From the sequence record PZ445451.1: DNA of 64,000 nucleotides. One strand, given 5' to 3'. The notes under the pieces were generated by a model, which saw only the letters and a list, made by a program, of their open reading frames with translations, made no database searches and was not told where the DNA came from. This stretch comes from a phage. Shown here piece after piece: positions 1 through 64,000 of this stretch. The first letter of the stretch is position 1. The number at the start of each line of letters is the position of its first letter. Position numbers and translations under genes: made by a program.

Positions 1-1282
1 TAAATGTGCAACAGATATCCTTCATATATTGAAGGATGTTTTTACCCATTGCTTTTGGATTGGTGTTATTTGGGTATAAAATCTCCATAGCTTCTGCTAA
101 ACCTACATAACCGATACTAATAGAGGCATAACCACCTTCAAATAGTTTACCAATCTCTTCATTAGCTTCTAGTCGAGCTAAAGCCCCTTCCATAAACAAT
201 GTAGGGTTTTGAGATGCTTTGGTATGTCTAATACGGTTAACACGTAGCATATGTGCCTTATACGCCATCTCCATATGTTGTTCCAGCAGTTCAGTAAATA
301 AGATGCCCTTTTCACGGGATTCTGCTGCAATGATAGGTAAGTTTAAAGAAACTACGCCTAAATTGAAACGACCATCATATTTTTCACCTTGCTCTGTTGC
401 ATAGTATGACAAGAAACTACGGCAACCCATGCTTGTGACGCGACCATCTGAAGATCCTGTAACTTCTTTGTTTAAAGGTACAGAGATAAAATCAGGATAA
501 ATGCGTTCAGCACAACACTCCATTGCCAGTTGCTTCAGATCATAGTTTGGATCGCCAGCTTTCATGTTAACACCATCTTCCAAGAAGAAGATAACTTTAG
601 GAAACACAGGAGTTACCCTATCTTTTCCTAATCCTTGTTTGTGCACCATTAGGTAGTTTTTAGTGATCATTCTACCAAAAGCAGAGGTATCCAAACCTAA
701 ACTAATTGTTATAAAAGGTGACTGACCATTTACACTCATTAGGGTGTTCACCTGGTAGATTAAAGTTTGCATTGCATCATAGACCTGTTTATCTACCATA
801 CGCATAGCAATATCATAATCGCCAACATCGGCATATATTTTATTAAAACTTGCTTTAACGTATTGACTAAGCCCAGTATCAATATGTGCACAAGTTTGTC
901 CACCATATTGGCTAGAAGCTACTGCTTGAATAATTTGAGTTAGGACAGTAGTCGCTACACCGATAGACTTTGGTTTTTCAATATGTGCATTACCAATACG
1001 GAAACCGTTCTCAAGCATATCTTGGTAATTTACCAGGCAACAATTAGTTAGAGGTGAGAGTAAATAATCTAAATCGTGAATGTGACCATACCCACTTTTA
1101 TGCCATTCTGCCAGATCTTCCGGTAAAATATGGGTCATTGCCATGTGCTTGCTTAGGATACCTGCTAGTAAGTCTCGGTGAGTATTAACAATCATTGCAG
1201 GTTTGTTTGCATTTTCACGAGTAAATTCTTCGGATGTTTGTTCGAGGAATCCGATTACATCCTCATATAGTTTTTGGGTCAT
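1..1282 (-). CDS. nrdD: Anaerobic ribonucleoside-triphosphate reductase NrdD (class III RNR), N-terminal ~427 aa; 3' end lies beyond window start
   Basis: Manual minus-strand translation from ATG at ~1282 (GGAGGA upstream) gives RDLLAGILSKH..HIHDLDY..NCCLVNYQDMLENGFRIGNAHIEKPKSIG..SSQYGGQT..DPNYDLKQLAMECC..SMGCRSFL..GRFNLGVVSLNLP..FMEGA..YASISIGYVG, co-linear with E. coli NrdD. Absent from ORF track because it runs off the window. Confidence 0.9.
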   Translation of the reverse strand, partial: MTQKLYEDVIGFLEQTSEEFTRENANKPAMIVNTHRDLLAGILSKHMAMTHILPEDLAEWHKSGYGHIHDLDYLLSPLTNCCLVNYQDMLENGFRIGNAHIEKPKSIGVATTVLTQIIQAVASSQYGGQTCAHIDTGLSQYVKASFNKIYADVGDYDIAMRMVDKQVYDAMQTLIYQVNTLMSVNGQSPFITISLGLDTSAFGRMITKNYLMVHKQGLGKDRVTPVFPKVIFFLEDGVNMKAGDPNYDLKQLAMECCAERIYPDFISVPLNKEVTGSSDGRVTSMGCRSFLSYYATEQGEKYDGRFNLGVVSLNLPIIAAESREKGILFTELLEQHMEMAYKAHMLRVNRIRHTKASQNPTLFMEGALARLEANEEIGKLFEGGYASISIGYVGLAEAMEILYPNNTNPKAMGKNILQYMKDICCTF

Positions 1283-1371
1283 TAATCCTCCGTGGAAAAT
1301 AAAAGCCAGCATTAAGCTGGCTTTAGGGTGGATCTTTATTTTAAATCTTTTTCGTAAGATTGTCCTTGATC

Positions 1372-2322
1372 TTAGTCAAGGTTTTTGGTAATACGTGTAC
1401 AACCATCAGAAGTCAAACCGTCAACTTGAGTTTCCCAAGTGCCATGAATATTTCGGAACAATGTTGTTACACCTTTTGGTTCATTAATAATGATTGCCAT
1501 AACAAGTTTAGGATCGATAACAGACATAATCTTTTCCTCAATACCCTCTGTAATAACATTATTACGCACAATATTAATTACATCTTCTTGTACAGAAAGG
1601 GTACTTACGTTCTTAAGAGTATATACCTGCTGCGTAGTGTAAATGATACGAACATAACTTACAGAACGAGTAGGCACAGGTTTACGCGGTCGGCGAAAAC
1701 GTGGTTTTGGTGAAGATTCAGTCTTACTTTCATTTTTTGAATAATACTCCTCAAACAGTTTAGTAAATGTTTTTACATCAACTACAAACCGATCTTTCCT
1801 ATATGGAGAATTCTTATGTGCACCATTAATACCACTGTTTTCATCGAAGAAAGTAATGTTTTCTTCAGTTGAATACATTAGATAATGATCTGCATTTTTC
1901 CAATGTGGTTGTGGACAATGAGGATTACAAACGGAAAGCAAGTAATTAATATTTTCTTCCGTGGCCTCAGTATCAAGGAAACACGTATTATGCACAGTCA
2001 GTTGTACTTTTTCAGCCATATCTTTTTCTTTATCCTCTTTAGCAAGATATTCAGTACGAATAATCTCCAGAAAACCTTCAGGTGTTACTTCCATAAATTT
2101 ATATTCAGGATGAAGCTCCATATATTCAAATCCACAACCATCTAATTGCTGTAGAAAGTTAGGGTAGAAGAACAAATCATTAACACTGTGAATCAGATCA
2201 TTGATTTCTGCTTCAGTTGTGTAACCAAAACTCTTGTGAATTGCTTCGTTAAGAATATGCAGGATACCCATCTCTTCTGCTGCTTTTTTAACTTCCAGTT
2301 TATTAGCGTAAAATGCAATCAT
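1372..2322 (-). CDS. Hypothetical protein (316 aa)
   Basis: Track ORF with AAGGAG SD upstream of ATG; no recognisable motif. Confidence 0.55.
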   Translation of the reverse strand: MIAFYANKLEVKKAAEEMGILHILNEAIHKSFGYTTEAEINDLIHSVNDLFFYPNFLQQLDGCGFEYMELHPEYKFMEVTPEGFLEIIRTEYLAKEDKEKDMAEKVQLTVHNTCFLDTEATEENINYLLSVCNPHCPQPHWKNADHYLMYSTEENITFFDENSGINGAHKNSPYRKDRFVVDVKTFTKLFEEYYSKNESKTESSPKPRFRRPRKPVPTRSVSYVRIIYTTQQVYTLKNVSTLSVQEDVINIVRNNVITEGIEEKIMSVIDPKLVMAIIINEPKGVTTLFRNIHGTWETQVDGLTSDGCTRITKNLD

Positions 2323-2339
2323 TATGTTCTCCTTCTAAA

Positions 2340-2774
2340 TTAGTTTAAAATTTCTTTTGCAATGGTAGAAGCAAGTTTTCCATCATATTGATTCGGATAC
2401 TCTGCTTTAAGGTGTTTCATCATATCTGGCATTTTCTTGCCTGTCAAGGCAAATTCTTCAGCAATAGCTCGAAGATCATCTTCAGATAGCATTTCTGGTA
2501 AATATTTTTCCAGAATGGTGATATCACGCATAGCTCGCTCACATTTGCTAATGGAGGCATTAACTTTCTTAAGCGAGTCTAGTTCCTCTTTAGCGTGTGC
2601 AATACCAATCTTAACAATGTTAATCATAATATCATCTTCTGATTTATTCAGATTTGCCTTTTGAGTACGAGCAAGGTCAAACTCACCAATAATATTAGTT
2701 AACAAAGCAAAAGCACCCTTATCGGTTGTACGTGCTAAGATACGATCTGCTTTCATTTGTGTCACAATAGACAT
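2340..2774 (-). CDS. GatB/YqeY-domain protein
   Basis: Track ORF; C-terminal ..LEKYLPEMLSEDDLRAIAEEF..GKKMPDMMKHLKAEYPNQYDGKLASTIAKEIL resembles YqeY family signature (..YLP..LSE.E...I.... MG..M....G.ADG..). Confidence 0.6.
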   Translation of the reverse strand: MSIVTQMKADRILARTTDKGAFALLTNIIGEFDLARTQKANLNKSEDDIMINIVKIGIAHAKEELDSLKKVNASISKCERAMRDITILEKYLPEMLSEDDLRAIAEEFALTGKKMPDMMKHLKAEYPNQYDGKLASTIAKEILN

Positions 2775-2786
2775 TCTATTCTCCTC

Positions 2787-3359
2787 TTATTTGCTAATGC
2801 TTTGAATCTTATTTACAACACGGTTTATTGCCAGTGAAGCCCTAGGCTCCGCAATACCTGTTGCATAGATATAAGGATGACCTTTTGGAGACTCCCTCAT
2901 ACCGAATGAACCTAATTCTAAACCATATTCATCCTCTACGTCAACCCCAATATTAGTGGGTACTAAATATGTTTTAACTCCATAATAAGTAGAGAAGAAA
3001 CAGCGCATAGCGTTAGCATACTCTTCAATTGTAGCATCAGGGTAGAACTCAATCAACTCCAATTTCAAGAAAATATTAAAATGGGTATCATCTAAATTTT
3101 CTTCTGTGCGGTAACATGGTGTTAGTGCCATATACGGATTACCTACTGCAAATTCAAAACCATCCTTCTCCATTTGCAGGAAAGATTGTTCTGCACTAGC
3201 TACATAGTATTTACCGTTAGGATGCCCTAATGGGCGATCCTCTTTATTTTCTGGTAGTGTATACGCCAGTATATCAGCATCCACGAGATATGGAACTTCT
3301 AACATTTGTGCAAATCGACCATAGTAATCAATAGCTTGAGCTATTACTGCAACATTCAT
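2787..3359 (-). CDS. Hypothetical protein (190 aa)
   Basis: Track ORF in tightly packed co-directional block; no motif recognised. Confidence 0.55.
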   Translation of the reverse strand: MNVAVIAQAIDYYGRFAQMLEVPYLVDADILAYTLPENKEDRPLGHPNGKYYVASAEQSFLQMEKDGFEFAVGNPYMALTPCYRTEENLDDTHFNIFLKLELIEFYPDATIEEYANAMRCFFSTYYGVKTYLVPTNIGVDVEDEYGLELGSFGMRESPKGHPYIYATGIAEPRASLAINRVVNKIQSISK

Positions 3360-3607
3360 GATCGACCTCCATTGCGGAATGCACGTTTAGTAATGTTTGA
3401 CATAGTGATCAAATCTTGAAGCGTCATACCAGGAAAATGCTGTTCAAGAACACCTTCAACAGCGCCTACAATATCTGATAACTCAATAAGTTGCATCAGC
3501 TTGCAATCTTGATCAATAGCATCTTGAAGTTCATAAAGCTCTTCTTGAATCTTAGCAACAGAACCATATTCCTCTTTGCTAATCTCCTTCAAATGATACC
3601 CTGCCAC
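3356..3607 (-). CDS. Hypothetical protein (83 aa)
   Basis: Track ORF overlapping neighbour by 4 nt (translational coupling). Confidence 0.5.
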   Translation of the reverse strand: MAGYHLKEISKEEYGSVAKIQEELYELQDAIDQDCKLMQLIELSDIVGAVEGVLEQHFPGMTLQDLITMSNITKRAFRNGGRS

Positions 3608-3617
3608 TTTAACCCCC

Positions 3618-6392
3618 TTAGTTTATCAGTTTATTTATGTCTGGTAAAAGATTTATTTCACCTAAGAAATCACCTTCACCTTCCTCTAGCCAACTCTCAT
3701 ATGCTTGTGCATGATTATAGTTACCATCAAAAGAATCTGCAACAAATTTTTCTACAGTTTTTCGAGATGTGCCAGCGCCAAATACACCAAGTTTAATACT
3801 ATTGATCGGTAAAGTGGTGCTTGTTGGTACTTTCTCTGTTGCAACACGGTTGATATCTATAATCTCCTGTACGGTTGTGTTCCATTGTAAGCATTTAACA
3901 CAACGGGTATGCGCTACATACAGTAGGTTTCGCTCTGCCTCTTCCAGTCCTACCCATTCACCAGTTTTTTTATCATAATTGGAAGGAAAATCATTAGCAA
4001 CAATAACCTGATCCCACTCCAAACCTTTAGACTTGTGTGCTGTAGTCAATGTGACTTTTGCTGTAGGAGAATTTCTATGCGTTCTAAGTGTATGTGCTAT
4101 AGTGTTTGCCTTGCCAGAAACTACGATGTTTAACAAGCGTTTAGCATCTGGATCAGCCTCTGCACACTCAACAAATTCATTCCAGTCTGCGTAAGGTAAT
4201 ACAGTTTCATGTTTTACTTTCTCAATATCTCCTCTCCGAAGAGCATTAACACTATCTACCATAGAGATAAAATCCCTGGTATCTACGTTAATAATAATTT
4301 CTTCCCCATCTGCAATACGATCCATTGCCTCCATAAGCAAGGTTAAATTCTTGCGAAAGATGATAGTGTAAGGTTTTGTATAGTCTACAACATCTGATTT
4401 GTAGCTACCTACTACAGTATCAAAGCCTTTACCAACCAAAGGATGACGCAAAGGTTCTTTATCGCTTAAAATCATATTGGCAATGTTTGCCACTTTGGGG
4501 CCAAAACGGAAGCAAGCAGTTAATGGAAGCTCTGCCCCATACTTAGCTGTTTCAATCATCATATTAGAGCTACCTCTAAATTGATAAATGCAGTTGTGGC
4601 TAAGAATTTCATTGCCAAAGAAGTTAGCAGTATCCTCTACTTCAATATCATAATAGATACCCTCACTATCTACAATGTCCACAATCTCTTCTGCCGTTAC
4701 AGTATCACCATCTTTTACCAACACAGACATGCCTTTAAACAAACCCGCTGCCGGAATTAAGTTATATTTGGCACTGTTCACAGAGGACATGCATTCTTTT
4801 AAAGATGCAAACGGAACTATTTCAAGGATCTTTTGTGCAAAACTCAATGCTTCACGATAAGAATTGAAATATTTACGTACACGGTAACGACCTTCCAATT
4901 TAGCAGCACTTACGCTTACACCTGCTTTAATCAGTGAAGAATAGATCGGCATTTCACTTTCTGTCCACTCAAAACTAACTTGTGTTCCTTTACAACCTTG
5001 TGCTCGCAAAGTCACTGTTAGCATTTTTCTTTCATCTACTGCACAATTGATGCTGTGCCAGTGTGGATAAGCAAAATGATAATCTTTATCCTCTAAAAGT
5101 TTAAAACCATTTTGTCCGAATTGTTCAAAGATGTTATTGATCCTTTCTTGATTAATGCCGCGTGAACTTGCTTCAAATACACAAGTAGGAATGCCATATT
5201 GTAAACTGTATGCCATTTCTTTTTCCATAGCAGCTTCACGGTTTTCAACAATATCCAACACCCATAATTTCTGTGCTTTTTCAGAACGTGTACGTTGCCC
5301 CAGTTTAGAAAAACCTTCTTTATCATCGAATTTGTTAGTGATCCCTACTCGGAAACCTAAATCTTTCCTCCACATTAGGTATACCACCATCTGATCATCT
5401 TTCAGAACATAGGATGAAGCCCAAATACGATGGTTATGTGTCATATCTAAAGTTTTACCTGTGGCAGTAATAATATTCCTACCTTTTGTACGTGTAGATA
5501 AAGTCTTATTTGTTACTTTTCTAAATGTAATTTTACCATTAGAATAAGACTCTACCTTATCACCGATTTGTAGGTCTTTCATTGTAACCTGACCATTCTC
5601 GGTATTAAGTACCGTGTTTTCCGACACACATTGGAATTCATCGCCCACTACCACAATTTGTTTTGCAGATTTAGCATTTCGCAGAATAGACAAGAATGCA
5701 GGGTTAACATCCTGGAATTCATCACCAAAAATAATGTCATAACCAAGATCAGCACCTGATAACTCAAACAATTTTACATAGGTGTCATGCGTCATCAAAG
5801 TATCTGTGTTAGGATCAATGCGCTCTCGCCACAATTGTTTTGCATACTTAACTACTTCTGTAATTAGTTTGTGTTCGTTAATACCTTTTCTTTTAATATC
5901 TGCAAGATGTACACCAGGGAAATGTTTACGGCTGATAAAAGGATCATCCGAAAATTCAAACTTACCTACGGTTTGCTTGATCATTAAACCAATCATAGCA
6001 CGAGTTAAAAGTGTTTTCCCTCGTTTATCAATAAGATTATTAATCTTAAATTTCTTTGCTATCTCACTACCTGTACCTGCAACGTTAACATACTGTCCTT
6101 CTGGTCGTGACAGTTTTGCACGTAAACGATGATCCAGGAATTGATAGCAAATGGAATGCAATGTACGGCATTCTACATTTGGTGGCATCTTACGCCGTGC
6201 TTCTTCTGCCATGCTTTTATTGAAAGCTAAGTAAAGAATGCGATCTTCTGTACTGTTAGCCAGCAAATAAAGTGTTGACGTTTTGCCTGATCCAGATTTA
6301 GCTTGGATAGTTAAAAAACGATGGTCTGGAAAAGCCTCCTTAATAGCTGTTTGCTCTTCTGTTGGAGTAAAACTCAACTCTTTCTTAGCCAT
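3618..6392 (-). CDS. SF1 UvrD/PcrA-like DNA helicase, intein-containing precursor
   Basis: Track ORF; start moved to MAKKELSF (ATG 6392). Walker A AKSGSGKTSTL, motif II FGDEFQD, motif III GDEFQ|CIYQFRG split by an in-frame insert, C-terminal TTAHKSKGLEWDQVIV..LLYVAHTRCVK. Confidence 0.85.
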   Translation of the reverse strand: MAKKELSFTPTEEQTAIKEAFPDHRFLTIQAKSGSGKTSTLYLLANSTEDRILYLAFNKSMAEEARRKMPPNVECRTLHSICYQFLDHRLRAKLSRPEGQYVNVAGTGSEIAKKFKINNLIDKRGKTLLTRAMIGLMIKQTVGKFEFSDDPFISRKHFPGVHLADIKRKGINEHKLITEVVKYAKQLWRERIDPNTDTLMTHDTYVKLFELSGADLGYDIIFGDEFQDVNPAFLSILRNAKSAKQIVVVGDEFQCVSENTVLNTENGQVTMKDLQIGDKVESYSNGKITFRKVTNKTLSTRTKGRNIITATGKTLDMTHNHRIWASSYVLKDDQMVVYLMWRKDLGFRVGITNKFDDKEGFSKLGQRTRSEKAQKLWVLDIVENREAAMEKEMAYSLQYGIPTCVFEASSRGINQERINNIFEQFGQNGFKLLEDKDYHFAYPHWHSINCAVDERKMLTVTLRAQGCKGTQVSFEWTESEMPIYSSLIKAGVSVSAAKLEGRYRVRKYFNSYREALSFAQKILEIVPFASLKECMSSVNSAKYNLIPAAGLFKGMSVLVKDGDTVTAEEIVDIVDSEGIYYDIEVEDTANFFGNEILSHNCIYQFRGSSNMMIETAKYGAELPLTACFRFGPKVANIANMILSDKEPLRHPLVGKGFDTVVGSYKSDVVDYTKPYTIIFRKNLTLLMEAMDRIADGEEIIINVDTRDFISMVDSVNALRRGDIEKVKHETVLPYADWNEFVECAEADPDAKRLLNIVVSGKANTIAHTLRTHRNSPTAKVTLTTAHKSKGLEWDQVIVANDFPSNYDKKTGEWVGLEEAERNLLYVAHTRCVKCLQWNTTVQEIIDINRVATEKVPTSTTLPINSIKLGVFGAGTSRKTVEKFVADSFDGNYNHAQAYESWLEEGEGDFLGEINLLPDINKLIN
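4593..5630 (-). mobile_element. Intein (346 aa) inserted in helicase motif III
   Basis: Insert begins CVSENTVLNTENG (block A), has TxxH-like MTHNHRI (block B) and ends ..YYDIEVEDTANFFGNEILSHN followed by extein Cys. Removing it restores GDEFQCIYQFRG. Coordinates derived from track residue numbering (residues 268-613). Confidence 0.75.
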
Positions 6393-6393
6393 T

Positions 6394-6870
6394 TCAACCT
6401 CTCTTAATTTGTTTAACAAGCATAGGAACAAAATCTCGTTTTAAAATTTGTTCAATAATGTGATCAGGTAGCTGTTGGAAATTATAATTAAAAGCTACTG
6501 TCTCACCTTTAGGTGTTTCTACCCGCACATATAACATGTTACGAAGTTTATCCACTTGTGCTGTATATTCTAAACCACGTAATTGATGCATTGCAAACAT
6601 CAAATCATCAGGTTCAGTTTGGAATCTATCACTTGTCTGCATCAAGGATAAGGTAAAAGGTAGATTTTCCCTAAGAGCTACCTTCTTAGGCACTAATGAA
6701 GGGAAATACTCCCCAATAACTTCCTGTGTAAGCTGAATACACTCTTTTTCAAGCTGGTTTTGTTCCTTGAGTTCACAAACACTTTTTTGTAAAGTGTTAA
6801 CCTCTTTTTGCAAGGCTGCTAGTTGAGCATTTAACTTTCTTTTTTGATTACGACCAAAACGTTTAGACAT
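6394..6870 (-). CDS. Hypothetical protein (158 aa), coiled-coil N-terminus
   Basis: Track ORF; stop abuts helicase start. Confidence 0.55.
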   Translation of the reverse strand: MSKRFGRNQKRKLNAQLAALQKEVNTLQKSVCELKEQNQLEKECIQLTQEVIGEYFPSLVPKKVALRENLPFTLSLMQTSDRFQTEPDDLMFAMHQLRGLEYTAQVDKLRNMLYVRVETPKGETVAFNYNFQQLPDHIIEQILKRDFVPMLVKQIKRG

Positions 6871-6878
6871 ATTTCCCC

Positions 6879-7394
6879 CTAGTAAAACCCCTTAACAATT
6901 TGTATTAACTCGGCACAACGATTGACCAACTTTTCCTCGTACAATACACGTTGTGGCATATGTTGTATAATATACTCCATTTGCTCATGCCATGTCCACT
7001 TTTCTTTTTTGTCCGGGATAACATCACTAGCACGAGAATTATCTTTTAATGTTTGTATAATCCAATTGCTTGGAAAGTGCTCTCCACCTTTCTTAAATGG
7101 TTTATAGTGGCCTAGAGTGAATTGAGAATCCCCTGTTAGAGCACCCAATTTATTTAGATGGATAATCAAACTACGAAACACGTAGTATTCATAGATGTTA
7201 TCCACCGTATAGCAAGCATAATATTTCAAGATGCCCTTATCTCGCGGATACTTACCAACATCCAGATTGCACCAGTTGACATTTTCTGGATCATAGTGGT
7301 GTTCCTTAAGCCATATTTCTCTTTCATCAAAGTCTGGATATATTACCGCCCTGCTTACAGAGTCAACAAGTGGAGATTGAGCATCAAAAAACAT
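6879..7394 (-). CDS. Hypothetical protein (171 aa)
   Basis: Track ORF in tightly packed co-directional block. Confidence 0.55.
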   Translation of the reverse strand: MFFDAQSPLVDSVSRAVIYPDFDEREIWLKEHHYDPENVNWCNLDVGKYPRDKGILKYYACYTVDNIYEYYVFRSLIIHLNKLGALTGDSQFTLGHYKPFKKGGEHFPSNWIIQTLKDNSRASDVIPDKKEKWTWHEQMEYIIQHMPQRVLYEEKLVNRCAELIQIVKGFY

Positions 7395-7415
7395 TATATT
7401 TTCCTTATTGGTTTG

Positions 7416-7781
7416 TTAAACGTTTTCTAAATCTTTTAAGGCATTACCCAACGTTAGAACAATAACATCGTTTGCTGCCTCTTCCCCATTGATATTGGTG
7501 AAATTTGGTGTGACAAAAGTAACCATATAAAACTCGTCCACCTGGAAGATAGCAATAACACCATCCATCTTAACATCTTGACGAAAGGAAAAACCAATCA
7601 TCTTCTCTTGCAAAGGCATCTCCCCTTCCTTCATTACCGCTAGGGAGTTTTCAGGAATGTTATATTTATCTGCTCCGATGTAGATGTACGTAATGTTATC
7701 TTTATCGTGATGATACAGGGTTGCTTTTTCCATATCTAAACCTGACAGATCAAATACGTTAATTTCTTGTGTAGTCTTCAT
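7416..7781 (-). CDS. Hypothetical protein (121 aa)
   Basis: Track ORF; start moved to MKTTQ (ATG 7781) which has GGGAGGA SD and removes overlap with upstream gene. Confidence 0.5.
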   Translation of the reverse strand: MKTTQEINVFDLSGLDMEKATLYHHDKDNITYIYIGADKYNIPENSLAVMKEGEMPLQEKMIGFSFRQDVKMDGVIAIFQVDEFYMVTFVTPNFTNINGEEAANDVIVLTLGNALKDLENV

Positions 7782-8145
7782 AAATATCCTCCCAAATCCA
7801 ATAATCATCTGTGTAAGTAGGATGCCTTTTATCCCACTCTGTTCTAGCCCAAGCAACCGCTGCTACCAACACATCACCATGACAAGGTTGAGGTGAGCAG
7901 AAGCAAACTAAGTCTTTCCCTTCTAATTCTAACAAATCCTCAAGAGTGATTTTACCACAACGAATTTGTTCCCACAACCACTCTTTATATCTTTGTATAG
8001 TTGATCCTCGTGGTTCATCATCCTTTAACTTGAAAGGATTTGCAAACTTTGAGGCTTTTAACCCCATATGAGGCATAGCTCTGCCAATGTACACTGCACC
8101 TTCAGGTATTACTTTACCTAAGTGGTAAAAATTTAATACTTTCAT
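7759..8145 (-). CDS. DUF4326-like protein
   Basis: Track ORF; ..ANPFKL..YKEWLWEQI..GKDLVCFCSPQPCHGDVL resembles DUF4326 pattern (recalled, not searched). Confidence 0.5.
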   Translation of the reverse strand: MKVLNFYHLGKVIPEGAVYIGRAMPHMGLKASKFANPFKLKDDEPRGSTIQRYKEWLWEQIRCGKITLEDLLELEGKDLVCFCSPQPCHGDVLVAAVAWARTEWDKRHPTYTDDYWIWEDIYEDYTRN

Positions 8146-8146
8146 A

Positions 8147-8497
8147 TTAACCCAAACACATCTGCGCGATCAAGCCTTGTATAAATTTATTAGCTTCTTT
8201 ACTGTCGTAGTCAGTCTCTTCTGGATATCCATCTTCATCGTACACAACTGTACCTTCAATATACCCTGCCTCAATTAAGGCGCGGATCATATCAAATTGC
8301 CAGCATGAGTTACCAAATGGACGTTTACCATTAAAACACTCTTCTTCTCTCCATAACGTAGAGAGTAGTTGTCGGAAATATTCCCGTACAGTGACAGTAC
8401 CAAGATCTGAATCCTCAAACATAACATCCAGGGCATCAGGATTGCTTTTCTCTACATAAGGAATATATTTAACACCATTAATAGTTACATCAAGCAT
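8147..8497 (-). CDS. Hypothetical protein (116 aa)
   Basis: Track ORF in tightly packed block. Confidence 0.5.
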   Translation of the reverse strand: MLDVTINGVKYIPYVEKSNPDALDVMFEDSDLGTVTVREYFRQLLSTLWREEECFNGKRPFGNSCWQFDMIRALIEAGYIEGTVVYDEDGYPEETDYDSKEANKFIQGLIAQMCLG

Positions 8498-8869
8498 TTA
8501 TTTCTCCTTATCATCATATTCTAGGAACATATCTGCACGATATGCTTTACGCTCTTCAAACTTAGCAGGATCTACAACAATAAGCAATACAAGGTTAACA
8601 TCTAAATACTTTTTAACAAATAGAAATAAATCTTTTCCACAGTTAAAACCTACACCAGTATAGGCATCCCCATATTGATCTACTGATTTAATCTTCTTAC
8701 TAACCGTACATTCTATGCTATTCTTTTCTTCTTGGTATAAGGCTTTCCCACCCCAATATGTAAAGAATTTAGTACCGTCAGCACCAAGTTTAAAACCCTC
8801 TGTTGCATGTCCCGCAAATGAAAGTAAGCATAACCAAGTGATCATCAGGTACTTTAGCATTTTAACCAC
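8498..8869 (-). CDS. Putative secreted/periplasmic protein (123 aa)
   Basis: Track ORF; N-terminal MVKMLKYLMITWLCLLSFAGHA looks like a signal peptide. Confidence 0.5.
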   Translation of the reverse strand: MVKMLKYLMITWLCLLSFAGHATEGFKLGADGTKFFTYWGGKALYQEEKNSIECTVSKKIKSVDQYGDAYTGVGFNCGKDLFLFVKKYLDVNLVLLIVVDPAKFEERKAYRADMFLEYDDKEK

Positions 8870-9344
8870 CTAATTGCAAATGTTTAGAAAGAACAATATC
8901 CCACTGATCACCACAACCGTTATCTATGCGGAACATAATGTACGTATCATCTTCTTCTACGACATATAATACCTCATAGGAATTACAACAGCCTTCCCAA
9001 TTTTTAACAGCCTCTGGTGTATCATGTGTAAAAATTTCATTACCATCATATGACCAAAACAAAGGAGTAAGGTTTTCGAACGTCAGTGAAGTAGGGTTCA
9101 CTTCGTCTTTAACTGCTTCCTCATATTCCTTATGCGTTTGTACTGCTTTAGTTAGTGTACTCATGTCTATCTCCTTTTCTCCTTCTTGACTATGGAGGAT
9201 AGCGAACTCTCTAAACTCCACCTCACGCCATGTTTTCAGGTAGTGCTTTATAATTTGATCAACATCTGCCTGTTCAACGTTACTTTTCAAGCAATAGTAG
9301 TCATGGTCTTCACCCATTCTACCCCATATGCTATACATTGTCAT
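8862..9344 (-). CDS. Hypothetical protein (160 aa)
   Basis: Track ORF in tightly packed block. Confidence 0.5.
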   Translation of the reverse strand: MTMYSIWGRMGEDHDYYCLKSNVEQADVDQIIKHYLKTWREVEFREFAILHSQEGEKEIDMSTLTKAVQTHKEYEEAVKDEVNPTSLTFENLTPLFWSYDGNEIFTHDTPEAVKNWEGCCNSYEVLYVVEEDDTYIMFRIDNGCGDQWDIVLSKHLQLGG

Positions 9345-9612
9345 CTGATTGATCCTTCACATTGTTCTTGGCATACACAGGAATAACATCATGGTGATCT
9401 TTATTACTTTCGTCTGTTAAAGCCCAAAACAACTTACCTGCCGGATGTTTAAAGATGTAAGCAATAGGTTCCTCTTCCTGTGCTTCTTTGCTACGGATGC
9501 CATCCCGCCAGGCAAGCCAAGTGTAGATCATCATCTCTTGACGTTCTTCTTCATTAGGCCACAGATGGGGTAGAAAGTTTTTATCAAACCATTGCTTAAA
9601 CTCTTCAGTCAT
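9331..9612 (-). CDS. Hypothetical protein (93 aa)
   Basis: Track ORF in tightly packed block. Confidence 0.5.
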   Translation of the reverse strand: MTEEFKQWFDKNFLPHLWPNEEERQEMMIYTWLAWRDGIRSKEAQEEEPIAYIFKHPAGKLFWALTDESNKDHHDVIPVYAKNNVKDQSDDNV

Positions 9613-9622
9613 AGTCTACTCC

Positions 9623-9787
9623 TTAGCGTACAAAGTTAACTTCTGCTTCTTTCAGCTTTGACACTTCTACATAACCACCATGATCATCTTTAATCCATTC
9701 TTTTCCTTTACGGATGATAACAGGATATGTAGAGTGAGTAAGTTTAGGTACAGATCTTTTTGTTTTAGTGATAGAAATGTTTTGCAT
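9623..9787 (-). CDS. Small hypothetical protein (54 aa, MQNISITKTKRSVPKL..)
   Basis: Manually found ORF below track size cut-off; TAAGGAG SD 7 nt upstream of ATG; fills gap between neighbouring genes. Confidence 0.4.
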   Translation of the reverse strand: MQNISITKTKRSVPKLTHSTYPVIIRKGKEWIKDDHGGYVEVSKLKEAEVNFVR

Positions 9788-9847
9788 AGTAATCTCCTTA
9801 GTAAATTTTACATAGAGTCTAGATTATTTAGTAGGTAGAGTCAATAA

Positions 9848-10114
9848 CTAATTACTGTTAGATCTGTACTCTGTCTTCCATTCACAATGGTAAACTTCAA
9901 CAGGTTCTAACTTCCAGTGTTCAGGAACTAGTTCAGGACAATATCTACAAAAGAGAAATAGATAGATAACTAAGACAGGTATTAAATAGTAAAATGGTAT
10001 ACGATCATAACCATACTTACGAGATAACATGTAGACATATAGATAGGGTATAACAATTAATCCTATAACTATAAGTAAGAAGAGAAGTATAAACCTTAGT
10101 GTAGTAACATCCAT
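9848..10114 (-). CDS. Small membrane protein (88 aa)
   Basis: Track ORF; two strongly hydrophobic segments. Confidence 0.5.
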   Translation of the reverse strand: MDVTTLRFILLFLLIVIGLIVIPYLYVYMLSRKYGYDRIPFYYLIPVLVIYLFLFCRYCPELVPEHWKLEPVEVYHCEWKTEYRSNSN

Positions 10115-10278
10115 AGTATTCTCCTATACAGTAATATACTCTGTTCCTGCCCCTCCATGAGTGACAGGAACAATATCTATAGAGAATACTAACTCGCTTC
10201 GCTCGTCACCTTTCAGGTTTAGGGTAGCATGTTTTTCTGAAAAAGTCAATACTCTCCACAAAACTTTACAAAATACTT

Positions 10279-10551
10279 TTACATAGGTACAACAGAGTCT
10301 GTTTTGAAGTCGTACATATGATTTACACCTGTGATTTTTGACATAGAGATCGCACGTTTAGCACCTGCAATTACCTGGTCTGTCTTCTTAATCTCTTCAC
10401 GGAACTTACGCACAGTTAGAGAGAAGAAACGATGATCCATCCATTGACGATTCACACGATCACGCTTGAAGTGACGGAAATCTTCAATCTGTTTATTGCG
10501 CAATCGGCGCAGTACATGCAATAATTTATAGTAAGGGTGTTTATTTTTCAT
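10279..10551 (-). CDS. Hypothetical basic protein (90 aa)
   Basis: Track ORF. Confidence 0.5.
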   Translation of the reverse strand: MKNKHPYYKLLHVLRRLRNKQIEDFRHFKRDRVNRQWMDHRFFSLTVRKFREEIKKTDQVIAGAKRAISMSKITGVNHMYDFKTDSVVPM

Positions 10552-10554
10552 AAT

Positions 10555-10983
10555 TTATTCTCCAAATCGAAAATCGTCAATATCATCAAACCATACACAA
10601 TGGCGAGTCCTTTCTTTTTCTGTTGCAGACATTGTTTCAACAGCTTTAGGACTAAGCACAACAGGAATGTAACGAACAGGTCGTTCATAGTAGTAGCCAT
10701 ACTTTTCTGTATTAGCTGCCTCAAAGACTTTACGGCGTTCTTCAAGATCTTCTATGGTGAATCCTACCATATAACCATCATGTTTGCTACCCCATCCTTC
10801 CTCACTTTCAACAATCGGGATATAAAAGCCGTTACGCGTCCCTGACGCTGGTTTTTCTTGAGCCTGAAGGCAAGCCTCCCATCCTGCTTTAAAGACGTTA
10901 TAGAGCGATTTACGCACGTTATGAGTGCCGCTTTCGCTTGCTGGATAGAGTTCATTAAATTTATCTTGGATTTGTTGTGTCAT
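10555..10983 (-). CDS. Hypothetical protein (142 aa)
   Basis: Track ORF. Confidence 0.5.
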   Translation of the reverse strand: MTQQIQDKFNELYPASESGTHNVRKSLYNVFKAGWEACLQAQEKPASGTRNGFYIPIVESEEGWGSKHDGYMVGFTIEDLEERRKVFEAANTEKYGYYYERPVRYIPVVLSPKAVETMSATEKERTRHCVWFDDIDDFRFGE

Positions 10984-11126
10984 ACTCGCCCCTTAGTGAT
11001 TATTTGACCAGCTAAACAAATAGCTTGTAGTACAATAAAGAAGTAGCCTAATTTTACACTACCCAATACCCAGAATGCAATGTTTGCAAACAAACAAAAA
11101 GCAATATTAAGTCTAAAGAATAACAT
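10980..11126 (-). CDS. Small hydrophobic peptide (~48 aa)
   Basis: Manual ORF MLFFRLNIAFCLFANIAFWVLG.. whose ATG follows AAGGGG at the stop of the upstream gene and whose stop overlaps the downstream ATG (ATGA). Confidence 0.35.
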   Translation of the reverse strand: MLFFRLNIAFCLFANIAFWVLGSVKLGYFFIVLQAICLAGQIITKGRV

Positions 11127-11327
11127 TTAATCCCCTTCATATTTAGGTAAAGGCATATATGCCACAATAGGAGGGTAATCAAAGTGAAAATGATGGTTCA
11201 CCACAATAATCTTACCAGACATACTTTTATGCACTTCACAATACCCTTTTTCACCATCTTCCATTACCACCACATACTCACCTAGTGGGATATCGTATGG
11301 ATCTTCTACTTTTACCCATTCTGTCAT
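11127..11327 (-). CDS. Hypothetical protein (66 aa)
   Basis: Track ORF. Confidence 0.5.
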   Translation of the reverse strand: MTEWVKVEDPYDIPLGEYVVVMEDGEKGYCEVHKSMSGKIIVVNHHFHFDYPPIVAYMPLPKYEGD

Positions 11328-11593
11328 TTTGGAAATACCTCTTGTCCATCTTCATGCATTTGTAGTAAAGTTTCACAGATTTCATACACATTCTGGTATG
11401 TTACAACTGAGAGATCAGATTCTTGATCTTCGACAAGCATAGCACAAAGAGCTTTAATGTCAATACCTTTACAATGTTCCGTAGCTACACGGTACATTTC
11501 ACCATCCTCCCAAACAATTGGTTGCGGGAGCAAAACATCTGTACCATCTTCACAAGTTACAATGTAGTCTGCAATATTATCACGAATTTTCAT
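11324..11593 (-). CDS. Hypothetical protein (89 aa)
   Basis: Track ORF, 4-nt overlap with neighbours. Confidence 0.5.
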   Translation of the reverse strand: MKIRDNIADYIVTCEDGTDVLLPQPIVWEDGEMYRVATEHCKGIDIKALCAMLVEDQESDLSVVTYQNVYEICETLLQMHEDGQEVFPK

Positions 11594-11847
11594 TGTACTA
11601 CCCCCTTAAATCCAGATGTACTGCCAGTTTTAACTTTTGCTTTAAGATGTTCCAACTCTACCATAGGTGTTGCTACTTGTATAGGATTTTCCTCAACCTC
11701 ATAAATATAATATTCATAATAAGCATACTTACCAATAGAGTGCAGATACTTAATTGCATGTTCAGGCGAATCTGCTTCAACATACCCTAAATCTTTTGTG
11801 GTACGACCTTCGCAATCACCTTCGGTAGTTACATGATAAAGTGTCAT
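11590..11847 (-). CDS. Hypothetical protein (85 aa)
   Basis: Track ORF. Confidence 0.5.
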   Translation of the reverse strand: MTLYHVTTEGDCEGRTTKDLGYVEADSPEHAIKYLHSIGKYAYYEYYIYEVEENPIQVATPMVELEHLKAKVKTGSTSGFKGVVQ

Positions 11848-11996
11848 AAAACCTCCTCATAGTAAGGTAAAGCCTTGATCAGTTGTTCTGAAGTGCCATT
11901 TTGCACCCACGTAACACCATTGTCAACAGAAACATACCCTTTTTTGTCAATAAATTTACGCAGACAGTCAGTGAACTTGTTTTTGTAGATAACCAT
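11844..11996 (-). CDS. Small hypothetical protein (50 aa, MVIYKNKFTDCLRKF..)
   Basis: Manual ORF below size cut-off; AAGGAG SD upstream; stop overlaps downstream ATG (ATGA). Confidence 0.45.
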   Translation of the reverse strand: MVIYKNKFTDCLRKFIDKKGYVSVDNGVTWVQNGTSEQLIKALPYYEEVL

Positions 11997-12010
11997 GTTT
12001 ACTCCTTTGT

Positions 12011-12196
12011 CTATTGTTCTTTCTCAACTTTACGCAGTTCATCTCGGCAATTGTTTTGATATTTTTGATCATTTAGTTCCTCCTTTGTAAGGACTGTAAT
12101 TAGTAGTTCATTAACAAGTTTTGGAATTGATTTCCCTTCTGCCTTTGCGCGATTTAACAACGCGTTATAAGTTGCAGAGTCAAAATTAATATTCAT
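12011..12196 (-). CDS. Small protein, possibly ribbon-helix-helix DNA-binding
   Basis: Track ORF; 61 aa, N-terminal beta-strand-like segment then helices (..NRAKAEGKSIPKLVNELL..); fold assignment is a guess. Confidence 0.45.
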   Translation of the reverse strand: MNINFDSATYNALLNRAKAEGKSIPKLVNELLITVLTKEELNDQKYQNNCRDELRKVEKEQ

Positions 12197-12211
12197 TTGG
12201 TTTTCTCCTTA

Positions 12212-12568
12212 TTACATCCACAGATTATGGAAATACTTAGCAAACAAAATACGACCTTCTAAACGATCTTGCCGTTGTTTTTCATTAACTTCTTCCGGTG
12301 GAGTTGAGTCCTTAAAAGAAGACTCCATTTTTTCAAGAATTTCTAACCAGTGTTCTGCTGCTCGTTCTTCCATATAAGGTAGATAGTCACCTTTAGCGTG
12401 TGGGTACATCCGACGAAGTAACCCACTAGGAATTTTAATATTGTTTGTGGCTATCACTTTTGCACGATACGCAGAAAGTGCATTGTAGATCAGTTTACTT
12501 AGTGTCACATCTAGATCAAGAAGATCACTCTCTTCAAATTGAATTTCATCGTGTACAATTTTCATCAT
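12212..12568 (-). CDS. Hypothetical protein (118 aa)
   Basis: Track ORF. Confidence 0.5.
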   Translation of the reverse strand: MMKIVHDEIQFEESDLLDLDVTLSKLIYNALSAYRAKVIATNNIKIPSGLLRRMYPHAKGDYLPYMEERAAEHWLEILEKMESSFKDSTPPEEVNEKQRQDRLEGRILFAKYFHNLWM

Positions 12569-12849
12569 GCCTTCTCCCGATCTGCGTCTAATTTCAACAA
12601 GAAAGCTGTATACTCTTCCGAACCTTGGTGTAAAAACATGCGATAAGAGCTTACCAGTTTTTTCGTTGTTGTATAACGTTCCATTTCCCCAACAATACCT
12701 CCACCCAGTGTGTAGAGCACAACACCCTCAAACCCAACATGAGTTACTACTTCAACCAAATCTGTGTTATCCCAATGGTAGTTAGGTGACACAATAAGAT
12801 CGCCAACTGTCAGTTTAATGTTTGCTGCTTCGTCTTGTGAATAGTACAT
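12565..12849 (-). CDS. Hypothetical protein (94 aa)
   Basis: Track ORF. Confidence 0.5.
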   Translation of the reverse strand: MYYSQDEAANIKLTVGDLIVSPNYHWDNTDLVEVVTHVGFEGVVLYTLGGGIVGEMERYTTTKKLVSSYRMFLHQGSEEYTAFLLKLDADREKA

Positions 12850-12861
12850 TTTGTTCTCCTC

Positions 12862-13152
12862 TCACATTAAGACACGTTTTGTACCGATGGGAGCATTGTC
12901 GAACATGTTTATCACTTTGTCAAGTTTGTGTACTAACTCGTTCGTAATGTTCCACTCTTTGTATGATCTCCATTGTTTCTTATTCTCACCTACCTGGTGT
13001 AAAACTTTGATTGGTGCATTCAAACGTACATTGCGTTCTTTGTCCTCTTCAAAAGAGGCTAACCATTTTTCGTTATGCCCATGAACAGCAATAATAATGC
13101 CAAAACCATCAAAAGTTTCTGTAATATTCTTAGTTGCTAGTGTGATGTTCAT
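12862..13152 (-). CDS. Hypothetical protein (96 aa)
   Basis: Track ORF; first gene of the minus-strand block, divergent from 13272. Confidence 0.5.
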   Translation of the reverse strand: MNITLATKNITETFDGFGIIIAVHGHNEKWLASFEEDKERNVRLNAPIKVLHQVGENKKQWRSYKEWNITNELVHKLDKVINMFDNAPIGTKRVLM

Positions 13153-13271
13153 ATCTAACCTCTTTTGTTACGATACACACAGAGTACCAGAAATTAATTT
13201 CAGATCAAGTATTGACATACTGTTTTATTGTGCTAATCTTAATGCATACACAAACGAGAGGAGATAAACGA

Positions 13272-13823
13272 ATGCAAAACACCGATCTGACTTGGATAGA
13301 AGCTAAAGAAGCCATGTTAAAAGGCAAACGCGTTAAACATAAATACTTTTGCGAAGGAGAATGGTTTGAAATGCGTAACCGATCCCTTGTAGATGAAAAA
13401 GGGAATGACATGGGACAATGGTTCAAAAATGAAATTTGGCAGGGAACAGGTTGGTCTATAGTTGAAGAGCAGCCTAGCCCAAGCGCACTGTTTAGCCCTA
13501 TTATGTATCGCGTTATCGGTGCTTTAGTTGTTGATCACGGGATTGCAGTGGAAAAAGAATGCTGGGAAGAGGTATCTTTTTTCAACCTGGCTTCTTATGC
13601 AAAAAGCCATATGCACTTGTTTGAAGAAGGGGATGAATTTGTTCTTCGTATGCGATATGGCAAAGAATTCAGATTACCACTTGATAATGATGTAGACACT
13701 GTTGTAAAATGGTTAGCAGAGCATTACGCTTACGATGCAATTTGTGGTCGCAGCTTCGGCAACGAACGCTGGGACATGATTTGTGAAAAATATGATTTTG
13801 AGCCGGAGTACGGAGTTTTATAA
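13272..13823 (+). CDS. DUF2829 (Tad2-like) domain protein with extra C-terminal domain
   Basis: Track ORF; start moved to MQNTDLTW (GGAG SD). N-terminal ..WIEAKEAMLKGKRVKH..W(5)..GTGWSIVEE matches the DUF2829 pattern (..EAL.LLK.GKKV.R.GW ... DWEVVE) recalled from Thoeris anti-defence Tad2. Confidence 0.55.
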   Translation: MQNTDLTWIEAKEAMLKGKRVKHKYFCEGEWFEMRNRSLVDEKGNDMGQWFKNEIWQGTGWSIVEEQPSPSALFSPIMYRVIGALVVDHGIAVEKECWEEVSFFNLASYAKSHMHLFEEGDEFVLRMRYGKEFRLPLDNDVDTVVKWLAEHYAYDAICGRSFGNERWDMICEKYDFEPEYGVL

Positions 13824-14074
13824 TGTTAAGTATCAAACCTAAAATGATAACAGCAGATGAAGCAGACTTTATTTTCAAATGTGGACGTGTATGGAGAGAA
13901 TTCACAAAAGGGAATGAAGTGGTGGTTGTTGTCGAACACAAGATATCTATCCAGGATCTGTTTGGACAATATGTTGATGTTATTAAATTAGGTATTGACA
14001 AGGGTTTAGTTGAGGTGTTAACATTAGATCAAGTTGAAGCAGAGCACCTCGATAAAGTGGTGGTTGAATTTTAA
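13823..14074 (+). CDS. Hypothetical protein (83 aa)
   Basis: Track ORF, start overlaps upstream stop. Confidence 0.5.
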   Translation: MLSIKPKMITADEADFIFKCGRVWREFTKGNEVVVVVEHKISIQDLFGQYVDVIKLGIDKGLVEVLTLDQVEAEHLDKVVVEF

Positions 14075-14094
14075 AATACAGACGGGAGAAAGGT

Positions 14095-14268
14095 ATGAGT
14101 TTCTTTGTTACAGTATTTATGGCTATCTGGATTGTAGTCTCACTCGTTCTTTTCCTGGTGGGTTGTCTGGAAGAGATTAAGAAAGCGGTTATTTGCGGTT
14201 TCTTTGGCTTTATTATCTCTCCTGCCTGGATGTGGTTCTTCATTATGATTGGTTTCCTTAAAAGGTAA
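14095..14268 (+). CDS. Small membrane protein (57 aa, MSFFVTVFMAIWIVVSLVLFLVG..)
   Basis: Manual ORF below size cut-off; GGGAGAAAGG SD; two hydrophobic helices. Confidence 0.4.
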   Translation: MSFFVTVFMAIWIVVSLVLFLVGCLEEIKKAVICGFFGFIISPAWMWFFIMIGFLKR

Positions 14269-14282
14269 GTGAGGAATAAAGA

Positions 14283-14720
14283 ATGAGTAAAACAAACGCA
14301 ATCGCAGATAAAGCAACGGATGTACTTCTGAACATGGTTAACGTCACTATTCAAACAATGAGTGATGTTGTGGAGTTTGGAAAACAACAAATTCCAGAAG
14401 TAATCCATCAATTATTAGTGTGGAAAGCAGTATCCGCAGGTTTATGGCAACTTTTTAGTATTTGCTTTATGCTTATTACTTTTATTGCTGTGCGGAACAT
14501 CGTAAAAGCAATTAAAGATAAAGAATGCCTGTGGTCACGAGATCGTTATGGTGAAGTATCTGCTTTACCTATTGTTGGTCTTGTTGTCTGTGCTTTCTTT
14601 TTCTTTTTAGGGTTTGTTATTTTCTTTTCGAATTTTGATTGGCTAAAAATCATTATTGCACCAAAAGTGTATCTGATTGAATTTGCTGCTGATTTAATTC
14701 GTTCATCTCAACAAAGATAA
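14283..14720 (+). CDS. Membrane protein (145 aa)
   Basis: Track ORF; several hydrophobic segments. Confidence 0.5.
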   Translation: MSKTNAIADKATDVLLNMVNVTIQTMSDVVEFGKQQIPEVIHQLLVWKAVSAGLWQLFSICFMLITFIAVRNIVKAIKDKECLWSRDRYGEVSALPIVGLVVCAFFFFLGFVIFFSNFDWLKIIIAPKVYLIEFAADLIRSSQQR

Positions 14721-14732
14721 AAGGAGTTTAAA

Positions 14733-15860
14733 ATGAAATACACGATTTATGGTGATATTGTAAGTGTAAATAAAGATATGGGCGTGGAATCTAACTATCT
14801 TCCACCTGGATTCTATACTGTTAGTCGTGATCCCCTTGGCAATTATTTTTTAAGCCGTGGTAATCTGACAGGTGTACCGGATGTTCTGTATGGTGAAACA
14901 GAAAAACGAGCAAATCACGTTATTCGTACATTCCATCGCCGGAGTGCACAAGGTAAAAATACAGGCTTGCTTCTGACAGGAACTAAGGGCAGTGGTAAAA
15001 CTATGTTAGCCAAACTCATTAGTCGTGACCTTGTAGAAGAAGGTATTCCAACTATTATGGTTACTCAAGCCTACAGTGATGCTAATTTCATTGAACTTAT
15101 TAGCAAGATCACAGACAAAGCAGTCATTATTTTTGACGAGTTTGATAAAGTATATGAGAAGAAACAAGATCAAGAAGCACTTCTCACTTTATTAGATGGT
15201 ACTGGCAGTGGTAATAAACTGTTTATTCTGACTAAAAACAGTGGTTTTATCTCTGAATTCTTTTTAAATCGTCCTAGTCGTGTGTTTTATAATTTTAATT
15301 ATGATAAAATCTCACTAGAAACTATGATTGACTATTTAGATAAAAACCTGGATAACAAAGCACACTTTGATAATTTCCAAAGACTTTGGGATGTAAGTTT
15401 AGAGTTGTCCTTTGATGTGATCCAAGGTATAGTAGAAGAACTTAATTTCTATCCTGATTTATCCTTTAAAGAATGCATCTCTATGATGGGCGTTTCTTTG
15501 GGTGGTGGTAATAAATGGGATATCAGCAGCGTTGTTATTAATGGAAAACTTCAGAAAGTTAGCTGGGTATCTAGTTGGCATAACTTCACACCTGCAATCT
15601 TTTTAGGTGGTTCGTGCACACTAGACGTGTACTTGTCATCTCCAAGTGATGCAGACTCTAAAGAAGCCCTTGCTAATAGCTCTTACGTGGTTTTTGATGA
15701 TGAAGGCGATGCTCGAATTCCATTGAATGCGACAAAAATGAAAGCAGATCTTATTACAGGCGGTAAAATAGTTGTGTTTAGTGATGATCCAGAAGATTCT
15801 TTCCGTATTGTTCTGGAACCAACTATCACCAATGGTGCAACTTTGGCAAGTGTGTTTTAA
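14733..15860 (+). CDS. AAA+ ATPase
   Basis: Track ORF; Walker A LLLTGTKGSGKTMLAK, Walker B VIIFDEFDKV; followed by rho-independent terminator. Confidence 0.7.
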   Translation: MKYTIYGDIVSVNKDMGVESNYLPPGFYTVSRDPLGNYFLSRGNLTGVPDVLYGETEKRANHVIRTFHRRSAQGKNTGLLLTGTKGSGKTMLAKLISRDLVEEGIPTIMVTQAYSDANFIELISKITDKAVIIFDEFDKVYEKKQDQEALLTLLDGTGSGNKLFILTKNSGFISEFFLNRPSRVFYNFNYDKISLETMIDYLDKNLDNKAHFDNFQRLWDVSLELSFDVIQGIVEELNFYPDLSFKECISMMGVSLGGGNKWDISSVVINGKLQKVSWVSSWHNFTPAIFLGGSCTLDVYLSSPSDADSKEALANSSYVVFDDEGDARIPLNATKMKADLITGGKIVVFSDDPEDSFRIVLEPTITNGATLASVF

Positions 15861-15876
15861 GTAAGCCAGCAAATAA

Positions 15877-15900
15877 AAACCCGCTTCGGCGGGTTTTCTT
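15877..15900 (+). terminator. Rho-independent terminator (CCCGC-TTCG-GCGGG-TTTTCTT)
   Basis: Seen directly after AAA+ ATPase gene. Confidence 0.7.
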
Positions 15901-15934
15901 GTATTAATACCAGATTTAATAAGAGGAGTAATAG

Positions 15935-17338
15935 ATGACAGCACCAAAATCATGGGAACAATATAAAGAAGAATTAACACCCCTTGCTAAAAATCACAAT
16001 ATTCAAATCCTGGGTTATGTTGGGGAATGGAAAGGGAGCAAGACTAAACTTAAACTATCTTGCCCTGATCATGGAGAGTGGGAAAGTACCACAATCGCTA
16101 AATTTAAAACTAAAGGCAGTAAATGTTGCCCCGATTGCAATGGTCGTAGAAAAGTAACAGAAGAAAAGGAATGTATTTCCCTTGTTGATATTGCTAAAGA
16201 AAGAGGGTTTACTTTTATAGGTCTTGCCGAGGAGTGGCGAGGTGTGCGAACAAAAATTCGCATAGTTTGCCCTAAACATGGAGAGTGGAACACCACGCAC
16301 ATTATTGATTTTAGGAATGGACGTGGTTGTCCTATCTGTTCTGGTAAGAAGCCGTTAACATGGGAAACAGAATTACCGATCTTGGCAGAGATAGCACAGA
16401 AGAAGGGGTATCAGGTGTTAGGGTACGTTGGAAAATGGAAAGGGTGTTACACAAAACTTGATTTGTTGTGTCATTGTGGGAACAGATGGGATACTACAAG
16501 TATTAACAGTTTTAAAAATGGCAATGGTTGTCCTTTATGTAGGAGGGAGAATATAAGGAAGGCAAAAACAATATCCGACGATCAACATATTGCAGATTTC
16601 TTTTCTACAGGGAAATTTAAGGAAGGCACTATCTTCACCAATACAGGGAAACGTAGTTGTAGTAAATCAGGAGATATTATCTGGATGATCGAGTGTCCTG
16701 TTTGCTCCCATGATGAATATGTTCAAGCAGGTGTTTGCGATGGTAAATTTTACTCTAGAGGAAGTGATCTTAAACAAGGAAGTATCCCTTGCCGCTGTGC
16801 AACTAGCTATCATTATACAGAAAATCAGATTACCTACAAAGTGAGAAAGGAAATAGAAAAGAAAGGGTATGTCTGGGTAGATTGGATTACCAAACCATCT
16901 TCTATAGGTAAGTTTAAATATCTTTGTCTTGTACATGGGGAGCAGATAGGGAGTGCTCGTAACTTATTAACTCAAGGGTGTGGGTGTTCACAGTGTGCTG
17001 GTCATAGTCAACAGCAATTATATATTAATATTGTTAAAGATAATGATATTACAGTTGCTCTTAAGTTTGGCATAGCTAAAGATAGTGACAGGCGATTAAA
17101 CAGTCAAAATAGCCGTAATCTGTTTTTTATGGAGCGTATTTGTTTATATGATTTTAGTACAGTGAAACAGTGTAAGGCTGCTGAAAGAGCTATAAAGAAA
17201 AAATTAAAAACTGGTATCTTAACAGCAAGAGAGTTGAAAGATGGTTATACAGAAACAGTAAGTGTTTCTGATTTGGAAAATCTTCAAAAAATTATTACAC
17301 AATATGGTGGCAAATTAGTATACAGTAAGGAGATGTAA
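15935..17338 (+). CDS. Multi-zinc-ribbon repeat protein with C-terminal GIY-YIG/T5orf172-like putative nuclease domain
   Basis: Track ORF; about 6 tandem repeats of CP.HGEW.TT.I..F..G.GCP.C.G; C-terminus ..LYINIVKDNDITVALKFGIAKDSDRRLNSQN..FMERI..AERAIKKKL..GYTETVSVS resembles the GIY-YIG-like T5orf172 fold (inference). Confidence 0.6.
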   Translation: MTAPKSWEQYKEELTPLAKNHNIQILGYVGEWKGSKTKLKLSCPDHGEWESTTIAKFKTKGSKCCPDCNGRRKVTEEKECISLVDIAKERGFTFIGLAEEWRGVRTKIRIVCPKHGEWNTTHIIDFRNGRGCPICSGKKPLTWETELPILAEIAQKKGYQVLGYVGKWKGCYTKLDLLCHCGNRWDTTSINSFKNGNGCPLCRRENIRKAKTISDDQHIADFFSTGKFKEGTIFTNTGKRSCSKSGDIIWMIECPVCSHDEYVQAGVCDGKFYSRGSDLKQGSIPCRCATSYHYTENQITYKVRKEIEKKGYVWVDWITKPSSIGKFKYLCLVHGEQIGSARNLLTQGCGCSQCAGHSQQQLYINIVKDNDITVALKFGIAKDSDRRLNSQNSRNLFFMERICLYDFSTVKQCKAAERAIKKKLKTGILTARELKDGYTETVSVSDLENLQKIITQYGGKLVYSKEM

Positions 17339-17890
17339 ATGCGGATTACTGATAAGTATGTGTTCTTCTTTTCAGCAAAAGATGAATTTAGCAACTGGTA
17401 TCTATCATCTTTTATTGAACCTTTAGCACCCAAGTATAATAATTCTATTACAAGTTCTGTTGAATTTACTTGTGTGGAACAATATATGATGTGGAGAAAA
17501 GCATGTTTGTTTTATGATTACAGTATTGCATCTTCTATTTTAACCGGAGATCTAAGATATACAGGAGAAAAAGAACAAGCATATTATAAGCGACTAGGCA
17601 GATTAGTTAAAGATTATGATGAAGATACCTGGACTTCTTTACGGGAGAAGATTGTCAAACGTGGTTTGTATCTTAAATACACACAAAATGAAGATCTCAA
17701 AAATAAACTTATAGCCTACGCAGATAAGGAGTTCGTAGAGGCAAGCCCCTATGATTCTATTTATGGTATCAAAATGGGGATGTGGGATCGTGATGTGGAA
17801 AATAAGGACTGTTGGAAAGGACAAAATCTTTTAGGAAAATGGCATACAGACCTTGCTGTTTATCTAAAAACACAATCTGATATTTCCTGA
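17339..17890 (+). CDS. NADAR (YbiA/DUF1768) family protein
   Basis: Track ORF; FFFSAKDEFSNW..EQYMMWRKA..W..REKIVKRGLYLKYTQNEDLKNKL..EFVEASPYDSIYGIK..CWKGQNLLGK matches NADAR signature. Confidence 0.8.
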   Translation: MRITDKYVFFFSAKDEFSNWYLSSFIEPLAPKYNNSITSSVEFTCVEQYMMWRKACLFYDYSIASSILTGDLRYTGEKEQAYYKRLGRLVKDYDEDTWTSLREKIVKRGLYLKYTQNEDLKNKLIAYADKEFVEASPYDSIYGIKMGMWDRDVENKDCWKGQNLLGKWHTDLAVYLKTQSDIS

Positions 17891-18101
17891 TATTTTGAAA
17901 ATTTTTATTTTTATAAAAAGGGGTGTGGGTTTCATGTACGGAAATTCACCCTCTGCACAGTATATCCAGAGTAAGTAGTATTCTACACCCTGTTAATAAA
18001 GTATTTAATTTGTTTGTTGGACTATGGTATCTGATCTTTAAAAGGCATACTATCTCTTAACTACTACTTATAACAAAACAGTAAAATCATTTTTATAAAA
18101 A

Positions 18102-18307
18102 GGACAAAATTATTTAAAGTTTTTACAGATTTTTGGATACAAATTTTGAAAATGAAAAGTTCAAGTTTGGTCAAAATTATTTAAAGTTTTTGTACGTATT
18201 TCTATCCAGATTTTGAAAATGAAAACTTCAATTTTTTAAAAATTCCCCAGTTTATTTAAAGTTTTTTTGCCTTTTTCCGTAGAAAAATCAAAAATGAAAA
18301 GTTCAAT
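18102..18307. repeat. Three tandem ~65-70 bp direct repeats (TATTTAAAGTTTTT ... TTTTGAAAATGAAAAGTTCAA)
   Basis: Seen directly: copies start near 18109, 18176 and 18249, in a convergent intergenic region. Confidence 0.7.
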
Positions 18308-18330
18308 TTCGTGTTTTTATAGGTGTGCGT

Positions 18331-18442
18331 ATGATAATCATTCTCATTTGTAAATGAGAATCATTATCATTTAATTATGTAAGTGATAATCATTCTCAGT
18401 AAGAGAATGAGAATCATTAGCAAATGAGAATTTTTCTCATTT
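18331..18442. promoter_or_regulatory. Array of 5 alternately oriented Fur-box-like palindromic motifs (TGATAATCATTCTCATT / AATGAGAATCATTATC)
   Basis: Seen directly; motif shares GATAATCATT core with the Fur box consensus GATAATGATAATCATTATC. Confidence 0.55.
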
Positions 18443-18703
18443 AGAGAATAACGCGCAGGGGCGGTGTTTGTCTCGCGCTCCCGTGTCCCCTCGCCATACA
18501 ATAAGAATAGCATAACCAACAACAAAAGCAAGCGATTATTTTTATCTTTACATTTCTTTACAAATTTATTTTAGACGAGCTACCGGCGATCAACCTTCCA
18601 ACCAGTGCCCCCTGGTATGTTAGCCCCGCCTTTACGCCGTGGGGGTGGCGTTTCCTCTTCTGTATGTAAAACAGTATAAGCCCGATCCCTGGGCTTGTCA
18701 AGA

Positions 18704-18970
18704 TTATTTTTTGTTTTCTTGCCAGGAAAGGACACCTAACCAAAAATACATATCGCCCCGCGCCCCTGGCGGGATCTTGCTTTCCCCGCCGCCACTGCAA
18801 GCCCATAAATAACCATCAGCGAACGGATCAAAATGTTCTATCTCTTCCACCTTATGATCGCCCAGGTTGAGAACGGTTTCAATCTTTAAGCCCGTTGCGC
18901 TTGCTACCTGGTGCACCGTGCCGCCTTGCCAGCCCAATGAGTGCATGAGATGTAAAGGAGTATTTGTCAT
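18704..18970 (-). CDS. Hypothetical protein (88 aa) in a GC-rich segment
   Basis: Track ORF with AAAGGAG SD; local GC content clearly higher than the rest of the window. Confidence 0.45.
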   Translation of the reverse strand: MTNTPLHLMHSLGWQGGTVHQVASATGLKIETVLNLGDHKVEEIEHFDPFADGYLWACSGGGESKIPPGARGDMYFWLGVLSWQENKK

Positions 18971-19234
18971 GGTATCGCCCTTTCTTTGATGTGCGCCCTG
19001 GTTGGCGCGGTAGAAAGATAATAGCCGTTTCCTTTATAGATAGCAAGCAAAAAAGAAATGAAAAAAGATTAAAAATGGTTGACGTTACCAGGATAATAAC
19101 ATATTATTCATCTTGTCGAGGGGGGCAAGGCACAACGACAATAAATAAAAGGCGGGTGCAATGCAGGACGGGCAAAGGTGAGGATCTCCATAATCCACCG
19201 TCACAATAACATTACTTATAAAAGGTTGATAACG

Positions 19235-19330
19235 ATGATCAAGAAAGAAAACAGCTTGACGGTTGGAACGATTAACGCTATCATTCTAGCCGTTCCATTT
19301 TGGATTGTAGTAGCGGTTGTTATTTTCTAA
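19235..19330 (+). CDS. Small hydrophobic peptide (31 aa, MIKKENSLTVGTINAIILAVPFWIVVAVVIF)
   Basis: Manual ORF; single TM-like segment; weak SD. Confidence 0.3.
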   Translation: MIKKENSLTVGTINAIILAVPFWIVVAVVIF

Positions 19331-19339
19331 AAAATATTC

Positions 19340-19397
19340 TTGACAACGTTTTTTAATCTGATAAGATGTATCACATAGGGCGGCAATAGTGCCGCTC
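19340..19397 (+). promoter_or_regulatory. sigma70-like promoter (TTGACA/TAAGAT) plus conserved 5' leader hairpin (GGGCGGCAATAGTGCCGCTC)
   Basis: Seen directly upstream of gene 19420. Confidence 0.6.
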
Positions 19398-19419
19398 ATA
19401 ACAGAAGAGAGAAATAATC

Positions 19420-19692
19420 ATGGCATCATATAGCGCATCAATGATCGTAACGGGCATGACTGGTAAACCTATGCGCGGTGGCGGATCTTTCGCTAACATC
19501 AATATTGATGGGCGTTTATCCCTGGATGCAGCGATCACCGTGGCACGGGAAACATTTAAAAAAGAATGTAATTTCAATAAACAAGATTATCTCGGCTTCG
19601 TTATTGAAAAAACAGCGCGCTTTGTTGATTATAAAAGCCCGAAAATGATCGACACTACACTAAAAGCGCAAGATGTAGCATTTTTGCTTTAA
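19420..19692 (+). CDS. Hypothetical protein (90 aa)
   Basis: Track ORF preceded by promoter-hairpin-SD (AGAAGAGAG) unit. Confidence 0.55.
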   Translation: MASYSASMIVTGMTGKPMRGGGSFANINIDGRLSLDAAITVARETFKKECNFNKQDYLGFVIEKTARFVDYKSPKMIDTTLKAQDVAFLL

Positions 19693-19695
19693 GGC

Positions 19696-19755
19696 TTGAC
19701 ACTGAAAAATAATTTAGTAATATATACCACATAGGGCGGGAAATGGTTTCCCGCC
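19696..19755 (+). promoter_or_regulatory. sigma70-like promoter (TTGACA/TAATAT) plus conserved leader hairpin (GGGCGGGAAATGGTTTCCCGCC)
   Basis: Seen directly upstream of gene 19778. Confidence 0.6.
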
Positions 19756-19777
19756 AAATCAAAGAAAGGGTAACACA

Positions 19778-20140
19778 ATGAGCAAGCAAATCAATACTAT
19801 CATGTTAAACCTGGTATCTTTCCGCGATGACGTGAAAAATCTTTCGCGTGATGCAGTGGATGCACGGATCGAAAGCTATCGCACACAGATCGCAACATTA
19901 CCGTTAAAACGTGATCAACATGCCGCTAATATGATGCTTGGTGCTATGATTAAAAAGATGATTCAGTGTGATCTTACCCTGGCTTATGAATATGCTGGCG
20001 ATCTCTTTGTAACGTATAATAAGCCCGTTCCAGGTATGAGCACCACGGAAGAATTGCATGCCTTAAATTTGCGACAAGATGCATGGGATAACATGCGCCG
20101 TGTTATGGTATGGGCCGAAAGCGGTAAAATTTACGAATAA
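19778..20140 (+). CDS. Hypothetical protein (120 aa)
   Basis: Track ORF after promoter-hairpin unit. Confidence 0.55.
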   Translation: MSKQINTIMLNLVSFRDDVKNLSRDAVDARIESYRTQIATLPLKRDQHAANMMLGAMIKKMIQCDLTLAYEYAGDLFVTYNKPVPGMSTTEELHALNLRQDAWDNMRRVMVWAESGKIYE

Positions 20141-20146
20141 AAACGG

Positions 20147-20200
20147 TTGACATTGCACTAAAACCTGATAAGCTATCTTAAAGCGGGAATTGTTCCCGCT
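20147..20200 (+). promoter_or_regulatory. sigma70-like promoter (TTGACA) plus leader hairpin variant (AGCGGGAATTGTTCCCGCT)
   Basis: Seen directly upstream of small gene 20219. Confidence 0.55.
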
Positions 20201-20218
20201 TACATAGGATAAAACTTT

Positions 20219-20365
20219 ATGAAACAATATGTAATGAGTATCCACACCAAAAACGGCGCTACTGTTACGACTCCGGCACGGTTTGCACTTGTAAACCGTT
20301 GCAAGAGACTAAAACGAGAGTTAAAAAATAACCGTGCAACGGGCTTTAAACGCTGGGGAGGATAA
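20219..20365 (+). CDS. Small basic protein (48 aa, MKQYVMSIHTKNGATVTTPARFALVNRCKRLKRE..)
   Basis: Manual ORF below size cut-off; follows promoter-hairpin unit; stop 2 nt before next start. Confidence 0.4.
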   Translation: MKQYVMSIHTKNGATVTTPARFALVNRCKRLKRELKNNRATGFKRWGG

Positions 20366-20367
20366 TC

Positions 20368-20628
20368 TTGTTTTTTCTAAAAGTTTGTGATAATGTGATC
20401 GCTTTTGAACATGCTACAACGTTCGACCTGGCGAGATACGCTATCAGGTTTAAAGATAATGTTTATCCCCGTGCTGGCGGCGGTTACACTATTTTTAATC
20501 ACCGTAACGCTCAATTAACGGATATAACTAATCCAGATCCTGGAGTGTATCGGATAGGCTGGCTACCGTCAAAAGACGCTGCAAGCATGTTTAAGGTGTG
20601 TAAACTACTAACAGAAGAGGCGAACTAA
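20368..20628 (+). CDS. Hypothetical protein (86 aa), probable TTG start
   Basis: Track ORF; start codon TTG preceded by GGGGAGGA SD. Confidence 0.45.
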   Translation: MFFLKVCDNVIAFEHATTFDLARYAIRFKDNVYPRAGGGYTIFNHRNAQLTDITNPDPGVYRIGWLPSKDAASMFKVCKLLTEEAN

Positions 20629-20629
20629 C

Positions 20630-21184
20630 ATGGGGCGTGAATATGTGATCCAGTCCTGGGTAAAGCATGATGCTAATGATCCGCGCATAATACCAGATGA
20701 CATGATCGATCACATGGTAGGGTATAGCGGGGAGCAGATAGGAAATCGAGCGGCAAAGAGCAACGGCAACACCAGGACGCGATCCGTTCGTCCTGGATGG
20801 CTGGCGAATGGTAACGCTGACATTGCAAGCGCCGCAGATCCAAGCGATGACGCTAAAAATAATCCCTTGTACAGCATTGATCCGGCTTTTAAGGTGTTGG
20901 AAGAGTATCCCGCTAAATTAGCCGCACTAGATAAGGCATACGAAGAAAAGCGCATGGCCTGGACTGTATACAACACCGCTAAAATGGTGCTAGATGCAAA
21001 ACTAATTAAAGCCCAGGAGAAGATCAATAAACTTGTTACCATAGCGCAAGAGGAAGACCAGGGCGACCAGGAGGAAGAGGAAGAAATCATGCCTACCCTG
21101 GAAGAGGAAGAGATCCAGCCATACATGCCGACAGAAGAGGAAAAAAGACAAGCCCTAAAAAATTATGAAAATTGCATTGTGTAA
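20630..21184 (+). CDS. Hypothetical protein (184 aa) with acidic C-terminal tail
   Basis: Track ORF; C-terminus EEDQGDQEEEEEIMPTLEEEE. Confidence 0.55.
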   Translation: MGREYVIQSWVKHDANDPRIIPDDMIDHMVGYSGEQIGNRAAKSNGNTRTRSVRPGWLANGNADIASAADPSDDAKNNPLYSIDPAFKVLEEYPAKLAALDKAYEEKRMAWTVYNTAKMVLDAKLIKAQEKINKLVTIAQEEDQGDQEEEEEIMPTLEEEEIQPYMPTEEEKRQALKNYENCIV

Positions 21185-21187
21185 GGC

Positions 21188-21244
21188 TTGACATATGCAA
21201 ACAAGCCCCGTAATATGTACCACATAAAGCGGGGCAACGCCCCA
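21188..21244 (+). promoter_or_regulatory. sigma70-like promoter (TTGACA-N17-TAATAT) plus leader hairpin variant (GCGGGGCAACGCCCC)
   Basis: Seen directly. Confidence 0.55.
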
Positions 21245-21265
21245 TAAGGTGAAATAAAAAATCAC

Positions 21266-21293
21266 TTGACACCTGAAATCAGTAAGCTATAAT
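21266..21293 (+). promoter_or_regulatory. Near-consensus sigma70 promoter (TTGACA-N16-TATAAT), second of a tandem pair
   Basis: Seen directly, about 40 nt upstream of gene 21331. Confidence 0.6.
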
Positions 21294-21330
21294 GCTTATA
21301 TAGATTGAAACATTACTAAGGAATAAAAGC

Positions 21331-21510
21331 ATGGCTATTATTGCAAAGACTGAGATCGTAGGTTTAGATTCTATCATCCTGGCATATGAGGAAGCTATAG
21401 AAATGTATGTGGTTTCCTATGGTGATTATATCCGTGAATATAAATCTATTGATCTAGCTTTTGAATGCTATATTCGCCAGGTCAATAAAGCATATGATGA
21501 TTATCGTTAA
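21331..21510 (+). CDS. Small hypothetical protein (59 aa)
   Basis: Manual ORF just below size cut-off (MAIIAKTEIVGLDSIILAYEE..), downstream of tandem promoters. Confidence 0.45.
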   Translation: MAIIAKTEIVGLDSIILAYEEAIEMYVVSYGDYIREYKSIDLAFECYIRQVNKAYDDYR

Positions 21511-21529
21511 AAGTTTTAGTCTTGTGCTA

Positions 21530-21558
21530 TTGACAACGAACGATAGTACAAGCATAAT
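21530..21558 (+). promoter_or_regulatory. sigma70-like promoter (TTGACA-N17-CATAAT)
   Basis: Seen directly upstream of gene 21606; no leader hairpin in this copy. Confidence 0.5.
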
Positions 21559-21605
21559 AACTTTTATCGGGAATACTCCTAACTAATCAAAAGAGATTAA
21601 AGACT

Positions 21606-21971
21606 ATGGCTAAAAATATCAATGTTTCTGCTTATGCTACCCTGGCTAACACTGCTAAAATTGAACTATCCAGCATTGAAGCGGTACATATTAGCGCCCG
21701 TCGCTGGTTTCAAAAGTCTTATGGTAATACTTATTTCTCTTTGATGGTTGACGTTGAGATCGGCGGTAAACTGATCGAAGTAGTTAACGTTCCGTTTCAA
21801 TATGGTTATGGGGATCATTTTGATACCGTTGCCCTAGAAGAGTTTAGCAAGGTTATCAACCTGGAAGGTAAAGAGTTTTCAAATTATGCTTACCTTTCCC
21901 GCTTTTGCCGTGATAATGGGATCGCTGTATACAGTCATGCAAGCGATGTAAAACGTAAAAAAGATTTATAA
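21606..21971 (+). CDS. Hypothetical protein (121 aa)
   Basis: Track ORF. Confidence 0.55.
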   Translation: MAKNINVSAYATLANTAKIELSSIEAVHISARRWFQKSYGNTYFSLMVDVEIGGKLIEVVNVPFQYGYGDHFDTVALEEFSKVINLEGKEFSNYAYLSRFCRDNGIAVYSHASDVKRKKDL

Positions 21972-21977
21972 AAAGCA

Positions 21978-22036
21978 TTGACAGCACGAATAAAAAGCAT
22001 ATAATACTTATATCGAGAGCGGGAATAGTTCCCGCC
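21978..22036 (+). promoter_or_regulatory. sigma70-like promoter (TTGACA/TATAAT) plus leader hairpin (GCGGGAATAGTTCCCGC)
   Basis: Seen directly upstream of gene 22060. Confidence 0.6.
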
Positions 22037-22059
22037 TCACTGAAAAAGAGATTAACATC

Positions 22060-22299
22060 ATGGCTAAATCTAAAATGTACAACGGTCACAAAAATAAAAC
22101 TCATTGGAATGTAAGCCTTTGGATTAATAATGATGAATCGTTATACTTATACGCTGTAGGTTTAATAAATGAGTGCGGCAATAAAGATAAAGCGGCGGAT
22201 CTGATGTGCTACAGATTAAAACAGGATGGAATCACTCATACACCTGATGGTTTCAAGTATAGTAAAACTGCAATCCGTGCCGCTATGGTAGGAATGTAA
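22060..22299 (+). CDS. Hypothetical protein (79 aa)
   Basis: Track ORF after promoter-hairpin unit. Confidence 0.55.
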   Translation: MAKSKMYNGHKNKTHWNVSLWINNDESLYLYAVGLINECGNKDKAADLMCYRLKQDGITHTPDGFKYSKTAIRAAMVGM

Positions 22300-22308
22300 T
22301 AAAAGCAG

Positions 22309-22368
22309 TTGACAACGTTTTTTAATCTGGTATAGTTTATCGCATAGGGCGGGAAATGGTTTCCCGCC
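22309..22368 (+). promoter_or_regulatory. sigma70-like promoter (TTGACA/TATAGT) plus conserved leader hairpin (GGGCGGGAAATGGTTTCCCGCC)
   Basis: Seen directly; identical hairpin to 19734 copy. Confidence 0.6.
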
Positions 22369-22390
22369 AAATCAAAGAAAGGTTATCATT

Positions 22391-22618
22391 ATGGCTATCG
22401 TTATTGTTCGCGTATCCGGCACGGTTGGAATCTCCCAGGTAGTAGCAGTTATCACCGAGAAGAAAGGGGATGATCTTCACTCCTCATTGAATAGCTGGGC
22501 GGTCGCTAACTTTGGGCAATGGTCGAGCGTTGAGTACATCGAATCCTACCAGGTGCCAACGATTAGCCTGACCGATCTCAACGTTGATCGTCTGTTATGC
22601 CTGGATCAATTAAACTAA
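22391..22618 (+). CDS. Hypothetical protein (75 aa)
   Basis: Track ORF after promoter-hairpin unit. Confidence 0.55.
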   Translation: MAIVIVRVSGTVGISQVVAVITEKKGDDLHSSLNSWAVANFGQWSSVEYIESYQVPTISLTDLNVDRLLCLDQLN

Positions 22619-22626
22619 AAATAATA

Positions 22627-22684
22627 TTGACAAGACAACTAAAATTAGTAAAATGTAATTCATAGGGCGGCAATAGTGCCGCCC
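22627..22684 (+). promoter_or_regulatory. sigma70-like promoter (TTGACA/TAAAAT) plus leader hairpin (GGGCGGCAATAGTGCCGCCC)
   Basis: Seen directly; perfect 8-bp stem. Confidence 0.6.
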
Positions 22685-22705
22685 CTAGTAAGAGAGATTA
22701 TCAAA

Positions 22706-22921
22706 ATGGCTAATATCCGCACCTTGTTAAAAAATGCAAAGCAAGTTTTATTTTCAGATGACGAGTATTTCAACAAAGACATTACAGGCGTGAAAAATTT
22801 AAAAGACGTGAAGGATGTTATCGGTATCCGTGGATCTTTACGTAAAGGTGACATATACGGTAACAAGGTGCAATATAAACTGTCAAAAGATTATGATTTT
22901 ACTTTGACAATTATTTCATAA
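22706..22921 (+). CDS. Hypothetical protein (71 aa)
   Basis: Track ORF; start moved to MANIRT (ATG 22706) because the track start lies inside the leader hairpin. Confidence 0.55.
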   Translation: MANIRTLLKNAKQVLFSDDEYFNKDITGVKNLKDVKDVIGIRGSLRKGDIYGNKVQYKLSKDYDFTLTIIS

Positions 22922-22927
22922 AACTAC

Positions 22928-22988
22928 TTGTAAACCTGGTAAAATAAAGTAAACTATATTCATCAAGGCGGTGGAATAGCCCACCGCC
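22928..22988 (+). promoter_or_regulatory. Weak promoter-like sequence plus leader hairpin variant (GGCGGTGGAATAGCCCACCGCC)
   Basis: Seen directly; stem arms co-vary relative to other copies. Confidence 0.5.
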
Positions 22989-23012
22989 TAACAAAGAGAA
23001 GAGGAAAACATC

Positions 23013-23183
23013 ATGATCACTTTCACTACCCGTGAAGCCGCTCGCAACGTTGCACGTAAAGTTAACGCCGCCAACCTGGGCGCTACGCTTAAAGCCCCGG
23101 TGAAAGATGAATCAGGAAAATGGATCTTTCCTGGTCTGCGTCACGCTGATAAGCTGGGAACATTAACGTTAAAAAATAAATAA
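23013..23183 (+). CDS. Small hypothetical protein (56 aa, MITFTTREAARNVARKVNAANLGATLKAP..)
   Basis: Manual ORF below size cut-off; AGAGAAGAGG SD after hairpin. Confidence 0.45.
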   Translation: MITFTTREAARNVARKVNAANLGATLKAPVKDESGKWIFPGLRHADKLGTLTLKNK

Positions 23184-23190
23184 TATCCGC

Positions 23191-23249
23191 TTGACAGTAG
23201 CATCGTTTATAAGTAAAGTAACAACAACGGCGGGAAATGGTTTCCCGCC
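23191..23249 (+). promoter_or_regulatory. sigma70-like promoter (TTGACA/TAAAGT) plus leader hairpin (GGCGGGAAATGGTTTCCCGCC)
   Basis: Seen directly upstream of gene 23270. Confidence 0.6.
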
Positions 23250-23269
23250 ATCAATAAAGAGATAAGATT

Positions 23270-23629
23270 ATGAAATCAGTAAAAGCAATTAAAACTTACA
23301 TTGTGTCGGCTATTTCTTTTGATGGTACTACAACCGAAAAAGAAAAAATCACCGAACTGATGCGCCGTTTTAACTCTGAATACTGGTATCAATCTAATCG
23401 TGATCGTTATAATAACAATATGGTACAAGCTGTTAAAAGCTGGTTACAAGGTTTACCGTCAGATATCAATATCGCTTTTAATTATAACGAGATCGATCAA
23501 TTATTAATTGAATGGAAGTACATAAAAGAAACAAGCAAAGAAACAACCGTTACCCGTGAGCGGGAAAATTATTGGTTATATATTGCAAGCATGATCGTAA
23601 CTTTGGCAAAATATCATAACGTAGCGTAA
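23270..23629 (+). CDS. Hypothetical protein (119 aa)
   Basis: Track ORF after promoter-hairpin unit. Confidence 0.55.
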   Translation: MKSVKAIKTYIVSAISFDGTTTEKEKITELMRRFNSEYWYQSNRDRYNNNMVQAVKSWLQGLPSDINIAFNYNEIDQLLIEWKYIKETSKETTVTRERENYWLYIASMIVTLAKYHNVA

Positions 23630-23643
23630 TCGAGAGGAAAAAC

Positions 23644-23781
23644 ATGAACGCATCACAGCAGATCGAAAAATTCAACCGCAACAAAGCGAGTAAAGATTGG
23701 AACGAAGAGATCACCAAGAAAGGCGACAAGCGGAACAAAACAAAAAGAGATCGCAGCAGCAAAAGATACTGGAACGAATAA
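23644..23781 (+). CDS. Small basic protein (45 aa)
   Basis: Manual ORF; GAGAGGAAAAAC-ATG SD; followed directly by terminator. Confidence 0.4.
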   Translation: MNASQQIEKFNRNKASKDWNEEITKKGDKRNKTKRDRSSKRYWNE

Positions 23782-23782
23782 C

Positions 23783-23809
23783 AAAAAAGGGCGCAATAAG
23801 CGCCCTTTT
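23783..23809 (+). terminator. Rho-independent terminator (GGGCGC-AATAA-GCGCCC-TTTT)
   Basis: Seen directly. Confidence 0.65.
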
Positions 23810-23899
23810 AGCTTATATAGAGGCTTGTTGCTTATAGGCAAGGGTAACGCCAGGATAAGCCTATAAACCACGTTAGACGGCTTTACAGGAGCTTTAAAA

Positions 23900-24082
23900 A
23901 TGAAATTAGAGGAAATAAGCAAGGCACTAGCCCAGGGGCAAAGGTTATGCGCCCGATATCGTGATCAATATGGCTTCATAACTAGCGGCGTGATCCTGGG
24001 GATGGAAGGCAATAAGATTTTTATTGACACGTTGAAAAACGTTGTATATAGTGACAATATAATCTCAATAAAACATATATGA
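23900..24082 (+). CDS. Hypothetical protein (60 aa)
   Basis: Track ORF; GGAG SD. Confidence 0.45.
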   Translation: MKLEEISKALAQGQRLCARYRDQYGFITSGVILGMEGNKIFIDTLKNVVYSDNIISIKHI

Positions 24083-24090
24083 GGCAAGAA

Positions 24091-24492
24091 ATGAAAAAAT
24101 TATTGATCGCTGGTTTACTCTCTTTTGGCATGGTTGGAACATCTAGCGCGGCGATATCCTCCACAGTAGCAGAATTAAGCGCCGTTGATGCAATGGAAAA
24201 CGTCATGATCATTAATAATGCGATCCCCGATGAAATCATGGAGGATTCACACATGATCGCTTATGGTGCTGTTACACAACTAACGGCAAAAATAGATAAA
24301 TCTATTGTTAATGGCTTAAATGAAGATGTACCATGTGAAATTATTACCAGTGTGCTCACTACTCAAAATTTTACGCCGTGGCTAAAAAGTATTCAAAAAG
24401 TACACAGTACAGCCGCAGATCGTAGCAATGAAAAACTAGTGTCAGCACTTGCAACGTATACCCTAGCAAAATGCACCGAAATAAAAGATTGA
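24091..24492 (+). CDS. Putative secreted protein (133 aa)
   Basis: Track ORF; start moved to MKKLLIAGLLSFGMVGTSSA (signal-peptide-like) with GAGG SD. Confidence 0.55.
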   Translation: MKKLLIAGLLSFGMVGTSSAAISSTVAELSAVDAMENVMIINNAIPDEIMEDSHMIAYGAVTQLTAKIDKSIVNGLNEDVPCEIITSVLTTQNFTPWLKSIQKVHSTAADRSNEKLVSALATYTLAKCTEIKD

Positions 24493-24517
24493 CAACATAG
24501 AAAGCACGTTATAAGAT
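24489..24517 (+). promoter_or_regulatory. sigma70-like promoter (TTGACA-N17-TAAGAT)
   Basis: Seen directly; -35 overlaps stop of upstream gene. Confidence 0.5.
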
Positions 24518-24539
24518 ACACACAACAAAGGAGAACTAC

Positions 24540-24842
24540 ATGAACGGCATAGCTAAAACGTTTTTTCTTTTTTCTGGTGTAAATGATCCATCAATAAAAG
24601 TCGATAGCGTAAAAGAAAACAATACTATCACCGCTAAATTGTTTCAAGATGAAACAAATAACGTGCTAATCATTAATCTTAAAGAAATAACAAAAGGTTA
24701 TTATACTATTGCTTACCATGCGATCTATAATGCTGGTACTAGTGAGGAAGTGCAAACAAGCAACAACGAAAGCGCGGCGCTACCTGGTGATCTGGTGCTG
24801 GGCGTTATCAGTTTAATTGTCAATGATTTTTTTAAGGAGTAA
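24540..24842 (+). CDS. Hypothetical protein (100 aa)
   Basis: Track ORF; AAAGGAG SD. Confidence 0.5.
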   Translation: MNGIAKTFFLFSGVNDPSIKVDSVKENNTITAKLFQDETNNVLIINLKEITKGYYTIAYHAIYNAGTSEEVQTSNNESAALPGDLVLGVISLIVNDFFKE

Positions 24843-25100
24843 AACCATGCCCTATTTACATTTATTTTTCGGTATCTTATTGACAGGATCTTTTTTCTTC
24901 TGTATGCTTGTTTCTATTGTAAACCACGTTTTAAAACATTAAGGAAACAGCATGAAAATTATTCCCGTACAGTATAGCGTAATAAATCCAGCATATGAGG
25001 AAGGAAGGAAAACAAGCATGGCTTTATGTTGTATTGCTACTATAGCCATGTTATTATACACTGTGTTTTAATAGGTTTTATAGTTGTACGCTTTAAAGGC

Positions 25101-25153
25101 TTGACAATTTTTTGTTATGCTTTAAAATATATCTTGAAAACGGCAAAGGCCGC
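25101..25153 (+). promoter_or_regulatory. sigma70-like promoter (TTGACA/TAAAAT) plus short leader hairpin (CGGCAAAGGCCG)
   Basis: Seen directly upstream of gene 25172. Confidence 0.5.
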
Positions 25154-25171
25154 AAACAAAAGGGTAAAATT

Positions 25172-25495
25172 ATGAAATCTGTGATCGGTGTTTATTTGGA
25201 TAATTCTGATTTTTTCTATCATCGCGCTCGTTTCCTTGATGCTATTGATATGATAGAATCAGGCTTTAAAGAATACCGCCTTGCACATGATGACCTGGAA
25301 GCATTACAGGGCAATAGTGTTTTTACATTGCAAGCGAAAGCACTATGTAAAAGCCGGATCGACATTGCGAGCAAAAAGATAGAACGCGGCATGTCCTGGT
25401 TGCGCACCGCAGAAATCAACATGGGGCAATGGTACGGCAAAAACTTAGAAAATAAACATACCTTTGTCAATGTAGAAAATATTGAAGATTATTGA
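25172..25495 (+). CDS. Hypothetical protein (107 aa)
   Basis: Track ORF; start moved to MKSVIGVY downstream of the promoter. Confidence 0.55.
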   Translation: MKSVIGVYLDNSDFFYHRARFLDAIDMIESGFKEYRLAHDDLEALQGNSVFTLQAKALCKSRIDIASKKIERGMSWLRTAEINMGQWYGKNLENKHTFVNVENIEDY

Positions 25496-25558
25496 TTGAC
25501 AGCACATCTAACGAGTAGTATATTGTATCTCATAGAGCGGGGAAATGGTTTCCCCGCC
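25496..25558 (+). promoter_or_regulatory. sigma70-like promoter (TTGACA-N17-TATATT) plus leader hairpin (GCGGGGAAATGGTTTCCCCGC)
   Basis: Seen directly; stem lengthened by one compensated G-C pair. Confidence 0.6.
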
Positions 25559-25577
25559 TTAAAAGAAGAGATAAGCT

Positions 25578-25862
25578 ATGAAGATCACAAAAGCACTTTC
25601 CAACTATGCAGCACGTCGCGGATTATGCTTATCCGTTGAAAACTTAGGGAAAGAAGATTTTTTGTGTTTTTGGGAGCTTGAAAATGAAAGTGAATGGTTG
25701 TTCTCTTATTCTATCTGCGAAGATCAAAACGGTTGTTTGTTAACCTGGCGCGGTAATATCTATCTACCGGAAGAAATCAAAGAAGAATTGCCAGGCACGA
25801 TCATGACTGAGAAACAGCTTAAGGAAGTGATTAATTTTGTAGGGCAAAACATTAAAAAATAA
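25578..25862 (+). CDS. Hypothetical protein (94 aa)
   Basis: Track ORF after promoter-hairpin unit. Confidence 0.55.
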   Translation: MKITKALSNYAARRGLCLSVENLGKEDFLCFWELENESEWLFSYSICEDQNGCLLTWRGNIYLPEEIKEELPGTIMTEKQLKEVINFVGQNIKK

Positions 25863-25863
25863 T

Positions 25864-25922
25864 TTGACACTAGGCAAACAACGTAGTAAAGTTTATCACA
25901 TAGGGCGGCAATAGTGCCGCTC
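25864..25922 (+). promoter_or_regulatory. sigma70-like promoter (TTGACA-N17-TAAAGT) plus leader hairpin (GGGCGGCAATAGTGCCGCTC)
   Basis: Seen directly; same hairpin variant as 19379. Confidence 0.6.
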
Positions 25923-25943
25923 ATAACAGAAGAGAAACAAATC

Positions 25944-26114
25944 ATGATCCCGACTATGTTTTATGTATCGCGCAAAGGTCACAATATTTTTTGGTCTGAA
26001 GATTTAAATGAAGCCATGACGTTTGCCCGTGATCGTGTTGCTATCGGTGGCGTTAACATTACTGTAACCGATGAAAACGGCATTGAATACTATAACGGCG
26101 ACGATGAAGAGTAA
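25944..26114 (+). CDS. Hypothetical protein (56 aa)
   Basis: Track ORF; start moved to MIPTMFYV because the track start lies in the hairpin. Confidence 0.5.
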   Translation: MIPTMFYVSRKGHNIFWSEDLNEAMTFARDRVAIGGVNITVTDENGIEYYNGDDEE

Positions 26115-26121
26115 TTAATAA

Positions 26122-26142
26122 GGCGGGGGAGTATTCCCCGCC
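26122..26142 (+). promoter_or_regulatory. Leader-type hairpin (GGCGGGGGAGTATTCCCCGCC) without an upstream promoter
   Basis: Seen directly between genes 25944 and 26162. Confidence 0.5.
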
Positions 26143-26161
26143 GTCAATAAAGAGGTAAATC

Positions 26162-26431
26162 ATGAAAATATCTTTGGACGTTGCAATCAAGGCCATCGAA
26201 TCCGGTTACACCCTGGTAAAAGATGATAAGGCTAAAATAGTGCATCATGTTAACAAGGAAACAGGCGAAAGCATGATCACATATAAAGCCGCCTACTTTC
26301 TCCAATCAGTAGCAGATCCGCGCGTACAACGCCAGGTTACAGCGGCTATTGCTAAAAAATTATGTGCTTTACAGGGCACAAGTTTTAACGAGATCGCCCC
26401 GTGTTTTGACTGGTCGAGCTTGAAAAAATAG
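26162..26431 (+). CDS. Hypothetical protein (89 aa)
   Basis: Track ORF; AAAGAGG SD after hairpin. Confidence 0.55.
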   Translation: MKISLDVAIKAIESGYTLVKDDKAKIVHHVNKETGESMITYKAAYFLQSVADPRVQRQVTAAIAKKLCALQGTSFNEIAPCFDWSSLKK

Positions 26432-26432
26432 T

Positions 26433-26494
26433 TTGACAATATGCTGTTATCTGGTAAAGTGTACGACATAGGGCGAGGCAATAAGGCAACGCCC
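26433..26494 (+). promoter_or_regulatory. sigma70-like promoter (TTGACA/TAAAGT) plus divergent leader hairpin (GGGCGAGGCAATAAGGCAACGCCC)
   Basis: Seen directly. Confidence 0.5.
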
Positions 26495-26513
26495 ATTAAT
26501 GAGGGGTAGAATC

Positions 26514-26618
26514 ATGTTAGAGAAAATTTTCACGGTTGTAATAGTGGGCCTGGCGTTATCGGTTGGATTGGTTGCAACTATGGCTAACATGATCCTATCT
26601 TCCCACGGTATTGGATAA
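26514..26618 (+). CDS. Small hydrophobic peptide (34 aa, MLEKIFTVVIVGLALSVGLVATMANMILSSHGIG)
   Basis: Manual ORF; GAGGGG SD; first ORF after the promoter-hairpin unit. Confidence 0.3.
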   Translation: MLEKIFTVVIVGLALSVGLVATMANMILSSHGIG

Positions 26619-26628
26619 GGTGAATCAA

Positions 26629-26844
26629 ATGATCACGAATAAGACAGGTAAAACAGAATTTTTACGCAGCTTGCAAATAGGTAAACCTGAGATCTGGCAT
26701 TGCACTAAATCCGCGCATAATGAAATGAAAGATTTTACCGCTACTTTACAACGTGTTAAAATATCTATCACACAGAAAAAAGCCTTGTTAGTAGTAGAAA
26801 ACGAGATCCCGCAAACCATTATTATTGTCGAGCGTACAGCATGA
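26629..26844 (+). CDS. Hypothetical protein (71 aa)
   Basis: Track ORF; start moved to MITNKTGK (AAGGTGA SD). Confidence 0.5.
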   Translation: MITNKTGKTEFLRSLQIGKPEIWHCTKSAHNEMKDFTATLQRVKISITQKKALLVVENEIPQTIIIVERTA

Positions 26845-27227
26845 AAACTGAAATCATTAACGAAATGATCAACGGCTATAAAGAAGCCTTTATTTTTGCC
26901 GAACCAGCGACGGATCACAATGGGGAATATATTGAGAATCTAGACGATTATGATTTTTCTCCTAGCGCCCTGAAACGTATTACCAGCGATGTGACCGCCT
27001 TTTGTAGTGCCAATGTTGCCGCTATCTCTGAGGCAATGAGCGACGGCGCTACAGCAAACCAGATCGGGAATGATTTACATTTTACCCGTAACGGTCACGG
27101 CGTAGGTTTTTGGGATCGCCCTGAAATATACACTACTAACACCGCCAACCGTTTAACTGATGCAGCTAAATTAATGCCATTGGTGCATGCTTACATTGGT
27201 GAAGATAATTTGATTTATATTGACTAA
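26841..27227 (+). CDS. Hypothetical protein (128 aa)
   Basis: Track ORF; ATGA overlap with upstream gene. Confidence 0.55.
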   Translation: MKTEIINEMINGYKEAFIFAEPATDHNGEYIENLDDYDFSPSALKRITSDVTAFCSANVAAISEAMSDGATANQIGNDLHFTRNGHGVGFWDRPEIYTTNTANRLTDAAKLMPLVHAYIGEDNLIYID

Positions 27228-27232
27228 AAGTG

Positions 27233-27291
27233 TTGACACCGATCCCCAATATGTTATTATTTACCACGTAAGCGGGAAATGGTTTCCCGCC
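27233..27291 (+). promoter_or_regulatory. sigma70-like promoter (TTGACA/TATTAT) plus leader hairpin (GCGGGAAATGGTTTCCCGC)
   Basis: Seen directly. Confidence 0.6.
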
Positions 27292-27314
27292 AGGTAATCA
27301 AAAAGGTAAATACT

Positions 27315-27704
27315 ATGCGCAACCTGGTTTCTGTTTCTAACGTTGAAAAATTTCAATCTTTACAGGGTATCGTTAACAACGTAGCGCCTTTTTTAGTCAA
27401 CGGCTTGATTGCAAAGATGAAAAATAAACATCATGCGGCATGGTCTGCTTACTGCTTTGATAATGATGAAAAAGCGGCTGAAATGATGCTAAATATGCTG
27501 TTAGACAGTGTAGAATCATCTTTACCGGAAAACATCGCAGAAGAGATCACCTATCGTTATAATATGGCGATCACTTACCAGGAGGTTGCGCAATTTAATA
27601 TGATGGACGATGACGAACAACAGGATCAGGAAATGTTTTGGGAGTATGCTGATCGTCAATCGGCTTTTGATGAAAAATTAGCGATGTATTATAACGAATA
27701 TTAA
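27315..27704 (+). CDS. Hypothetical protein (129 aa)
   Basis: Track ORF; start moved to MRNLVSVS downstream of hairpin. Confidence 0.55.
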   Translation: MRNLVSVSNVEKFQSLQGIVNNVAPFLVNGLIAKMKNKHHAAWSAYCFDNDEKAAEMMLNMLLDSVESSLPENIAEEITYRYNMAITYQEVAQFNMMDDDEQQDQEMFWEYADRQSAFDEKLAMYYNEY

Positions 27705-27714
27705 TACACGGTAA

Positions 27715-27745
27715 AAGAAAGGGGCGCACTAAGCGCCCTTTTTTG
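27715..27745 (+). terminator. Rho-independent terminator (GGGGCGC-ACTAA-GCGCCC-TTTTTT)
   Basis: Seen directly. Confidence 0.7.
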
Positions 27746-28089
27746 TATTCTTTTTTCACGATGGAAACAACACGTAAAGAATAGGCGTAAAGGTGGCGTA
27801 AAACCATCTAAAACCGACTGTAACCGCTTAAACAAGGTAGGAATGATTAATCACCTTACCAGGGTGAAAAAGCTGTTATAAAGCTACCTAGAGCGTTTAA
27901 AGCACATAGGGAATAATTTGCTTTTTATCTTGCCTTTTATCCTGCTTTTGATTATTATTATGGAACGGGCGGCACCTGGGGACAGGGGAAGATAATCACC
28001 GGAAGATCCCGCTATATATTGATAGCTAATACCTATTAAACAACAAAACATCAAAGGAATAAACTATCAAATCTTTACAATCCTACCTA

Positions 28090-28150
28090 TTGACACAGGA
28101 TCACCCTTATACTAATATGTATCCCGTAGGGCGGGAAATGGTTTCCCGCT
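28090..28150 (+). promoter_or_regulatory. sigma70-like promoter (TTGACA-N17-TAATAT) plus leader hairpin (GGGCGGGAAATGGTTTCCCGCT)
   Basis: Seen directly. Confidence 0.6.
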
Positions 28151-28168
28151 TGATATAGGAATCATACC

Positions 28169-28402
28169 ATGATCGAACAAATTAAAAGCACTACACCAAA
28201 TGTTAACGGCAATGTTTCACACTTTATCGGTGATAATGAAAGGGGCACACCATACGCCGCCGTAACCGTGCAACCTAATGGCGATTATTGGTTTACCGTG
28301 TACGGATCATACTCTTTCGGACGCCCGGCACATGATAAGATCTTGCAAGCGGTTAAACCTGCGGGGAAGAATATCACAGCAGAAAAATTTTATAAAAAAT
28401 AG
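28169..28402 (+). CDS. Hypothetical protein (77 aa)
   Basis: Track ORF after promoter-hairpin unit. Confidence 0.55.
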   Translation: MIEQIKSTTPNVNGNVSHFIGDNERGTPYAAVTVQPNGDYWFTVYGSYSFGRPAHDKILQAVKPAGKNITAEKFYKK

Positions 28403-28403
28403 C

Positions 28404-28432
28404 TTGCTTTATTTCTTCTGTTAACTTATAGT
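28404..28432 (+). promoter_or_regulatory. sigma70-like promoter (TTGCTT-N17-TATAGT)
   Basis: Seen directly; leader hairpin degenerate here. Confidence 0.45.
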
Positions 28433-28477
28433 TATCGCGTAGGGCAAACAATTTTAAACGGTAAACGAGGAATCACC

Positions 28478-28861
28478 ATGAGCAATATCATCAACCTGGC
28501 AGCGACTGTAAACGGTAAAGATTTTAACGGCGCTGTAGACCGTGATCCTATGTGGTGCTTATCAGTGTTTAAAGGCGACCTGGTTGAAGTTAGAACAACC
28601 GAAGGCTATAGCGATGATTATAAATGCGAGATCCATTTACATAACTGGTACACGGGGAAAACTTATGCGCTGAATCACGCATTTATCGGGAAAATTGAAT
28701 ATCGCGAAATGATCGACGAAGAAACGGGGCAAGATTTTAGCGATTATGTTTATATCCGTTCAGAAACATTAGCCGAACGCTTGATCGAGAAAATGAAAGC
28801 AAAAAATAAAATTAATTTAGCTCATTGGCTTGATATAACAAATGATCCGGCTTACAAGTAA
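28478..28861 (+). CDS. Hypothetical protein (127 aa)
   Basis: Track ORF; ACGAGGAA SD. Confidence 0.55.
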   Translation: MSNIINLAATVNGKDFNGAVDRDPMWCLSVFKGDLVEVRTTEGYSDDYKCEIHLHNWYTGKTYALNHAFIGKIEYREMIDEETGQDFSDYVYIRSETLAERLIEKMKAKNKINLAHWLDITNDPAYK

Positions 28862-28876
28862 ATAACATTTCACACC

Positions 28877-28903
28877 AGGGCGCACAAAGCGCCCTTTCTT
28901 TTT
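28877..28903 (+). terminator. Rho-independent terminator (AGGGCGC-ACAAA-GCGCCCT-TTCTTTTT)
   Basis: Seen directly; ends the small-gene array. Confidence 0.7.
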
Positions 28904-29106
28904 ACCTAAATAAAGATGATAGCTTTTACCTATCAAAAACGTTCACCGAAAAAAGTGAATAGATCGCGGTATCGAGCTAATCAAGGAGCAGATGAACAAC
29001 CATACCATGAAGATCATAAGGCGCTTACAACGTGTTTTAGACCGCTTATTTTTAATTTCTCAATGTAACTATCGGGCAAAAACAGCCTTTTTCTTGTCTT
29101 TCCTCT

Positions 29107-29184
29107 TAAATGATAATCATTCTTATTTATAGCTGATTATTTATGCAATAAACTGCATAATGCAATAATGATAATCATTCTTAA
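29107..29184. promoter_or_regulatory. Two Fur-box-like sites (AAATGATAATCATTCTTA; ATAATGATAATCATTCTTA)
   Basis: Seen directly; second copy matches 16 of 18 positions of Fur consensus ATAATGATAATCATTATC. Confidence 0.55.
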
Positions 29185-29542
29185 CTTATGACCATCTAAC
29201 CTATAAAATAATAAGTTATCTAACTAAATTAAAACTAATTATCCCACCTTTATTTATAACTTACTTTTACTATCTCATTGATAACCTTATATTAAACAAC
29301 AATAACCAATATAAATCATTACTAAGCTAACTATAATCTATCTAACCCTTAAAACTATAACTATAATCTATCGAATTGTTGCACAAAGTAACTATTAAAT
29401 TGTTAGTAACTTTACTAAATAATTAATATCCTATCTATTTATGATCTAATCTTTACCTTACTATCTATTACCTAAATAACCATTTCATACAGAAATTATT
29501 TCATACAATAACTATAACAAGAAATATAATTCGCAAGCGTAT

Positions 29543-29703
29543 CATTAGCAGCCTATGCCGGACACATAGGCGGCTAATAATAACGCAACTACACACCCCA
29601 CATAATAACCATCACCGATAGTTATTATTTGTGCTTATGTAGCTTGCAACAATTGCAAGCGCAACAATATACATGGTATATTGTATCCCTTACATTGTTG
29701 CGG
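29543..29703. repeat. Cluster of nested inverted repeats (13-bp stem ATTAGCAGCCTATG/CATAGGCGGCTAAT; CTTGCAACAATTGCAAG; CGCAACAAT...ATTGTTGCG enclosing ATATAC-ATG-GTATAT)
   Basis: Seen directly in the 1.8-kb non-coding region. Confidence 0.6.
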
Positions 29704-30042
29704 TGCGTTATTATTAGCTAATGTTTGGAACATTGGCTATAATATAAGCTACATATAATAAGCTATACAATAATAAACATAATGAATAATGACACTGATG
29801 ATCATAATGCGCCACCTTCCAGGGGGCGCTATGTGAACACAAAGAAATCTTTCTTGTCAAGAAAAATATCACCATTATTGCGCAAAATTATTTATATCTG
29901 AACAGATGATTTTTCATACTATTGCCCCCTATAGTATCCCTATTTGTTGTAATGTATTCCCCTATTTGTTGAGCCTACTCTCTTAAAAGCGCAATAAATT
30001 AGAATTATCTTGATTTTTAGGTAGTTTTATAGTATAGAAAAT

Positions 30043-30066
30043 ATGCAAATGATAATCATTATCAGC
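30043..30066. promoter_or_regulatory. Fur-box-like site (GCAAATGATAATCATTATC)
   Basis: Seen directly; AATGATAATCATTATC is a 16/16 match to the 3' part of the Fur consensus. Confidence 0.6.
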
Positions 30067-30229
30067 TATCTTCCACAGGTGGCACTATTTCACGCCAGAT
30101 CATTTCATTTGGCAAGGTGTATATAGATGTTTAGAAATGCCAAGCCATTGATTTACTTAGAATTTATCTGTTTTGTTGTGAGTAGTGCCTTTCTTGCTCA
30201 GAAAATAATCAAAAGTCTTATAAGTCATT

Positions 30230-30264
30230 GAATGATAATGCAAATGATAATTATTCTCATTGAT
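30230..30264. promoter_or_regulatory. Fur-box-like site (GAATGATAATGCAAATGATAATTATTCTCATT)
   Basis: Seen directly. Confidence 0.5.
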
Positions 30265-30378
30265 ATTTGAGGGGGACGGTCGGCAGAAATCGGGGGCGCT
30301 AAAAATCGCGTTAAGCACCTCTCGCAAGCGAGCAGTATTTTGCGGCAAGTTATTGATATTATTGGCTTTACGCTTATG

Positions 30379-30485
30379 GAAAGGGGGTGTGTCGAAATAA
30401 ATCGGGTATACCGGAAAATTTTTGTGGCATAGATATTTATTTGTCTATATTATGTACAAAGGGGTGTGTTAAAAATAATAGGTAT
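30379..30485. repeat. Two copies of AAAGGGGTGTGT..AAATAA..GGTATA motif about 73 bp apart
   Basis: Seen directly; third partial copy at ~17919. Confidence 0.45.
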
Positions 30486-30717
30486 ATATAGAATAATTGA
30501 TAGGGAAATCCTATACTAATCCCTCCATTAATGATGTTCCTAGGTTGCTGTTCTTGTAACAGATGAAAAGACGCTGTATGATGTGTGGCATGAGACGTAA
30601 ATTTATAAGATGCAAATAATGCTTGCATTGAATAGAAATGTCTGTATAGTGGTTTGCATACCGCGCACGACGCGTTTCCATTTTCAATAAAATGTTAGCA
30701 TTATGGGGAGGTAGAAA

Positions 30718-31179
30718 ATGAGACAACTATCTATACTGGAAGCACATGTGCAATGTGTTGCAGATTATGTCAAAGAACACTCAAGTTTGTTGGATGTAAC
30801 CTGTGCAGTGCAAAATGATGTAGGTATTGTCTGTGTGCGACATATCTTATCTGAAACTCGTTATGAAGTATTTCGTGCCAAGTTGTTTGGATGTGATCAA
30901 GTGCATGTAAACTTCTTGGATTCCAATTTTCGTTATGCTTTAGAAAATATTGATGATTATCTTCCTTGCTCTCCGACCGGATATGTGATGATAGCAGCAA
31001 ATGAAGTAACACCAAACAACAGTGAGCGGGAAACTTTGTTACGGAAGAAAATACGCCAACTGCAAGTGTTGAATGAACTGAAAGAAGAGATTGAAAAAGA
31101 ACTGAAAGAAGATTTTGGTATGCTTCCAAAAGACGCTTTGAAATGGTTTGATGAACTAGGAGAGGAAAGTTATGAATAA
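30718..31179 (+). CDS. Hypothetical protein (153 aa); N-terminus paralogous to 36932 gene
   Basis: Track ORF; GGGGAGG SD; shares ..H.SLL.V...V....G.V.V.H.LS.T.Y.VF....... with 36932..37183. Confidence 0.55.
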   Translation: MRQLSILEAHVQCVADYVKEHSSLLDVTCAVQNDVGIVCVRHILSETRYEVFRAKLFGCDQVHVNFLDSNFRYALENIDDYLPCSPTGYVMIAANEVTPNNSERETLLRKKIRQLQVLNELKEEIEKELKEDFGMLPKDALKWFDELGEESYE

Positions 31180-31348
31180 AGAAACTACTGTGTACTTAGT
31201 AACAAAGAATACCCCAGGCTGGAGCCAATGCAGCACTGTCCCTTACAAGATCTGTGCAACATTAGAACTAGCACAACGTGCAGAAGCAGAAGTGAATGCC
31301 ATGCAATACAGCTATGGTGAAATCATTCCTTTTACTCTTGAACAATAA
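31172..31348 (+). CDS. Small hypothetical protein (58 aa)
   Basis: Manual ORF below size cut-off; GGAGAGGAAAG SD; overlaps upstream stop. Confidence 0.4.
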   Translation: MNKETTVYLVTKNTPGWSQCSTVPYKICATLELAQRAEAEVNAMQYSYGEIIPFTLEQ

Positions 31349-31359
31349 GGAGTTGTGTA

Positions 31360-31812
31360 ATGTTTGAAATTGGTAAAGTGTATCGTTTTAAAAACCCATC
31401 TTATATCCGTAAGTTTGCTAACGTGTCTGAGTGCAATAGCAGGATTGCTTCTTTTTTAGGTGATTCATATTTTCGTGTATTAGATGTGGATGATTGGTAT
31501 GGTGTCACTGCTTTGCAATCCTTAGCAGGAGAACAAGAAATTATCGCTCAAAATGAAGGAGACTTTCTTCAGTGTTACACGTTGCTTGCAAAAAGTGAGT
31601 TTGAGTATTTTGTAGAAGTCTTAGAGGAAGCACCAAAAAGTAAACACGAAGAGAAATACCTGCTTGTAGTGGATGGAGTTCCGATCATGGAAACCATCTC
31701 CCGTGAGGAAGTTGAAAAAGAGGCGAAACGTTACAAGCTGGATCGTACACAGAGTGTAGTTGAAGTCTATTCTCTTGTTGGTGTTGCAGATATTAGTGTG
31801 AACATCGTATAA
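31360..31812 (+). CDS. Hypothetical protein (150 aa)
   Basis: Track ORF; AAGGAG SD. Confidence 0.55.
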   Translation: MFEIGKVYRFKNPSYIRKFANVSECNSRIASFLGDSYFRVLDVDDWYGVTALQSLAGEQEIIAQNEGDFLQCYTLLAKSEFEYFVEVLEEAPKSKHEEKYLLVVDGVPIMETISREEVEKEAKRYKLDRTQSVVEVYSLVGVADISVNIV

Positions 31813-31815
31813 TAT

Positions 31816-32028
31816 ATGTGTAATGACAGATACATTCTTCGTGTATCTGATAAGTCTCCTATGTTTGACTGGCGGGGTTGGTGGCTACTAGCTCCGATGC
31901 AAGGTCTGACAGACGTGGAAAAGGAGGCTTATGTGTATACAAAAGAAGAGATAGAAGATAGCCTTTATTTGACAGATAACATTAAGAATGGTATCTTTGA
32001 GTGTAAATTGAAAGGAGAGGAAGAATGA
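31816..32028 (+). CDS. Hypothetical protein (70 aa)
   Basis: Track ORF. Confidence 0.45.
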   Translation: MCNDRYILRVSDKSPMFDWRGWWLLAPMQGLTDVEKEAYVYTKEEIEDSLYLTDNIKNGIFECKLKGEEE

Positions 32029-32324
32029 CTATTACAGAAAAACTGCGCTGTATTGCAAAGCAAAGTGGAGAAGGTTTATGGTTTCCTATTGAGGAAATTA
32101 TTCAGGACTGTTATGATCAGGCTAAGACTGGCAAATACTCCAAAGCATTTAAACCATCTGTTTTCGGTTTGGATGACTATCCAAAAAATGAACAAGCAAA
32201 GAAACGACAAGTTGATTTGATTGATCTTGCTATGGAAGCACTACGAGAGCATGGGCTTAGTAAGGTGTATGCTTTAAACACCAAAGAGGGCTTTGTAGAT
32301 TCAGTGATCGTAGACTGGTATTAA
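32025..32324 (+). CDS. Hypothetical protein (99 aa)
   Basis: Track ORF, ATGA overlap. Confidence 0.5.
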   Translation: MTITEKLRCIAKQSGEGLWFPIEEIIQDCYDQAKTGKYSKAFKPSVFGLDDYPKNEQAKKRQVDLIDLAMEALREHGLSKVYALNTKEGFVDSVIVDWY

Positions 32325-32333
32325 GGAGAAGTC

Positions 32334-32702
32334 ATGCAAGAAAATAATAAAGTGTGTAGCATGAAAAGCAGCCCATATTTGCTACAATTTTATGAGTGGT
32401 GGTTAGAACAAGAAGATACAAACTTTAGCAAAAAGCATTATGGTCTTTGCACGTGTCTTGTAGACTTCTTATACAATATTGCTTGGATAAAAGATGTTGA
32501 GAATGTATCAAAGCTCCAATCCTCTGTACGAGAGGAAATGAAGGAACAATTTAAGAAAGCGGGTTTGAACCATTTACATCCGTTTAATACGGATTTCTCG
32601 CACTACTTTACGGAAACAGAGCTAGGCATTGCACACCTTAATAAAGAACGTGTACAATGGGTGATTGATCGTATTCGTGATATGGAGGAATACAATGGTT
32701 AA
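32334..32702 (+). CDS. Hypothetical protein (122 aa); paralog of 33326 gene
   Basis: Track ORF; shares LLQFY..W, LHPFN and HLNKERV.WV motifs with 33326..33910. Confidence 0.55.
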   Translation: MQENNKVCSMKSSPYLLQFYEWWLEQEDTNFSKKHYGLCTCLVDFLYNIAWIKDVENVSKLQSSVREEMKEQFKKAGLNHLHPFNTDFSHYFTETELGIAHLNKERVQWVIDRIRDMEEYNG

Positions 32703-32913
32703 GTTTAAAACTTTCTGTGCAATCACTGTTTGTCTTATTCTTGCATACGTGTTATTCTCTGGTATCGTTCGTTTAGGTGAGTATATGGCAAGAGAAGCTC
32801 GTGAAAGTGCAGCTAAAAAAGAACAGTGTATTGTGTTCAAGCATCAAAGAGATGCTGAAAAGTTTCTCGCACTTGATTGCAATCGTTATGTATCATATCA
32901 AATGTATGAGTAA
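32698..32913 (+). CDS. Small membrane-anchored protein (71 aa); paralog of 37407 gene
   Basis: Track ORF; start moved to MVKFKTF (GGAGGAA SD); shares KE.CI..KH.R.AE.FL...C..Y..Y with 37407..37631. Confidence 0.5.
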   Translation, partial: VKFKTFCAITVCLILAYVLFSGIVRLGEYMAREARESAAKKEQCIVFKHQRDAEKFLALDCNRYVSYQMYE

Positions 32914-32922
32914 GGAGAATTT

Positions 32923-33147
32923 ATGGTAAAACGTTTGGAATGGGATGCGTGTACTGCTCACGCTTGTCACTGCGATATTGTTGAAGATCCTAATGGAGAA
33001 ATGGTGTATTATGAAGATTACGAAGCATTGCACAATGCTGTGATTGCTTTACTGGATGATATTAGCTCACGCTATCCAGGACAACAATTCACGTGTCCAC
33101 ATATCCAACTATTAGCCGAACTTACGGAGTATCCAAGTGTTCCATAA
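32923..33147 (+). CDS. Hypothetical protein (74 aa); weak paralog of 38292 gene
   Basis: Track ORF; shares CDIV.DP.G..V...DY..L. Confidence 0.5.
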   Translation: MVKRLEWDACTAHACHCDIVEDPNGEMVYYEDYEALHNAVIALLDDISSRYPGQQFTCPHIQLLAELTEYPSVP

Positions 33148-33148
33148 T

Positions 33149-33316
33149 ATGGGTGTCCCTGAACAACTGCTCTTTATTGTAGGATTAGTAGGCTTATTGG
33201 CGGCTGGCGCTAAAGCCGCTTCTCACACGCATCACATAATGTTAAGATTTCTATTCCTGCTCCCTTCTATCCTCGTACTACTAGTCATACTGATCGATAA
33301 CATTTTGCATAATTAA
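33149..33316 (+). CDS. Small membrane protein (55 aa)
   Basis: Manual ORF (MGVPEQLLFIVGLVGLLAAGAKAASH..); two hydrophobic helices. Confidence 0.35.
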   Translation: MGVPEQLLFIVGLVGLLAAGAKAASHTHHIMLRFLFLLPSILVLLVILIDNILHN

Positions 33317-33325
33317 GGAGAGGTT

Positions 33326-33910
33326 ATGAGTAAAATTATACCAAGCAGTTATGAATTATTACAGTTTTATGTGTATTATATAGACTGGGTTAGTAGATTG
33401 AATGTTAAAGACAATGCGATGTTTAGTAAAAACATCTGTTTAACAGAAAGTATCTTCCGTTACTGGCACACAGGTAGAAAGTGTACACACAGTGAAGCTA
33501 TGCGCATTGTAGGAGAATATCTGGAGCAATTGCAAAAAGCAGAACTTCCTGTCCTTCACCCATTCAATGAATCTAAAGAAGAATTAGAACAAGAATGTAG
33601 GGAAGGTAAGTGCCATTTGAATGAAAAACGTATCGAATGGGTGAGGCAACGTTTAGCCGATGCAGGGAATCCTCCTAGTGACTCTGACTATACGTGGTAT
33701 GATGTAGAGGGTTTAGTTCAAGGTTTTGAGGCTTGTGCTATAGGTAATACCAACTTTGCCAAAGTTTTATGCGAGGTTTATGATCTGGCAGATAAAATCC
33801 GAAATCACGGATGGAAACAAGAGCATAAAGAATCATATGAACGCCTTGACAAGATTTTCAAACAGATCTATTCTAACCACAAAGAGATGTTCCAAATGGA
33901 GGATGTGTAA
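33326..33910 (+). CDS. Hypothetical protein (194 aa); paralog of 32334 gene
   Basis: Track ORF; AAGGAGAGG SD. Confidence 0.55.
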   Translation: MSKIIPSSYELLQFYVYYIDWVSRLNVKDNAMFSKNICLTESIFRYWHTGRKCTHSEAMRIVGEYLEQLQKAELPVLHPFNESKEELEQECREGKCHLNEKRIEWVRQRLADAGNPPSDSDYTWYDVEGLVQGFEACAIGNTNFAKVLCEVYDLADKIRNHGWKQEHKESYERLDKIFKQIYSNHKEMFQMEDV

Positions 33911-34596
33911 TGAAAGAGATTATGTTTGAAGGGCATCGTTACGAAGTTCCAGACAATGCAAATTTCATGGCTCGTGATATCACTGGAGATGTGTTCTGGT
34001 TTGAAGATGAACCTGTGTTTTCTTCGAACAAACACTGGTTTTCACAACAATCTTCTTCGGAAAATATGACTTTTGGTTATGTAGAACCTAAAGTACGTTG
34101 CAAAGCAGCTTCTTCTTTGGTAAAAATTTCCCAAGATGACCAAGAAAATACTCAAGATGTTGTTAGTGCACTACTGAAGTACATTGCAGAACTTGAAAAT
34201 AAAATTAAAGAAGCAGAAACTAAGGTGAAAGCACGATCAGCAATCATTGAAGCTATGTCTGAACGTATTTTAGAACTAGAAGATTTGTGTGGAGAGGCTT
34301 ATCAAGTGGTTGGGGCACTGGCTTGTGAAGCACAAATGTTTGAAACTTCAGAACAAGTTTCACATATGTTAGATAATTTGAGTGAATGTAAAATGATTCA
34401 TGATGATGTATTGCCATTTTGTTGCAATGTTAACAAAACAGAGCAAACAGAAGATTCAGAAACAGTTTATGTTCCGCTAATGTGTGTTCCAGATCATCTG
34501 AAAGGTGTATTCTCTTGTAAATGGTCACTGTTGAGCGTTAATAATTGTGGTGAAAACTATTCTGCTAACATTGAATTGCTAAAACACGTTAAATAA
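33910..34596 (+). CDS. Hypothetical protein (228 aa) with central coiled coil
   Basis: Track ORF. Confidence 0.55.
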   Translation: MKEIMFEGHRYEVPDNANFMARDITGDVFWFEDEPVFSSNKHWFSQQSSSENMTFGYVEPKVRCKAASSLVKISQDDQENTQDVVSALLKYIAELENKIKEAETKVKARSAIIEAMSERILELEDLCGEAYQVVGALACEAQMFETSEQVSHMLDNLSECKMIHDDVLPFCCNVNKTEQTEDSETVYVPLMCVPDHLKGVFSCKWSLLSVNNCGENYSANIELLKHVK

Positions 34597-34606
34597 GGAG
34601 AGTGAT

Positions 34607-35011
34607 ATGTGGTCTGTTAAAATCAAATATAATGCGCAGTATTATGGTGGAAAACCTTACGAAGTTGTTATTTGTGATTGTATCTCTGAAGAAGTTGCAC
34701 AGCTTTGTGGCGCTGGTGTTAGTGAAGCTATGAACAAAATGCATAACTCGACTGTGCGTTACCTGGATCAAGATATTCCAGAAGATGTAAATGACTATGC
34801 TTACGAAGTTATTTATAGTGAAGGTAAGAAGCTCTCTATTGAAGATGCACTTAAAGCACTACCTGCTATGTGCAACCCGACACCAGAAGCAGTTAAAGAG
34901 ATTTTACCAGAATCCAACCCCGATGAATATGCTGCTATGGTTGCTTCAGACATGTGGAATCTCTGTCGAGAAACTATGATTAAAAATCTGGTGGAAATGG
35001 CACATGAGTAA
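34607..35011 (+). CDS. Hypothetical acidic protein (134 aa)
   Basis: Track ORF; AAGGAGAG SD. Confidence 0.55.
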   Translation: MWSVKIKYNAQYYGGKPYEVVICDCISEEVAQLCGAGVSEAMNKMHNSTVRYLDQDIPEDVNDYAYEVIYSEGKKLSIEDALKALPAMCNPTPEAVKEILPESNPDEYAAMVASDMWNLCRETMIKNLVEMAHE

Positions 35012-35222
35012 AACGCACTTTATACATCCGTTTGATCCAAGGAACAAGGCGGTTATACACCGCCGTTGGACTGAAACGCGCATTACAAAATGTCCTGTGC
35101 CAGCAGCACAGGAATATAACAAAACATATAAAGCAGAATTTGTGGAGTACACCTTTGTAAATAACAAAGGGAAGGAGGTTTATGTTCCAGAATACTGCCT
35201 TTGGATAAAATGGGAGGAATAA
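35004..35222 (+). CDS. Hypothetical protein (72 aa)
   Basis: Track ORF. Confidence 0.5.
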   Translation: MSKTHFIHPFDPRNKAVIHRRWTETRITKCPVPAAQEYNKTYKAEFVEYTFVNNKGKEVYVPEYCLWIKWEE

Positions 35223-35389
35223 TGCAAACATTTTTTATCGACAAGTTCAATAAAAATATGAACACGTGGATGGCAACATTCACTATGCAATTTGCATCGT
35301 TTAAAGAAGCTCAAGAATGGTGCGATCAACACAAGGATTTTGACTTTTACTATCAAATCAATCCGAATCTCTCTCCAGAGGAGAAATAA
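35222..35389 (+). CDS. Hypothetical protein (55 aa)
   Basis: Track ORF; start moved to MQTFFIDKF (GGGAGGAA SD). Confidence 0.45.
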   Translation: MQTFFIDKFNKNMNTWMATFTMQFASFKEAQEWCDQHKDFDFYYQINPNLSPEEK

Positions 35390-35390
35390 T

Positions 35391-35735
35391 ATGTTGGCTG
35401 ATATTGAAATCCTTATGTACCGACAAGGTATGATCAAAATGTGGCTAGATTCTTTTAGCAACATATACTGCACAGTACGATCAGCAGACGAGCGTAAAAC
35501 GCTTATTTTATCTGCTATTGTTGATAAACAACGTTTCTTCAAAGAAATTTTGCAAACAGGCTTCTCCGATGCAGGAGTAGAGATTGCAACGCTTAGTCTT
35601 GGAGTGCTGTCTTACTTGGAATCCGTTGTTTTATATGTCTTCTCTTTAGAAGAACACTTGCAATTTGAAGCATTAAAACTTATCTTAGATGCTGCAATTG
35701 ACATAGAACAAAATCGAATTGATTCTTTTGAATAA
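35391..35735 (+). CDS. Hypothetical protein (114 aa)
   Basis: Track ORF; start moved to MLADIEIL (GAGGAGAAA SD). Confidence 0.5.
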   Translation: MLADIEILMYRQGMIKMWLDSFSNIYCTVRSADERKTLILSAIVDKQRFFKEILQTGFSDAGVEIATLSLGVLSYLESVVLYVFSLEEHLQFEALKLILDAAIDIEQNRIDSFE

Positions 35736-35751
35736 AAATAAGGAGGAAACT

Positions 35752-36210
35752 ATGCAAGAGGTTAAACATTATCCACATGGTCGTAGTTTTGTAGCTGTAT
35801 GGCATGTTCCTGCTCGTAATGAACTATTTTGTGCATCTTTTCATTACAAAGATGGACAATATTTCACCTATGACGAGACGATGGATGATTTTATCCCAGA
35901 GTGCGATCATGGGTATACACCAATGTTCTTTAAACGTATGAAAGCTCGTTTCTTCGTTACAGATGTTGATGGTGAACCTACTTGGCACATCGAAGAAGAT
36001 TGGCAAGATTCTGTGGATATTAAAGAAGCCCCAGAATGGGCTACATTACTGGTACACGTCAAAACCCCTACTCTTGACGTTATGGCGTGGGTTAATCATG
36101 ATGATACCCATTACCAATACATAAATGGTAGCACAGAGATTTCTGGTGAGATTATTGGTCGTTGGAAGCCTACGAATCAGGTTGCTATTGTCGGGTATAA
36201 GACAGTATAA
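35752..36210 (+). CDS. Hypothetical protein (152 aa)
   Basis: Track ORF; start moved to MQEVKHYP (AAGGAGGAA SD). Confidence 0.55.
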   Translation: MQEVKHYPHGRSFVAVWHVPARNELFCASFHYKDGQYFTYDETMDDFIPECDHGYTPMFFKRMKARFFVTDVDGEPTWHIEEDWQDSVDIKEAPEWATLLVHVKTPTLDVMAWVNHDDTHYQYINGSTEISGEIIGRWKPTNQVAIVGYKTV

Positions 36211-36211
36211 T

Positions 36212-36406
36212 ATGAAAAAGAGTGTAGATTGGGATGATTTATCCGATTTTGAAAAATGGTTCTTAGGTAGTGGTTGTTATGCAGATGGGGATCTCGAAAG
36301 AGATCCTTCTGGAAACTACACTATGCCATTAACCCAAGGTTTTTATGAGTGCTGGTGCGCAGCACAAAACAACGTACTGAATAAGGAGACAACACAATGC
36401 AATTAA
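36212..36406 (+). CDS. Hypothetical protein (64 aa)
   Basis: Track ORF; start moved to MKKSVDWDD to remove overlap with upstream gene. Confidence 0.45.
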   Translation: MKKSVDWDDLSDFEKWFLGSGCYADGDLERDPSGNYTMPLTQGFYECWCAAQNNVLNKETTQCN

Positions 36407-36636
36407 ACATCGGACAACCAATTTTTGATGCAGATACTGGTCAATATGCAGTGATTGTTGCTCGTATGAGCGGTGATGACCTTATTGTTTCAGAACTACT
36501 CGGATCCGATCCGCAACTGCGCGTAGTATGTGACCTATATCTTCGAGACGAAAGTGATCGCATTGCACTGAAAGAAGATGGTATGCTCTACTACACCTGG
36601 ACTAGAGATCCTGGGGTAACGGAGGTAGAGGTATAA
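36397..36636 (+). CDS. Hypothetical protein (79 aa)
   Basis: Track ORF. Confidence 0.5.
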   Translation: MQLNIGQPIFDADTGQYAVIVARMSGDDLIVSELLGSDPQLRVVCDLYLRDESDRIALKEDGMLYYTWTRDPGVTEVEV

Positions 36637-36935
36637 TGGTAAGGAATAGGGGTTTACATAAAAGAAGACACCTTACTTACTGGCATCGTAAAGTACATGA
36701 ACCTGTATCAAAGAAAGAATGGCAATATCTGCCTTATGGGAAGGAGCGAAGAAAGTATTTGTTAGCTCATTTAAGGGTACATGGTTCTCTTCCTGTTAAC
36801 AGTAAGTGGCAATTGCAAACAGCTTATGACGAAGATATGAAATATCTGTTAAAGAGAGGCATTATTTGCCTTGTTAAGATTGGACGATGGAAATCTCGTC
36901 AATCTTATATCGTACTTAAACAGGAGAAACGATGA
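36636..36935 (+). CDS. Hypothetical basic protein (99 aa)
   Basis: Track ORF. Confidence 0.5.
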   Translation: MVRNRGLHKRRHLTYWHRKVHEPVSKKEWQYLPYGKERRKYLLAHLRVHGSLPVNSKWQLQTAYDEDMKYLLKRGIICLVKIGRWKSRQSYIVLKQEKR

Positions 36936-37183
36936 ATATCAAAGATGTTGTAGCATACGTAGAAGATGAAGTTAAAAACCATACAAGTTTACTGAAAGTA
37001 ATGGTTGTGGTTAAAGATGGTATTGGACAAGTAAACGTACAACATGTCTTATCTGACACTGTATATAATGTGTTTGAATGTAAAGAAACACCTCATGGAG
37101 TACGTGTGGTTTATATTGATAACAATTTCAAAGAATGTGTGAGACATACCTTAGAAAATGAACTAAGGATCACAATCTTATGA
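36932..37183 (+). CDS. Hypothetical protein (83 aa); paralog of N-terminus of 30718 gene
   Basis: Track ORF. Confidence 0.5.
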   Translation: MNIKDVVAYVEDEVKNHTSLLKVMVVVKDGIGQVNVQHVLSDTVYNVFECKETPHGVRVVYIDNNFKECVRHTLENELRITIL

Positions 37184-37353
37184 GTTATTATGTTGTACCT
37201 TATGCCAATAAGTGGAGAGTAAGAGAAACTTGTTTTCTATTCTCCTGGTGGGCTACGTTCGGAGATGGTTGTGGGAATGATACAGGAAAGCCTGTAGAGT
37301 ACGACACAAAAGAAGAATGTGAACAGTGGATAAAATTAACACAAAGATGTTGA
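37180..37353 (+). CDS. Small Cys-containing protein (57 aa)
   Basis: Manual ORF (MSYYVVPYANKWRVRETCFLFSWWATFGDGCGND..); ATGA overlap with upstream stop. Confidence 0.35.
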   Translation: MSYYVVPYANKWRVRETCFLFSWWATFGDGCGNDTGKPVEYDTKEECEQWIKLTQRC

Positions 37354-37406
37354 CACGATCTTAACTTCTTGTTAGTATCAATGTGTACTAACGATAAGGA
37401 GGGTTT

Positions 37407-37631
37407 ATGAAGTCTGTAAACAAGTTGCAACAATTTTTGTTATCAACAGCAATCTTTTTGCTTTTGTTGATTGGTATTCTGTATGGTGCATCTAATTTGT
37501 ACAATCTACATAATGATGTAGAACAGAACAAAGAGAAGTGCATCATTCTGAAACACAAGAGACAAGCAGAAGATTTCTTAAAGAATAAGTGTTACAACTA
37601 CATTGATTATGAGGAGACAAACAATGATTAA
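37407..37631 (+). CDS. Small membrane-anchored protein (74 aa); paralog of 32698 gene
   Basis: Track ORF; AAGGAGGG SD. Confidence 0.5.
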   Translation: MKSVNKLQQFLLSTAIFLLLLIGILYGASNLYNLHNDVEQNKEKCIILKHKRQAEDFLKNKCYNYIDYEETNND

Positions 37632-37866
37632 AGAATTAGGTATGCGAGTATACAGTGAGTGGACTCCAAGCAATGGCCCAGGAGTTGTTGCAGCTAAATG
37701 TATCAATGGTCGTATTGAGTACCTGGAAGGGTATGAAGATAATGAAGAGTTAGTAGATTATGCTAAATCTTTTATTGAAGATGATACAGACTTTATTGTG
37801 TTATATGATACAGGAGAGTTAGAGTATGGATATGATGGAGATGGGGATATCTTTGAACTTCAATAA
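37624..37866 (+). CDS. Hypothetical acidic protein (80 aa)
   Basis: Track ORF; start moved to MIKELGMRVY. Confidence 0.5.
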   Translation: MIKELGMRVYSEWTPSNGPGVVAAKCINGRIEYLEGYEDNEELVDYAKSFIEDDTDFIVLYDTGELEYGYDGDGDIFELQ

Positions 37867-38073
37867 GAGTAGTAAGTAAGGTATAAAGAGTATATAGTTA
37901 GTTATAGAGTTAGTAACATTACATATACTCTTTCCATGTATAACATGGAATATTCTCTACCTCGCTATCGCTCGGTATATAAGATTAGGGTAGCATGTTT
38001 TTTACGAAAAGTAAAACTGTTTATACCGATTGATAGCAGGTTTTTAATAGATTCTATCTATGAGGAGTAGAAA

Positions 38074-38292
38074 GTGTACAAATTATATAAAGGAAAAGAT
38101 AAGTTTACGGGTAATACATCTGGTTTCTATGTAACACCACGTGGTGTTGCTGTGTTCGATTGGATCTCTGGTACGCCAGATCGTGAAATGATCTCTCTTG
38201 TAAAACTGTCAGAACAAGATTATACTTACGGTGACATTACAACATTCTATTCTCGTGCAGAAAATCCAAAACTGATTGCGGAGTGGGAATAA
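38074..38292 (+). CDS. Hypothetical protein (72 aa), GTG start
   Basis: Track ORF; GAGGAG SD before GTG. Confidence 0.5.
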   Translation: MYKLYKGKDKFTGNTSGFYVTPRGVAVFDWISGTPDREMISLVKLSEQDYTYGDITTFYSRAENPKLIAEWE

Positions 38293-38555
38293 TGGTTACA
38301 CGATATGATTTAGAGGTGTACAGCCAAGGTGCTGCTGGTCAATGTGATATTGTACCAGATCCAGAAGGAGACTATGTTCTTCTTGCTGATTACAACAAGC
38401 TAGAAGAAAGACTTCTGGCTGTGTATGCTAAAGAGAACAAAACAATCTGCCCTTATTGCAATGGAATGGGTTGGGTGGTTGCAGATGTTGGACAAATGTA
38501 TGAATGTGTACCGTGTAAAACCACAGGATTTATTGAAAAGGATACTGACAAATGA
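38292..38555 (+). CDS. Cys-rich hypothetical protein (87 aa); weak paralog of 32923 gene
   Basis: Track ORF; start moved to MVTRYDLEV (ATG 38292); CPYCNG..C..C motif. Confidence 0.5.
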   Translation: MVTRYDLEVYSQGAAGQCDIVPDPEGDYVLLADYNKLEERLLAVYAKENKTICPYCNGMGWVVADVGQMYECVPCKTTGFIEKDTDK

Positions 38556-38800
38556 CTGTAGCAGATAAAATGAGAGAACTGGCAGAAAACGCAGAACTTA
38601 ACAAAGCAAAAGAGAGTTTACAAAGCATCTACGCGTATATTGAAAGAGCAGCTAAAGATGGAGACAGAGAAGCTGCTATATACACGCTTTATCCAACTTT
38701 CGTAAAAGTTAGCTTGGATGCTGAAGGTTTTTCAACTTTTATTGATACAGAAACATCTCATTACGATGAAAACTTTACTCGAATAGTTATTCGATGGTAA
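38552..38800 (+). CDS. Hypothetical protein (82 aa)
   Basis: Track ORF. Confidence 0.5.
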   Translation: MTVADKMRELAENAELNKAKESLQSIYAYIERAAKDGDREAAIYTLYPTFVKVSLDAEGFSTFIDTETSHYDENFTRIVIRW

Positions 38801-38905
38801 ATTTCTGATATTTATGCGCCCTGGCTACCTGGGCGTAATAAATTCAGCTTATATTTGATCCGCGCCTTCGGCGCTTAGGCAAAGCCACGCCACACAGGAG
38901 AGTTT

Positions 38906-39316
38906 ATGTTCAAATGGTTAAAAGAGTTTCTAACATCTTTGGCAGAACCTAAGCAAGATGTTATTAAAAGCTCTATCACAGGAAAACCGCTTGTTATAGT
39001 TACAGGCGGCTTTGGTCATGGGTTTTCTCTTAAACAAACAGATATAGGTTTACAGGGATCTTTGATTAGTTTTAGAATCACCCAACTAGGAGATAATAGA
39101 CAAACAATCTTAGACCTTTTCAATGGGGAATTTGATGACTATTTATCTAAGAGTGGTAAAGAACGTCTGATCGAGCATATAAAACACCGCTATGAGCATG
39201 GTGGTTACTACTTAGATACAAAACGTAATGCACAAGGTGATCTTGACATAGTTCGTATAGCGTGGGATAATGAATTTAAAACTAAACTTGGTAAACTTCT
39301 GGAGGAGTTATGGTAA
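38906..39316 (+). CDS. Hypothetical protein (136 aa)
   Basis: Track ORF; GGAGAG SD. Confidence 0.55.
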   Translation: MFKWLKEFLTSLAEPKQDVIKSSITGKPLVIVTGGFGHGFSLKQTDIGLQGSLISFRITQLGDNRQTILDLFNGEFDDYLSKSGKERLIEHIKHRYEHGGYYLDTKRNAQGDLDIVRIAWDNEFKTKLGKLLEELW

Positions 39317-39492
39317 ATATTAAAACAGGTGATATTGTACGTCTTGCCAGTGAAGAAATGTTAATGACTGTAATGGTATCTACTTACGATACTTGCGAAG
39401 TGGTGTGGTTTGATGTTAATGAGCAACTACAGAAAGCTACATTTGATAAACGTATGCTTCGTAAAGTTGAAGAAGTGAAGGAGGAAGAATAA
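39310..39492 (+). CDS. Hypothetical protein (60 aa)
   Basis: Track ORF. Confidence 0.5.
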   Translation: MVNIKTGDIVRLASEEMLMTVMVSTYDTCEVVWFDVNEQLQKATFDKRMLRKVEEVKEEE

Positions 39493-39493
39493 T

Positions 39494-39706
39494 ATGGGAA
39501 TGTTGCTTCGTGTTTTTGTGTTTCTTATGTTCTGGATTATCGTTGGTAACGGTATTGTATTTTTGATTTTTCCTGAAGTGATGACAGGTAATGAAAATAA
39601 GGCAGTGCCTTACATTATGCTTATCGGTTACGGTATTGGTACACTTGGACTACTGTTTGCTGATTGGTTAATCAATACTTTGTTCTCTAAGTACAGGAAC
39701 AACTAA
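39494..39706 (+). CDS. Small membrane protein (70 aa)
   Basis: Track ORF; two hydrophobic helices. Confidence 0.5.
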   Translation: MGMLLRVFVFLMFWIIVGNGIVFLIFPEVMTGNENKAVPYIMLIGYGIGTLGLLFADWLINTLFSKYRNN

Positions 39707-39707
39707 T

Positions 39708-39980
39708 ATGTCGGAAAACTTACCTAATGTTTTCTTTTGTTTTGTAGATTGTGTTACACAAGAAATTATAGTTGACGAAGAAGGTATGTTTACTTATTTT
39801 GCATCTGAAGAAGAGGCAAAACTATCAGTTATGAAATGTATAAGCCAACTATCAGTACCTGCTGTCAACAGGTTCGGTATTGCACAGGTGTATAAAACAG
39901 TAACAGAGTTTACACCAGATCGAAAACTAACTTTTCTTAACGTTCACTTTGTTTGTAAGTTTAGTGAACTACGACATTAA
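39708..39980 (+). CDS. Hypothetical protein (90 aa)
   Basis: Track ORF. Confidence 0.5.
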   Translation: MSENLPNVFFCFVDCVTQEIIVDEEGMFTYFASEEEAKLSVMKCISQLSVPAVNRFGIAQVYKTVTEFTPDRKLTFLNVHFVCKFSELRH

Positions 39981-39993
39981 ATCAGGAGTAAAA

Positions 39994-40593
39994 ATGAAAG
40001 AATATTGGAGTGGTGAGAAGGGCTTACTAAAGCCAGGAATGCTTTTACGAGTAAAGAACATGTTGATCACACAAGATTACATAATGCCTAATCCTGGAGC
40101 ATTAGTAGAATTCCTTACTGCGCGAGATCAACCTGGGATTGGTGAAATGTGGATTGTAACGTGGATATCTCTCGATGGTAAATTGCGCGTTGCTCCTATT
40201 GACCCAAAACACTTAGAATCTCCTTACGCCAGTATTGATCCTCGGATCATAGATTTGGCTAGAGTTTATAAAGCTCGGACTGGTGTAGAATTAAATGTGG
40301 AAATTTTAAATCAATGTATTGACTTCTTACCGGAAAAAGTGCATAATGCTCAACAAGAAGGTAACGGTTTAGAAGTTGTTCTTCTTAATGATGGGATGTT
40401 CTCTGGTTTGGCATCCGTAGATTTTCCAATAACATTAAGATTGTTACCTGGAGAATATGTACTGGATGAAGATACTATTGCTATATCCTCTAAAATTTTA
40501 GAACTCATTCCAGGTGCAAGGTGTGTTGGTGATACATCTTCCTTGCTGTTTACTCTGAATGAAGAAGCCATTATAGTTAAAAAGGAGAAGTAA
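39994..40593 (+). CDS. Hypothetical protein (199 aa)
   Basis: Track ORF; start moved to MKEYWSGEKG (CAGGAG SD). Confidence 0.55.
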   Translation: MKEYWSGEKGLLKPGMLLRVKNMLITQDYIMPNPGALVEFLTARDQPGIGEMWIVTWISLDGKLRVAPIDPKHLESPYASIDPRIIDLARVYKARTGVELNVEILNQCIDFLPEKVHNAQQEGNGLEVVLLNDGMFSGLASVDFPITLRLLPGEYVLDEDTIAISSKILELIPGARCVGDTSSLLFTLNEEAIIVKKEK

Positions 40594-40698
40594 ATGATGA
40601 CGTTTATTGTTGGTGTTGTTGTTGGTTATTTTGGTCACAAGTACCAAGATGTTATCATCGATAAAGTTGACGAAGTAATCGAAAAATTTAAACACTAA
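40594..40698 (+). CDS. Small hydrophobic peptide (34 aa)
   Basis: Manual ORF (MMTFIVGVVVGYFGHKYQDV..); AAGGAGAAG SD. Confidence 0.3.
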   Translation: MMTFIVGVVVGYFGHKYQDVIIDKVDEVIEKFKH

Positions 40699-40748
40699 TT
40701 TTTAAAAGGCTGTACTGCTGTGCAGCCTATCTTTCAAAGGAGAGTAAA

Positions 40749-40922
40749 ATGTTCAAAGATACCCATTATAAATGTGTACATTGTGGTAAATCTTTTGGTG
40801 ATCACAAAGCTAAAACATTCAATTGTCCACGAAAAGGGCGAGGTAGCTTTAAAGGTTTTAATCCATCCCACGTTTATTCTCCCAACTACGAGAAACCAGA
40901 AGAAGAAAAATTTGTAATCTGA
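40749..40922 (+). CDS. Small zinc-ribbon-like protein (57 aa)
   Basis: Manual ORF MFKDTHYKCVHCGKSFGDHKAKTFNCPRKG.. with AAAGGAG SD; preferred over overlapping track ORF 40720..40917 in another frame. Confidence 0.45.
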   Translation: MFKDTHYKCVHCGKSFGDHKAKTFNCPRKGRGSFKGFNPSHVYSPNYEKPEEEKFVI

Positions 40923-40931
40923 GGAGGCAAT

Positions 40932-41219
40932 ATGGAACTAGTGCAAGAAGTTTATGAAAAACTGAAAGAAGAGAATCTTGATTGGCCTGAACATGCTCTT
41001 ATTGTCGTCAAAGATACTAATGGTGAAATAAAATTCTCAAGTGTAAGTGAAGATGATGTTGTTTTAAGTCCTACAGGATATTATATGAGAGGTGTTACGT
41101 GTCTATTCAACACCAAAGTGTATCCTGAAATTAAACTTAGTTACGGTGAACCTGATCATCCAGAAATCGTTACACGTAATGAATATGAAAATTATTATTT
41201 TGCTCGTGAAAGCAAATAA
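40932..41219 (+). CDS. Hypothetical protein (95 aa)
   Basis: Track ORF; GAGGAGG SD. Confidence 0.55.
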   Translation: MELVQEVYEKLKEENLDWPEHALIVVKDTNGEIKFSSVSEDDVVLSPTGYYMRGVTCLFNTKVYPEIKLSYGEPDHPEIVTRNEYENYYFARESK

Positions 41220-41227
41220 GGAAAACT

Positions 41228-41551
41228 ATGCAAAAAATAAACACTGGTTCTCGTCCTAAACAGAAGCAAACAAAAGCAAGGGTATCTTATGTTGACAACT
41301 CTTGTTATAATTTCAAAAATGTTAAAGAAGTTATCATTGATGAAAAAGAAGGTTTGATTCACATTTCATCTGAACGTTTGAAAGGTAGTGTTACTCTTCG
41401 TGAGAATGTATCTATACCTATGAAATTTGTGGCTACACTCTGTGTTGATAAACCAGATGTTGTTAACTACTATGTGTTCCGTGATAGTTGTATTTCATTA
41501 CATAATAAGATTTTTAAATCTTCGCACGTTAAAACAAAACACATTGTATAA
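41228..41551 (+). CDS. Hypothetical protein (107 aa)
   Basis: Track ORF. Confidence 0.55.
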   Translation: MQKINTGSRPKQKQTKARVSYVDNSCYNFKNVKEVIIDEKEGLIHISSERLKGSVTLRENVSIPMKFVATLCVDKPDVVNYYVFRDSCISLHNKIFKSSHVKTKHIV

Positions 41552-41556
41552 CACAT

Positions 41557-41580
41557 AAACCCGCTTCGGCGGGTTTTCTT
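41557..41580 (+). terminator. Rho-independent terminator (CCCGC-TTCG-GCGGG-TTTTCTT)
   Basis: Seen directly; same ~26-nt sequence as terminator at 15877. Confidence 0.7.
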
Positions 41581-41625
41581 GTATATGTGTTTTTATTTGT
41601 CTTAGCCTAAATAATAGGAGGTATT

Positions 41626-41847
41626 ATGTCTGTAGTTGTAGAAGGTAGTATTGGTTTCTTAGTAGATAACCCTCACCCTTTCGTGGTTAAGGTTCATATT
41701 CAAGAAAAGGTAAGCAACAATACGTGGTTGTGCTTGTTAGATAGTAAGATACACTCTTATACAGAGGTTTATCTTCATACTTGGCAAATTGGTACGATAA
41801 CAGCAGAGGATGAATTGATAATTGAATTATATGAACGAGATCTATAG
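41626..41847 (+). CDS. Hypothetical protein (73 aa)
   Basis: Track ORF; AGGAGG SD. Confidence 0.5.
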   Translation: MSVVVEGSIGFLVDNPHPFVVKVHIQEKVSNNTWLCLLDSKIHSYTEVYLHTWQIGTITAEDELIIELYERDL

Positions 41848-41926
41848 ATGACTTTACTAGAGAGTATCGTAGTGTTAATCATCTTTATCATTGTTGTCAT
41901 AGGATATTTTACAGAAGACTAAAATA

Positions 41927-41960
41927 AAGCCCCTAGAATCGCTTCTAGGGGCTTTTGTTT
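41927..41960 (+). terminator. Rho-independent terminator (AGCCCCTAGAA-TCGC-TTCTAGGGGCT-TTTGTTTG)
   Basis: Seen directly; end of plus-strand block. Confidence 0.65.
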
Positions 41961-42022
41961 GCATTAGATAGGGAAACGTATTACTAAAATAAAAAGTGCG
42001 TTAGAATTCGTTACAGGAGGTT

Positions 42023-42280
42023 TTAGGAATGCATAAAATCTTCTTCAGGGCAGGTTGAGAGATAAGAGATGCACGTTGGGACAACAACAACATTGTCTTT
42101 AAGGTTTTCAACCAAGCCTTTTGTAATCCCAGCCACTGCCCCGTTAATATCTGCTTGACGGATACCAAAGCCTTGTTGTGCGGATAGATAACAAAATCCC
42201 TCACCTTTCTGTTGATTGTTATTGAAGTAATAAACGTAGTGCATCATAAAATGGTCTTTAACGATTTGTTCTGTGGTCAT
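42023..42280 (-). CDS. Hypothetical protein (85 aa)
   Basis: Track ORF. Confidence 0.5.
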   Translation of the reverse strand: MTTEQIVKDHFMMHYVYYFNNNQQKGEGFCYLSAQQGFGIRQADINGAVAGITKGLVENLKDNVVVVPTCISYLSTCPEEDFMHS

Positions 42281-42286
42281 AATATT

Positions 42287-42312
42287 CTCCTATAAGAAAA
42301 GGGGCTTTCGCC
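42287..42312 (-). terminator. Rho-independent terminator (GGGGGCGAAAGCCCC-TTTTCTT on minus strand)
   Basis: Seen directly downstream of Sir2-like gene. Confidence 0.6.
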
Positions 42313-42324
42313 CCCTTGGTTAAG

Positions 42325-43137
42325 TTATTTAGTCAAATGATCTTCTATCATTTTTATGAAAGCAGGATTGCTAAAAGCATCTGCGGCCTTTTCTCGATAA
42401 ACAAAAACTCCTCTATCTTCGTAAAGAAGAGTTTCTTCGTAATTAATTCCTGGGTTAACAACAATCATTTTTGTACCCATACTAAGTGCAGGGAATAATT
42501 CCCAATTAAAATTGATAACTTGGTTTGAACATCCTACTACAACAACCAAATCTTGCATGGTCAAAGTATCAAACAAGTGAGCCATATCTGCATACAAAGG
42601 TGCAGCCTCACCAAAAAATACAACATTAGGCTTCACCCAGTTGTAATCATCTATGTTTATACTGTTGTAACCAATATCTACCAGTGTTTTGTAGTCCCCA
42701 GGATGCATACGGTAAACTACTTCAGGAAGATATCCGTGCACGTGGATAACAGAATCCCTGTCTACACCTGCTCGCTCTAGTAGATCATCAACGTTTGTTG
42801 TCAAGTTTACTACTTGGTTAGGATATTCCTTAAACCACTTTGCTATTTGAATATGTGCAGCATTAGGTTGTACATCTTTAAGCTCAACACGTCTTTTGTT
42901 ATAAAATTCGTGTGTTTTGGCATACAAATCCATACCGTTTTCGTCTACACCACCAACCACTGGAAGATCTGGTGATGTTCTCACACGATAACCTGCTTGG
43001 AAAGCTCCAATATCGCAGATCTCTTCTAAATCCCATTCTTCCCATAGGGCACGACCACTATCTGTGTCTGTTCGGAATGTTCGAATCCCACTGTCTGCAC
43101 TTAAACCAGCTCCACTAACAAAAATTACTCTTCGCAT
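42325..43137 (-). CDS. Sir2-family (sirtuin-like) NAD-dependent deacylase/ADP-ribosyltransferase, zinc-less
   Basis: Track ORF; VIFVSGAGLSADSGIRTFR (GAGIS..SGIP.FR), TTNVDDLLERAG (QN.D.LH..AG), IHVHG (catalytic His), KPNVVFFGE, VVVGCS; no CxxC zinc ribbon between HG and FGE. Confidence 0.75.
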   Translation of the reverse strand: MRRVIFVSGAGLSADSGIRTFRTDTDSGRALWEEWDLEEICDIGAFQAGYRVRTSPDLPVVGGVDENGMDLYAKTHEFYNKRRVELKDVQPNAAHIQIAKWFKEYPNQVVNLTTNVDDLLERAGVDRDSVIHVHGYLPEVVYRMHPGDYKTLVDIGYNSINIDDYNWVKPNVVFFGEAAPLYADMAHLFDTLTMQDLVVVVGCSNQVINFNWELFPALSMGTKMIVVNPGINYEETLLYEDRGVFVYREKAADAFSNPAFIKMIEDHLTK

Positions 43138-43694
43138 TCAATATCCTCTTCGTAATCATCATCCCAAGAAGATGCGTCGTAACGCTCTTCCTCTTCGAAA
43201 TCCCAGTTAATTTCTACCCCAAAATCTAAAAACAATTTAACAATGTTTTCTGTAGAGTAGTATTTATCATAAGCATTAGCTAGTTCCCAATACTTATCAC
43301 TCAATTTTTTATAAGTAGGATCATTATAGTCATAATCTACTTTATAACTATAGTCATACATCTCTTGTTCAGCTTTAAGCATAGCTTCTGGTGTAAGAAG
43401 ATTAGGGGACGGACGATTTCTTTCTTTTAACTTAGAAGCGATCCAGTTTGCAACATTCGCCACTTCACCATCTCGATTATCACCTAAACAACTTGCATAA
43501 TCTCCATCTTCGTAAGTGCCTAAATCCCCATTTACTTCATGTACAATAGATGAATACGATCCACACGTTTCACAATCTGAAAAAGTGTCTACTGTTGTAA
43601 TATCAATAGATAAAACTGGTAAAGCCATAGCTTCTTTCACACAAGCCTCCTCATATAATAACATATCATCAAAACCCATATATCCTCCACACAA
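43125..43694 (-). CDS. Hypothetical acidic protein (189 aa)
   Basis: Track ORF. Confidence 0.5.
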   Translation of the reverse strand: MCGGYMGFDDMLLYEEACVKEAMALPVLSIDITTVDTFSDCETCGSYSSIVHEVNGDLGTYEDGDYASCLGDNRDGEVANVANWIASKLKERNRPSPNLLTPEAMLKAEQEMYDYSYKVDYDYNDPTYKKLSDKYWELANAYDKYYSTENIVKLFLDFGVEINWDFEEEERYDASSWDDDYEEDIECEE

Positions 43695-43733
43695 ATAAAG
43701 CCCCTGATTGGGGCTTTGGTTAAGTTTTACGGA

Positions 43734-44342
43734 TTATACCAGACTTTTAAGGTACTTGTCAAGGGCTTCTTGATCACCTTGACAAACATAGCAACGGAAG
43801 TCTTGAGCAGAAGGTTCTTTGTCCTCGTCCCAATCCCAATAAACCGTACCTTTATAACGTGAACCTGGGAACTCGAAATATGCTGTATGAGTAATATGAT
43901 GTGGGCCACCCCAAAACTGTGTAAAAGTAAATTGAGGATACGCTGCTTTAACTGTATTTTCAAACCAAGTTTTACGATCTAATGCTTCGTTTATAAAATA
44001 AGCATGGCGTTCCATTTCATCCCAGTTTTTCCAAACGCATTTTTCATCCAGAGAAAAAACAAAATCTTCACTGTTGAATTCATCTGTATCTTCCAAAGTA
44101 TCATAATCATGTGCACTAGGTATCCACCATCCAGCTTCTAATAGTGCTTTCACGGGTACAAAACCTTTTTCAGCATATTGATCAAATTCTTTTACTCTAC
44201 GTACAGTGCAGTATTCATCTTCACCACCAATGTCCAGTAGACAAGCGCCTCTGCGTCTTGCTGCAAGACCATGTGTATCAAAAACTACAACGCTACCTTC
44301 ACCATCTTCACGATCTACTTGATATGCAACTTTTTGAGTCAT
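43734..44342 (-). CDS. Hypothetical protein (202 aa)
   Basis: Track ORF. Confidence 0.55.
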   Translation of the reverse strand: MTQKVAYQVDREDGEGSVVVFDTHGLAARRRGACLLDIGGEDEYCTVRRVKEFDQYAEKGFVPVKALLEAGWWIPSAHDYDTLEDTDEFNSEDFVFSLDEKCVWKNWDEMERHAYFINEALDRKTWFENTVKAAYPQFTFTQFWGGPHHITHTAYFEFPGSRYKGTVYWDWDEDKEPSAQDFRCYVCQGDQEALDKYLKSLV

Positions 44343-44343
44343 A

Positions 44344-44466
44344 TTACCCCCAATGTATATGGGAAATTACCCAAAAGATAAATTCCCAAAAACACCAACC
44401 AAGAAAAGTTAATGGAATTATAAAAGCTATCAGAGCAGTCTTCCAGCCTTTCCACAATGTTTCCAT
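44344..44466 (-). CDS. Small hydrophobic peptide (40 aa, METLWKGWKTALIAFIIPLTFLGWCFWEFIFWVISHIHWG)
   Basis: Manual ORF; start overlaps stop of methyltransferase gene (TAATG), stop 2 nt before next ATG. Confidence 0.35.
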   Translation of the reverse strand: METLWKGWKTALIAFIIPLTFLGWCFWEFIFWVISHIHWG

Positions 44467-45455
44467 TATTCCCCCATAGATTTAAGAATATGTGCAATGA
44501 CAGGTATAGTCCAACCGTTGCCTAACATCTTATATGCTTGTGTGTTACTACTCACTTTAAAGTAATCATCTGGAACACCTTGTAAGCGGCAACACTCTTT
44601 AACCGTTAACTTTCTATAATGTACGCCTTCACTCAATTTTTCAAAGGCATCTAGATATTTTCCAGGTGGAATGTAAGCTAGTAGTACGTCTTTAGGCACA
44701 GTCGTGAGGCAACGAGTTTTTTCACTGTCCTGAACTTCCAAACAATGTACCAAACGATCAGTTTTAGATGTACTACGTTTGCCATTTTCATTAATTCTAC
44801 GCCCATATATTGCTGCCGGATAAAAAACCAGTTGTCTGCGACTCTTTTCAAAATACTGTTCTATATTACCACCTTTGGCATAATTTGCATCTATGCAATA
44901 AGCCTTATCTCTGTCTACAATACTATCATCTTCAATGATATCTTGCAACACTTCATTGGTAATATTCCAAGGTTTTATTTCCCAATTGCACCAGTATAAA
45001 CGTTGCCTATTCTGTGCAGTGAAATCTGCGGAGTTAATGAATACGGGATCAACACCTAAGTAACTTGTGATCACGTTTTCCCACTCCACCTTCATCTTAA
45101 CGTTCTCAAGCATGAACTTAACATTAGGGTTAAACTTTTTAATATGTTCAAGAATTTCAACATACTCAAAGAACAGTTTAGATCGCGGATCTTGAAAGTT
45201 CAAACCCTTACCAGAAGAAGAGAAGCCTTGGCACGGGCTACCACCTAACAAAAGATCAATTTCTCCCCACGGGATATTCCATTCTCTCCATTTTGTAACA
45301 TCACCTAATTGAACAATATCTGGAAAATTGGCTTGGCTTTCAGCTATGGCAAATTTGTCTAATTCTGAAGCATAATACTTATCTACTTCAATACCTGCGC
45401 TTTTTAGTGCAAGCATTCCTCCTGACATACCATCAAAAAGACTTAAAACTTTCAT
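44466..45455 (-). CDS. DNA (cytosine-5)-methyltransferase
   Basis: Track ORF; motif I LSLFDGMSGG, motif IV GGSPCQGFS, motif VI FMLENVK, motif VIII QNRQR, motif X GNGWTIPVIAHI. Confidence 0.85.
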   Translation of the reverse strand: MKVLSLFDGMSGGMLALKSAGIEVDKYYASELDKFAIAESQANFPDIVQLGDVTKWREWNIPWGEIDLLLGGSPCQGFSSSGKGLNFQDPRSKLFFEYVEILEHIKKFNPNVKFMLENVKMKVEWENVITSYLGVDPVFINSADFTAQNRQRLYWCNWEIKPWNITNEVLQDIIEDDSIVDRDKAYCIDANYAKGGNIEQYFEKSRRQLVFYPAAIYGRRINENGKRSTSKTDRLVHCLEVQDSEKTRCLTTVPKDVLLAYIPPGKYLDAFEKLSEGVHYRKLTVKECCRLQGVPDDYFKVSSNTQAYKMLGNGWTIPVIAHILKSMGE

Positions 45456-45868
45456 TATTGCTTCTTCTCCTTAACACTAGCTGGTAACTCTACCTTGAGG
45501 CAGAAGTTTAAACGGTAAGCCTCATTCTCATTTAAAAGTACAGATTCACACGATAACCAGAACAAGAGATCCTCAATACCAGGGCTGTTAAGCCAACAGT
45601 GCAGAAGAGAATGTTGTTCTATATCAATGTAATTTAGTAACAAGGCTTGTAAGGCATAACTAGTTCCTGTCGTTTTTGCTTTTTCAAGGATGATATTGTG
45701 TTTACTAACAACTTTCTTCCTAAGACCAAACCATTTATTAACAACAACAGTCTCCTCTTGTAGTTGTTTTCTTATTTTCTCACATTCTTTAACTACAATC
45801 TGCATCTTATCCACTGCTGATTGAAGTTGTTCTTTTGTTGGGTTTACAAAATAGTCACTATAGTACAT
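45455..45868 (-). CDS. Hypothetical protein (137 aa)
   Basis: Track ORF. Confidence 0.5.
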   Translation of the reverse strand: MYYSDYFVNPTKEQLQSAVDKMQIVVKECEKIRKQLQEETVVVNKWFGLRKKVVSKHNIILEKAKTTGTSYALQALLLNYIDIEQHSLLHCWLNSPGIEDLLFWLSCESVLLNENEAYRLNFCLKVELPASVKEKKQ

Positions 45869-45925
45869 GCTAATCTTCTCCTCTTCTGTTTTTCTGTAGT
45901 TTATTTGAAAAAACTGGTCTTGTCA

Positions 45926-45952
45926 ACAAAAAACCCGCCGAAGCGGGTTTAT
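45926..45952 (-). terminator. Rho-independent terminator (CCCGC-TTCG-GCGGG-TTTTTTGTT on minus strand)
   Basis: Seen directly. Confidence 0.6.
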
Positions 45953-45953
45953 A

Positions 45954-46211
45954 TTATTCTACAGGAACTTCTTCACCAAGAGAAACTTCTAAACGGAATG
46001 CTTTACTTTCAATACACTCACTACCTTTTAGAAAATCAAATTGCACTATAGACTGACTTAATAGAATAGATAGAATCACATCGCAATCTTCACTAGGAGC
46101 TAGATGTTTGTATTCTTCCTTCAAGGTAACATCATAAAAACATAAATCCCCTACTCCTAGTTCATCCCATCCTTCCCACGCATCTACAAAGTTAAACTCT
46201 AAACCTTTCAT
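45954..46211 (-). CDS. Hypothetical protein (85 aa)
   Basis: Track ORF. Confidence 0.5.
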   Translation of the reverse strand: MKGLEFNFVDAWEGWDELGVGDLCFYDVTLKEEYKHLAPSEDCDVILSILLSQSIVQFDFLKGSECIESKAFRLEVSLGEEVPVE

Positions 46212-46732
46212 ACAACCTCCTCGTAATTGTTATTGTGTTTTACTGTCTCAACATACAATAAAGATTCCATCTGTAATACATTACCAGAAATAATAAACCC
46301 ATAAGCCATTTCAGATGTGTCTATATCATATGCCCCGTCTTCCGGTTTAGCAAAGTGTAAAACTATTTCATCTGGGTTTTCTTCATCCCATATTTTAGAA
46401 ATTTTTCGAACCAGAATATTAGCTAAAATAGTTGACATTCGGGATAAAGCTGTATCCTCGTATCTTTTAAAACCTAACCAATAGAGGTTAAGAATTTCTA
46501 CTTCTTCTTGTGTTAAGTTTTTGTCTAAAGTAATCAGATCTGTAGGATACATCGTTTTTGTTGAACCTACTATTACAAAACCTGGAGTGTTATGAAAAAC
46601 AATCTTAACTTTATCACGTATGAAGTTTAAACCTTGTGCCTCAACTATATATTGTATTGTAGGTACAATATCGTTTGTTACATCAATAAAGCTATCTTTA
46701 ATGACGCTTATATTATTTCTGGACAAGACCAT
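46208..46732 (-). CDS. Hypothetical protein (174 aa)
   Basis: Track ORF. Confidence 0.55.
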   Translation of the reverse strand: MVLSRNNISVIKDSFIDVTNDIVPTIQYIVEAQGLNFIRDKVKIVFHNTPGFVIVGSTKTMYPTDLITLDKNLTQEEVEILNLYWLGFKRYEDTALSRMSTILANILVRKISKIWDEENPDEIVLHFAKPEDGAYDIDTSEMAYGFIISGNVLQMESLLYVETVKHNNNYEEVV

Positions 46733-47291
46733 TCTCCTCTAAAATAGGTTTAATAAATTCGAAGATTTGTTTTTTACTTTTACCTCGAATATTAAAACAA
46801 GGAACATTAAACTTTTTAGCCAACATCCAAGCTGTTCTTGTACCACCTAAAGGATCTCCATTTTTATCTGTATTTGCACAAGCTAAAAGAAAACAAGATG
46901 GTTTTGGATTCTCAAGATCTCTGCCAAGAACTTGGTGGATATTTCTTTGATGTAATTTTTTAGCACCTTGAGATAATCTGTCCCAAGCTGGATGCAATTC
47001 TTTTGCATATTGCAAGGTTAGAGCATAGTTTACACTATCTGGTCTGTCAAGAACAATAACCTCTCCTTCTATCTCATTACCTTTAAACGAAGGCCAAGGA
47101 ATGTATATTTCTTTCTTTGTATTGTTTCCACTATCATATACCCCGCATTCAAATGCGGAATCTGCACCTTCTGCTTTACCAGATCGCAAAATGAACCATG
47201 TAGATAACCATTTTGCAACAGCTACCATAGTGTCCCATTCTTCGTCTGTAATATCTCTGCTACCAACACCTGTGTAGAATAAATCGCTCAT
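46713..47291 (-). CDS. DprA/Smf-like (SLOG superfamily) Rossmann-fold protein
   Basis: Track ORF; start moved to MSDLFYTGVGSRD (AAGGAG SD). YTGVGSRDIT..LRSGKAEGADSAFECG resembles DprA core (GSR..Y...SG.A.GID.A.H). Confidence 0.55.
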   Translation of the reverse strand: MSDLFYTGVGSRDITDEEWDTMVAVAKWLSTWFILRSGKAEGADSAFECGVYDSGNNTKKEIYIPWPSFKGNEIEGEVIVLDRPDSVNYALTLQYAKELHPAWDRLSQGAKKLHQRNIHQVLGRDLENPKPSCFLLACANTDKNGDPLGGTRTAWMLAKKFNVPCFNIRGKSKKQIFEFIKPILEENGLVQK

Positions 47292-47301
47292 GGTTTTCTC
47301 C

Positions 47302-47622
47302 TTAACAAGTAATATTGGGAATAATACTGGGAGTAACAATTGGAGTAATAGGGTACGTAAACCAAGGGCTTCCAATTTCCCAAGGACTATAAGGTGTACG
47401 AGGATCAAATGGAGGCGTTACTTGAGGCTTTTTCCAAATCTCCGCTAGTTGTTTCTTCCATTTATCCCTTGCTGTATCGTTATCTTCATCCAACTGTTCG
47501 TCATTATCTTTTATTTCTGATTTTGGAAATAAAAGCTCTTTGACTAACTCAACGTCTTCCGTTTCAATAGTAGTTTCTTTCGTAATATTCCCTACCGTCT
47601 CTTTAATTGTGACTTTATACAT
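47302..47622 (-). CDS. Hypothetical protein (106 aa)
   Basis: Track ORF. Confidence 0.5.
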   Translation of the reverse strand: MYKVTIKETVGNITKETTIETEDVELVKELLFPKSEIKDNDEQLDEDNDTARDKWKKQLAEIWKKPQVTPPFDPRTPYSPWEIGSPWFTYPITPIVTPSIIPNITC

Positions 47623-48368
47623 TAGTCCTCCTCTAAAGTAGAATAAAATTGTAACGTATTTGAATCATCAAAATATGCAAAGGTTAAATTACCATTGAAG
47701 CAAGATCCTGTATCCATATATACCCTATTACTGCTAATTACAGGTTTAGGAACATAAGAATGCCCGTGAAATACATAATCTACTCCTGAAACTCTAGGAA
47801 GAAGAATCCCTTCAAGGGCGCAATCTATCATATCACGATCCCACATTAAAGATTCTGTGAATCGAGATACTTGCTCTTTATTCATATTCAAACAAAATGG
47901 CAAAACTTCTGTCACTGGTAAATGTTCCAAAACTGAAGGATACCCACCGTGAATAAAGCCTAGTTTCATATCACGATAATTGACAACAAGTACAACAGGT
48001 AAATCTTCTAGCATCAAAGCAAGAGCAGTTGCACCCTCTTCTCCACACTCGTCTAGAACTGTATGGCCTCCGTTCTGAAACCAACATTCGTAATATCGTC
48101 TATCACCTTCTAGCAACCCTTTAATCATCATATCTTCATGATTTCCACGAATACCATAACGATTTAGCTTTCTGGTGAATTCAACAACACAACGAAAATT
48201 CTGCTTGCCGCGATCTGTAAGATCTCCTAAAGATACAACAACATCTTGATCTCGGATACCTAAAGTATTAACACCTTTCTGGTACAAATCAAAGCAACCA
48301 TGTAAATCACCAATAATAAACAGGTCTTGATCATCTTTTACACTAATTTCTTGATATACTAGCATCAA
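47622..48368 (-). CDS. Ser/Thr protein phosphatase (PPP/metallophosphoesterase family, lambda-PPase-like)
   Basis: Track ORF; GDLHG, GDLTDRG, GNHE motifs in canonical order. Confidence 0.8.
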   Translation of the reverse strand: MMLVYQEISVKDDQDLFIIGDLHGCFDLYQKGVNTLGIRDQDVVVSLGDLTDRGKQNFRCVVEFTRKLNRYGIRGNHEDMMIKGLLEGDRRYYECWFQNGGHTVLDECGEEGATALALMLEDLPVVLVVNYRDMKLGFIHGGYPSVLEHLPVTEVLPFCLNMNKEQVSRFTESLMWDRDMIDCALEGILLPRVSGVDYVFHGHSYVPKPVISSNRVYMDTGSCFNGNLTFAYFDDSNTLQFYSTLEED

Positions 48369-48691
48369 CTCTCCTCAAAATCCATAAGTATAAAGATATT
48401 AACTTTACCTTCTATATTATGTTCTACAACAAGATCTGCAAATTCTTTGTAGGCTTTTTCTTCTATTTGTTCAATGTGAGACGCTACATCTTTGTATATA
48501 GCGTCACCATCTACTTTAACAAGGAGGAATAGAGATCTTACTTCAATCTCTTTATTTTTACGGGGTAGAAAATCGACGGCTTCTTGTATACGCCAGCCGA
48601 GATACCCTGGAGTCCTTTGAATATCCTCCAAATGACTTTCTAAGATTTCCCTTCCTTTGTCTATTAAAGCCTGTTCTGTCGTTATTTTCAT
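48365..48691 (-). CDS. Hypothetical protein (108 aa)
   Basis: Track ORF. Confidence 0.5.
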   Translation of the reverse strand: MKITTEQALIDKGREILESHLEDIQRTPGYLGWRIQEAVDFLPRKNKEIEVRSLFLLVKVDGDAIYKDVASHIEQIEEKAYKEFADLVVEHNIEGKVNIFILMDFEES

Positions 48692-48701
48692 CCCCTTCTC
48701 C

Positions 48702-49274
48702 TTAATGTGTTAATGAAACTGCATAACTAAACACAGGTTCAGATATTACATCGGCTACAGTAATAAAAACGTCCTCGTCTTGCGTTGTTTCTACACGACA
48801 TACAGTTACACCATTTACCACGAATTCAACGCAATGTGGAATATCTTCACAAACGAAGGTAGTGTAAGTAACACCCAAAGCATCATACAAAGATTTAACA
48901 GTGTTTGCAAGTGCCGCAGTTTCTTCTTTTTCTGAGACAATGAATGCTGTAACAATAAGATTGTTTGCATAGTTTAGACTGTCCTCTATAGCCAATGATT
49001 TACAAGGTAGTAATGCAAAATATTTACCTGGTTTAATCAGACCTGCTTCCCATTGATTCAAAATTGCCTGGGATGGTTTAGTAATATAAAATAGATTTTC
49101 ACTTGGGTTATCAATATTACTTCTGGCGATACAACGTGAAGGATTATTAATATCAAATACATGATCAAAATCTACACAAACAGGTAAACTGAAAGGTGTA
49201 AATTTTTTACCTAATAATCCTATGGCTGATAATATGTTTGCTGTGCTTATCTTCCCGTTAAAAGCTAAACGCAT
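48702..49274 (-). CDS. Hypothetical protein (190 aa)
   Basis: Track ORF. Confidence 0.55.
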   Translation of the reverse strand: MRLAFNGKISTANILSAIGLLGKKFTPFSLPVCVDFDHVFDINNPSRCIARSNIDNPSENLFYITKPSQAILNQWEAGLIKPGKYFALLPCKSLAIEDSLNYANNLIVTAFIVSEKEETAALANTVKSLYDALGVTYTTFVCEDIPHCVEFVVNGVTVCRVETTQDEDVFITVADVISEPVFSYAVSLTH

Positions 49275-49285
49275 ATTTAACTCCT

Positions 49286-49489
49286 TTAACTAGCGACCGT
49301 AACTTCCGAACTTTCTTCTTTCGTACTGTCTACGATATGCCTGGTGGCAATATACGAGACTTGCCAGTTACCATCTGGTGTAGTCTCAATAAGTACCCTA
49401 TCTACTTCGAGAAAATGCAAAAATTCCACCATCGCTCGCTTCGATAGGAATTGTTTTTTAACAGTCTCCTCAAAAGATTGAACTGCCAT
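49286..49489 (-). CDS. Hypothetical protein (67 aa)
   Basis: Track ORF. Confidence 0.5.
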   Translation of the reverse strand: MAVQSFEETVKKQFLSKRAMVEFLHFLEVDRVLIETTPDGNWQVSYIATRHIVDSTKEESSEVTVAS

Positions 49490-49498
49490 GTTTCCTCC

Positions 49499-50161
49499 TT
49501 ATTTAATATTCAATTTTGCACAAAGACGTTGTACCGCTTTGGCATCGAACAAACTCCCACGAATAGTTCTCTTTCCTGATTCATTCAGATGCTTTGCAAT
49601 CGTCATATATGGCGTTTTACAAGCTCTGTATGCAACTAAAGAATCTTTTAAAGAAAGCGCAAACTCTCTTGAGCGTTTTGCTTCTTCCGTTTTCGTATAG
49701 TCTGTTCTTTTGTATTTAGGGTTTGCTGCACCAAGAAGCGTTCCCTTCGCTTTTGCTACCTTAAGGCTCTTCTTAACACGATCAGATATTGCACGAGCCT
49801 CTTCTTCTGCCAGAACTGCTAAAATATTTATTATCATATTTTCAGCGGAGGGCATAGTTGCTATTCGTACATTAATCATCTCTAACAAGGTTGCAACAGA
49901 AGCTGTGTTACGTCCAAGACGGTCAACCTTAGCAACAACAAGTGTAGCACCTGTTTCTTTGCAAAGATTAACAGCTTTTACAAGCTCTCTACGTTGCTTC
50001 CAATCGCCTTTACCCGAATAAAACTCTGCAAAGCTACCTACAATAGTATAATTTTCTTGTGAATCCAGGAAGCGTTGAATATCTGCTTCCTGTGATTCTA
50101 TACCATACTGGTTGCCTTGTTGTTTCTTCTTAGAAAGTCGATGATATAGTACAAACTTCAT
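49499..50161 (-). CDS. Small serine recombinase (resolvase/invertase family) with C-terminal HTH
   Basis: Track ORF; N-terminal YHRLSKKKQ (catalytic Ser), VAKVDRLGRN, EEEARAISDRVK, C-terminal HTH ..YMTIAKHLNESGKRTIRGSLF. Confidence 0.8.
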   Translation of the reverse strand: MKFVLYHRLSKKKQQGNQYGIESQEADIQRFLDSQENYTIVGSFAEFYSGKGDWKQRRELVKAVNLCKETGATLVVAKVDRLGRNTASVATLLEMINVRIATMPSAENMIINILAVLAEEEARAISDRVKKSLKVAKAKGTLLGAANPKYKRTDYTKTEEAKRSREFALSLKDSLVAYRACKTPYMTIAKHLNESGKRTIRGSLFDAKAVQRLCAKLNIK

Positions 50162-50218
50162 AATACCCTCCTGTTCTGTTACAGGAAGTATGCACTACCT
50201 TAATGTTAAAGTCAACAG

Positions 50219-50434
50219 TTAAGTAGTGGTAATATCATCCTCTTGAATACCAGGGTCAACTTCTGCAAAGATAGCCTCTACAGGAATTTCTTCACCTGCT
50301 ATTCTAGAAAGAAGCACTGAACCAATAGCTTTTGCGTGTTCTTCGGATTCCGCATAAACATTAGTTCCTGTGTCTTTTTTCTTAGTTTCGTTAAAATATA
50401 CCAGATAGTAATTGTATGCCATTATTCTTCCCAA
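50219..50434 (-). CDS. Hypothetical protein (71 aa)
   Basis: Track ORF. Confidence 0.5.
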   Translation of the reverse strand: MGRIMAYNYYLVYFNETKKKDTGTNVYAESEEHAKAIGSVLLSRIAGEEIPVEAIFAEVDPGIQEDDITTT

Positions 50435-50673
50435 TCGTTGTTACGAGCACTTTCAAGAACCTTGACAACTTCTGCATACTCTACAGCTAAACCAGCACAC
50501 ACTTCAGCTTGTTTTGCAATTGCTTGTTTAAAGAACATAGCGATTGCAACACTCTGTGTTGTGTGAATGTTATCTGCTTTAGTTGATACATGAAGATCAA
50601 AATCTTCTTCATCAAAGGTGAGTTCCATAGTAACAATAAATTTCTCGGTCATAAAAATGCTCCTCTTAAACAA
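50422..50673 (-). CDS. Hypothetical protein (83 aa)
   Basis: Track ORF. Confidence 0.5.
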   Translation of the reverse strand: MFKRSIFMTEKFIVTMELTFDEEDFDLHVSTKADNIHTTQSVAIAMFFKQAIAKQAEVCAGLAVEYAEVVKVLESARNNDWEE

Positions 50674-51175
50674 AATAGAAAGGTTGAGTTAAACCCAGCC
50701 TGTTTTTTGGGTCGTAGACGTACCAAGCATATGCTGTCTTATCAGTACCACCTGCAACAAAAGATGGTCGTTCAGCAAGAACAATCAAATTTGTTGGTGG
50801 ATTCTGTTTATGGAATTCCCTTCGTTTAATAGACTCTAGGAACCCAAGACGCAACAAGTATATGCAAACGTCTGCTTCTTTTAAGCTCTTTTGCAAGAAC
50901 TCAAGTGCAAGTCTGAATGGTGGATTTGTGATTATAATATCCGGCTTAGTATGCCATTCGTGGTTAAAATAATCCTTCCCTTCTTCTAACTCACAATATT
51001 CTGATCCTTCTGGAAAATGTTGATAAATTGCAGCAGCAGCGCCTTTACACGGTTCTGCAAAAATAAAACCTTCTTCTTTAAGGTTATTAAAATCTATTAC
51101 ACTAAATAATGCATTTATACATTTTTGTGGAGTAGGATAGTAATCAGTTGGTGGACGATCATACTTATTTGCCAC
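50666..51175 (-). CDS. Putative DNA amino-methyltransferase (N6-adenine or N4-cytosine)
   Basis: Track ORF; DYYPTP near N-terminus, AdoMet-like FAEPCKGAAAA, catalytic IIITNPPF (D/N-PP-F/Y) motif. Confidence 0.65.
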   Translation of the reverse strand: MANKYDRPPTDYYPTPQKCINALFSVIDFNNLKEEGFIFAEPCKGAAAAIYQHFPEGSEYCELEEGKDYFNHEWHTKPDIIITNPPFRLALEFLQKSLKEADVCIYLLRLGFLESIKRREFHKQNPPTNLIVLAERPSFVAGGTDKTAYAWYVYDPKNRLGLTQPFYFV

Positions 51176-51593
51176 TATTTAAAATCTCCTCTTTTGTGAT
51201 TTCAGGGTTTTCTTCAAAAACCATAATATCTCTTAAGAACGTTAATTCTTCCATAGATACTGGTATTGTATCTTCTTCTGTTTTTCGTTTACATAAATCG
51301 TCAAGAAAGTTTTTAACGCTTTCTGACACATCGTAAAATTTCAACAGTTGATAATCACAGGAGAAGATCCTATCTAGTTCTAACATTCTTTCTAAGATAT
51401 TTTCTGTGTTGCCGTACAACACACGAACCTCTCCGAAAGGGTTGACTAAATATTGTGAATTTCTGAACCATCCCTTTTTAGATACAGTGTAACGCTGTTC
51501 TGCTAAACTTTCAATAAAATTTTTAGCCCTTTTACAGTTTTGTTCTAAAGAGTAGTAGGCTTTTTCTACAAAGATTACAGGTACTGGTAACAT
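51165..51593 (-). CDS. Hypothetical protein (142 aa)
   Basis: Track ORF. Confidence 0.5.
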   Translation of the reverse strand: MLPVPVIFVEKAYYSLEQNCKRAKNFIESLAEQRYTVSKKGWFRNSQYLVNPFGEVRVLYGNTENILERMLELDRIFSCDYQLLKFYDVSESVKNFLDDLCKRKTEEDTIPVSMEELTFLRDIMVFEENPEITKEEILNSGK

Positions 51594-51633
51594 ATCTCCT
51601 CCTAATAACCCCCGTGAGGGGGTTTATGTTAGA

Positions 51634-52287
51634 TTAATTATCAGAGGATACTTTATCAAGTTTTTCAGAGACTGTCAATACTTTTTCTTGTGATTCTTTC
51701 ATTTCTGCTAAAATACTTTCAGCTTCATCACTATCAGGATCACCAGTCAACAGCATACTAATTAGTTGCTCCTTGCTGAAGTTCAGAATATCTTCCGCTG
51801 TTAGCTCCAGTTGTTCTTCAATCTCTTCGACAAAAGTTTCACCGCCTGAAAAAGCATCTCGTAGTTTTGCAACTTCCATCGCTTCTTCTGGGGTTGCCCC
51901 AGCGTCTAAAGCTGCTAAAGCAAAATCTGCCCCACTACCAACAGCATAGTAATCTTCAGTTAAAGGATATGCTCGCGTTGGATTATTACCCTCGTGCATA
52001 TAAATTTTACCGTCTGGGTGAACAACCAATGCCACAAACTCTTCATCTTCTTTATCAGGATCTGACTGGATCACCAAACCTGGGATTGTCTCTTGTGCTG
52101 CCTGGCACTGTAAGTTTTGTTCGAACCAAGAAAAGAAAGTCAGGATAGAAGACAGACGTCCTGCACCACCAACAAGGTAATCCCCAATTTTACGCACTTT
52201 CTTAAAATTTAAAGTGTCTACTCGATTACCTACTGTTACTTTACCGTCAGATAGAATTTTGTTATGTGTTGCAATAATTGTTGTCAT
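51634..52287 (-). CDS. HslV-like / proteasome beta-type Ntn-hydrolase peptidase with acidic C-terminal extension
   Basis: Track ORF; MTTIIATHNKILSDGKVTVGNRV..KKVRKIGDYLVGGAG..AVGSGADFALAALDAG parallels E. coli HslV (MTTIVSVRR..GDGQATLGNTV..KKVRRL..AGFAG..AIGSGGPYA), N-terminal Thr after Met. Confidence 0.7.
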   Translation of the reverse strand: MTTIIATHNKILSDGKVTVGNRVDTLNFKKVRKIGDYLVGGAGRLSSILTFFSWFEQNLQCQAAQETIPGLVIQSDPDKEDEEFVALVVHPDGKIYMHEGNNPTRAYPLTEDYYAVGSGADFALAALDAGATPEEAMEVAKLRDAFSGGETFVEEIEEQLELTAEDILNFSKEQLISMLLTGDPDSDEAESILAEMKESQEKVLTVSEKLDKVSSDN

Positions 52288-52778
52288 TGTACTTCCTCCT
52301 GTAGTGTTTTAAGGACTGCTTTACCACCGCTTACATACTTACGGAGGTAATCAATAGCTCTTAGTGTTTCTTTATCCACAAGAATTTTATTAGTTCTTGT
52401 CAATGGATGATTCAGTAAGTCACTGCAATTTCTTACTAACATAGATTTCTTGTGAAAGATACTGCTAAGAAAAAGAAGTTTAGAATCTTCTTCATCAATC
52501 AGGAGTAATTCTGAATTAGACCCAGCTACATTTATTATACACTCAAACAAGCCTTCTTGACTATCAGATAATTCCTGGTAATATTTAGTTAGCCAATCCT
52601 CTCCTTTTAACCAACTAAAAAACATCTGAACTTTTTGCAAAGTTGTCATGTTCTCTAAACGAAGAGATATTTCTTTTTCAATCTTGTCAATATAAATCTG
52701 TCTAAACTCATTCGGCTTAACTAAGCCAGCTTGATAGCATTCATCAATACCATTGCGATCAATCTCAATTAGCGTCAT
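52284..52778 (-). CDS. Hypothetical protein (164 aa)
   Basis: Track ORF. Confidence 0.5.
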   Translation of the reverse strand: MTLIEIDRNGIDECYQAGLVKPNEFRQIYIDKIEKEISLRLENMTTLQKVQMFFSWLKGEDWLTKYYQELSDSQEGLFECIINVAGSNSELLLIDEEDSKLLFLSSIFHKKSMLVRNCSDLLNHPLTRTNKILVDKETLRAIDYLRKYVSGGKAVLKTLQEEVQ

Positions 52779-52814
52779 TTAACCTCCATAATAGGCATCC
52801 TTGCCTTGTAATTA

Positions 52815-53567
52815 TTAATATACTTCCGTGATGAACTGAGACAAACGGGAACGTTGGTTATCAGCAGTTGTCATTTCAACATAACCAATAAAATCTACAA
52901 TAGCTTCCCTTTCTCCTTCTTCGTTAATAGGAACAACACGATCTAACAAATCACCTAACCCGTTAGCTCTTCGTTTAATTGCATATGTTTGATTAACATC
53001 GCCCATAATGACAATACGTGTATTAAGACCTGCTCGCTCAAGGAGAAGTTTTACTGTGTTTGGTGACATAAGTTGAACTTCATCAATAAGAATAATGCTG
53101 TTATCCCACGTAGCACCTAGTGCATAGTTCGGAATATTAAGTTCAATTTTGCCACTTGCAATATCGTTTTCCAATTTATTTGCAGTCATAAACTGTTGGA
53201 AAATTCTTTTAGTTGACTCGTAGTGTGCTGCTAGTTTATCAGTCTTATCTCCAGATAAGAAACCGATTTGGTCATCACCTACTTCTGTCGGGTTTTTAAG
53301 GAAAATCAACTTTCTGAAGTCACCAGCTTTAAGCATTTGCAATGCTTTCCATAGTGCTGTTGTCGTTTTTCCTGTTCCTGCTGGGGCATTAACAATGGTT
53401 AAATCATTCCAAACCATGCTTCTTACAATAGCTTCTTGATTCCCAACAGGGGTAAATTCATCAAGACGGTAATCATCATTTCCTACTGCTTTAGCCGCAT
53501 AACGACTGGCACGTTTGTCATCATTGGCTGCTGATTGACGACGAGCCTTTGCGGTTTTATTTCCCAT
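52815..53567 (-). CDS. phoH: PhoH-like ATPase
   Basis: Track ORF; Walker A NAPAGTGKTTTA, Walker B/PhoH motif IILIDEVQ..RIVIMGDVNQT. Confidence 0.8.
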   Translation of the reverse strand: MGNKTAKARRQSAANDDKRASRYAAKAVGNDDYRLDEFTPVGNQEAIVRSMVWNDLTIVNAPAGTGKTTTALWKALQMLKAGDFRKLIFLKNPTEVGDDQIGFLSGDKTDKLAAHYESTKRIFQQFMTANKLENDIASGKIELNIPNYALGATWDNSIILIDEVQLMSPNTVKLLLERAGLNTRIVIMGDVNQTYAIKRRANGLGDLLDRVVPINEEGEREAIVDFIGYVEMTTADNQRSRLSQFITEVY

Positions 53568-53583
53568 GTTTGCACTCCTTATA

Positions 53584-53606
53584 AAAGGGGCTTTCGCCCC
53601 TTTGTT
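53584..53606 (-). terminator. GC hairpin plus T-run (AGGGGCGAAAGCCCCT-TTTAT), bidirectional terminator-like
   Basis: Seen directly between lysozyme and phoH. Confidence 0.5.
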
Positions 53607-54106
53607 TAGTTATAAGCGTCTAATGTTCCAGTTTTAAGCACCTGAATTACACGCTCTGCGCGATTAGGCGTTTGGCGATACCATTTACTTTTACGTAAAT
53701 TTATAGAGGCTTGAGTATAATATGAATTACTCACTAAAGTCAAGCTATTTTTGAAAGATTCTGCACCTTTCAATCCCATTTGAAATACCATATTAATAAT
53801 AGCCATTTTACGATTAGAACTTACTTTATCGTAAATAGGAGATAATATGGTGCTTGAATGGATTTGTTGTATCGCTTTCTTTACGTCACTCTCAAAGATT
53901 CTTCTAGCTTCCGCTTCAGTAATAACTCCATTGGTTTTTCTACCTACTAAGTTATCAAGAATGCGTATAGCTTCTGCTTTATCTTTGAGTTTTGTCAGAA
54001 GGTGTCCAATACCAACTGTCCAATACCCTTCGGTATCAGGATATACAGTTAGCTTTAGTCCTTCATCAAAACGTAACATATCAAACACATCAACTACTTT
54101 AGCCAT
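53606..54106 (-). CDS. e: T4-type lysozyme (endolysin, glycoside hydrolase family 24)
   Basis: Track ORF; [66 protein letters not shown] is near co-linear with T4 gpe ([32 protein letters not shown]...NQTPNRAKRVI..GTWDAY). Confidence 0.9.
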   Translation of the reverse strand: [166 protein letters not shown]

Positions 54107-54118
54107 GTTTTCCTTATA

Positions 54119-54262
54119 TTAGTCGCCATCCCCATGATCTAGCTCTTGAAACAGTAGGTGTTCAGGAGACATTTCACGTTTAGGCTTCGTCTTTTTAGTT
54201 TGGGACTTAAGCTCTGTTGCCAAAGCACGAGAAAAGATCTTACGTTTCTGTTTACCTTTCAT
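54119..54262 (-). CDS. Small basic protein (47 aa)
   Basis: Manual ORF MKGKQKRKIFSRALATELKSQTKKTKPKREMSP..; GGAG SD. Confidence 0.35.
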   Translation of the reverse strand: MKGKQKRKIFSRALATELKSQTKKTKPKREMSPEHLLFQELDHGDGD

Positions 54263-54266
54263 ATTG

Positions 54267-54533
54267 TTACTCCGCAATCTGAGCCATGAATTCACGTAGT
54301 TCAGAAAAACCTCCTACGTGGGTTAGCTGTTCACCATCTTCCACAAAAATCTGAGGAAATGTGCGTGGTAGAACACCTGTTTTCTCTAAAACCAGATTCT
54401 GAATCTGATCTAAAGAATAGTCTTCATCTAAGGTAAGGTATTTAAAATCCTGTTCACGCTGTTCCAGTAGAATCTTAGCGTTAGTGCAGAAAGGACAATT
54501 TGGTTTACCGTAGATAATAAAATTCATTTTCAC
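54267..54533 (-). CDS. nrdC: NrdC-like thioredoxin/glutaredoxin
   Basis: Track ORF; 88 aa, IIYGKPNCPFCTNAKILL..FPQIFVEDGEQLTHVGGFSELREF parallels T4 NrdC (VYGYD..CVYCDNAKRLL..QVFAPDGSHIGGFDQLREY). Confidence 0.8.
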   Translation of the reverse strand: MKMNFIIYGKPNCPFCTNAKILLEQREQDFKYLTLDEDYSLDQIQNLVLEKTGVLPRTFPQIFVEDGEQLTHVGGFSELREFMAQIAE

Positions 54534-55360
54534 TCCTTGTTTAAAAGTATAGTTAAAGTTCTTACAATACCGCTATCAACACTTCGCGGATTTAAAGTAG
54601 GATCTGTTTTTAAATAAGATGTTGCTGGTCTGACTGCTTTGGAATTATAGGTTGAAGCAGATACAGGATTAACTGTAACAGACAAATCTATAACAAGAAA
54701 TATCTTTCGTGCAAAATCATACCAAGAAATATAATCTGCACCTGCATAGTGTACAATTTTACTATTTACACCATCTTTTACAAGTTTAAAAATTGTTTCT
54801 GCAAGATCAGGTGCATAAGTAGGACATGATAAATGATCACATACTACATTAAATTCTTTTTGACCACCGTTGTAGCGTTCCAACATAGTTTTCAAAAAGT
54901 TATGTCCAAATTCACTATAAACAGAAGCTGTTCTGATAATAAGTGCTGTAGGACAAACTGCTTGTACTAAAGTTTCACCTAATTGTTTACTGTAACCGTA
55001 GGTGTTCAAGGGGTTTGTTTTACTCTCTTCTGTGCCAGCAACATGTCCATCAAAAACATAGTCTGTTGAAATATGTACAAACTGTATCAGTAAATCATTA
55101 CATGCTTTGGCAATGTTTGTTGCACCGTATGCATTAACATTTATACAGGTGTTAACATCTTCTTCAGCTTTATCTACTGCCGTGTAAGCCGCACAATTCA
55201 CAACAACATCAGGCACGTGCTGTACAAGACTATTCATAACATCTTTAAAGTTGGTAATGTCTATATCACTTGCTTCAATCAAAATAACATCTTCGGGCGC
55301 AACTTTTGCCAAAGACTGTCCTAATTGACCTTTTGAACCAAAGACTAAAAATTTTGTCAA
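54530..55360 (-). CDS. rmlD: dTDP-4-dehydrorhamnose reductase
   Basis: Track ORF; N-terminal LVFGSKGQLGQSL Rossmann motif, size and operon position after rmlC. Confidence 0.8.
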   Translation of the reverse strand: MTKFLVFGSKGQLGQSLAKVAPEDVILIEASDIDITNFKDVMNSLVQHVPDVVVNCAAYTAVDKAEEDVNTCINVNAYGATNIAKACNDLLIQFVHISTDYVFDGHVAGTEESKTNPLNTYGYSKQLGETLVQAVCPTALIIRTASVYSEFGHNFLKTMLERYNGGQKEFNVVCDHLSCPTYAPDLAETIFKLVKDGVNSKIVHYAGADYISWYDFARKIFLVIDLSVTVNPVSASTYNSKAVRPATSYLKTDPTLNPRSVDSGIVRTLTILLNKE

Positions 55361-55911
55361 AATATGATCTCCTTTAGTGTTTTGGCTTCCTGATCTTTTT
55401 GTGACAAGATAGGTTTAAAATTAATATCATTAAAGATTAAATCAAAACCCCAATCTATATTGATATCTGGATCATTCCACGCAAGACTACACTCTGAAGT
55501 CGGATCGTAATATTCCGTACATTTGTATTCAAAATCAGCAATATCACTAATCACAACAAAACCATGAGCGAAACCAGGAGGAATCCAAAATTGTGTTTTA
55601 TTCTTTTCAGATAAGAGAACACCTACCCATTCTCCAAATGTTGGACTACCAACTCTAATATCTACAGCAACATCATAAACTTCACCACGAACACAACGTA
55701 CTAACTTCCCTTGTGGGTTTTTCTTTTGAAAATGAAGCCCACGTAGAACTCCTCGGATAGAACGTGAATGGTTATCTTGGACAAAGTTTTGTTTACCTAT
55801 GTATTGATCATATAAAGCCTGATTAAAACTTTCTAAGAAAAAGCCACGTTCATCTCCGTAAACGTCAGGTTGAATGATCAACAAATCTTCGATTTTTGTT
55901 GCTTGAATCAT
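55357..55911 (-). CDS. rmlC: dTDP-4-dehydrorhamnose 3,5-epimerase
   Basis: Track ORF; ..DERGFFLESF..RGLHFQ..QGKLVRCVRGEVYDVAVDIR..PPGFAHGF typical RmlC cupin motifs. Confidence 0.85.
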   Translation of the reverse strand: MIQATKIEDLLIIQPDVYGDERGFFLESFNQALYDQYIGKQNFVQDNHSRSIRGVLRGLHFQKKNPQGKLVRCVRGEVYDVAVDIRVGSPTFGEWVGVLLSEKNKTQFWIPPGFAHGFVVISDIADFEYKCTEYYDPTSECSLAWNDPDINIDWGFDLIFNDINFKPILSQKDQEAKTLKEIIF

Positions 55912-55923
55912 TTAATTCCCCCT

Positions 55924-56793
55924 TTATTTTAATTTAAGTAAATACTTACCGTAGTCTGTTTTACTTAAAACCTCTCCAGAACTTTTTACAGAGTCTAAAG
56001 TAATCCATTCATTTTTAAAAGCAATCTCTTCCAGGCATGCAACCTTCATACCTTGTTGCTTCTCTATTGCATGAACAAATTGAGATGCTTCCATAAGACT
56101 TTCATGTGTTCCTGTATCCAGCCAAGTGAAACCTCTTCCTAGTTTACAGACACGTAAAGTCTTTTCTTTCCAGTACATCTCATTTATATCCGTAATCTCT
56201 AACTCCCCTCTAGCAGAAGGTTTAACGCTCTTAGCTTTCTGTATAACAGAATTATCGTAAAAGTACAAGCCTGTGATTGCGTAGTTGCTTTTTGGTGTTT
56301 TTGGTTTTTCTTCAATACTCACCACTGTACCTTCAGAATCAAACTCAACAACACCAAATCTTTCAGGATCATTTACGTGATACCCAAAAATATTAGCTCC
56401 ACCATTCTTTTCAATATGTTCTTTAGCAGAATCTAAAATGCTACCAAAACTCTGACCAAAGAACAAATTATCACCTAGAACAAGTGCTACAGAATCTTCA
56501 CCAATAAAGTTCTCACCAATAATAAATGCTTCTGCTAAACCTTTTGGGCTGTTCTGTACTGCATACTGTAGGGAAATACCAAAAGAAGAACCATCACCTA
56601 AAAGATTTACAAAATTAATTTGATCTTCTGGTGTTGTAATTATTAGTATTTCCCTAATTCCAGAAAGCATTAGGACAGAGAGTGGATAATAAATCATAGG
56701 CTTATCGTAAATTGGTAATAGTTGTTTACTAACCCCTTTAGTAACTGGGTAAAGTCTTGTTCCGCTACCACCTGCTAAGATAATACCTTTCAT
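55924..56793 (-). CDS. rmlA: Glucose-1-phosphate thymidylyltransferase
   Basis: Track ORF; [36 protein letters not shown]. Confidence 0.9.
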
Positions 56794-56801
56794 ACTCCTC
56801 C

Positions 56802-57791
56802 TTAAACTTTATTTTCCCACCACTCTTTGTTATCTACATACCAATCAATGGTTGAATAAAGTTTTTCTTCAAATGTGCCTTTAGCTTTCCACCCTAATTC
56901 CTTTTCAATCTTATAAGGATTCACTTCATATCTTAGATCATGTCCAGGTCTATCTGTAACCATCTCAATTAGGCTACAAGCATCTGTTTCAGATGGATAC
57001 ACCGCATCCATATAATCACAAATCATATAGATTACATCAATATTAGTTCTAGGGTTTCTGCTCCCAATATTATATGTTTCTCCAGATTTGCCTTTAGTTA
57101 CTACTAGGTGTAATGCTTCTGCGTGATCGTCAACGTATAACCAGTCTCTTACTTGAAGACCATTGCCATAAACAGGGATTGGTTTATTCATCAAGATATT
57201 TGTTATCGTTTTAGGTATCAGTTTTTCTGGATGATGATATGCTCCAAAATTATTTGAACAATTTGTTATAACTGTCGGAATACCATAAGTACGATGCCAC
57301 GCTCTTACCAAATGATCGCTTGCTGCCTTAGATGCAGCATATGGACTACTTGGCTTATAAGGATTCTGTTCTGTAAACGGATAATCCCCTTCTTCCATAT
57401 CACCATACACTTCATCTGTTGAAATATGATGAAACATTTTAAGATTTGATTTATCTCCCATTAAACGAACAGCTTCTAGAAGATTAAATGTTCCAACAAT
57501 ATTTGAATTTATAAAAACACTCGGTGATGCTATTGAATTATCTACGTGACTTTCTGCTGCAAGATGCATTATATAATCTGGGTTAACATCTGCCACAATC
57601 TTAGCAGTTAACTGAGCATTTGTCAAGTCAACACGACAAAACTTTACATTAGGTGTTTCTGATAAATTTCTAGGGTCTGAAGCGTAACCCCATTTATCTA
57701 TAACGTAAATATCATTCTTAGTATTTTTAGCCAGGAAACGAACTACTGCACTTCCAATAAAGCCTAAACCACCTGTTACTAAGTATTTCAT
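56802..57791 (-). CDS. rmlB: dTDP-glucose 4,6-dehydratase
   Basis: Track ORF; [31 protein letters not shown] (YxxxK), HISTDEVYG. Confidence 0.9.
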
Positions 57792-58078
57792 TTAGTCTCC
57801 TTCCAATTATTCCCTTCAGTAAAAATAATACCTTCATAAAACAACCATCTGGAACCTTTTTCAACAGGAACAGGAATCTCTTCTTCAGTAAAGTTATAAA
57901 CCTCTCTAGCATCTTCTAAAAGTGATGCAAATGTTTTTGGACTTACTGTTACGCGAGGAGCATTGATCAGTTGATCTAGCATCATTCTACTATCCTCCTT
58001 ACCAAACGTGTTGAGAAATAATAGTTTCCGTTTCAATGTTATATTTTTCAAGAAGTTGTGCGTAGGCTTCTTTTGCAT
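57788..58078 (-). CDS. Hypothetical protein (96 aa)
   Basis: Track ORF. Confidence 0.5.
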   Translation of the reverse strand: MQKKPTHNFLKNITLKRKLLFLNTFGKEDSRMMLDQLINAPRVTVSPKTFASLLEDAREVYNFTEEEIPVPVEKGSRWLFYEGIIFTEGNNWKETK

Positions 58079-58325
58079 TCTTATTTAGTTGCTCAAGATC
58101 TACAGCTATACTTCCTTCGCCACCTTCTAAATAAATGCCATATATGCAATAAGATTCATCAGCATCATAGAAAGGAGAGATACGGCTTAAATCAAGACCT
58201 TCTTGTAAGAACCAATTAAAATCTCCATCAAATTCTTCTTCAATTCTAGGATCTTCTCCTACAGCCTCTTCCCATTTATTAAAAGGTGCACCCTGTAACA
58301 TACGCCATTCAGTGGCAACTCCCAT
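57999..58325 (-). CDS. Hypothetical protein (108 aa)
   Basis: Track ORF; GAGGAGG SD 5 nt upstream of ATG 58325. Confidence 0.5.
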   Translation of the reverse strand: MGVATEWRMLQGAPFNKWEEAVGEDPRIEEEFDGDFNWFLQEGLDLSRISPFYDADESYCIYGIYLEGGEGSIAVDLEQLNKNAKEAYAQLLEKYNIETETIISQHVW

Positions 58326-58461
58326 TATCTTCCTCCTCTTCTTTTTCTTCCGTGTGAACGAAGCCTAAACCGTTACAATTCCAACACGGAATAAATTGTT
58401 CCATACTAACAATAAAATTCCCAGTACCACCGCAGATAGGACAAATACTTACATCATCCAT
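58309..58461 (-). CDS. Mini zinc-finger protein with DnaJ-type CxxCxGxG repeats (50 aa)
   Basis: Manual ORF MDDVSICPICGGTGNFIVSMEQFIPCWNCNGLGFVHTEEKEEEEDNGSCH; GAGGAG SD; overlaps next gene by ~17 nt in another frame. Confidence 0.45.
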   Translation of the reverse strand: MDDVSICPICGGTGNFIVSMEQFIPCWNCNGLGFVHTEEKEEEEDNGSCH

Positions 58462-58463
58462 TA

Positions 58464-58646
58464 TTAAAGCTCCTCAATCTTTTCTAACATCTGTTTTAAC
58501 TCATTCTCTGTTAACAGAATTTCTGTGATACCATCATAAGTTTCTACCATCAGAGTAAAACATTTTTCTCCATCTGAACACACAAAAGCACCACCTTCAT
58601 CTTCTGTTAAGTCAGAATTAATATCCACATCAACAAAATCAATCAT
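58464..58646 (-). CDS. Hypothetical acidic protein (60 aa)
   Basis: Track ORF; start moved to MIDFVDVD (AAGGAG SD). Confidence 0.45.
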   Translation of the reverse strand: MIDFVDVDINSDLTEDEGGAFVCSDGEKCFTLMVETYDGITEILLTENELKQMLEKIEEL

Positions 58647-58857
58647 CTTTTTCTCCTTTGATAATTTCAAACTTGGCTACACCATTAACTATAATGTGAC
58701 CGCAAGACATAACTCCTAGCCAATGATCACCATTCTTTTTTAAACGTTTACCGTAAACATCACAGAAACCATTCTGTAATTCGGAAGCCTCATAAGAGGC
58801 TCCCTTTTCGAAAACGTCTTTGAAGTCAGAAATTAATCCAACACAAAGTAGTTTCAT
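58639..58857 (-). CDS. Hypothetical protein (72 aa)
   Basis: Track ORF immediately downstream of nrdB. Confidence 0.5.
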   Translation of the reverse strand: MKLLCVGLISDFKDVFEKGASYEASELQNGFCDVYGKRLKKNGDHWLGVMSCGHIIVNGVAKFEIIKGEKDD

Positions 58858-59942
58858 TAGAAGTCTAACTCCTCGTCATCACTTACATCTTTATTTGCTG
58901 AATTCAGTTTGTAAGCTGTAATTTGGATCTCCTGTGCTGCTGCTTGAATTTGATCTGGATTTAACCAAACATCCATCCAAGGCAGTGGACTTTTCTTCGG
59001 TGCACGGAATTTGTGTTTCATTTTCAGTCTGCGATAGATAGGCGCGGCATTGAAGTAAACCCAAAGTTTGAACAACTCTGCGTTACCACCAACGATAACC
59101 CTTCCTTCACTAAACAGATAGTCACACCAATCTTCCTCTTGTCCAACTACCGTATCAAGAATTTCTGTCAGAACGTCGATATTATCTTCGTATACTTTTC
59201 TCCAGACAGGATCTTTCAGCAGTGCATCAATAATAGCATAATCCATTTTAACGTGCAATAGTTCATCCAACATAATTTTTTGAATAAGTTTAGCTGCACC
59301 TACAAACAGTTGCTGCTCTGCTAAGGCAAATGTTGCAGCAAAAGATGATATGAATTGAATGCCTTCCAGACCGATAAGTGCAATCATTCCTTTCAGAATC
59401 AGTAGACGAAGGTTATCATCCTTCTCAATCAGACCTAGAGCATATTTATGTCCTGCCTCTGCCAGATCACTCATTATCTCTTCAACTATACCCATCCTCT
59501 GGAAGATTCTTTCGTTCTCCATAATCTGATCGATAACTTCATTTGGATTAGGGATACACTGACGAATAATTTCAGAATATGTCAAAGCGTGTAAAACTTC
59601 CATTTCTGATTGCTTCATCATCATTGCACATGCTTCGTTGTTGCTTAAAAATGGTGCAAACAAAGTGATGATTGATTTAGCAAGTGAATCATTTTCCCAC
59701 TGGAAAGATAGGTTTTTGATCATAACATCATAGTTGCTTTTAGAACAAGCTACGAAATCTTTTCGTGTCTGATCTAAGTTTACTTCGTTTTCATCCCAAT
59801 CTTGCTGTTTTTGTAGTTTGTACAGGCGATGCATTTCTGGGTATGTTACGTTAATAGAATCAAAAATACCTAACTGTTCGCCCAAAAATACAGGGTAGAA
59901 ACCTTCTTTGTAAGTGTCGTTGTATAAATTAATTGCTGCCAT
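58857..59942 (-). CDS. nrdB: Ribonucleoside-diphosphate reductase small subunit (class Ia NrdB)
   Basis: Track ORF; 361 aa, ferritin-like di-iron ligand helices (..EVLHALTYSEII.., ..LEGIQFISSFAATFAL..), acidic C-terminal tail DDEELDF; continuous ORF with no intron. Confidence 0.9.
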   Translation of the reverse strand: MAAINLYNDTYKEGFYPVFLGEQLGIFDSINVTYPEMHRLYKLQKQQDWDENEVNLDQTRKDFVACSKSNYDVMIKNLSFQWENDSLAKSIITLFAPFLSNNEACAMMMKQSEMEVLHALTYSEIIRQCIPNPNEVIDQIMENERIFQRMGIVEEIMSDLAEAGHKYALGLIEKDDNLRLLILKGMIALIGLEGIQFISSFAATFALAEQQLFVGAAKLIQKIMLDELLHVKMDYAIIDALLKDPVWRKVYEDNIDVLTEILDTVVGQEEDWCDYLFSEGRVIVGGNAELFKLWVYFNAAPIYRRLKMKHKFRAPKKSPLPWMDVWLNPDQIQAAAQEIQITAYKLNSANKDVSDDEELDF

Positions 59943-60264
59943 TTAAATCCTCCACAATATCACACATTGCTTTTATTGTATCAATGTGTTCTCTCTCCAT
60001 ACCATTCTCTATGTAAGCCTTCTCTAATGCGTTCCATACACTCTTTGTGAGTAGTACAGTAACCTCTCCCTCATATCTTGCCCTGGTTAAAGCATACCAG
60101 GTAGCTTCGGGATCATTGGAAGCCCATATTTCAACACTGGAAAATTGAAAACCTGCAATATGATGACAACACCAATCGAATGTAAAATCTTTACTATCTA
60201 CCAGTGTATAATTGCCCCAACGCCTTTGTGGTGTTGCCCCAGGTAATACAACTAATGTAGGCAT
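59929..60264 (-). CDS. Hypothetical protein (111 aa)
   Basis: Track ORF; start moved to MPTLVVLPG (AAGGAGG SD) so that the GC hairpin after nrdA is not coding. Confidence 0.5.
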   Translation of the reverse strand: MPTLVVLPGATPQRRWGNYTLVDSKDFTFDWCCHHIAGFQFSSVEIWASNDPEATWYALTRARYEGEVTVLLTKSVWNALEKAYIENGMEREHIDTIKAMCDIVEDLNGSN

Positions 60265-60305
60265 ATTCCTCCTTAAGAAATGGGGGACAAAGCCCCCTAG
60301 CTTCA

Positions 60306-62567
60306 TTACATCTTACAAGACTCACAACCGGATTCTTCATCCTCTTGAGCGAGTGAGGTTGCTGATTTTGTTCGACTATTTAGATAGTACAAAGATTTAC
60401 CACCAAGTTTTGCAAACTGAAGGATATATTGCATTTCTGATTTAATGGATAAACGACCACCTTCCATCTTAGAATAGTCAATCCACTTGTCACATGATGC
60501 ACCTTGATCTAAGAATTTAGTCAACAGTCCATATGCTTCAGCCATATCTTTATCTGGCGTATCCCAAGCCGATTGGTAAATATCTTTTAGTTTATCGTAA
60601 TCTGGCACAATAAACAAGACATTACCTTTTTGGCTTTGTTTATAAACTATAGTATCACGTACAGGATACACAGAGTTAGTCGTATTACTTACAAGACTAC
60701 TGGACTCATTCGGAGCAATAGCTGCTAATACACTATTTCGGATACCACCTTGTGCAATTATATCTTGTCGTAAACCTTCCCAATCCATTTTAAGTTTAAA
60801 ATTGCCAATATCGTCTACAGCTTTAGCGTAGGTATCAATAGGCAACCATCCTTCAGGCCATTTGGTTTTATGCATCCATTCTGCATTACCTTTCTCTTTT
60901 GCCAAACGAAGAGAAGCTCTTGCTAACCAGTAATAATGTATTTCTGCTAATTCGTGAATTAGTTTTTTGCCGTAAGGATCTGAATAAGTAACAAAATTAC
61001 TTGCCAGATAATGTGCAAGGTTTGTAATACCTACACCGATAGACCTACGTGCTTTAGCAGTGATTTCGTTATGTTTAAACGGATACTGCATTGTTTCAAT
61101 CACATTATCAATAGTTAGAACGGTATAATATGCAACATCTTCATATTCTTCTGGTGTAACACGACCAGCTACAATAGAAGACAGGAAGCATAATGCCAAT
61201 TCTTGGTCTTCTGTATTCTCACCTGTGAAAAGATCAGTCATATTGTGAAATGCTTTCGTAGGTAAGAAAATTTCTTGGCACAAGTTTGACTGGTAAATAA
61301 CATCCTTAAACGGAGTATGCTTATTAACATTATCCGCAAAGAACATATAAATACGTCCTGTTTCTGCTCTTTGTGTAATAATTTCTGCCAGAAGATCTCG
61401 TGCTTTTACAAACTTCTTCTTAATTCGTTTGCGACTAACTTTTTCATATACTTCTTCAAACTCTTCCTCGCTTTTATAAAGCGCCTCATAGAGTTCTGGT
61501 GCTTCGTCATAACTGACTAGCATCCAATCTTTACCTTTTGCTGCACGGCGCAGGAAAGCATTGTTTACTACAATAGAGTAATCAAGTTTATCTACTCGTT
61601 TTTCACTAACAGTAGTTGGATTTTTCAAACGTACCAGATCTTCAAAATCAGGTTCCAATATTGTAAACGTTACTGTTGCACTTCCACCACGGCTTGCTTG
61701 TTTTGATGCTCCAACACTTGTTTCCATCCATTTCAGATATGGTAAAAGACCACCGTGAACTATACGGTTGTTCTTAACACCTTGTCCTGTAGCACGGGTT
61801 TGGAGGTTAACACCAATACCTGCATTATTCAATGTATATTCATGAGCAAGATAGTTAGCAATTGCTAAAGATTCTGCTGTATCATCTGCTCTAAACAGAC
61901 AACAAGAAGCACTACCTTTAATCTTAGTACGCAAAGTTGTTAAATAAGGTGATGGTAAATTAATCTTAAGATCACTTACGTAGGTATATAGACGTTTAAT
62001 GTCTTCTACTCTGCGATCTTTTGGTTGAATTTCCATTACCTTCATTGCTACACCAATGAATAAAAACTGTGGTGATTCAAAAACCACATCATTGATCGCA
62101 TCTTTCACAAGATACTTATCAACCATCTGGCGCAGTACGGAATAACCATAAGTTAGGTTTTTATCATGATTGATAATTTTACCAATCTCAATAATTTCTT
62201 CTTCTGTATAATCCATTTTCCCCCAATAGCCTTTACTTACAGACATATTGTAGAAATCCAGGAGGGAGGGGATATTGTGATATCCCCCATGAGCCTGTTT
62301 ATAGATCATACCAAGAAGTAACCGACCTGCCATATCACTATATGCCTGATCTTTCTTATCAATACATGCTGCTATCATAGCTTTATGTAAATCACGAGTA
62401 GGCACACCGTCGTAACAACGTTTAACAGCTTCGAGTTCAATTTCAGACCAATTTAATTTACCAGCAGCAAACTCTGACCATTTACGAAGTTTTTCTGGAT
62501 TAAATTCTTCTTTCTTGCCGTTTGTTTTTGTTACATAACGGATAGATTTGCTTAGATACTGAGTCAC
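60306..62567 (-). CDS. nrdA: Ribonucleoside-diphosphate reductase large subunit (class Ia NrdA)
   Basis: Track ORF; 753 aa, N-terminal ATP-cone-like segment, C-terminal Cys pair ..SGCESCKM, gene order nrdA-nrdB. Confidence 0.9.
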   Translation of the reverse strand: MTQYLSKSIRYVTKTNGKKEEFNPEKLRKWSEFAAGKLNWSEIELEAVKRCYDGVPTRDLHKAMIAACIDKKDQAYSDMAGRLLLGMIYKQAHGGYHNIPSLLDFYNMSVSKGYWGKMDYTEEEIIEIGKIINHDKNLTYGYSVLRQMVDKYLVKDAINDVVFESPQFLFIGVAMKVMEIQPKDRRVEDIKRLYTYVSDLKINLPSPYLTTLRTKIKGSASCCLFRADDTAESLAIANYLAHEYTLNNAGIGVNLQTRATGQGVKNNRIVHGGLLPYLKWMETSVGASKQASRGGSATVTFTILEPDFEDLVRLKNPTTVSEKRVDKLDYSIVVNNAFLRRAAKGKDWMLVSYDEAPELYEALYKSEEEFEEVYEKVSRKRIKKKFVKARDLLAEIITQRAETGRIYMFFADNVNKHTPFKDVIYQSNLCQEIFLPTKAFHNMTDLFTGENTEDQELALCFLSSIVAGRVTPEEYEDVAYYTVLTIDNVIETMQYPFKHNEITAKARRSIGVGITNLAHYLASNFVTYSDPYGKKLIHELAEIHYYWLARASLRLAKEKGNAEWMHKTKWPEGWLPIDTYAKAVDDIGNFKLKMDWEGLRQDIIAQGGIRNSVLAAIAPNESSSLVSNTTNSVYPVRDTIVYKQSQKGNVLFIVPDYDKLKDIYQSAWDTPDKDMAEAYGLLTKFLDQGASCDKWIDYSKMEGGRLSIKSEMQYILQFAKLGGKSLYYLNSRTKSATSLAQEDEESGCESCKM

Positions 62568-62578
62568 TTCCTCTCCTA

Positions 62579-62839
62579 TTAATTGTGCATGTTTAGAACA
62601 TCTACATCATAACCGCCACGCATCTCATTATATAAGCCATTTGCGTATAGAAAACCTTCAAAATGATCTATACCTTCAAAACCTTTTGCCTTTGCTTTGC
62701 GGTCTGCTTCTTGTCTTTTTGGGGATAATCTTTTAGATGTATCAAGGATAACTGTTACATTGCAACCTAATGTTTCATCAAAATAGACTTCAATTTCACA
62801 GCCTTCATATTTATTACTTTCTGTCATTTGGCCTCTCAA
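62579..62839 (-). CDS. Hypothetical protein (86 aa)
   Basis: Track ORF. Confidence 0.5.
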   Translation of the reverse strand: MRGQMTESNKYEGCEIEVYFDETLGCNVTVILDTSKRLSPKRQEADRKAKAKGFEGIDHFEGFLYANGLYNEMRGGYDVDVLNMHN

Positions 62840-63250
62840 TTAGAATTCAGAATCATCATCTCGTGATGGATCATGTTCATTTCCGAAGTCTTCCATTTTG
62901 ATATGAGAGCTACCCCAACCTGTAAAATCTTCTTCTCCAAAGTGCAAAATATCTACACCTTGATAGATTCGCTTATATTTATAGTCTTGTCGAACTGGGA
63001 AAGTATACAATGTAGTATTTGCAAACACCACACGTCGATTGTTGTTACTACGAATATTAACACCACGTTCTACTGTATAATGTCCATCGGTAGACATACC
63101 AAGCATTACTAATGCTGCTCGCAATGTAGTGTTATGATACTCGTGAGGAATTTTTCCTCCGTGTTTTTTAGCCATTTCTTTCCAGATCGGTGTAGCCTTA
63201 ATGGTAGACATACTTACGGTCGCCCAAACGGTTGTATTAATTAGTGACAT
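62840..63250 (-). CDS. Hypothetical protein (136 aa)
   Basis: Track ORF. Confidence 0.5.
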   Translation of the reverse strand: MSLINTTVWATVSMSTIKATPIWKEMAKKHGGKIPHEYHNTTLRAALVMLGMSTDGHYTVERGVNIRSNNNRRVVFANTTLYTFPVRQDYKYKRIYQGVDILHFGEEDFTGWGSSHIKMEDFGNEHDPSRDDDSEF

Positions 63251-63348
63251 AAATTCTCCTTCTCTCTTTTTAAGGAGAGCTACGCTCTCCTAACGTTAGC
63301 CTATACTACACGAATCTCAATTAAAAGTCAACTATAATTTTAAGTTGA

Positions 63349-64000
63349 TCACCATTTTGTATGGTTAGTCAAAAGTTGACGATGTTGAATCCAACCACAG
63401 AAGTTTCCACTCCACAAACGATGTTTACGATCCATATGTGTAATACCTTCTTCCCAAGAGGTAGGGAACGGAGGAATATTAATACCACCTTTCTGTTGTT
63501 TTAATCCTGACAAATCCATTTCTTTCATTGGCGTTGCCTGGTGTTCAAACGGAGATGCATGTACCTTTTGTCCAGACAGCAAACGAGAATAGATATCCAA
63601 TGCTTTATCTTTGGTATCATTCAATTTACGATAACTTACCTGAGCGCAACAAGAAGCTGAAATAGCTTTTGCTTCCTCTTCTGTCAACATTTTCTCGTTG
63701 GAGAAGGTTTCACCCAAGAAATAACGGATCATACCAGTTTCTGGATCTCGATCACGATTAACGTAAGGTGTATGCCATTCCCCTGGGAAAAGAAGATATG
63801 GTTCAGAAGATTCATACAGTTTTTTAATTTCTTTAGCAAGAGCCTCAATAGTAGGATCTGCATCAGCATCTACGCGCAACCACAAGAAGTTTTCTAGCTC
63901 TGTAGTGGTTACTACAGTCTTCATACGCTGGAATGGTTCTAGTAGGCGGTTTGCAACCTGTTTATGATAACCAGCAAGGGCAAACTCTTCTGCAAAACGT
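63349..64000 (-). CDS. Putative flavin-dependent thymidylate synthase (ThyX-like), 5' end beyond window
   Basis: Track ORF stays open in-frame to the window edge (..RFAEEFALAGYHKQVANRLLEPFQRMKTVVTTTELENFLWLR..). Segments resemble ThyX motifs (ANRLLEP..TVVTT..NFLWLR; HASPFEH; RKHRLWS) but order and spacing are atypical; no ThyA motifs. Confidence 0.4.
   Translation of the reverse strand, partial: RFAEEFALAGYHKQVANRLLEPFQRMKTVVTTTELENFLWLRVDADADPTIEALAKEIKKLYESSEPYLLFPGEWHTPYVNRDRDPETGMIRYFLGETFSNEKMLTEEEAKAISASCCAQVSYRKLNDTKDKALDIYSRLLSGQKVHASPFEHQATPMKEMDLSGLKQQKGGINIPPFPTSWEEGITHMDRKHRLWSGNFCGWIQHRQLLTNHTKW

Follow-up and report, generated by a model that had tools for sequence, protein, structure and literature searches.

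Predicted Fur operators in the terminal repeat and adjoining non-coding DNA of the virulent phi92-like coliphage PaulScherrer

The Fur box is a textbook operator of bacteria, and its control of cargo genes carried by temperate phages is known as well; stx1, for instance, is a Fur-regulated cargo gene of a temperate phage. In temperate lambdoid coliphages, a Fur box is located upstream of the cargo genes sitABCD (PMC6969025). In Escherichia coli, clusters of overlapping Fur sites that lie 6 bp apart can accommodate several dimers (Chen et al., 2007; PMC2189734), and a box beside cos in nohA of the Qin prophage bound Fur in a gel shift and also emerged from an in vivo selection for Fur binding sites (PMC2189734). 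The literature searched contained no paper linking Fur with lytic-phage genomes, T5 or cosQ, and a recent RB-TnSeq preprint that includes a Justusliebigvirus mentions neither fur nor iron. In this study, predicted Fur operators were analyzed in a lytic phage, and their location in a terminal repeat and their conservation across genera are the new features. As in the sitABCD and stx1 systems, phage DNA would use the host Fur to sense iron; however, those systems have one box that serves one identifiable cargo operon expressed from a prophage, whereas multiple sites and no cargo gene are found here.

The DNA analyzed (the window, 64 kb) is 100% identical at 28800–30750 to phage PaulScherrer (Bas60, MZ501100.1), a virulent phi92-like coliphage of the Stephanstirmvirinae, genus Justusliebigvirus, and a window position equals the MZ501100.1 coordinate minus 64675. 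The sites are located in a gap of 1856 bp (28862–30717; 30–36% GC) between bas60_0144 and bas60_0147. On its left border, bas60_0144 encodes a Gp30.8-like protein and corresponds to the last phi92 gene (gp248), while on its right border bas60_0147 corresponds to the first phi92 gene (gp001), the start of the left-end early operon. Within the gap, two tiny ORFs are annotated whose reading frames are not kept in relatives, so the initial description of this 1.8 kb as non-coding holds in that 28862–30717 carries no ORF conserved in relatives. A terminator scan of the region found that at 28877 as the sole one. An Rfam covariance-model scan of 17.5–31.5 kb detected nothing relevant, and 28862–30717 gave no match at E≤1. 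The features in and around sites 1–4 are as follows, with scores from the Fur matrix described below.

28877..28895, + strand: intrinsic terminator at the end of the right-end early gene block, with sites 1 and 2 downstream of it; kept in relatives
29106..29130, + strand: Fur site 1 (predicted), two overlapping 19-mers 6 bp apart at 29106 (17.7 bits) and 29112 (16.2 bits), with the core TGATAATCATTCTTA
29142..29159, no strand assigned: palindrome TATGCA-N6-TGCATA in the interval from site 1 to site 2, retained by each of the three aligned lineages
29164..29182, + strand: Fur site 2 (predicted), AATAATGATAATCATTCTT, a single site of 21.4 bits
30045..30063, + strand: Fur site 3 (predicted), GCAAATGATAATCATTATC, a single site of 24.8 bits, the best of the 150-kb genome, at position 74 of the direct terminal repeat
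30228..30267, + strand: site 4 composite, consisting of TTGAAT, then a predicted Fur array, then GATATT, and ending about 50 bp from the right end of the direct terminal repeat

All four motifs reported in the initial annotation are present, but sites 1 and 2 begin one base later than it had placed them, at 29108 (AAATGATAATCATTCTTA) and 29165 (ATAATGATAATCATTCTTA), respectively, while the positions given for site 3 (30045) and site 4 (30230–30261) were exact. The match of site 2 to the Fur consensus, previously counted as 16/18, is 16/19 of the 19-mer. For site 3, the claimed 16/16 over the 3′ part of the consensus was borne out; it matches the 19-mer consensus GATAATGATAATCATTATC at 17/19 positions and holds a perfect 7-1-7 box, TGATAATCATTATCA. 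In the matrix scan, the site 4 array resolved into matches at 30234 (14.7 bits), 30240 (20.7 bits), and 30246 (16.0 bits), at 6-bp steps. Overlapping sites shifted by 6 bp, as in natural Fur clusters, are thus present at 29106/29112 and 30234/30240/30246, and the four sites belong to one family of 29-nt direct repeats in the same orientation throughout.

To quantify these matches, 16 footprinted or gel-shifted E. coli K-12 sites were used to build a symmetric 19-bp Fur weight matrix, with site coordinates taken from Chen et al. (2007; PMC2189734, Tables 3 and 4) and sequences from NC_000913.3. In their own matrix the 16 E. coli sites scored 12.0–22.4 bits (8.6–20.9 bits in leave-one-out scoring), compared with 17.7, 21.4, 24.8, and 20.7 bits for phage sites 1–4, respectively. 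Counting mismatches gave a similar picture: the consensus 19-mer with at most three mismatches had 6 matches vs. 0.03 expected, and its inner 13-mer, AATGATAATNATT, with at most one mismatch had 16 vs. 1.7 expected. The gap contained 4 matches of at least 17 bits vs. 0.028 in dinucleotide shuffles, and none of 1000 shuffles reached 4. Across the whole 150-kb genome, 13 matches of at least 17 bits were found vs. 0.82 ± 0.85 in shuffled sequence, and 6 of at least 20 bits vs. 0.07 expected; none of 60 genome shuffles reached the observed counts. The 13 matches all fall in the 64-kb window, and 10 of them within two non-coding regions, the gap and the following array:

18327..18421, + strand: related Fur array (predicted) in the other large non-coding region, with six matches of 17.3–22.8 bits

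Isolated matches at 5072, 41181, and 54513 lie within coding sequence. Since the 13 matches overlap, they amount to about nine separate sites, so that the earlier estimate of about nine Fur-like sites in the window was fair, and the matrix scan against shuffled controls upheld the view that they are far above chance for AT-rich DNA. Judged from sequence, the reading of the four motifs as near-consensus host Fur sites is well supported.

The sites had been described as scattered through the gap, which does not fit their arrangement: two lie within the direct terminal repeat (DTR), two just past the last gene, and all share one orientation. In phi92, the annotated repeats are DTR-L (1–343) and DTR-R (148270–148612), and a 342-bp DTR was reported for phage BME3 (PMC12210895). 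Alignment of both phi92 ends onto the window placed the repeat and its two cut sites as follows, where ^ marks the cut.

29972..30313, no strand assigned: direct terminal repeat, 342 bp, present as one copy in the circularly assembled record
29960..29990, + strand: left cut-site context, ...TATTTGTTG^AGCCTACTCTCTTAAA; the second CCCTATTTGTTG repeat stops exactly at the boundary
30306..30318, + strand: right cut-site context, TCGCGTTA^AGCAC, to which the phi92 right end maps

Several records begin or finish at these boundary positions. Sites 3 and 4 are within the 342-bp DTR, and therefore virion DNA would carry both of them at each end, while sites 1 and 2 are found about 800 bp left of it, where the unique sequence has its right end, immediately beyond the terminator that follows the last gene. 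The left context, TGTTGAGC..TCTCTTAAA, is kept in three lineages, written TGTTG^AGC..TCTCTTAAA, and the 13-mer at the right cut is identical in PaulScherrer, phAPEC8, ZCKP1, and phi1_175008. A motif common to both cut sites, TT[GA]^AGC(A/C)C.TCT, is distinct from the Fur motif.

Comparison with related phages showed that each of the eight Justusliebigvirus genomes examined has retained all four sites, with site 1 being kept in phi92, arall, and five other genomes of the genus. Within the genus, 6 of 94 columns inside the sites were variable vs. 200 of 1279 outside, a modest signal (Fisher p=0.016), and the substitutions, GATAAT to GAGAAT, G to A in AATGAT, and the central base, are all Fur-tolerated. 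Variability was unevenly spread over the repeat: 52% of columns were variable at 30100–30200 (mid-repeat), while 30200–30300 was nearly invariant.

Across genera, the gap is about 75% identical, in patches only, and equivalents of the sites were found in both further lineages compared, so that the Fur-box reading also held in the comparison proposed by the initial annotation. Phapecoctavirus (phAPEC8, ukendt, ZCKP1) has equivalents of sites 1, 3, and 4; its site 1 is TGCAATGATAACCATTATC, the site 3 position holds TTAAATAATAATCATTCTC, and site 2 is decayed. The lineage of Klebsiella phage phi1_175008 has equivalents of all four, with site 1 being AATAATGATAATCAATCTC, the spacing of sites 1 and 2 unchanged at 58 nt, and site 4 in place; its site 3 equivalent, TGAGAATCGTTATCA, is displaced by about 25 nt, a displacement that, from the alignment, indicates site turnover under selection. 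A search for related loci based on gp248 returned five loci, of which three have extra downstream genes and were not alignable across the gap. A similarly spaced pair of sites occurs in one IMG/VR relative (L026), while more distant IMG/VR relatives have Fur-like sites near the homologous gene but with downstream DNA that could not be aligned.

These data bear on whether the motifs arose by chance in AT-rich DNA or form part of the terminase recognition or cut site. The AT-rich gap (30–36% GC) and the presence of two sites in the terminal repeat would fit such an origin. However, no shuffle of matching local composition among the 1000 reached the observed counts, and the sites are conserved across genera. 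A role as terminase site was also rejected, as the boundaries carry the other motif that both cut sites share, and Fur motifs are located 50–75 bp inside the DTR as well as 800 bp and 11.6 kb away. The shuffles and the distinct conserved cut-site motif effectively refute this explanation, which we regard as extremely improbable.

The prefix shared by several sites, ATGCAAATGATAAT, had been proposed as a separate, longer phage element. This was not sustained, since the same prefix is found in bona fide E. coli Fur operators: ATGCAAAT is present in those of cirA (GATAATGCAAACGATAAC), fepA (TTGCAAATGCAAATAG), fhuF (CTTGCAAATGATAAAA), and tonB (ATGCAAATAGCAATCAT, on the reverse strand). The prefix is therefore an ordinary neighboring Fur hexamer, 6 bp out of phase. 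The flanks are also alike, with GATAATGCAAACGATAACAATTATCA of cirA resembling GATAATGCAAATGATAATTATTCTCA of site 4 and GCAAATGATAAAAATTATCA of fhuF resembling site 3, while the 3′ ATTCTCATT of the phage sites recurs in ryhB and gpmA, and fhuA has ATTCTCGTT. Overall, the E. coli operators of cirA, fhuF, fepA-fes, ryhB, and iucA share with the phage sites the core consensus, the 7-1-7 symmetry, the 6-bp-phased overlaps, and the same flank variants, and the phage sites score equal to or above footprinted operators. The phage sites also adjoin sigma-70-like hexamers, as most E. coli clusters do (PMC2189734). Unlike the E. coli operators, they lie in the terminal repeat and non-coding DNA of a virulent phage, with no iron-related or protein-coding gene directly downstream.

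An alternative to host Fur is that the motifs are operators of a phage-encoded DNA-binding protein, and that their likeness to Fur boxes reflects convergence on an AT-rich palindrome. The left-end operon does encode several proteins annotated as putative DNA-binding proteins or transcription factors, Pfam assigned no family to six of these, and the motif is confined to the two regulatory-looking non-coding regions of the phage. However, the match exceeds that of a generic palindrome, as it extends to the perfect 7-1-7 box, the 6-bp-phased neighbors, and the E. coli flank variants GCAAAT and ATTCTCATT. Substitutions in relatives stay Fur-compatible (e.g., GATAAT to GAGAAT), and the same motif is present near the termini of the unrelated lambda and T5-like phages, which do not have those proteins. 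Further, the phage encodes no Fur-like protein: tblastn of E. coli Fur against the whole phage genome gave a best hit of E=3.5, with an approximate query of which the first 49 residues match the K-12 gene fragment exactly. We consider a phage-encoded regulator quite unlikely.

The sequences adjoining the sites were then examined for promoter elements, and the following were found.

30010..30038, + strand: putative weak promoter, TTGATT, 17-nt spacer, TATAGA, with a poor −10 element and a start point that would fall at or just before site 3
30554..30582, + strand: best sigma-70-like promoter upstream of the first gene, TTGTAA, 17-nt spacer, TATGAT, with no Fur box

Conserved TTGATT, TTGAAT, and GATATT elements adjoin sites 3 and 4, and the −10 elements (TATAGA, GATATT) are weak. 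Upstream of site 3, TCTTGATTT, which lies 17 nt before the poor TATAGA, is invariant in three lineages. Around site 4, TAAGTCATTGAAT and TGATATTTG bracket the Fur array at 27–28 nt in all three lineages, and in each lineage a −35-like hexamer within the array could pair with GATATT. The layout around sites 3 and 4 is that of the usual Fur-repressed promoter, as far as can be inferred from elements this weak; in a simple promoter scan, promoter-like sites in the region were no commoner than in shuffled sequence. The motif is not a part of the generic early promoter of the phage. About 15 early promoters at 19–28 kb have TTGACA-17-TAnnAT with a 5′ hairpin and carry no Fur box, and the gap contains no promoter of that class, so this candidate was rejected.

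Based on these elements, we favor, with a confidence that stops somewhat short of even, the explanation that the four motifs are genuine host Fur operators under selection, at which Fur-Fe2+ would occlude auxiliary rightward promoters directed toward the early operon. The quality of the sites, their enrichment, location, orientation, and conservation are direct observations, from which we infer Fur occupancy, promoter activity, and iron dependence. Each site lies just downstream of, or across, a conserved weak rightward sigma-70-like element, namely TTGTCT before site 1, TTGATT-17-TATAGA before site 3, and TTGAAT...GATATT around site 4, which may serve as the auxiliary promoters. In an iron-replete cell, Fur-Fe2+ dimers would sit on the sites, with sites 4 and 1 acting as 6-bp-phased multi-dimer arrays, and the bound Fur would occlude the promoters. 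In an iron-starved cell, the freed promoters would give extra rightward transcription, both into the leader and early operon and through the non-coding DNA at the right end. As a side effect, each replicated genome would bring about nine high-affinity sites able to soak up Fur.

Several points count against Fur-controlled promoters. Sites 1 and 2 and the 18.3-kb array have no protein-coding gene directly downstream, so a classic role as the operator of a gene is not evident for them. Fur-free promoter-like sites lie closer to gp001 in the early operon, and repressing early transcription in an iron-replete host would have no obvious benefit to a virulent phage. RNA folding of 30262–30420, downstream of site 4, indicated an unstructured sequence (z=+1.4), which gives a structured small RNA in that stretch no support.

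The number of sites raises the possibility that they mainly act as a sponge, titrating Fur as the genome replicates and de-repressing host iron uptake for the iron enzymes of the phage, an effect equal to that of the laboratory Fur titration assay but built into the phage. About nine separate predicted high-affinity sites are present, several above natural operators (24.8 vs. at most 22.4 bits), and most of them cluster where no target gene is obvious. The phage genes include those for both subunits, alpha and beta, of a class I ribonucleotide reductase and for a class III reductase and its activase, and a single cloned prophage Fur box, that of nohA, was retrieved by in vivo selection for Fur binding (PMC2189734). 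However, titration does not need the fixed positions, single orientation, and conserved flanking hexamers of the sites, and de-repressed uptake may come too late in the lytic cycle. Titration as the main role thus appears rather unlikely, although it would accompany occlusion of the auxiliary promoters by Fur.

The location of sites 3 and 4 suggests that the phage may tie events at its genome ends to the iron status of the host. IHF acts at lambda cosB, and the terminal repeat of T5 has host-factor sites, in an injection-stop region with repeats and DnaA boxes. By analogy with IHF, Fur on the DTR could be an architectural or capping host factor at the DNA ends that works independently of transcription. 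It could act on the first-entering DNA, where it would help entry or else protect or anchor the end. Alternatively, it could act when terminase cuts the concatemer junction. The position of the sites would suit such a role, as site 3 starts 74 bp from the left end of the DTR and site 4 ends about 50 bp from its right end, and this placement is conserved.

Further, predicted Fur boxes are found near the termini of three unrelated phage groups. In lambda (48.5 kb), just two matches, which overlap each other at 48447/48453, reach 15 bits, the next best match scoring 12.9 bits, and this pair (48447–48471) ends 31–37 bp from the right cohesive end. A homologous box of DLP12 (nohD/‘nohB’) lies about 32 bp from cosN. 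The lambdoid cos box (lambda, DLP12, Qin nohA) is near-consensus and lies within tens of bp of the genome terminus, as the DTR sites do, and the lambda box shares the 15-mer TGATAATCATTATCA with phage site 3. However, it is one site at the cohesive end of temperate siphoviruses, whereas two sites within a 342-bp repeat, together with further clusters, are found here in a virulent myovirus, and the flanks of the lambdoid and phi92-like boxes are not homologous. In the T5-like Salmonella phage SP01, a six-site tandem Fur array (predicted) is located at about 500–700 of the record, and the array sequence occurs twice in the record, which is consistent with a location in the terminal repeat. The SP01 array region matches 449 phage records, and exact AATGATAATCATTATCA was found in at least 120 stretches of IMG/VR. 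The T5 and SP01 repeats resemble that of the phi92-like phages in having clusters of host-protein sites in non-coding terminal-repeat DNA near the first-entering end, and the SP01 array consists of the same Fur motif. In contrast, the T5 repeat is about 10 kb long, the array is tandem with a TAAAAAGCGG spacer, and there is no sequence homology to the phi92-like repeat.

These parallels with lambda and T5-like phages hint at a role tied to the genome ends rather than to promoters. Not all sites conform, however: sites 1 and 2 are separated from the DTR by about 800 bp, and the 18.3-kb array is 11.6 kb away, so neither group is terminal. In addition, these genomes have few long non-coding stretches, the termini being among them, so sites could gather there for other reasons, and the cut-site motifs differ from the Fur motif. 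Neither packaging nor DNA entry is known to involve Fur. An end-capping function of Fur on the DTR is judged unlikely, if still worth considering beside the favored occlusion of auxiliary promoters. Much the same weight, that of a speculative minority view, is given to the broader proposal that Fur is a conserved host factor on phage ends, with three unrelated groups of enterobacterial phages, namely lambdoid cos, the 10-kb repeats of T5-like phages, and the 342-bp repeats of phi92-like phages carrying their best predicted operators in or beside terminal DNA. If true, the first-entering DNA or the concatemer junction would be read by the host iron sensor, and DNA entry, immediate-early transcription, or end processing would be under an iron checkpoint that is so far undescribed. 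A concrete hypothesis thereby emerges from the likeness to lambda and T5-like termini for two long-unexplained facts, the Fur site at nohA and cos and the non-coding arrays in terminal repeats.

For a strictly virulent phage family, conserved, consensus-grade predicted Fur clusters in the leader and terminal repeat were undescribed in the literature searched. If Fur binds them, phi92, phAPEC8, and their relatives, which are therapeutically popular and have a broad host range, would act differently in the iron-poor gut, urine, or blood than in iron-rich laboratory broth. Such a difference would bear on the efficacy of phage therapy and on the sensing of host physiology by phages.

Two non-coding regions of Escherichia phage PaulScherrer (Bas60) carry Fur clusters, as scored with the 19-bp weight matrix built from 16 E. 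coli K-12 Fur sites (the Fur matrix). The following elements lie in or near the second of these clusters:

Window 18327-18450: second Fur array, six matches of 17-23 bits to the Fur matrix
Window 18701, leftward: near-consensus promoter TTGACA-17-TATACT, to the right of this array

To the left of the array, at 18100-18310, repeats of ~62 bp containing ..aaaatgaaaagttcaa.. are arranged three in tandem. Transcription from the promoter at 18701 would run into the array through a stretch that is rich in GC and may be non-coding. Farther along, in the intergenic regions at 19331-28477, nearly all small early genes have a consensus promoter of their own (TTGACA-17-TAnnAT), with a conserved 5′ hairpin (catagggcgg...ccgc) after it. 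Strong lone matches to the Fur matrix were also found in coding DNA, at window positions 54513 (record 119188), 5072 and 41181. The match of 21.0 bits among them overlaps bas60_0209, a putative glutaredoxin gene, at its start.

Both Fur-cluster regions also share a G-rich motif:

Window 17918, 30269, 30382 and 30459, + strand: G-rich motif AAGGGGTGTGT

Across the whole genome, AAGGGGTGTGT occurs on the + strand with ≤1 mismatch in only four places, three of which fall in the two non-coding regions, together with a variant at 30269, while the fourth is at 55008. A longer repeat associated with the motif, AAGGGGGTGTGTCGAAATAAATCGG, is present in three copies.

The 342-bp direct terminal repeat (29972-30313) is preceded by a hairpin-rich segment:

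Window 29535-29745: densely clustered hairpins, with the repeat boundary 230-440 bp to their right

This cluster has an RNA fold z-score of -5.4 and includes a perfect long-range inverted repeat of 15 nt, with arms at 29573-29587 and 29704-29718. The cluster may represent either a structured RNA or an element acting as DNA, for example an origin or a packaging signal. Closer to the repeat, CCCTATTTGTTG occurs twice in 29938-29971, and the left repeat boundary coincides with the exact end of the second copy. The left and right (30306-30318) boundaries have the sequence TT[GA]|AGC(A/C)C.TCT in common, a context kept in three lineages and probably that of terminase cutting.

Five "Campylobacter phage" records (A150, A145, C3, A110a and one more) match the E. 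coli phage region at 95% identity, and the "Pseudomonas phage" PsgM04F record at 76%; these probably reflect wrong host labels or contaminated preparations.

Fur boxes were also located near the genome ends of other phages. In lambda (NC_001416), strong Fur-matrix matches occur only at 48447-48471 (19.2 and 17.9 bits, the next-best score elsewhere in the genome being 12.9 bits), and the right cohesive end lies 31-37 bp beyond their ends. The E. coli K-12 prophage DLP12 carries a homologous 22.2-bit box (locus L028, 390-414), with cosN ~32 bp to its right. In the T5-like Salmonella phage SP01 (NC_047859), at least six predicted Fur boxes stand in tandem, separated by the spacer TAAAAAGCGG, at record positions ~500-700, a region matched by 449 phage records. 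The SP01 array is present in two copies (L087, 490-710; L088, 4865-5085), which is consistent with a terminal-repeat location.

What the first reader, a model, noticed from the sequence alone, without database searches (positions are those of the whole stretch)
30718..38555. Diverged paralogous gene pairs indicating segmental duplication among small genes
Four gene pairs are recognisably related at protein level: 30718 with 36932 (..H.SLL.V...V....G.V.V.H.LS.T.Y.VF), 32334 with 33326 (LLQFY..W, LHPFN, HLNKERV.WV), 32698 with 37407 (KE.CI..KH.R.AE.FL...C..Y..Y, both with an N-terminal membrane anchor), and 32923 with 38292 (CDIV.DP.G..V...DY..L). Phage small-gene families that duplicate and diversify are often under arms-race selection, for example host-takeover or anti-defence proteins.
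Basis: seen in the sequence. Interest (0 to 1): 0.5.

Follow-up and report, generated by a model that had tools for sequence, protein, structure and literature searches.

The report
Old paralog pairs among phage early genes
Four pairs of small genes next to the genome end of an E. coli phage (PaulScherrer, a phi92 relative) really are distant paralogs, but they are old, mostly conserved copies made by several recombination events, not one recent block duplication or a visible arms race.

Summary
The window is Escherichia phage PaulScherrer (Bas60, Justusliebigvirus). The finding covers phi92 gp001–gp025, the first genes after the left terminal repeat.

All four pairs are real. Smith-Waterman scores are 69–117 against shuffle means of 23–31, 0 of 2000 shuffles reach them, and PHROG cross-hits are reciprocal.

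"Segmental duplication" is only partly supported:
- **gp006/gp010:** they belong to a large uncharacterised phage family (about 1,900 clusters, six helices, no Pfam entry, no PDB neighbour). It has 7 copies in phAPEC8 and 2–4 in congeners. The two genes are not sister copies.
- **gp020, gp022 and the N-module of gp025:** these are restricted to Justusliebigvirus and lie in the same order as gp001, gp007 and gp008. The blocks are not contiguous.
- **gp001:** it is a recently exchanged cassette, 94% nucleotide-identical to phAPEC8.

Natural in-frame chimeras at 9–10 nt microhomologies show the remodelling mechanism.

The arms-race reading is mostly unsupported. dN/dS is 0.04–0.16 for five of the eight genes. 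It is raised only in the membrane-anchored pair gp007/gp022 (0.46 and 0.22) and in gp001 (0.77, few substitutions).

Function remains unknown. This is an ordinary plastic early-gene region.

The parts
30718..31179 (+). gp001 (bas60_0147), family A copy 1: A-domain (about residues 1-77) plus a coiled-coil/acidic C-terminal tail
   Evidence: Pair statistics. PHROG 14944 with a cross-hit to 27423. Annotation. dN/dS 0.77 with dS 0.014.
36932..37183 (+). gp020 (bas60_0166), family A copy 2: A-domain only, restricted to Justusliebigvirus
   Evidence: tblastn finds orthologs at >=90% identity only in about 50 Justusliebigvirus records. dN/dS 0.16.
32334..32702 (+). gp006 (bas60_0152), family B member: six-helix domain of about 105 aa
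   Evidence: AF2 model with pLDDT 86 and pTM 0.81. dN/dS 0.08.
33326..33910 (+). gp010 (bas60_0156), family B member: B-domain (residues 1-115) plus an unrelated C-terminal domain of about 75 aa. In phAPEC8 the C-terminal part has its counterpart in the small ORF right after a B gene.
   Evidence: dN/dS 0.10.
32695..32913 (+). gp007 (bas60_0153), family C copy 1: N-terminal transmembrane anchor plus a tail of about 40 aa with two Cys
   Evidence: Hydropathy maximum 2.55 at residues 7-25. PHROG 15662 with a cross-hit to 23204. dN/dS 0.46.
37407..37631 (+). gp022 (bas60_0168), family C copy 2: same architecture, restricted to Justusliebigvirus, variable (86-100% aa identity)
   Evidence: The phi92 record annotates a signal peptide. 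dN/dS 0.22.
32923..33147 (+). gp008 (bas60_0154), family D copy 1: looks like a shortened form of the ~150-aa Phapecoctavirus protein
   Evidence: AF2 model with pLDDT 73: beta-hairpin followed by a helix. dN/dS 0.05.
38292..38555 (+). gp025 (bas60_0172), family D copy 2: D N-module (residues 1-45) fused to a CxxC...CxxC zinc-ribbon
   Evidence: Outside Justusliebigvirus only residues 53-87 (the zinc ribbon) are matched. dN/dS 0.04.
30563..30635 (+). Scar of a deleted third family B gene. It keeps the in-frame leader and the last 8 codons of the B gene that is intact in phage BME3.
   Evidence: tblastn hit of 81% over 16 aa (E 5e-6) plus 8 of 8 terminal residues. Translations.
30656..31183 (+). 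Exchanged cassette: gp001 plus about 60 bp upstream, 93.75% nucleotide-identical to phAPEC8
   Evidence: blastn. Low dS. Presence/absence within the genus.
37350..37378 (+). Promoter-like site (TTGACA-17-TAGTAT with TG) in the gap before gp022
   Evidence: This is a consensus match only, and the overall count of such sites is not above the shuffles.
37932..37950 (+). Terminator-like hairpin after gp023
   Evidence: Terminator-like sites number 19 against 6.5 expected.

Best explanation
The four pairs are old paralogs in the plastic accessory-gene block that follows the left terminal repeat of a phi92-like phage. Early expression is inferred from this position and is not shown.

They did not arise in one event. 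Family B (gp006, gp010) is an ancient, widespread, often multi-copy phage family of six-helix proteins of about 105 aa. Its two copies here diverged before Justusliebigvirus and Phapecoctavirus split. Families A, C and D each have one copy shared with the sister genus and one copy found only in Justusliebigvirus.

The copies were made and reshaped in two ways. The first is illegitimate recombination at short microhomologies between neighbouring genes of replicating genomes, which gives duplications, deletions and in-frame fusions. The second is homologous cassette exchange between co-infecting relatives. Because of this, in three pairs only an N-terminal module is shared and the C-terminal parts differ: gp001 has an extra tail, gp010 an extra domain, and gp025 a zinc ribbon.

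Most copies are now kept by purifying selection, so they are most likely sub-functionalised accessory proteins. My inference, not shown, is that A, B and D act in the cytoplasm by binding host or phage partners. I also infer that the family C pair are inner-membrane-anchored peptides with a disulfide-bonded periplasmic tail that act at the envelope, for example in superinfection exclusion. That pair is the only one with a hint of diversifying pressure.
For: Shown:
- The window is PaulScherrer, and the region is phi92 gp001-025 directly after the terminal repeat.
- The pairs are significant.
- There are exactly two members per family in this genome by iterated HMM search.
- phAPEC8 has 1, 7, 1 and 1 members of families A, B, C and D. 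Its order gp001-gp003-gp005-B-C-D-B is syntenic with this genome.
- gp006 and gp010 fall in different clades; gp010N groups with phAPEC8_17664 with bootstrap 89.
- B copy number is 2-4 among congeners, with a frameshifted remnant in ECGD1 and a deletion scar in this window.
- Family B has 1,916 representative clusters, including two- and three-domain tandem fusions.
- gp020, gp022 and the gp025 N-module occur only in Justusliebigvirus.
- The copy-1 orthologs of the two genera are closer to each other than to copy 2: A 92% vs 47-50%, C 47% vs 33-38%, D 63% vs 37-45%.
- Synonymous positions between the copies are saturated.
- Two natural in-frame chimeras were confirmed in contigs: gp010N::gp015C at CCGATGCAGG and gp008N::gp023C at TATGAAGAT.
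- gp001 is 93.75% nucleotide-identical to phAPEC8, while neighbouring genes share only 23-50% aa identity.
- dN/dS values are.
- gp007 and gp022 each have a transmembrane segment and two conserved Cys.
Against: - No function is shown for any family. The early timing is inferred only from position, gene size and orientation, and the sigma-70-like site count is not above shuffles.
- The collinear order of A', C' and D' and their shared genus restriction are what a single block copy would also predict.
- Orthology within family B rests on a neighbour-joining tree of about 100 columns. Synteny would instead pair gp010 with phAPEC8 13995.
- The pooled pairwise dN/dS ignores recombination and uses only 11 genomes.
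- The two chimeras come from short assembled contigs of single samples.
Confidence: 0.6

Rival explanations
1. One segmental duplication. A block carrying gp001...gp007-gp008 was copied once in the Justusliebigvirus stem lineage. The copy then lost the gp002-006 equivalents, gained gp021, gp023 and gp024, and its last gene fused to a zinc-ribbon gene.
For: A', C' and D' lie in the same order as A, C and D. All three occur only in Justusliebigvirus. Divergence is similar across the three pairs at 33-47% aa identity. Four of about ten genome-wide paralog pairs sit in this block.
Against: Collinearity of three pairs has a 1-in-6 chance expectation. The B pair does not fit, because it is older and both copies are syntenic in phAPEC8. 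The gp024-Zn-ribbon adjacency is ancestral, so D' sits apart from A' and C'. No intervening gene shows paralogy; gp023 vs D gives p = 0.06, and no third members were found. The present gp001 is a recently imported allele.
Confidence: 0.2
2. The second copies are xenologs. gp020, gp022 and the gp025 N-module would have been acquired by recombination from an unsampled phage lineage rather than duplicated in place.
For: Inter-genus cassette exchange is demonstrably active here: gp001 is 94% nucleotide-identical to phAPEC8, and M2929_3354 is nearly identical to phAPEC8_7346. Copy 2 always falls outside the (Justusliebigvirus copy 1, Phapecoctavirus copy 1) group.
Against: No donor lineage was found in 50,697 phage records or in the deep protein searches. 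The composition of the block is uniform.
Confidence: 0.15
3. The families are anti-defence or host-takeover effectors diversifying under an arms race.
For: The position next to the genome end is typical of the first DNA to enter the cell. Family B is multi-copy with variable copy number. gp007 and gp022 are the most variable proteins in the block, with dN/dS of 0.46 and 0.22. gp008 has a weak PHROG hit to 'Lar-like restriction alleviation' (E 7.7e-4).
Against: dN/dS is 0.04-0.16 for five of the eight genes and never exceeds 1. There is no match to Pfam, PADLOC or PDB. The Lar lead was not reproduced by Pfam or by fold search, and the shared module has no 4-Cys ribbon. phi92-like phages are reported to be highly RM-sensitive (PMC8594841).
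Confidence: 0.15
4. The similarities are chance or compositional, for example hydrophobic anchors or low complexity.
For: The proteins are short, and one pair shares a hydrophobic N-terminus.
Against: Shuffle z-scores are 9.6-18 with 0 of 2000 shuffles reaching the observed score. The C pair keeps score 85 without the anchor. HMM cross-hits are reciprocal.
Confidence: 0.01

Closest known systems
Plastic ('hyperplastic') accessory regions of large lytic phages, such as the T4 superfamily periphery and the SPO1 terminal host-takeover module (from my own knowledge; not tested here)
   Same: These regions also hold dense arrays of small genes of unknown function on one strand near a genome end. 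They show frequent indels, cassette exchange between relatives and occasional paralogs.
   Different: There is no sequence or structural relationship to any characterised T4 or SPO1 early protein. Expression timing has not been measured for this phage.
PHROG families phrog_14944/27423, phrog_2510/27059 (plus 6418), phrog_15662/23204 and phrog_23083/22955
   Same: Each gene is a full-length, high-scoring member of one of these PHROGs and cross-hits its partner's PHROG.
   Different: All are labelled 'unknown function'. PHROGs splits each pair into separate families, so the paralogy is not explicit there.
Small membrane-anchored phage exclusion proteins such as T4 Imm/Sp and T5 Llp (functional analogy from my own knowledge)
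   Same: gp007 and gp022 are about 72 aa, probably expressed early, and have an N-terminal hydrophobic anchor or signal and a short extracytoplasmic tail. They are the most variable proteins in the block.
   Different: No sequence similarity was detected, no lipobox is present, and the function is untested.
Lar (restriction alleviation, PF14354 / phrog_3592)
   Same: gp008 residues 2-48 weakly hit the N-terminal part of the phrog_3592 profile (E 7.7e-4).
   Different: There is no Pfam Lar hit, the shared module has no 4-Cys zinc ribbon, the fold search returned nothing, and these phages are RM-sensitive.

Membership tests
Single segmental (block) duplication | Paralog pairs lie in the same order and orientation in two blocks | tested here: inconclusive
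   A, C, D and A', C', D' are collinear, but B' lies inside the first block. The chance of collinearity for three pairs is 1 in 6.
Single segmental (block) duplication | The blocks are contiguous, and intervening genes are also paired or explicable | tested here: not met
   gp002-005, gp009, gp021, gp023 and gp024 have no partner. The gp024-Zn-ribbon adjacency is ancestral in phAPEC8.
Single segmental (block) duplication | All second copies have the same age and the same phyletic distribution | tested here: inconclusive
   A', C' and D' are all restricted to Justusliebigvirus. The B pair predates the genus split. Synonymous sites are saturated, so ages cannot be compared.
Arms-race (diversifying) selection | dN/dS is raised well above the background of neighbouring genes, ideally above 1 | tested here: not met
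   Five of the eight genes lie at 0.04-0.16, against a block median of 0.10. gp007 is 0.46, gp022 is 0.22, and gp001 is 0.77 on 13 variable codons. None exceeds 1. Site models were not run.
Lar-like restriction alleviation protein (PF14354 / phrog_3592) | A significant profile match and a 4-Cys zinc ribbon | tested here: not met
   The PHROG match is E 7.7e-4 over the N-terminal 47 residues only. There is no Pfam hit. The shared D module has a single conserved Cys.
DnaJ-type CxxCxGxG zinc finger (C-terminal half of gp025 only) | A Pfam PF00684 match above the cut-off and two CxxCxGxG motifs | tested here: inconclusive
   The score is 15.9 bits against a cut-off of 32.7. CPYCNGMG and CVPCKTTG are present in the sequence. 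This part is not shared with gp008.
Known anti-phage defence or counter-defence families (PADLOC-DB) | A significant HMM match | tested here: not met
   The best E-values are 0.007-0.016, on short coiled-coil stretches.

The most novel reading that the evidence does not exclude
Family B would be a large, uncurated, phage-specific effector family whose copy number expands and contracts at genome ends like a small 'genomic accordion'. It comprises about 1,900 clusters, has a six-helix fold with no PDB neighbour, and is multi-copy in many large phages. Alongside it, the gp007/gp022 pair would be diversifying periplasmic exclusion or envelope-targeting peptides. Together they would mark a previously undescribed host-interaction toolkit of Stephanstirmvirinae.
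Probability: 0.15. Interest if true: 0.6.

Novelty: new member of a known kind. Interest (0 to 1): 0.3.

Why it matters
The result documents, with statistics, how the accessory block at the genome end of a widely used model phage collection member (BASEL Bas60) is built. The block combines old paralog families, modular N-terminal domains, microhomology-mediated gene fusions and deletions, and inter-genus cassette exchange. It also flags one sizeable protein family (family B) that no curated domain library covers and that has no structural neighbour, and one membrane-anchored pair that is worth testing for exclusion functions. It does not reveal a new kind of system.

Tried and rejected
- **Pfam, PADLOC and PDB sequence searches** for all four families gave nothing significant.
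- **BFVD search with the gp008 model** gave nothing (best E = 0.83), so the weak 'Lar-like' PHROG lead was dropped.
- **gp023 as a cryptic third D-like gene**, which would have made gp022-gp023 a copy of gp007-gp008, was rejected (shuffle p = 0.06, HMM E = 0.26). The chimera that suggested it is a microhomology deletion.
- **Hidden third members** of any family among the 37 block genes or the whole genome were not found. The only extra trace is a deletion scar of a B gene.
- **DNA-level repeats** between the copies were not found.
- **Sigma-70 promoter scan** gave a count no higher than the shuffles (54 vs 52), so it was not used to define operons.
- **A single-sequence deep homolog search** for gp006 returned only its own ortholog. 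A profile was needed.
- **Literature searches** found no paper on these families. The phi92 genome paper is not held.


Full report
**Identity and setting.** Window 30000-39000 is 100% identical to Escherichia phage PaulScherrer (Bas60, MZ501100.1; Stephanstirmvirinae, Justusliebigvirus) and 98% identical to phage phi92. Window position x corresponds to record position x + 64675. In the phi92 record the same genes are gp001-gp025, and they start about 350 bp after the left direct terminal repeat. The block is a tightly packed plus-strand array of 37 small genes, nearly all annotated as hypothetical. It runs from 30718 to about 41850 and is closed by a bidirectional terminator-like hairpin at 41926-41955. 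Early expression is an inference from this position and architecture; it is not shown.

**Observation.** All four pairs hold up.
- Smith-Waterman scores are 117 (gp001/gp020), 116 (gp006/gp010), 87 (gp007/gp022) and 69 (gp008/gp025).
- Shuffle means are 23-31 with sd about 5, and none of 2000 shuffles reaches the observed score. Gumbel p values run from 3e-11 to 2.5e-6.
- The membrane pair keeps a score of 85 after its hydrophobic N-termini are removed.
- These are the four highest of 465 pairwise scores in the block.
- Each protein is a full-length member of one PHROG and cross-hits its partner's PHROG.
- In families A, B and D the similarity is limited to an N-terminal module. gp001 carries an extra coiled-coil/acidic tail, gp010 an extra ~75-residue domain, and gp025 a CxxC...CxxC zinc ribbon.
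- No DNA similarity survives between the copies, and third codon positions at identical residues agree only at about the random level. The duplications are therefore old.
- A six-frame all-against-all search of the assembled 150-kb genome finds only about ten credible paralog pairs, and four of them are in this 25-gene block. The expectation is 0.09 (P about 2e-6).

**Family B is an old multigene family, not a local duplicate.**
- Iterated HMM searches find exactly two members in PaulScherrer but seven in the early region of phAPEC8, which belongs to the sister genus Phapecoctavirus.
- Among eleven Justusliebigvirus loci the copy number is 2-4. ECGD1 carries a frameshifted remnant.
- PaulScherrer carries a deletion scar at 30563-30635. 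It retains the in-frame leader and the last eight codons of the B gene that is intact in BME3.
- In a neighbour-joining tree, gp006 and gp010 are not sisters. gp010 groups with phAPEC8_17664 (bootstrap 89), and gp006 groups weakly with the far-left-end copies.
- The order gp001-gp003-gp005-B-C-D-B is conserved between the two genera.
- An exhaustive profile search finds 1,916 representative clusters at E <= 1e-3. Most are about 105 residues, many are two-domain tandem fusions, and one is a three-domain fusion.
- The AF2 model of gp006 is confident (pLDDT 86, pTM 0.81) and consists of six helices.
- The viral structure library returns only uncharacterised proteins from diverse large phages, several per genome in Delftia phage PhiW-14 and Burkholderia phage BcepSaruman.
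- The family is absent from Pfam and PADLOC.

**Families A, C and D: one shared copy and one genus-specific copy.**
- phAPEC8 has one member of each of these families, syntenic with gp001, gp007 and gp008.
- tblastn against 50,697 phage records finds gp020 orthologs only in about 50 Justusliebigvirus records and gp022 only in 56 such records.
- Full-length gp025 occurs only in the same genus. Other genera match only the zinc ribbon, residues 53-87.
- gp007-type genes occur across the subfamily, one per genome.
- gp008 looks like a shortened version of the ~150-residue Phapecoctavirus protein.
- In all three families the copy-1 orthologs of the two genera are closer to each other than either is to copy 2: A 92% vs 47-50%, C 47% vs 33-38%, D 63% vs 37-45%. 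So copy 2 is either older than the genus split and was lost in Phapecoctavirus, or it evolved faster, or it was imported. These options cannot be separated without an outgroup.
- The same order (A, C, D / A', C', D') and the shared genus restriction are what a block duplication would leave. Against that, the blocks are not contiguous, no intervening gene is paired, and the D' module sits between gp024 and a zinc-ribbon gene whose adjacency is ancestral.

**gp001 is a mobile cassette.** Window 30656-31183 is 93.75% nucleotide-identical to phAPEC8, whereas neighbouring genes share only 23-50% amino-acid identity and give no blastn hit. Within the genus, gp001 has dS 0.014 against about 0.1 for its neighbours. 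It is absent from BME3 and M2929, where cassettes containing extra B genes take its place. SD2 carries an allele whose N-domain is only about 62% identical while the C-terminal tail is nearly identical. The present gp001/gp020 pairing therefore partly reflects recent exchange, not only duplication in place.

**Mechanism of remodelling.** Two homologs returned by the deep searches are natural in-frame chimeras.
- P0002 joins the gp010 N-domain to the gp015 C-terminus. This is a 1.9-kb deletion at the 10-nt microhomology CCGATGCAGG.
- P0185 joins the gp008 N-module to the gp023 C-terminus. This is a 4.7-kb deletion at TATGAAGAT, and it removes gp009-gp022, including B', A' and C'.

Both lie in contigs with otherwise normal synteny. 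Other congeners lack gp011 or gp011-013. Illegitimate recombination at microhomologies is thus active in this block. Its reciprocal products, duplications, are the most economical source of the paralogs and of their modular architectures; that last step is an inference.

**Selection.** Pooled Nei-Gojobori dN/dS was computed over eleven Justusliebigvirus genomes. The median is 0.10 for the 37 genes.

| Gene | Family | dN/dS |
|---|---|---|
| gp006 | B | 0.08 |
| gp010 | B' | 0.10 |
| gp008 | D | 0.05 |
| gp025 | D' | 0.04 |
| gp020 | A' | 0.16 |
| gp022 | C' | 0.22 |
| gp007 | C | 0.46 |
| gp001 | A | 0.77 (10 amino-acid-changing vs 3 synonymous variable codons) |

These values are. gp007 and gp022 are the most variable proteins in the block. 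Their changes fall mainly in the juxtamembrane and first half of the extracytoplasmic tail (plus an alternative C-terminus of gp007 in three genomes), while the AE.FL...C..Y..Y core is conserved. This is a hint of relaxed or diversifying pressure in one family, not a general arms-race signature.

**Function.** No family matches Pfam, PADLOC or any solved structure. The weak PHROG hit of gp008 to 'Lar-like restriction alleviation' (E 7.7e-4) was not supported by Pfam, by the moderate AF2 model (pLDDT 73: beta-hairpin plus helix) or by the fold search. The BASEL study reports phi92-like phages as exceptionally sensitive to restriction-modification systems (PMC8594841).

My best guess is that A, B and D are cytoplasmic accessory proteins that act by binding partners, and that the family C pair are inner-membrane-anchored peptides with a two-Cys periplasmic tail acting at the envelope, for example in superinfection exclusion. 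This is inference by analogy only.

**Verdict.** This is an ordinary example of a plastic, paralog-rich accessory region in a large lytic phage. The modest points of interest are a large uncurated protein family (B), direct evidence for microhomology-mediated gene fusion, and an inter-genus cassette exchange.

Noticed in passing
window 19360-28900 (+ strand): The small genes upstream of the terminal repeat are each preceded by a repeated cassette. It consists of a promoter-like TTGACA...TAATAT element followed by a conserved GC-rich hairpin (GGGCGGGAAATGGTTTCCCGCC or GGGCGGCAATAGTGCCGC) and then the ribosome-binding site. There are at least 6+3+3 copies, plus repeated terminator hairpins GGGCGC....GCGCCC. 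This contrasts with the tightly packed gp001-gp036 block.
   Followed up: partly
window 30656-31183: gp001 plus about 60 bp upstream is 93.75% nucleotide-identical to phAPEC8, a different genus, while the rest of the block is not alignable at the DNA level. gp001 has about 7-fold lower dS than its neighbours and is missing from some congeners.
   Followed up: yes
window 30563-30635: This is a deletion scar of a third family B gene. The in-frame leader and the last 8 codons of the gene that is intact in phage BME3 remain.
   Followed up: yes
L016 3618-4118; L017 851-1072: Natural in-frame chimeric genes occur in metagenomic relatives. gp010N::gp015C corresponds to a 1.9-kb deletion at CCGATGCAGG. 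gp008N::gp023C corresponds to a 4.7-kb deletion at TATGAAGAT.
   Followed up: yes
L010 2945-3193 (phage PD114; also the PD06-like L006): An extra 82-aa gene lies between the gp007 and gp008 homologs. It is annotated 'M20/M25/M40 family metallo-hydrolase', which is implausible for its size, and Pfam gives no significant hit.
   Followed up: partly
phage records MG065645, MG065639, MG065689, MG065650, MG065656: Records named 'Campylobacter phage' (host C. jejuni) carry early genes 88-98% identical in protein sequence to those of E. coli phi92-like phages, and one (B15) matches like a phAPEC8-type phage. They are probably mislabelled or contaminant genomes.
   Followed up: no
L008 21100-21306 (phAPEC8 gp205) and other Phapecoctavirus records: A zinc-ribbon protein of about 65 aa, orthologous to the C-terminal half of gp025, is annotated 'DNA ligase'. 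This looks like a label propagated from phrog_13972.
   Followed up: no
window 14733-15860 (+) versus record 62510-63670 (outside the window): The FtsH-like protease gene has a paralog with 47% identity over 254 residues elsewhere in the genome. The gp025 zinc ribbon also resembles the small gene at window 58309-58461 on the minus strand.
   Followed up: no
L008 13995-14548: In phAPEC8 a separate small ORF directly after a B gene resembles the C-terminal domain of gp010. This suggests that gp010 is a gene fusion in phi92-like phages, or that the gene was split in phAPEC8.
   Followed up: partly
window 41926-41955: A perfect 13-bp-stem hairpin flanked by T-runs on both strands lies where the plus-strand block meets the minus-strand genes. 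It is a likely bidirectional terminator.
   Followed up: no

Follow-up and report, generated by a model that had tools for sequence, protein, structure and literature searches.

A repeated non-coding element in a gap between plus-strand genes

The gap at 37867-38073 lies in a 64,000-nt stretch of DNA (the window) that corresponds, at 100% identity, to record bases 64676-128675 of Escherichia phage PaulScherrer (Bas60, MZ501100.1), window positions being record positions minus 64675. The phage is phi92-like and is classified in the genus Justusliebigvirus of the Stephanstirmvirinae. The flanking genes are read on the plus strand, with bas60_0169 on one side and, on the other, the cluster bas60_0171-0174, three of whose products are putative DNA-binding or transcription factors. 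What the initial annotation called the gap before gene 38074 is not empty in GenBank, which has a CDS of 44 aa there, bas60_0170, probably spurious; a 45-aa CDS, bas60_0093, is annotated over the other copy of the repeat within the window (Table 1).

Two boxes mark the repeat. The 18-mer of the right box, TTAGGGTAGCATGTTTTT, matches twice in the 64 kb (at 10219 in copy 1 and 37985 in copy 2), both times on the plus strand and even when three mismatches are tolerated, against a mean of 0.12 matches at that tolerance in shuffled sequence. The left box, CTCGCTATCGCTCG, reads CTCGCT-TCGCTCG in copy 1, one base shorter than in copy 2, and the boxes are separated by 13 nt in copy 1 and by 10 nt in copy 2. 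A third copy, on the minus strand, lies outside the window at record ~142875-142919; the gap that contains it separates the divergent genes bas60_0253 and bas60_0254. When the whole 150-kb genome was searched with R1, a covariance model of the promoter and hairpin described below, exactly three matches were obtained, and the next best score was 18.6 bits.

The earlier proposal that the gap holds the second copy of a conserved element was borne out, in that the element is repeated, non-coding and kept in distant relatives whose flanks can no longer be aligned. Its sequence is also as had been described; the strand and the boundaries were wrong. On the plus strand, on which the element had been described, the blocks have no coherent reading, whereas the minus strand gives a -35 hexamer, a TGn, a -10 hexamer and then the loop of an RNA hairpin. 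The limits of 37960-38012 proved too small, since the homologous unit runs from ~38015 to ~37886, some 75 nt further left, and a size of ~60 nt is less than half of what we find: the region that follows the hairpin aligns with the leader of related mobile islands (below), and the unit therefore occupies most of the 37867-38073 gap.

Table 1 Features of the element, its copies and the island homologues. Coordinates are window positions unless another record is named; promoter and RNA features are predicted.
Feature	Position	Strand	Description and basis
bas60_0170	37936-38070	+	44-aa CDS, GenBank, over copy 2
bas60_0093	10124-10261	-	45-aa CDS, GenBank, over copy 1, on the opposite strand of the element
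Left box, copy 2	37961-37974		CTCGCTATCGCTCG
Right-box 18-mer, copy 2	37985-38002	+	TTAGGGTAGCATGTTTTT
R1 match, copy 2	37950-38020	-	69.8 bits
-35 hexamer, copy 2	38010-38015	-	TTTACT, 4/6 against TTGACA; read from sequence
Spacer, copy 2	37993-38009	-	17 nt between -35 and -10, includes GTTTTT; sequence
Extended -10, copy 2	37987-37995	-	TGc 37995-37993 and TACCCT 37992-37987; sequence and family conservation
Predicted start, copy 2	37978-37982	-	~37980 (A), 7 nt past the -10; from standard sigma-70 spacing
Hairpin 2	37958-37977	-	stem UACC (37977-37974)/GGUA (37961-37958), loop GAGCGAUAGCGA (37973-37962); covariation test
Hairpin 3	37933-37949	-	UCCAUGU-UAU-ACAUGGA; compensatory variants in island homologues
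Stem 4	37886-37932	-	(A)AGAGUAUAU ... AUAUACUCU(U), with internal loop, last structured part of the predicted RNA; fold
R1 match, copy 1	10182-10254	-	75.5 bits
Parts of copy 1		-	-35 TTGACT 10249-10244, TGc 10229-10227, -10 TACCCT 10226-10221, hairpin 2 10208-10190
Copy 3 unit	MZ501100.1 142857-142930 (L005 42857-42930)	+	R1 match, 59.8 bits
Island L081	3413-8575		island layout
Island L141 (Citrobacter sp. OP27, CP191518.1)	238-5332		island layout
Islands L140, L149, L152			same integrase-to-primase layout as L081 and L141

The minus strand carries a host-type promoter sequence

Family members were gathered by two pattern scans of IMG/VR, by BLAST against a phage collection and by one scan of species-representative bacterial genomes; the second IMG/VR scan returned mostly unrelated matches (tRNA genes, G+C-rich chance matches and a separate palindrome family), which were excluded by eye. 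From the sequences compared, we consider it probable that the repeated element is a host-type (sigma-70 extended -10) promoter followed by an RNA hairpin with a conserved loop, both on the minus strand. Read in that direction, each copy has, in order, TTGACT, TTGACA, TTTACT or TTGATT, a stretch of 17 or 18 nt, a TGn and TACCCTA. The -35 hexamer was never part of any search pattern, and a hexamer with at least 4/6 of TTGACA stands 17-18 nt from the -10 in 26 of the 27 distinct family sequences, with at least 5/6 in 21 of them. All 27 members have TG at -15/-14; TGn was part of the extraction pattern, and the members found by BLAST keep it too.

Copy 2 has the sequence make-up of an extended -10 promoter, with TTTACT at 17 nt from TGcTACCCT, in which the -10 has A at position 2 and T at position 6; its weak points are a -35 that agrees with the consensus at only 4/6 positions and TACCCT itself, a weak -10. 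The sequence between the hexamers varies freely among members. The motif GTTTTT, which the initial annotation had counted as part of the element, is merely promoter spacer, and its T-run is absent from L010, from copy C of Citrobacter phage Tr1 and from all island copies, in which the -35, TG and -10 are kept. We saw a single substitution in the right box: phAPEC8 and DE16 have TGG for TGC, which alters only the free position of the TGn. On the minus-strand reading, copy 1, copy B of phAPEC8, L010 and L015 point along their own gene blocks, and copy 3 and its counterpart in Tr1 point toward a PRPP synthetase gene.

The promoter is probably read by the host sigma-70 RNA polymerase; its firing at copy 2, and the start and end of the RNA, are predicted from sequence. 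For rV5, a relative, promoters of the sigma-70 type have been described, with extended -10 regions in 11 of the 33 predicted (PMC3606486). A simple scan found many ordinary sigma-70-like sites elsewhere in the PaulScherrer genome, and the phAPEC8 record, which annotates promoters and terminators, has none at either of the copies inspected. The literature searched held no transcriptome, 5'-end or promoter study of Stephanstirmvirinae and no report of the box sequences in a phage context. Many members also have a palindrome around the predicted start site, which an RNA beginning at that site could not contain and which the promoter reading does not explain. Plus-strand candidates were set aside as well: by eye, none of the sigma-70, sigma-54, sigma-32 and T4 late or middle promoter patterns fits the plus strand, and a TATA-like AT-rich spacer in class A (defined below) occurs in some copies and is missing from L019 and phAPEC8.

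A hairpin with a variable stem and a constant loop follows the predicted start

The left box forms the loop of a hairpin (hairpin 2), GAGCG(N1-3)AGCGA, which would lie ~10-30 nt into the predicted transcript. The loop is constant in the three copies and the stem varies. Across the family the stem keeps one register, with UACC/GGUA shared by copy 2 and Klebsiella phage FKP3, UGAC/GUUA in copy 1, UUAC/GUAG in Tr1, L019 and the class A copy of phAPEC8, and UGCC/GGUA in L010 and copy C of Tr1. In the distant members L093, L116 and L126 the box is flanked by inverted repeats, namely TATAC/GTATA, CCTATC/GATAGG and TTAAC/GTTAA. The stem is weak (1-2 pairs) in copy 3, phAPEC8 B, L015, L063 and L081.

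We carried out a covariation test on an alignment of 17 distinct members. Pairing was found in 72.5% of hairpin 2 cells against 58.9 +/- 3.8% in shuffled alignments, and the covariation score was 0.499 against 0.237, neither value being reached in any of 500 shuffles, though these statistics overstate independence because the aligned sequences are related. Control registers obtained by sliding the stem all scored 0.125-0.216. Of the 68 cells that make up the inner four pairs, 60 are paired, with exchanges among CG, AU and UA. G-U pairs occur in 8 cells, each of which would be an A-C mismatch on the plus strand, and the opposite case occurs in 0; this asymmetry therefore points to an RNA made from the strand of the promoter.

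Single-sequence folds of the 76-96 nt core were not significant on either strand, and the structure emerged instead from comparison and from the longer minus-strand RNA. Rfam 15 has no match in the window at the gathering threshold, and the matches that it gave at 37800-38100 and in the island leader were of chance level only. The 64-kb window contains no tRNA.

The RNA of copy 2, as predicted, would start near 37980 and run leftward against the flanking plus-strand genes. Its product should be a non-coding RNA of three hairpins and at least ~100 nt (37980 to ~37886), as modelled by folding. The minus-strand RNA from 37981 to 37868 (114 nt) folds at -27.1 kcal/mol against -17.2 +/- 3.2 for shuffled sequences (z -3.14, none of 200 as good). 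The third hairpin has compensatory variants in the island homologues (TTTCATG/CATGAAA and TTCCATG/CATGGAA), and what follows hairpin 2 aligns collinearly with the island leader, at a score of 22 against a null of 10.2 +/- 1.8 (none of 500 as high). We found no minus-strand ORF of at least 20 aa at copy 2, and a terminator scan detected no canonical minus-strand terminator after stem 4. On the plus strand, the scan reads the counterpart of hairpin 3 (37932-37950), with TATTCTCT after it, as a weak terminator of the gene upstream.

Three classes of the unit are kept across related phages

The members from phages fall into three classes, which differ in their orientation to the neighbouring genes and in the composition of the region around or behind the start. 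Class A (copy 2, FKP3/L009, Tr1, L019/phiWec186 and phAPEC8/DE16) is in every case opposed to the flanking genes, and its start region is rich in A+T. Its locus is syntenic: the gene downstream in DE16 shares 37% protein identity with bas60_0171, and the second downstream gene of FKP3 matches bas60_0172. Across five phage lineages the element is antisense and still ~75% identical in DNA, with TGnTACCCTA and the loop intact in all five and a -35 of TTGACT in the two Phapecoctavirus lineages. BLAST matches to Phapecoctavirus are limited to window 37950-38015, a short region that, judged by the sequences, amounts to a phylogenetic footprint. Since an antisense copy has been kept at a syntenic site, its orientation is held by selection and is no accident of one genome.

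Class B (copy 1, phAPEC8 B, L010 and L015) runs along its gene block. Its start region, around CGAAG, is rich in G+C. Copy 1 stands upstream of bas60_0092, in the same direction as the surrounding minus-strand genes, and its leader (window 10112-10213, minus strand) folds at -33.3 kcal/mol with a z of -3.95. Just after the conserved hairpin of this copy, GUAUUCUC pairs with the Shine-Dalgarno region of bas60_0092 in the predicted structure, so that the copy 1 leader looks like one that controls translation.

Class C (copy 3, copy C of Tr1, L063 and, probably, L126) occupies a divergent gap and has an A+T-rich tract behind it, of 95-97% A+T in copy 3. The PRPP synthetase gene at which copy 3 points belongs, in PaulScherrer, to a PRPP-synthetase/NAMPT/tRNA block, and a second sigma-70-like promoter lies nearer that gene than copy 3 does. 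The leaders of Tr1 copy C and L126 hold 5-6 GATC sites per 260 nt, against 1.18 expected. The copies have the same order and orientation in PaulScherrer and phAPEC8. Throughout the Stephanstirmvirinae compared, the unit is conserved and its flanks have diverged.

The unit heads the leader of integrase/primase islands

Outside phages, the unit was found in the IMG/VR contig L081, in Citrobacter sp. OP27 (CP191518.1), in two Buttiauxella MAGs and in a Scandinavium MAG. In L081 and these four named genomes it stands directly after an integrase gene and in the same direction; a further sequence, L142 (uncultured bacterium), has the unit and the downstream genes, and no integrase was identified beside the unit. 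The islands share a layout of integrase, unit, ~700-900 nt of structured non-coding sequence, three small ORFs, of which one is endonuclease VII-like, and a DUF5906/primase-like protein, and their leaders carry repeated CTGTTCCTG/CTGTTCTTG motifs. Five island sequences that had been kept out of model building scored 51.7-60.9 bits with R1. In sequence these copies come closest to the class C units of phages with related hosts.

When island proteins were compared by tblastn with the PaulScherrer genome and the loci examined in its relatives, no homologue was found at E 1e-3, and among the proteins and loci compared the regulatory unit is the only thing common to both. Over 8-13 kb the island genes seen encode integrases, DUF5906/primase-like proteins, endonuclease VII, a resolvase and methylases, and the islands may be satellites. 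The island leader had no match in 5,426 complete E. coli genomes, and the scan of species-representative bacterial genomes for the unit gave no match in Escherichia.

A promoter-leader common to lytic phages and mobile islands suggests, at the level of sequence, regulatory mimicry or exchange between them. One specific form of this idea, which we think rather unlikely, is that the loop and the TACCCTA promoter act as the signal of an infection factor for the three phage units, and that the islands of Citrobacter, Buttiauxella and Scandinavium copied the promoter-leader in front of their replication genes in order to sense or exploit infection. If this were true, it would be a new regulatory RNA signal between helper and satellite, and would point to a new family of satellites of large lytic myoviruses. 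The island connection is the part of this work most worth following.

Alternative explanations of the element

Of the other accounts that we considered, the one that survives best is that the element acts as DNA, either as a transcription-primed origin, made of a promoter and an unwinding region downstream of it as in T4 ori(uvsY) and ori(34), or as a site of the phage's site-specific recombinase, with the hairpins forming in DNA. We judge it unlikely; of its two versions the promoter-primed origin is the more plausible and the recombinase site the less so, and the role would be most apt for class C. There are three copies in a 150-kb genome, of which copy 3 sits at a divergent strand switch and at the minimum of cumulative GC skew, next to the A+T tract, and the GATC sites of Tr1 and L126 exceed expectation as given above. 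The island unit, moreover, stands between integrase and primase-like genes at the head of ~800 nt of non-coding DNA, and a serine recombinase is encoded by the phage and by one island. However, GC skew here just tracks the direction of transcription and is uninformative as a sign of an origin, copy 2 has neither a GATC cluster nor the A+T features, and the asymmetry of G-U pairs and A-C mismatches in hairpin 2 indicates RNA from one strand. As for recombination, the spacing of the conserved blocks varies by 4 nt, which would be unusual for the core site of a recombinase, and the identical order and orientation of the copies in PaulScherrer and phAPEC8 give no sign of recombination between them. 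An origin primed by a promoter of the copy 2 type would in any case be compatible with a promoter and RNA hairpin, and not opposed to it.

It is improbable that copy 2 is an inactive relic, derived by duplication from the working promoter-leader of copies 1 and 3 and now decaying in the wrong orientation, with no function of its own. Its -35, TTTACT, is weaker than those of copies 1 and 3, and it points against the local genes with no gene downstream, as a relic might; against this, the antisense class A copy is syntenic in at least five diverged lineages with TGnTACCCTA and the loop intact.

Improbable, too, is an intrinsic terminator or attenuator on the plus strand, in which the two boxes would pair (GCUAUC/GGUAGC) round an inner hairpin and a U-run would end transcription of bas60_0169. 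The boxes do show partial complementarity, their spacer is in many cases a palindrome (ACCTttcAGGT, ACCCttcgGGGT, TAATATATTA), and six T follow the boxes, in the direction of the genes, in all class A copies. The plus-strand fold is nevertheless no better than chance, at -12.8 kcal/mol against -12.5 for shuffled sequences (z -0.12, and -0.32 in a second fold), and the terminator scan calls nothing within the element, only the separate hairpin at 37932-37950. Variation among the members points the same way: the T-run is lost in L010, Tr1 copy C and all islands while the -35, TG and -10 stay, the change of TGC to TGG breaks a pair of the stem and spares the promoter, and copies 1 and 3 face the wrong way for such a terminator.

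That copy 2 is part of a small plus-strand protein gene, bas60_0170, is scarcely credible in spite of the GenBank CDS and its ATG-initiated ORF, since that ATG lies within a hairpin and lacks a Shine-Dalgarno sequence, and conservation tracks the promoter boxes and stem pairs, not codons. As annotated, the shared block would be translated from one strand of the element in copy 1, where its CDS is bas60_0093, and from the other in copy 2, and the conservation therefore cannot come from coding. No reading frame is conserved on one strand among the relatives, which either lack the bas60_0170 ORF or have another in its place. Tr1, DE16, phiWec186 and the B copy of phAPEC8 have no annotated CDS over the element, and in FKP3 the element is swallowed by the over-extended start of the next gene. 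Both bas60_0170 and bas60_0093 are probably annotation artefacts.

Comparison with known systems and proposed function

The promoter part resembles other sigma-70 extended -10 promoters in its -35 near TTGACA, its 17-18 nt spacer, the TG at -15/-14 and a -10 of the form TAnnnT. It differs from them in that TACCCTA is invariant even at the normally free middle bases, in its constant coupling to a conserved hairpin within the first 35 nt, and in being one of only three of its kind among the many ordinary sites of the genome. Judged by its sequence, the unit appears to be an early promoter of phage type that is coupled to a conserved RNA motif in its leader, one for which Rfam has no match.

Like the nut sites of lambda, the unit occurs in few copies per genome, each with a hairpin close to its promoter in which the loop is conserved and the stem varies, but it is not itself a nut site. 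The boxB hairpin of nut, which is bound by N, has a GNRA-like pentaloop, in contrast to the 11-13 nt loop with tandem AGCGA seen here; one copy of the unit (copy 2) faces against genes, unlike nut sites; and a boxA (CGCTCTTTA-like, with at most one mismatch) was absent within ~260 nt in 21 of 21 members examined. Copy 2 also recalls the OOP RNA of lambda, with which it shares a constitutive-looking host-type promoter in an intergenic gap that is directed toward the 3' end of the upstream gene and makes, or in our case would make, a short structured non-coding RNA. It differs from OOP in having no clear terminator and in a 5' module that is common to two sense leaders.

The cross-activated promoters of P2 and P4 and the CI RNA of P4 offer a precedent for a regulatory non-coding unit that is common to a phage and to integrase/primase islands, and, as in the P4 immunity leader, the unit in the islands heads a long structured leader before replication genes. 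Here, by contrast with P2/P4, it is the core promoter and RNA hairpin that are common, and not an upstream activator site, and neither the unit nor the island leader matches C4/CI in Rfam. The PeSL cassettes of T4-type phages are also repeated intergenic units that combine a host-type early promoter with a stem-loop; they are numerous and flank small ORFs, and their stem-loop lies ahead of the promoter. The present unit differs from PeSLs so described in having three copies, a hairpin after the start site and a conserved loop sequence.

We hold any specific downstream mechanism with much less confidence than the reading as promoter plus hairpin. By analogy with boxB, the loop of hairpin 2 is probably a recognition site on the nascent RNA for a predicted trans-acting factor, which would then co-regulate the transcripts of copies 1, 2 and 3. 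Copy 2 would then yield a short RNA with a regulatory or antisense role. Transcription converging from this copy, in combination with the plus-strand hairpin at 37932-37950, would act as an attenuator of read-through out of bas60_0169 into bas60_0171-0174. More speculatively, the loop would have its perfect complement in a plus-strand mRNA that crosses copy 2, and this mRNA might engage in loop-loop pairing with the RNAs of the other copies. Loop conservation over a covarying stem usually marks a site recognised by protein or RNA, so the motif offers a handle for finding the regulator. For annotation, two tiny CDSs listed as hypothetical proteins are probably a promoter and non-coding RNA, and three predicted transcription start points are added for a widely used model phage of the BASEL collection.

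Other features of the genome and of the sequences searched

Four further observations were made along the way. On the plus strand at window ~19340-27270 (record 84015-91940), an array of strong sigma-70-like promoters occupies ~90-nt gaps among small early genes. These promoters read TTGACA, 16-17 nt, TAnnnT, often with AAAAA before (examples begin at record 84015, 86984, 87302, 90171 and 91108), and many have ~5-10 nt behind them the block CATAGGGCGG(C/G)AA(T/A)(A/G)G, which constitutes a second, different promoter-proximal motif. At window ~29130-30720 (record 93807-95393), ~1.6 kb contain a single tiny CDS, bas60_0146 (39 aa); rV5 also has a "non-coding" block (PMC3606486).

Beside copy 3 (L005 42790-42875), a piece of ~44 nt around TTGCGTTTGTCAACACCTTTTTGG has BLAST matches of ~82% identity within annotated proteins of many Felixounavirus genomes (E 0.1), which are probably chance or a common promoter-like string. 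Finally, L029 (2033-2161) and ~15 IMG/VR contigs (L030, L031, L038, L040, L042 and others), otherwise unrelated, have a near-perfect palindrome of ~130 nt upstream of the gene for the large terminase. Its arm, TACCCTATCCCCCCC(A/T)ACGAGCG(A/G)AGCGAG, contains the two blocks of the element without a TGn or a -35 at the matching position, and both kinship to the element and an artefact of the search pattern are possible explanations of the resemblance.
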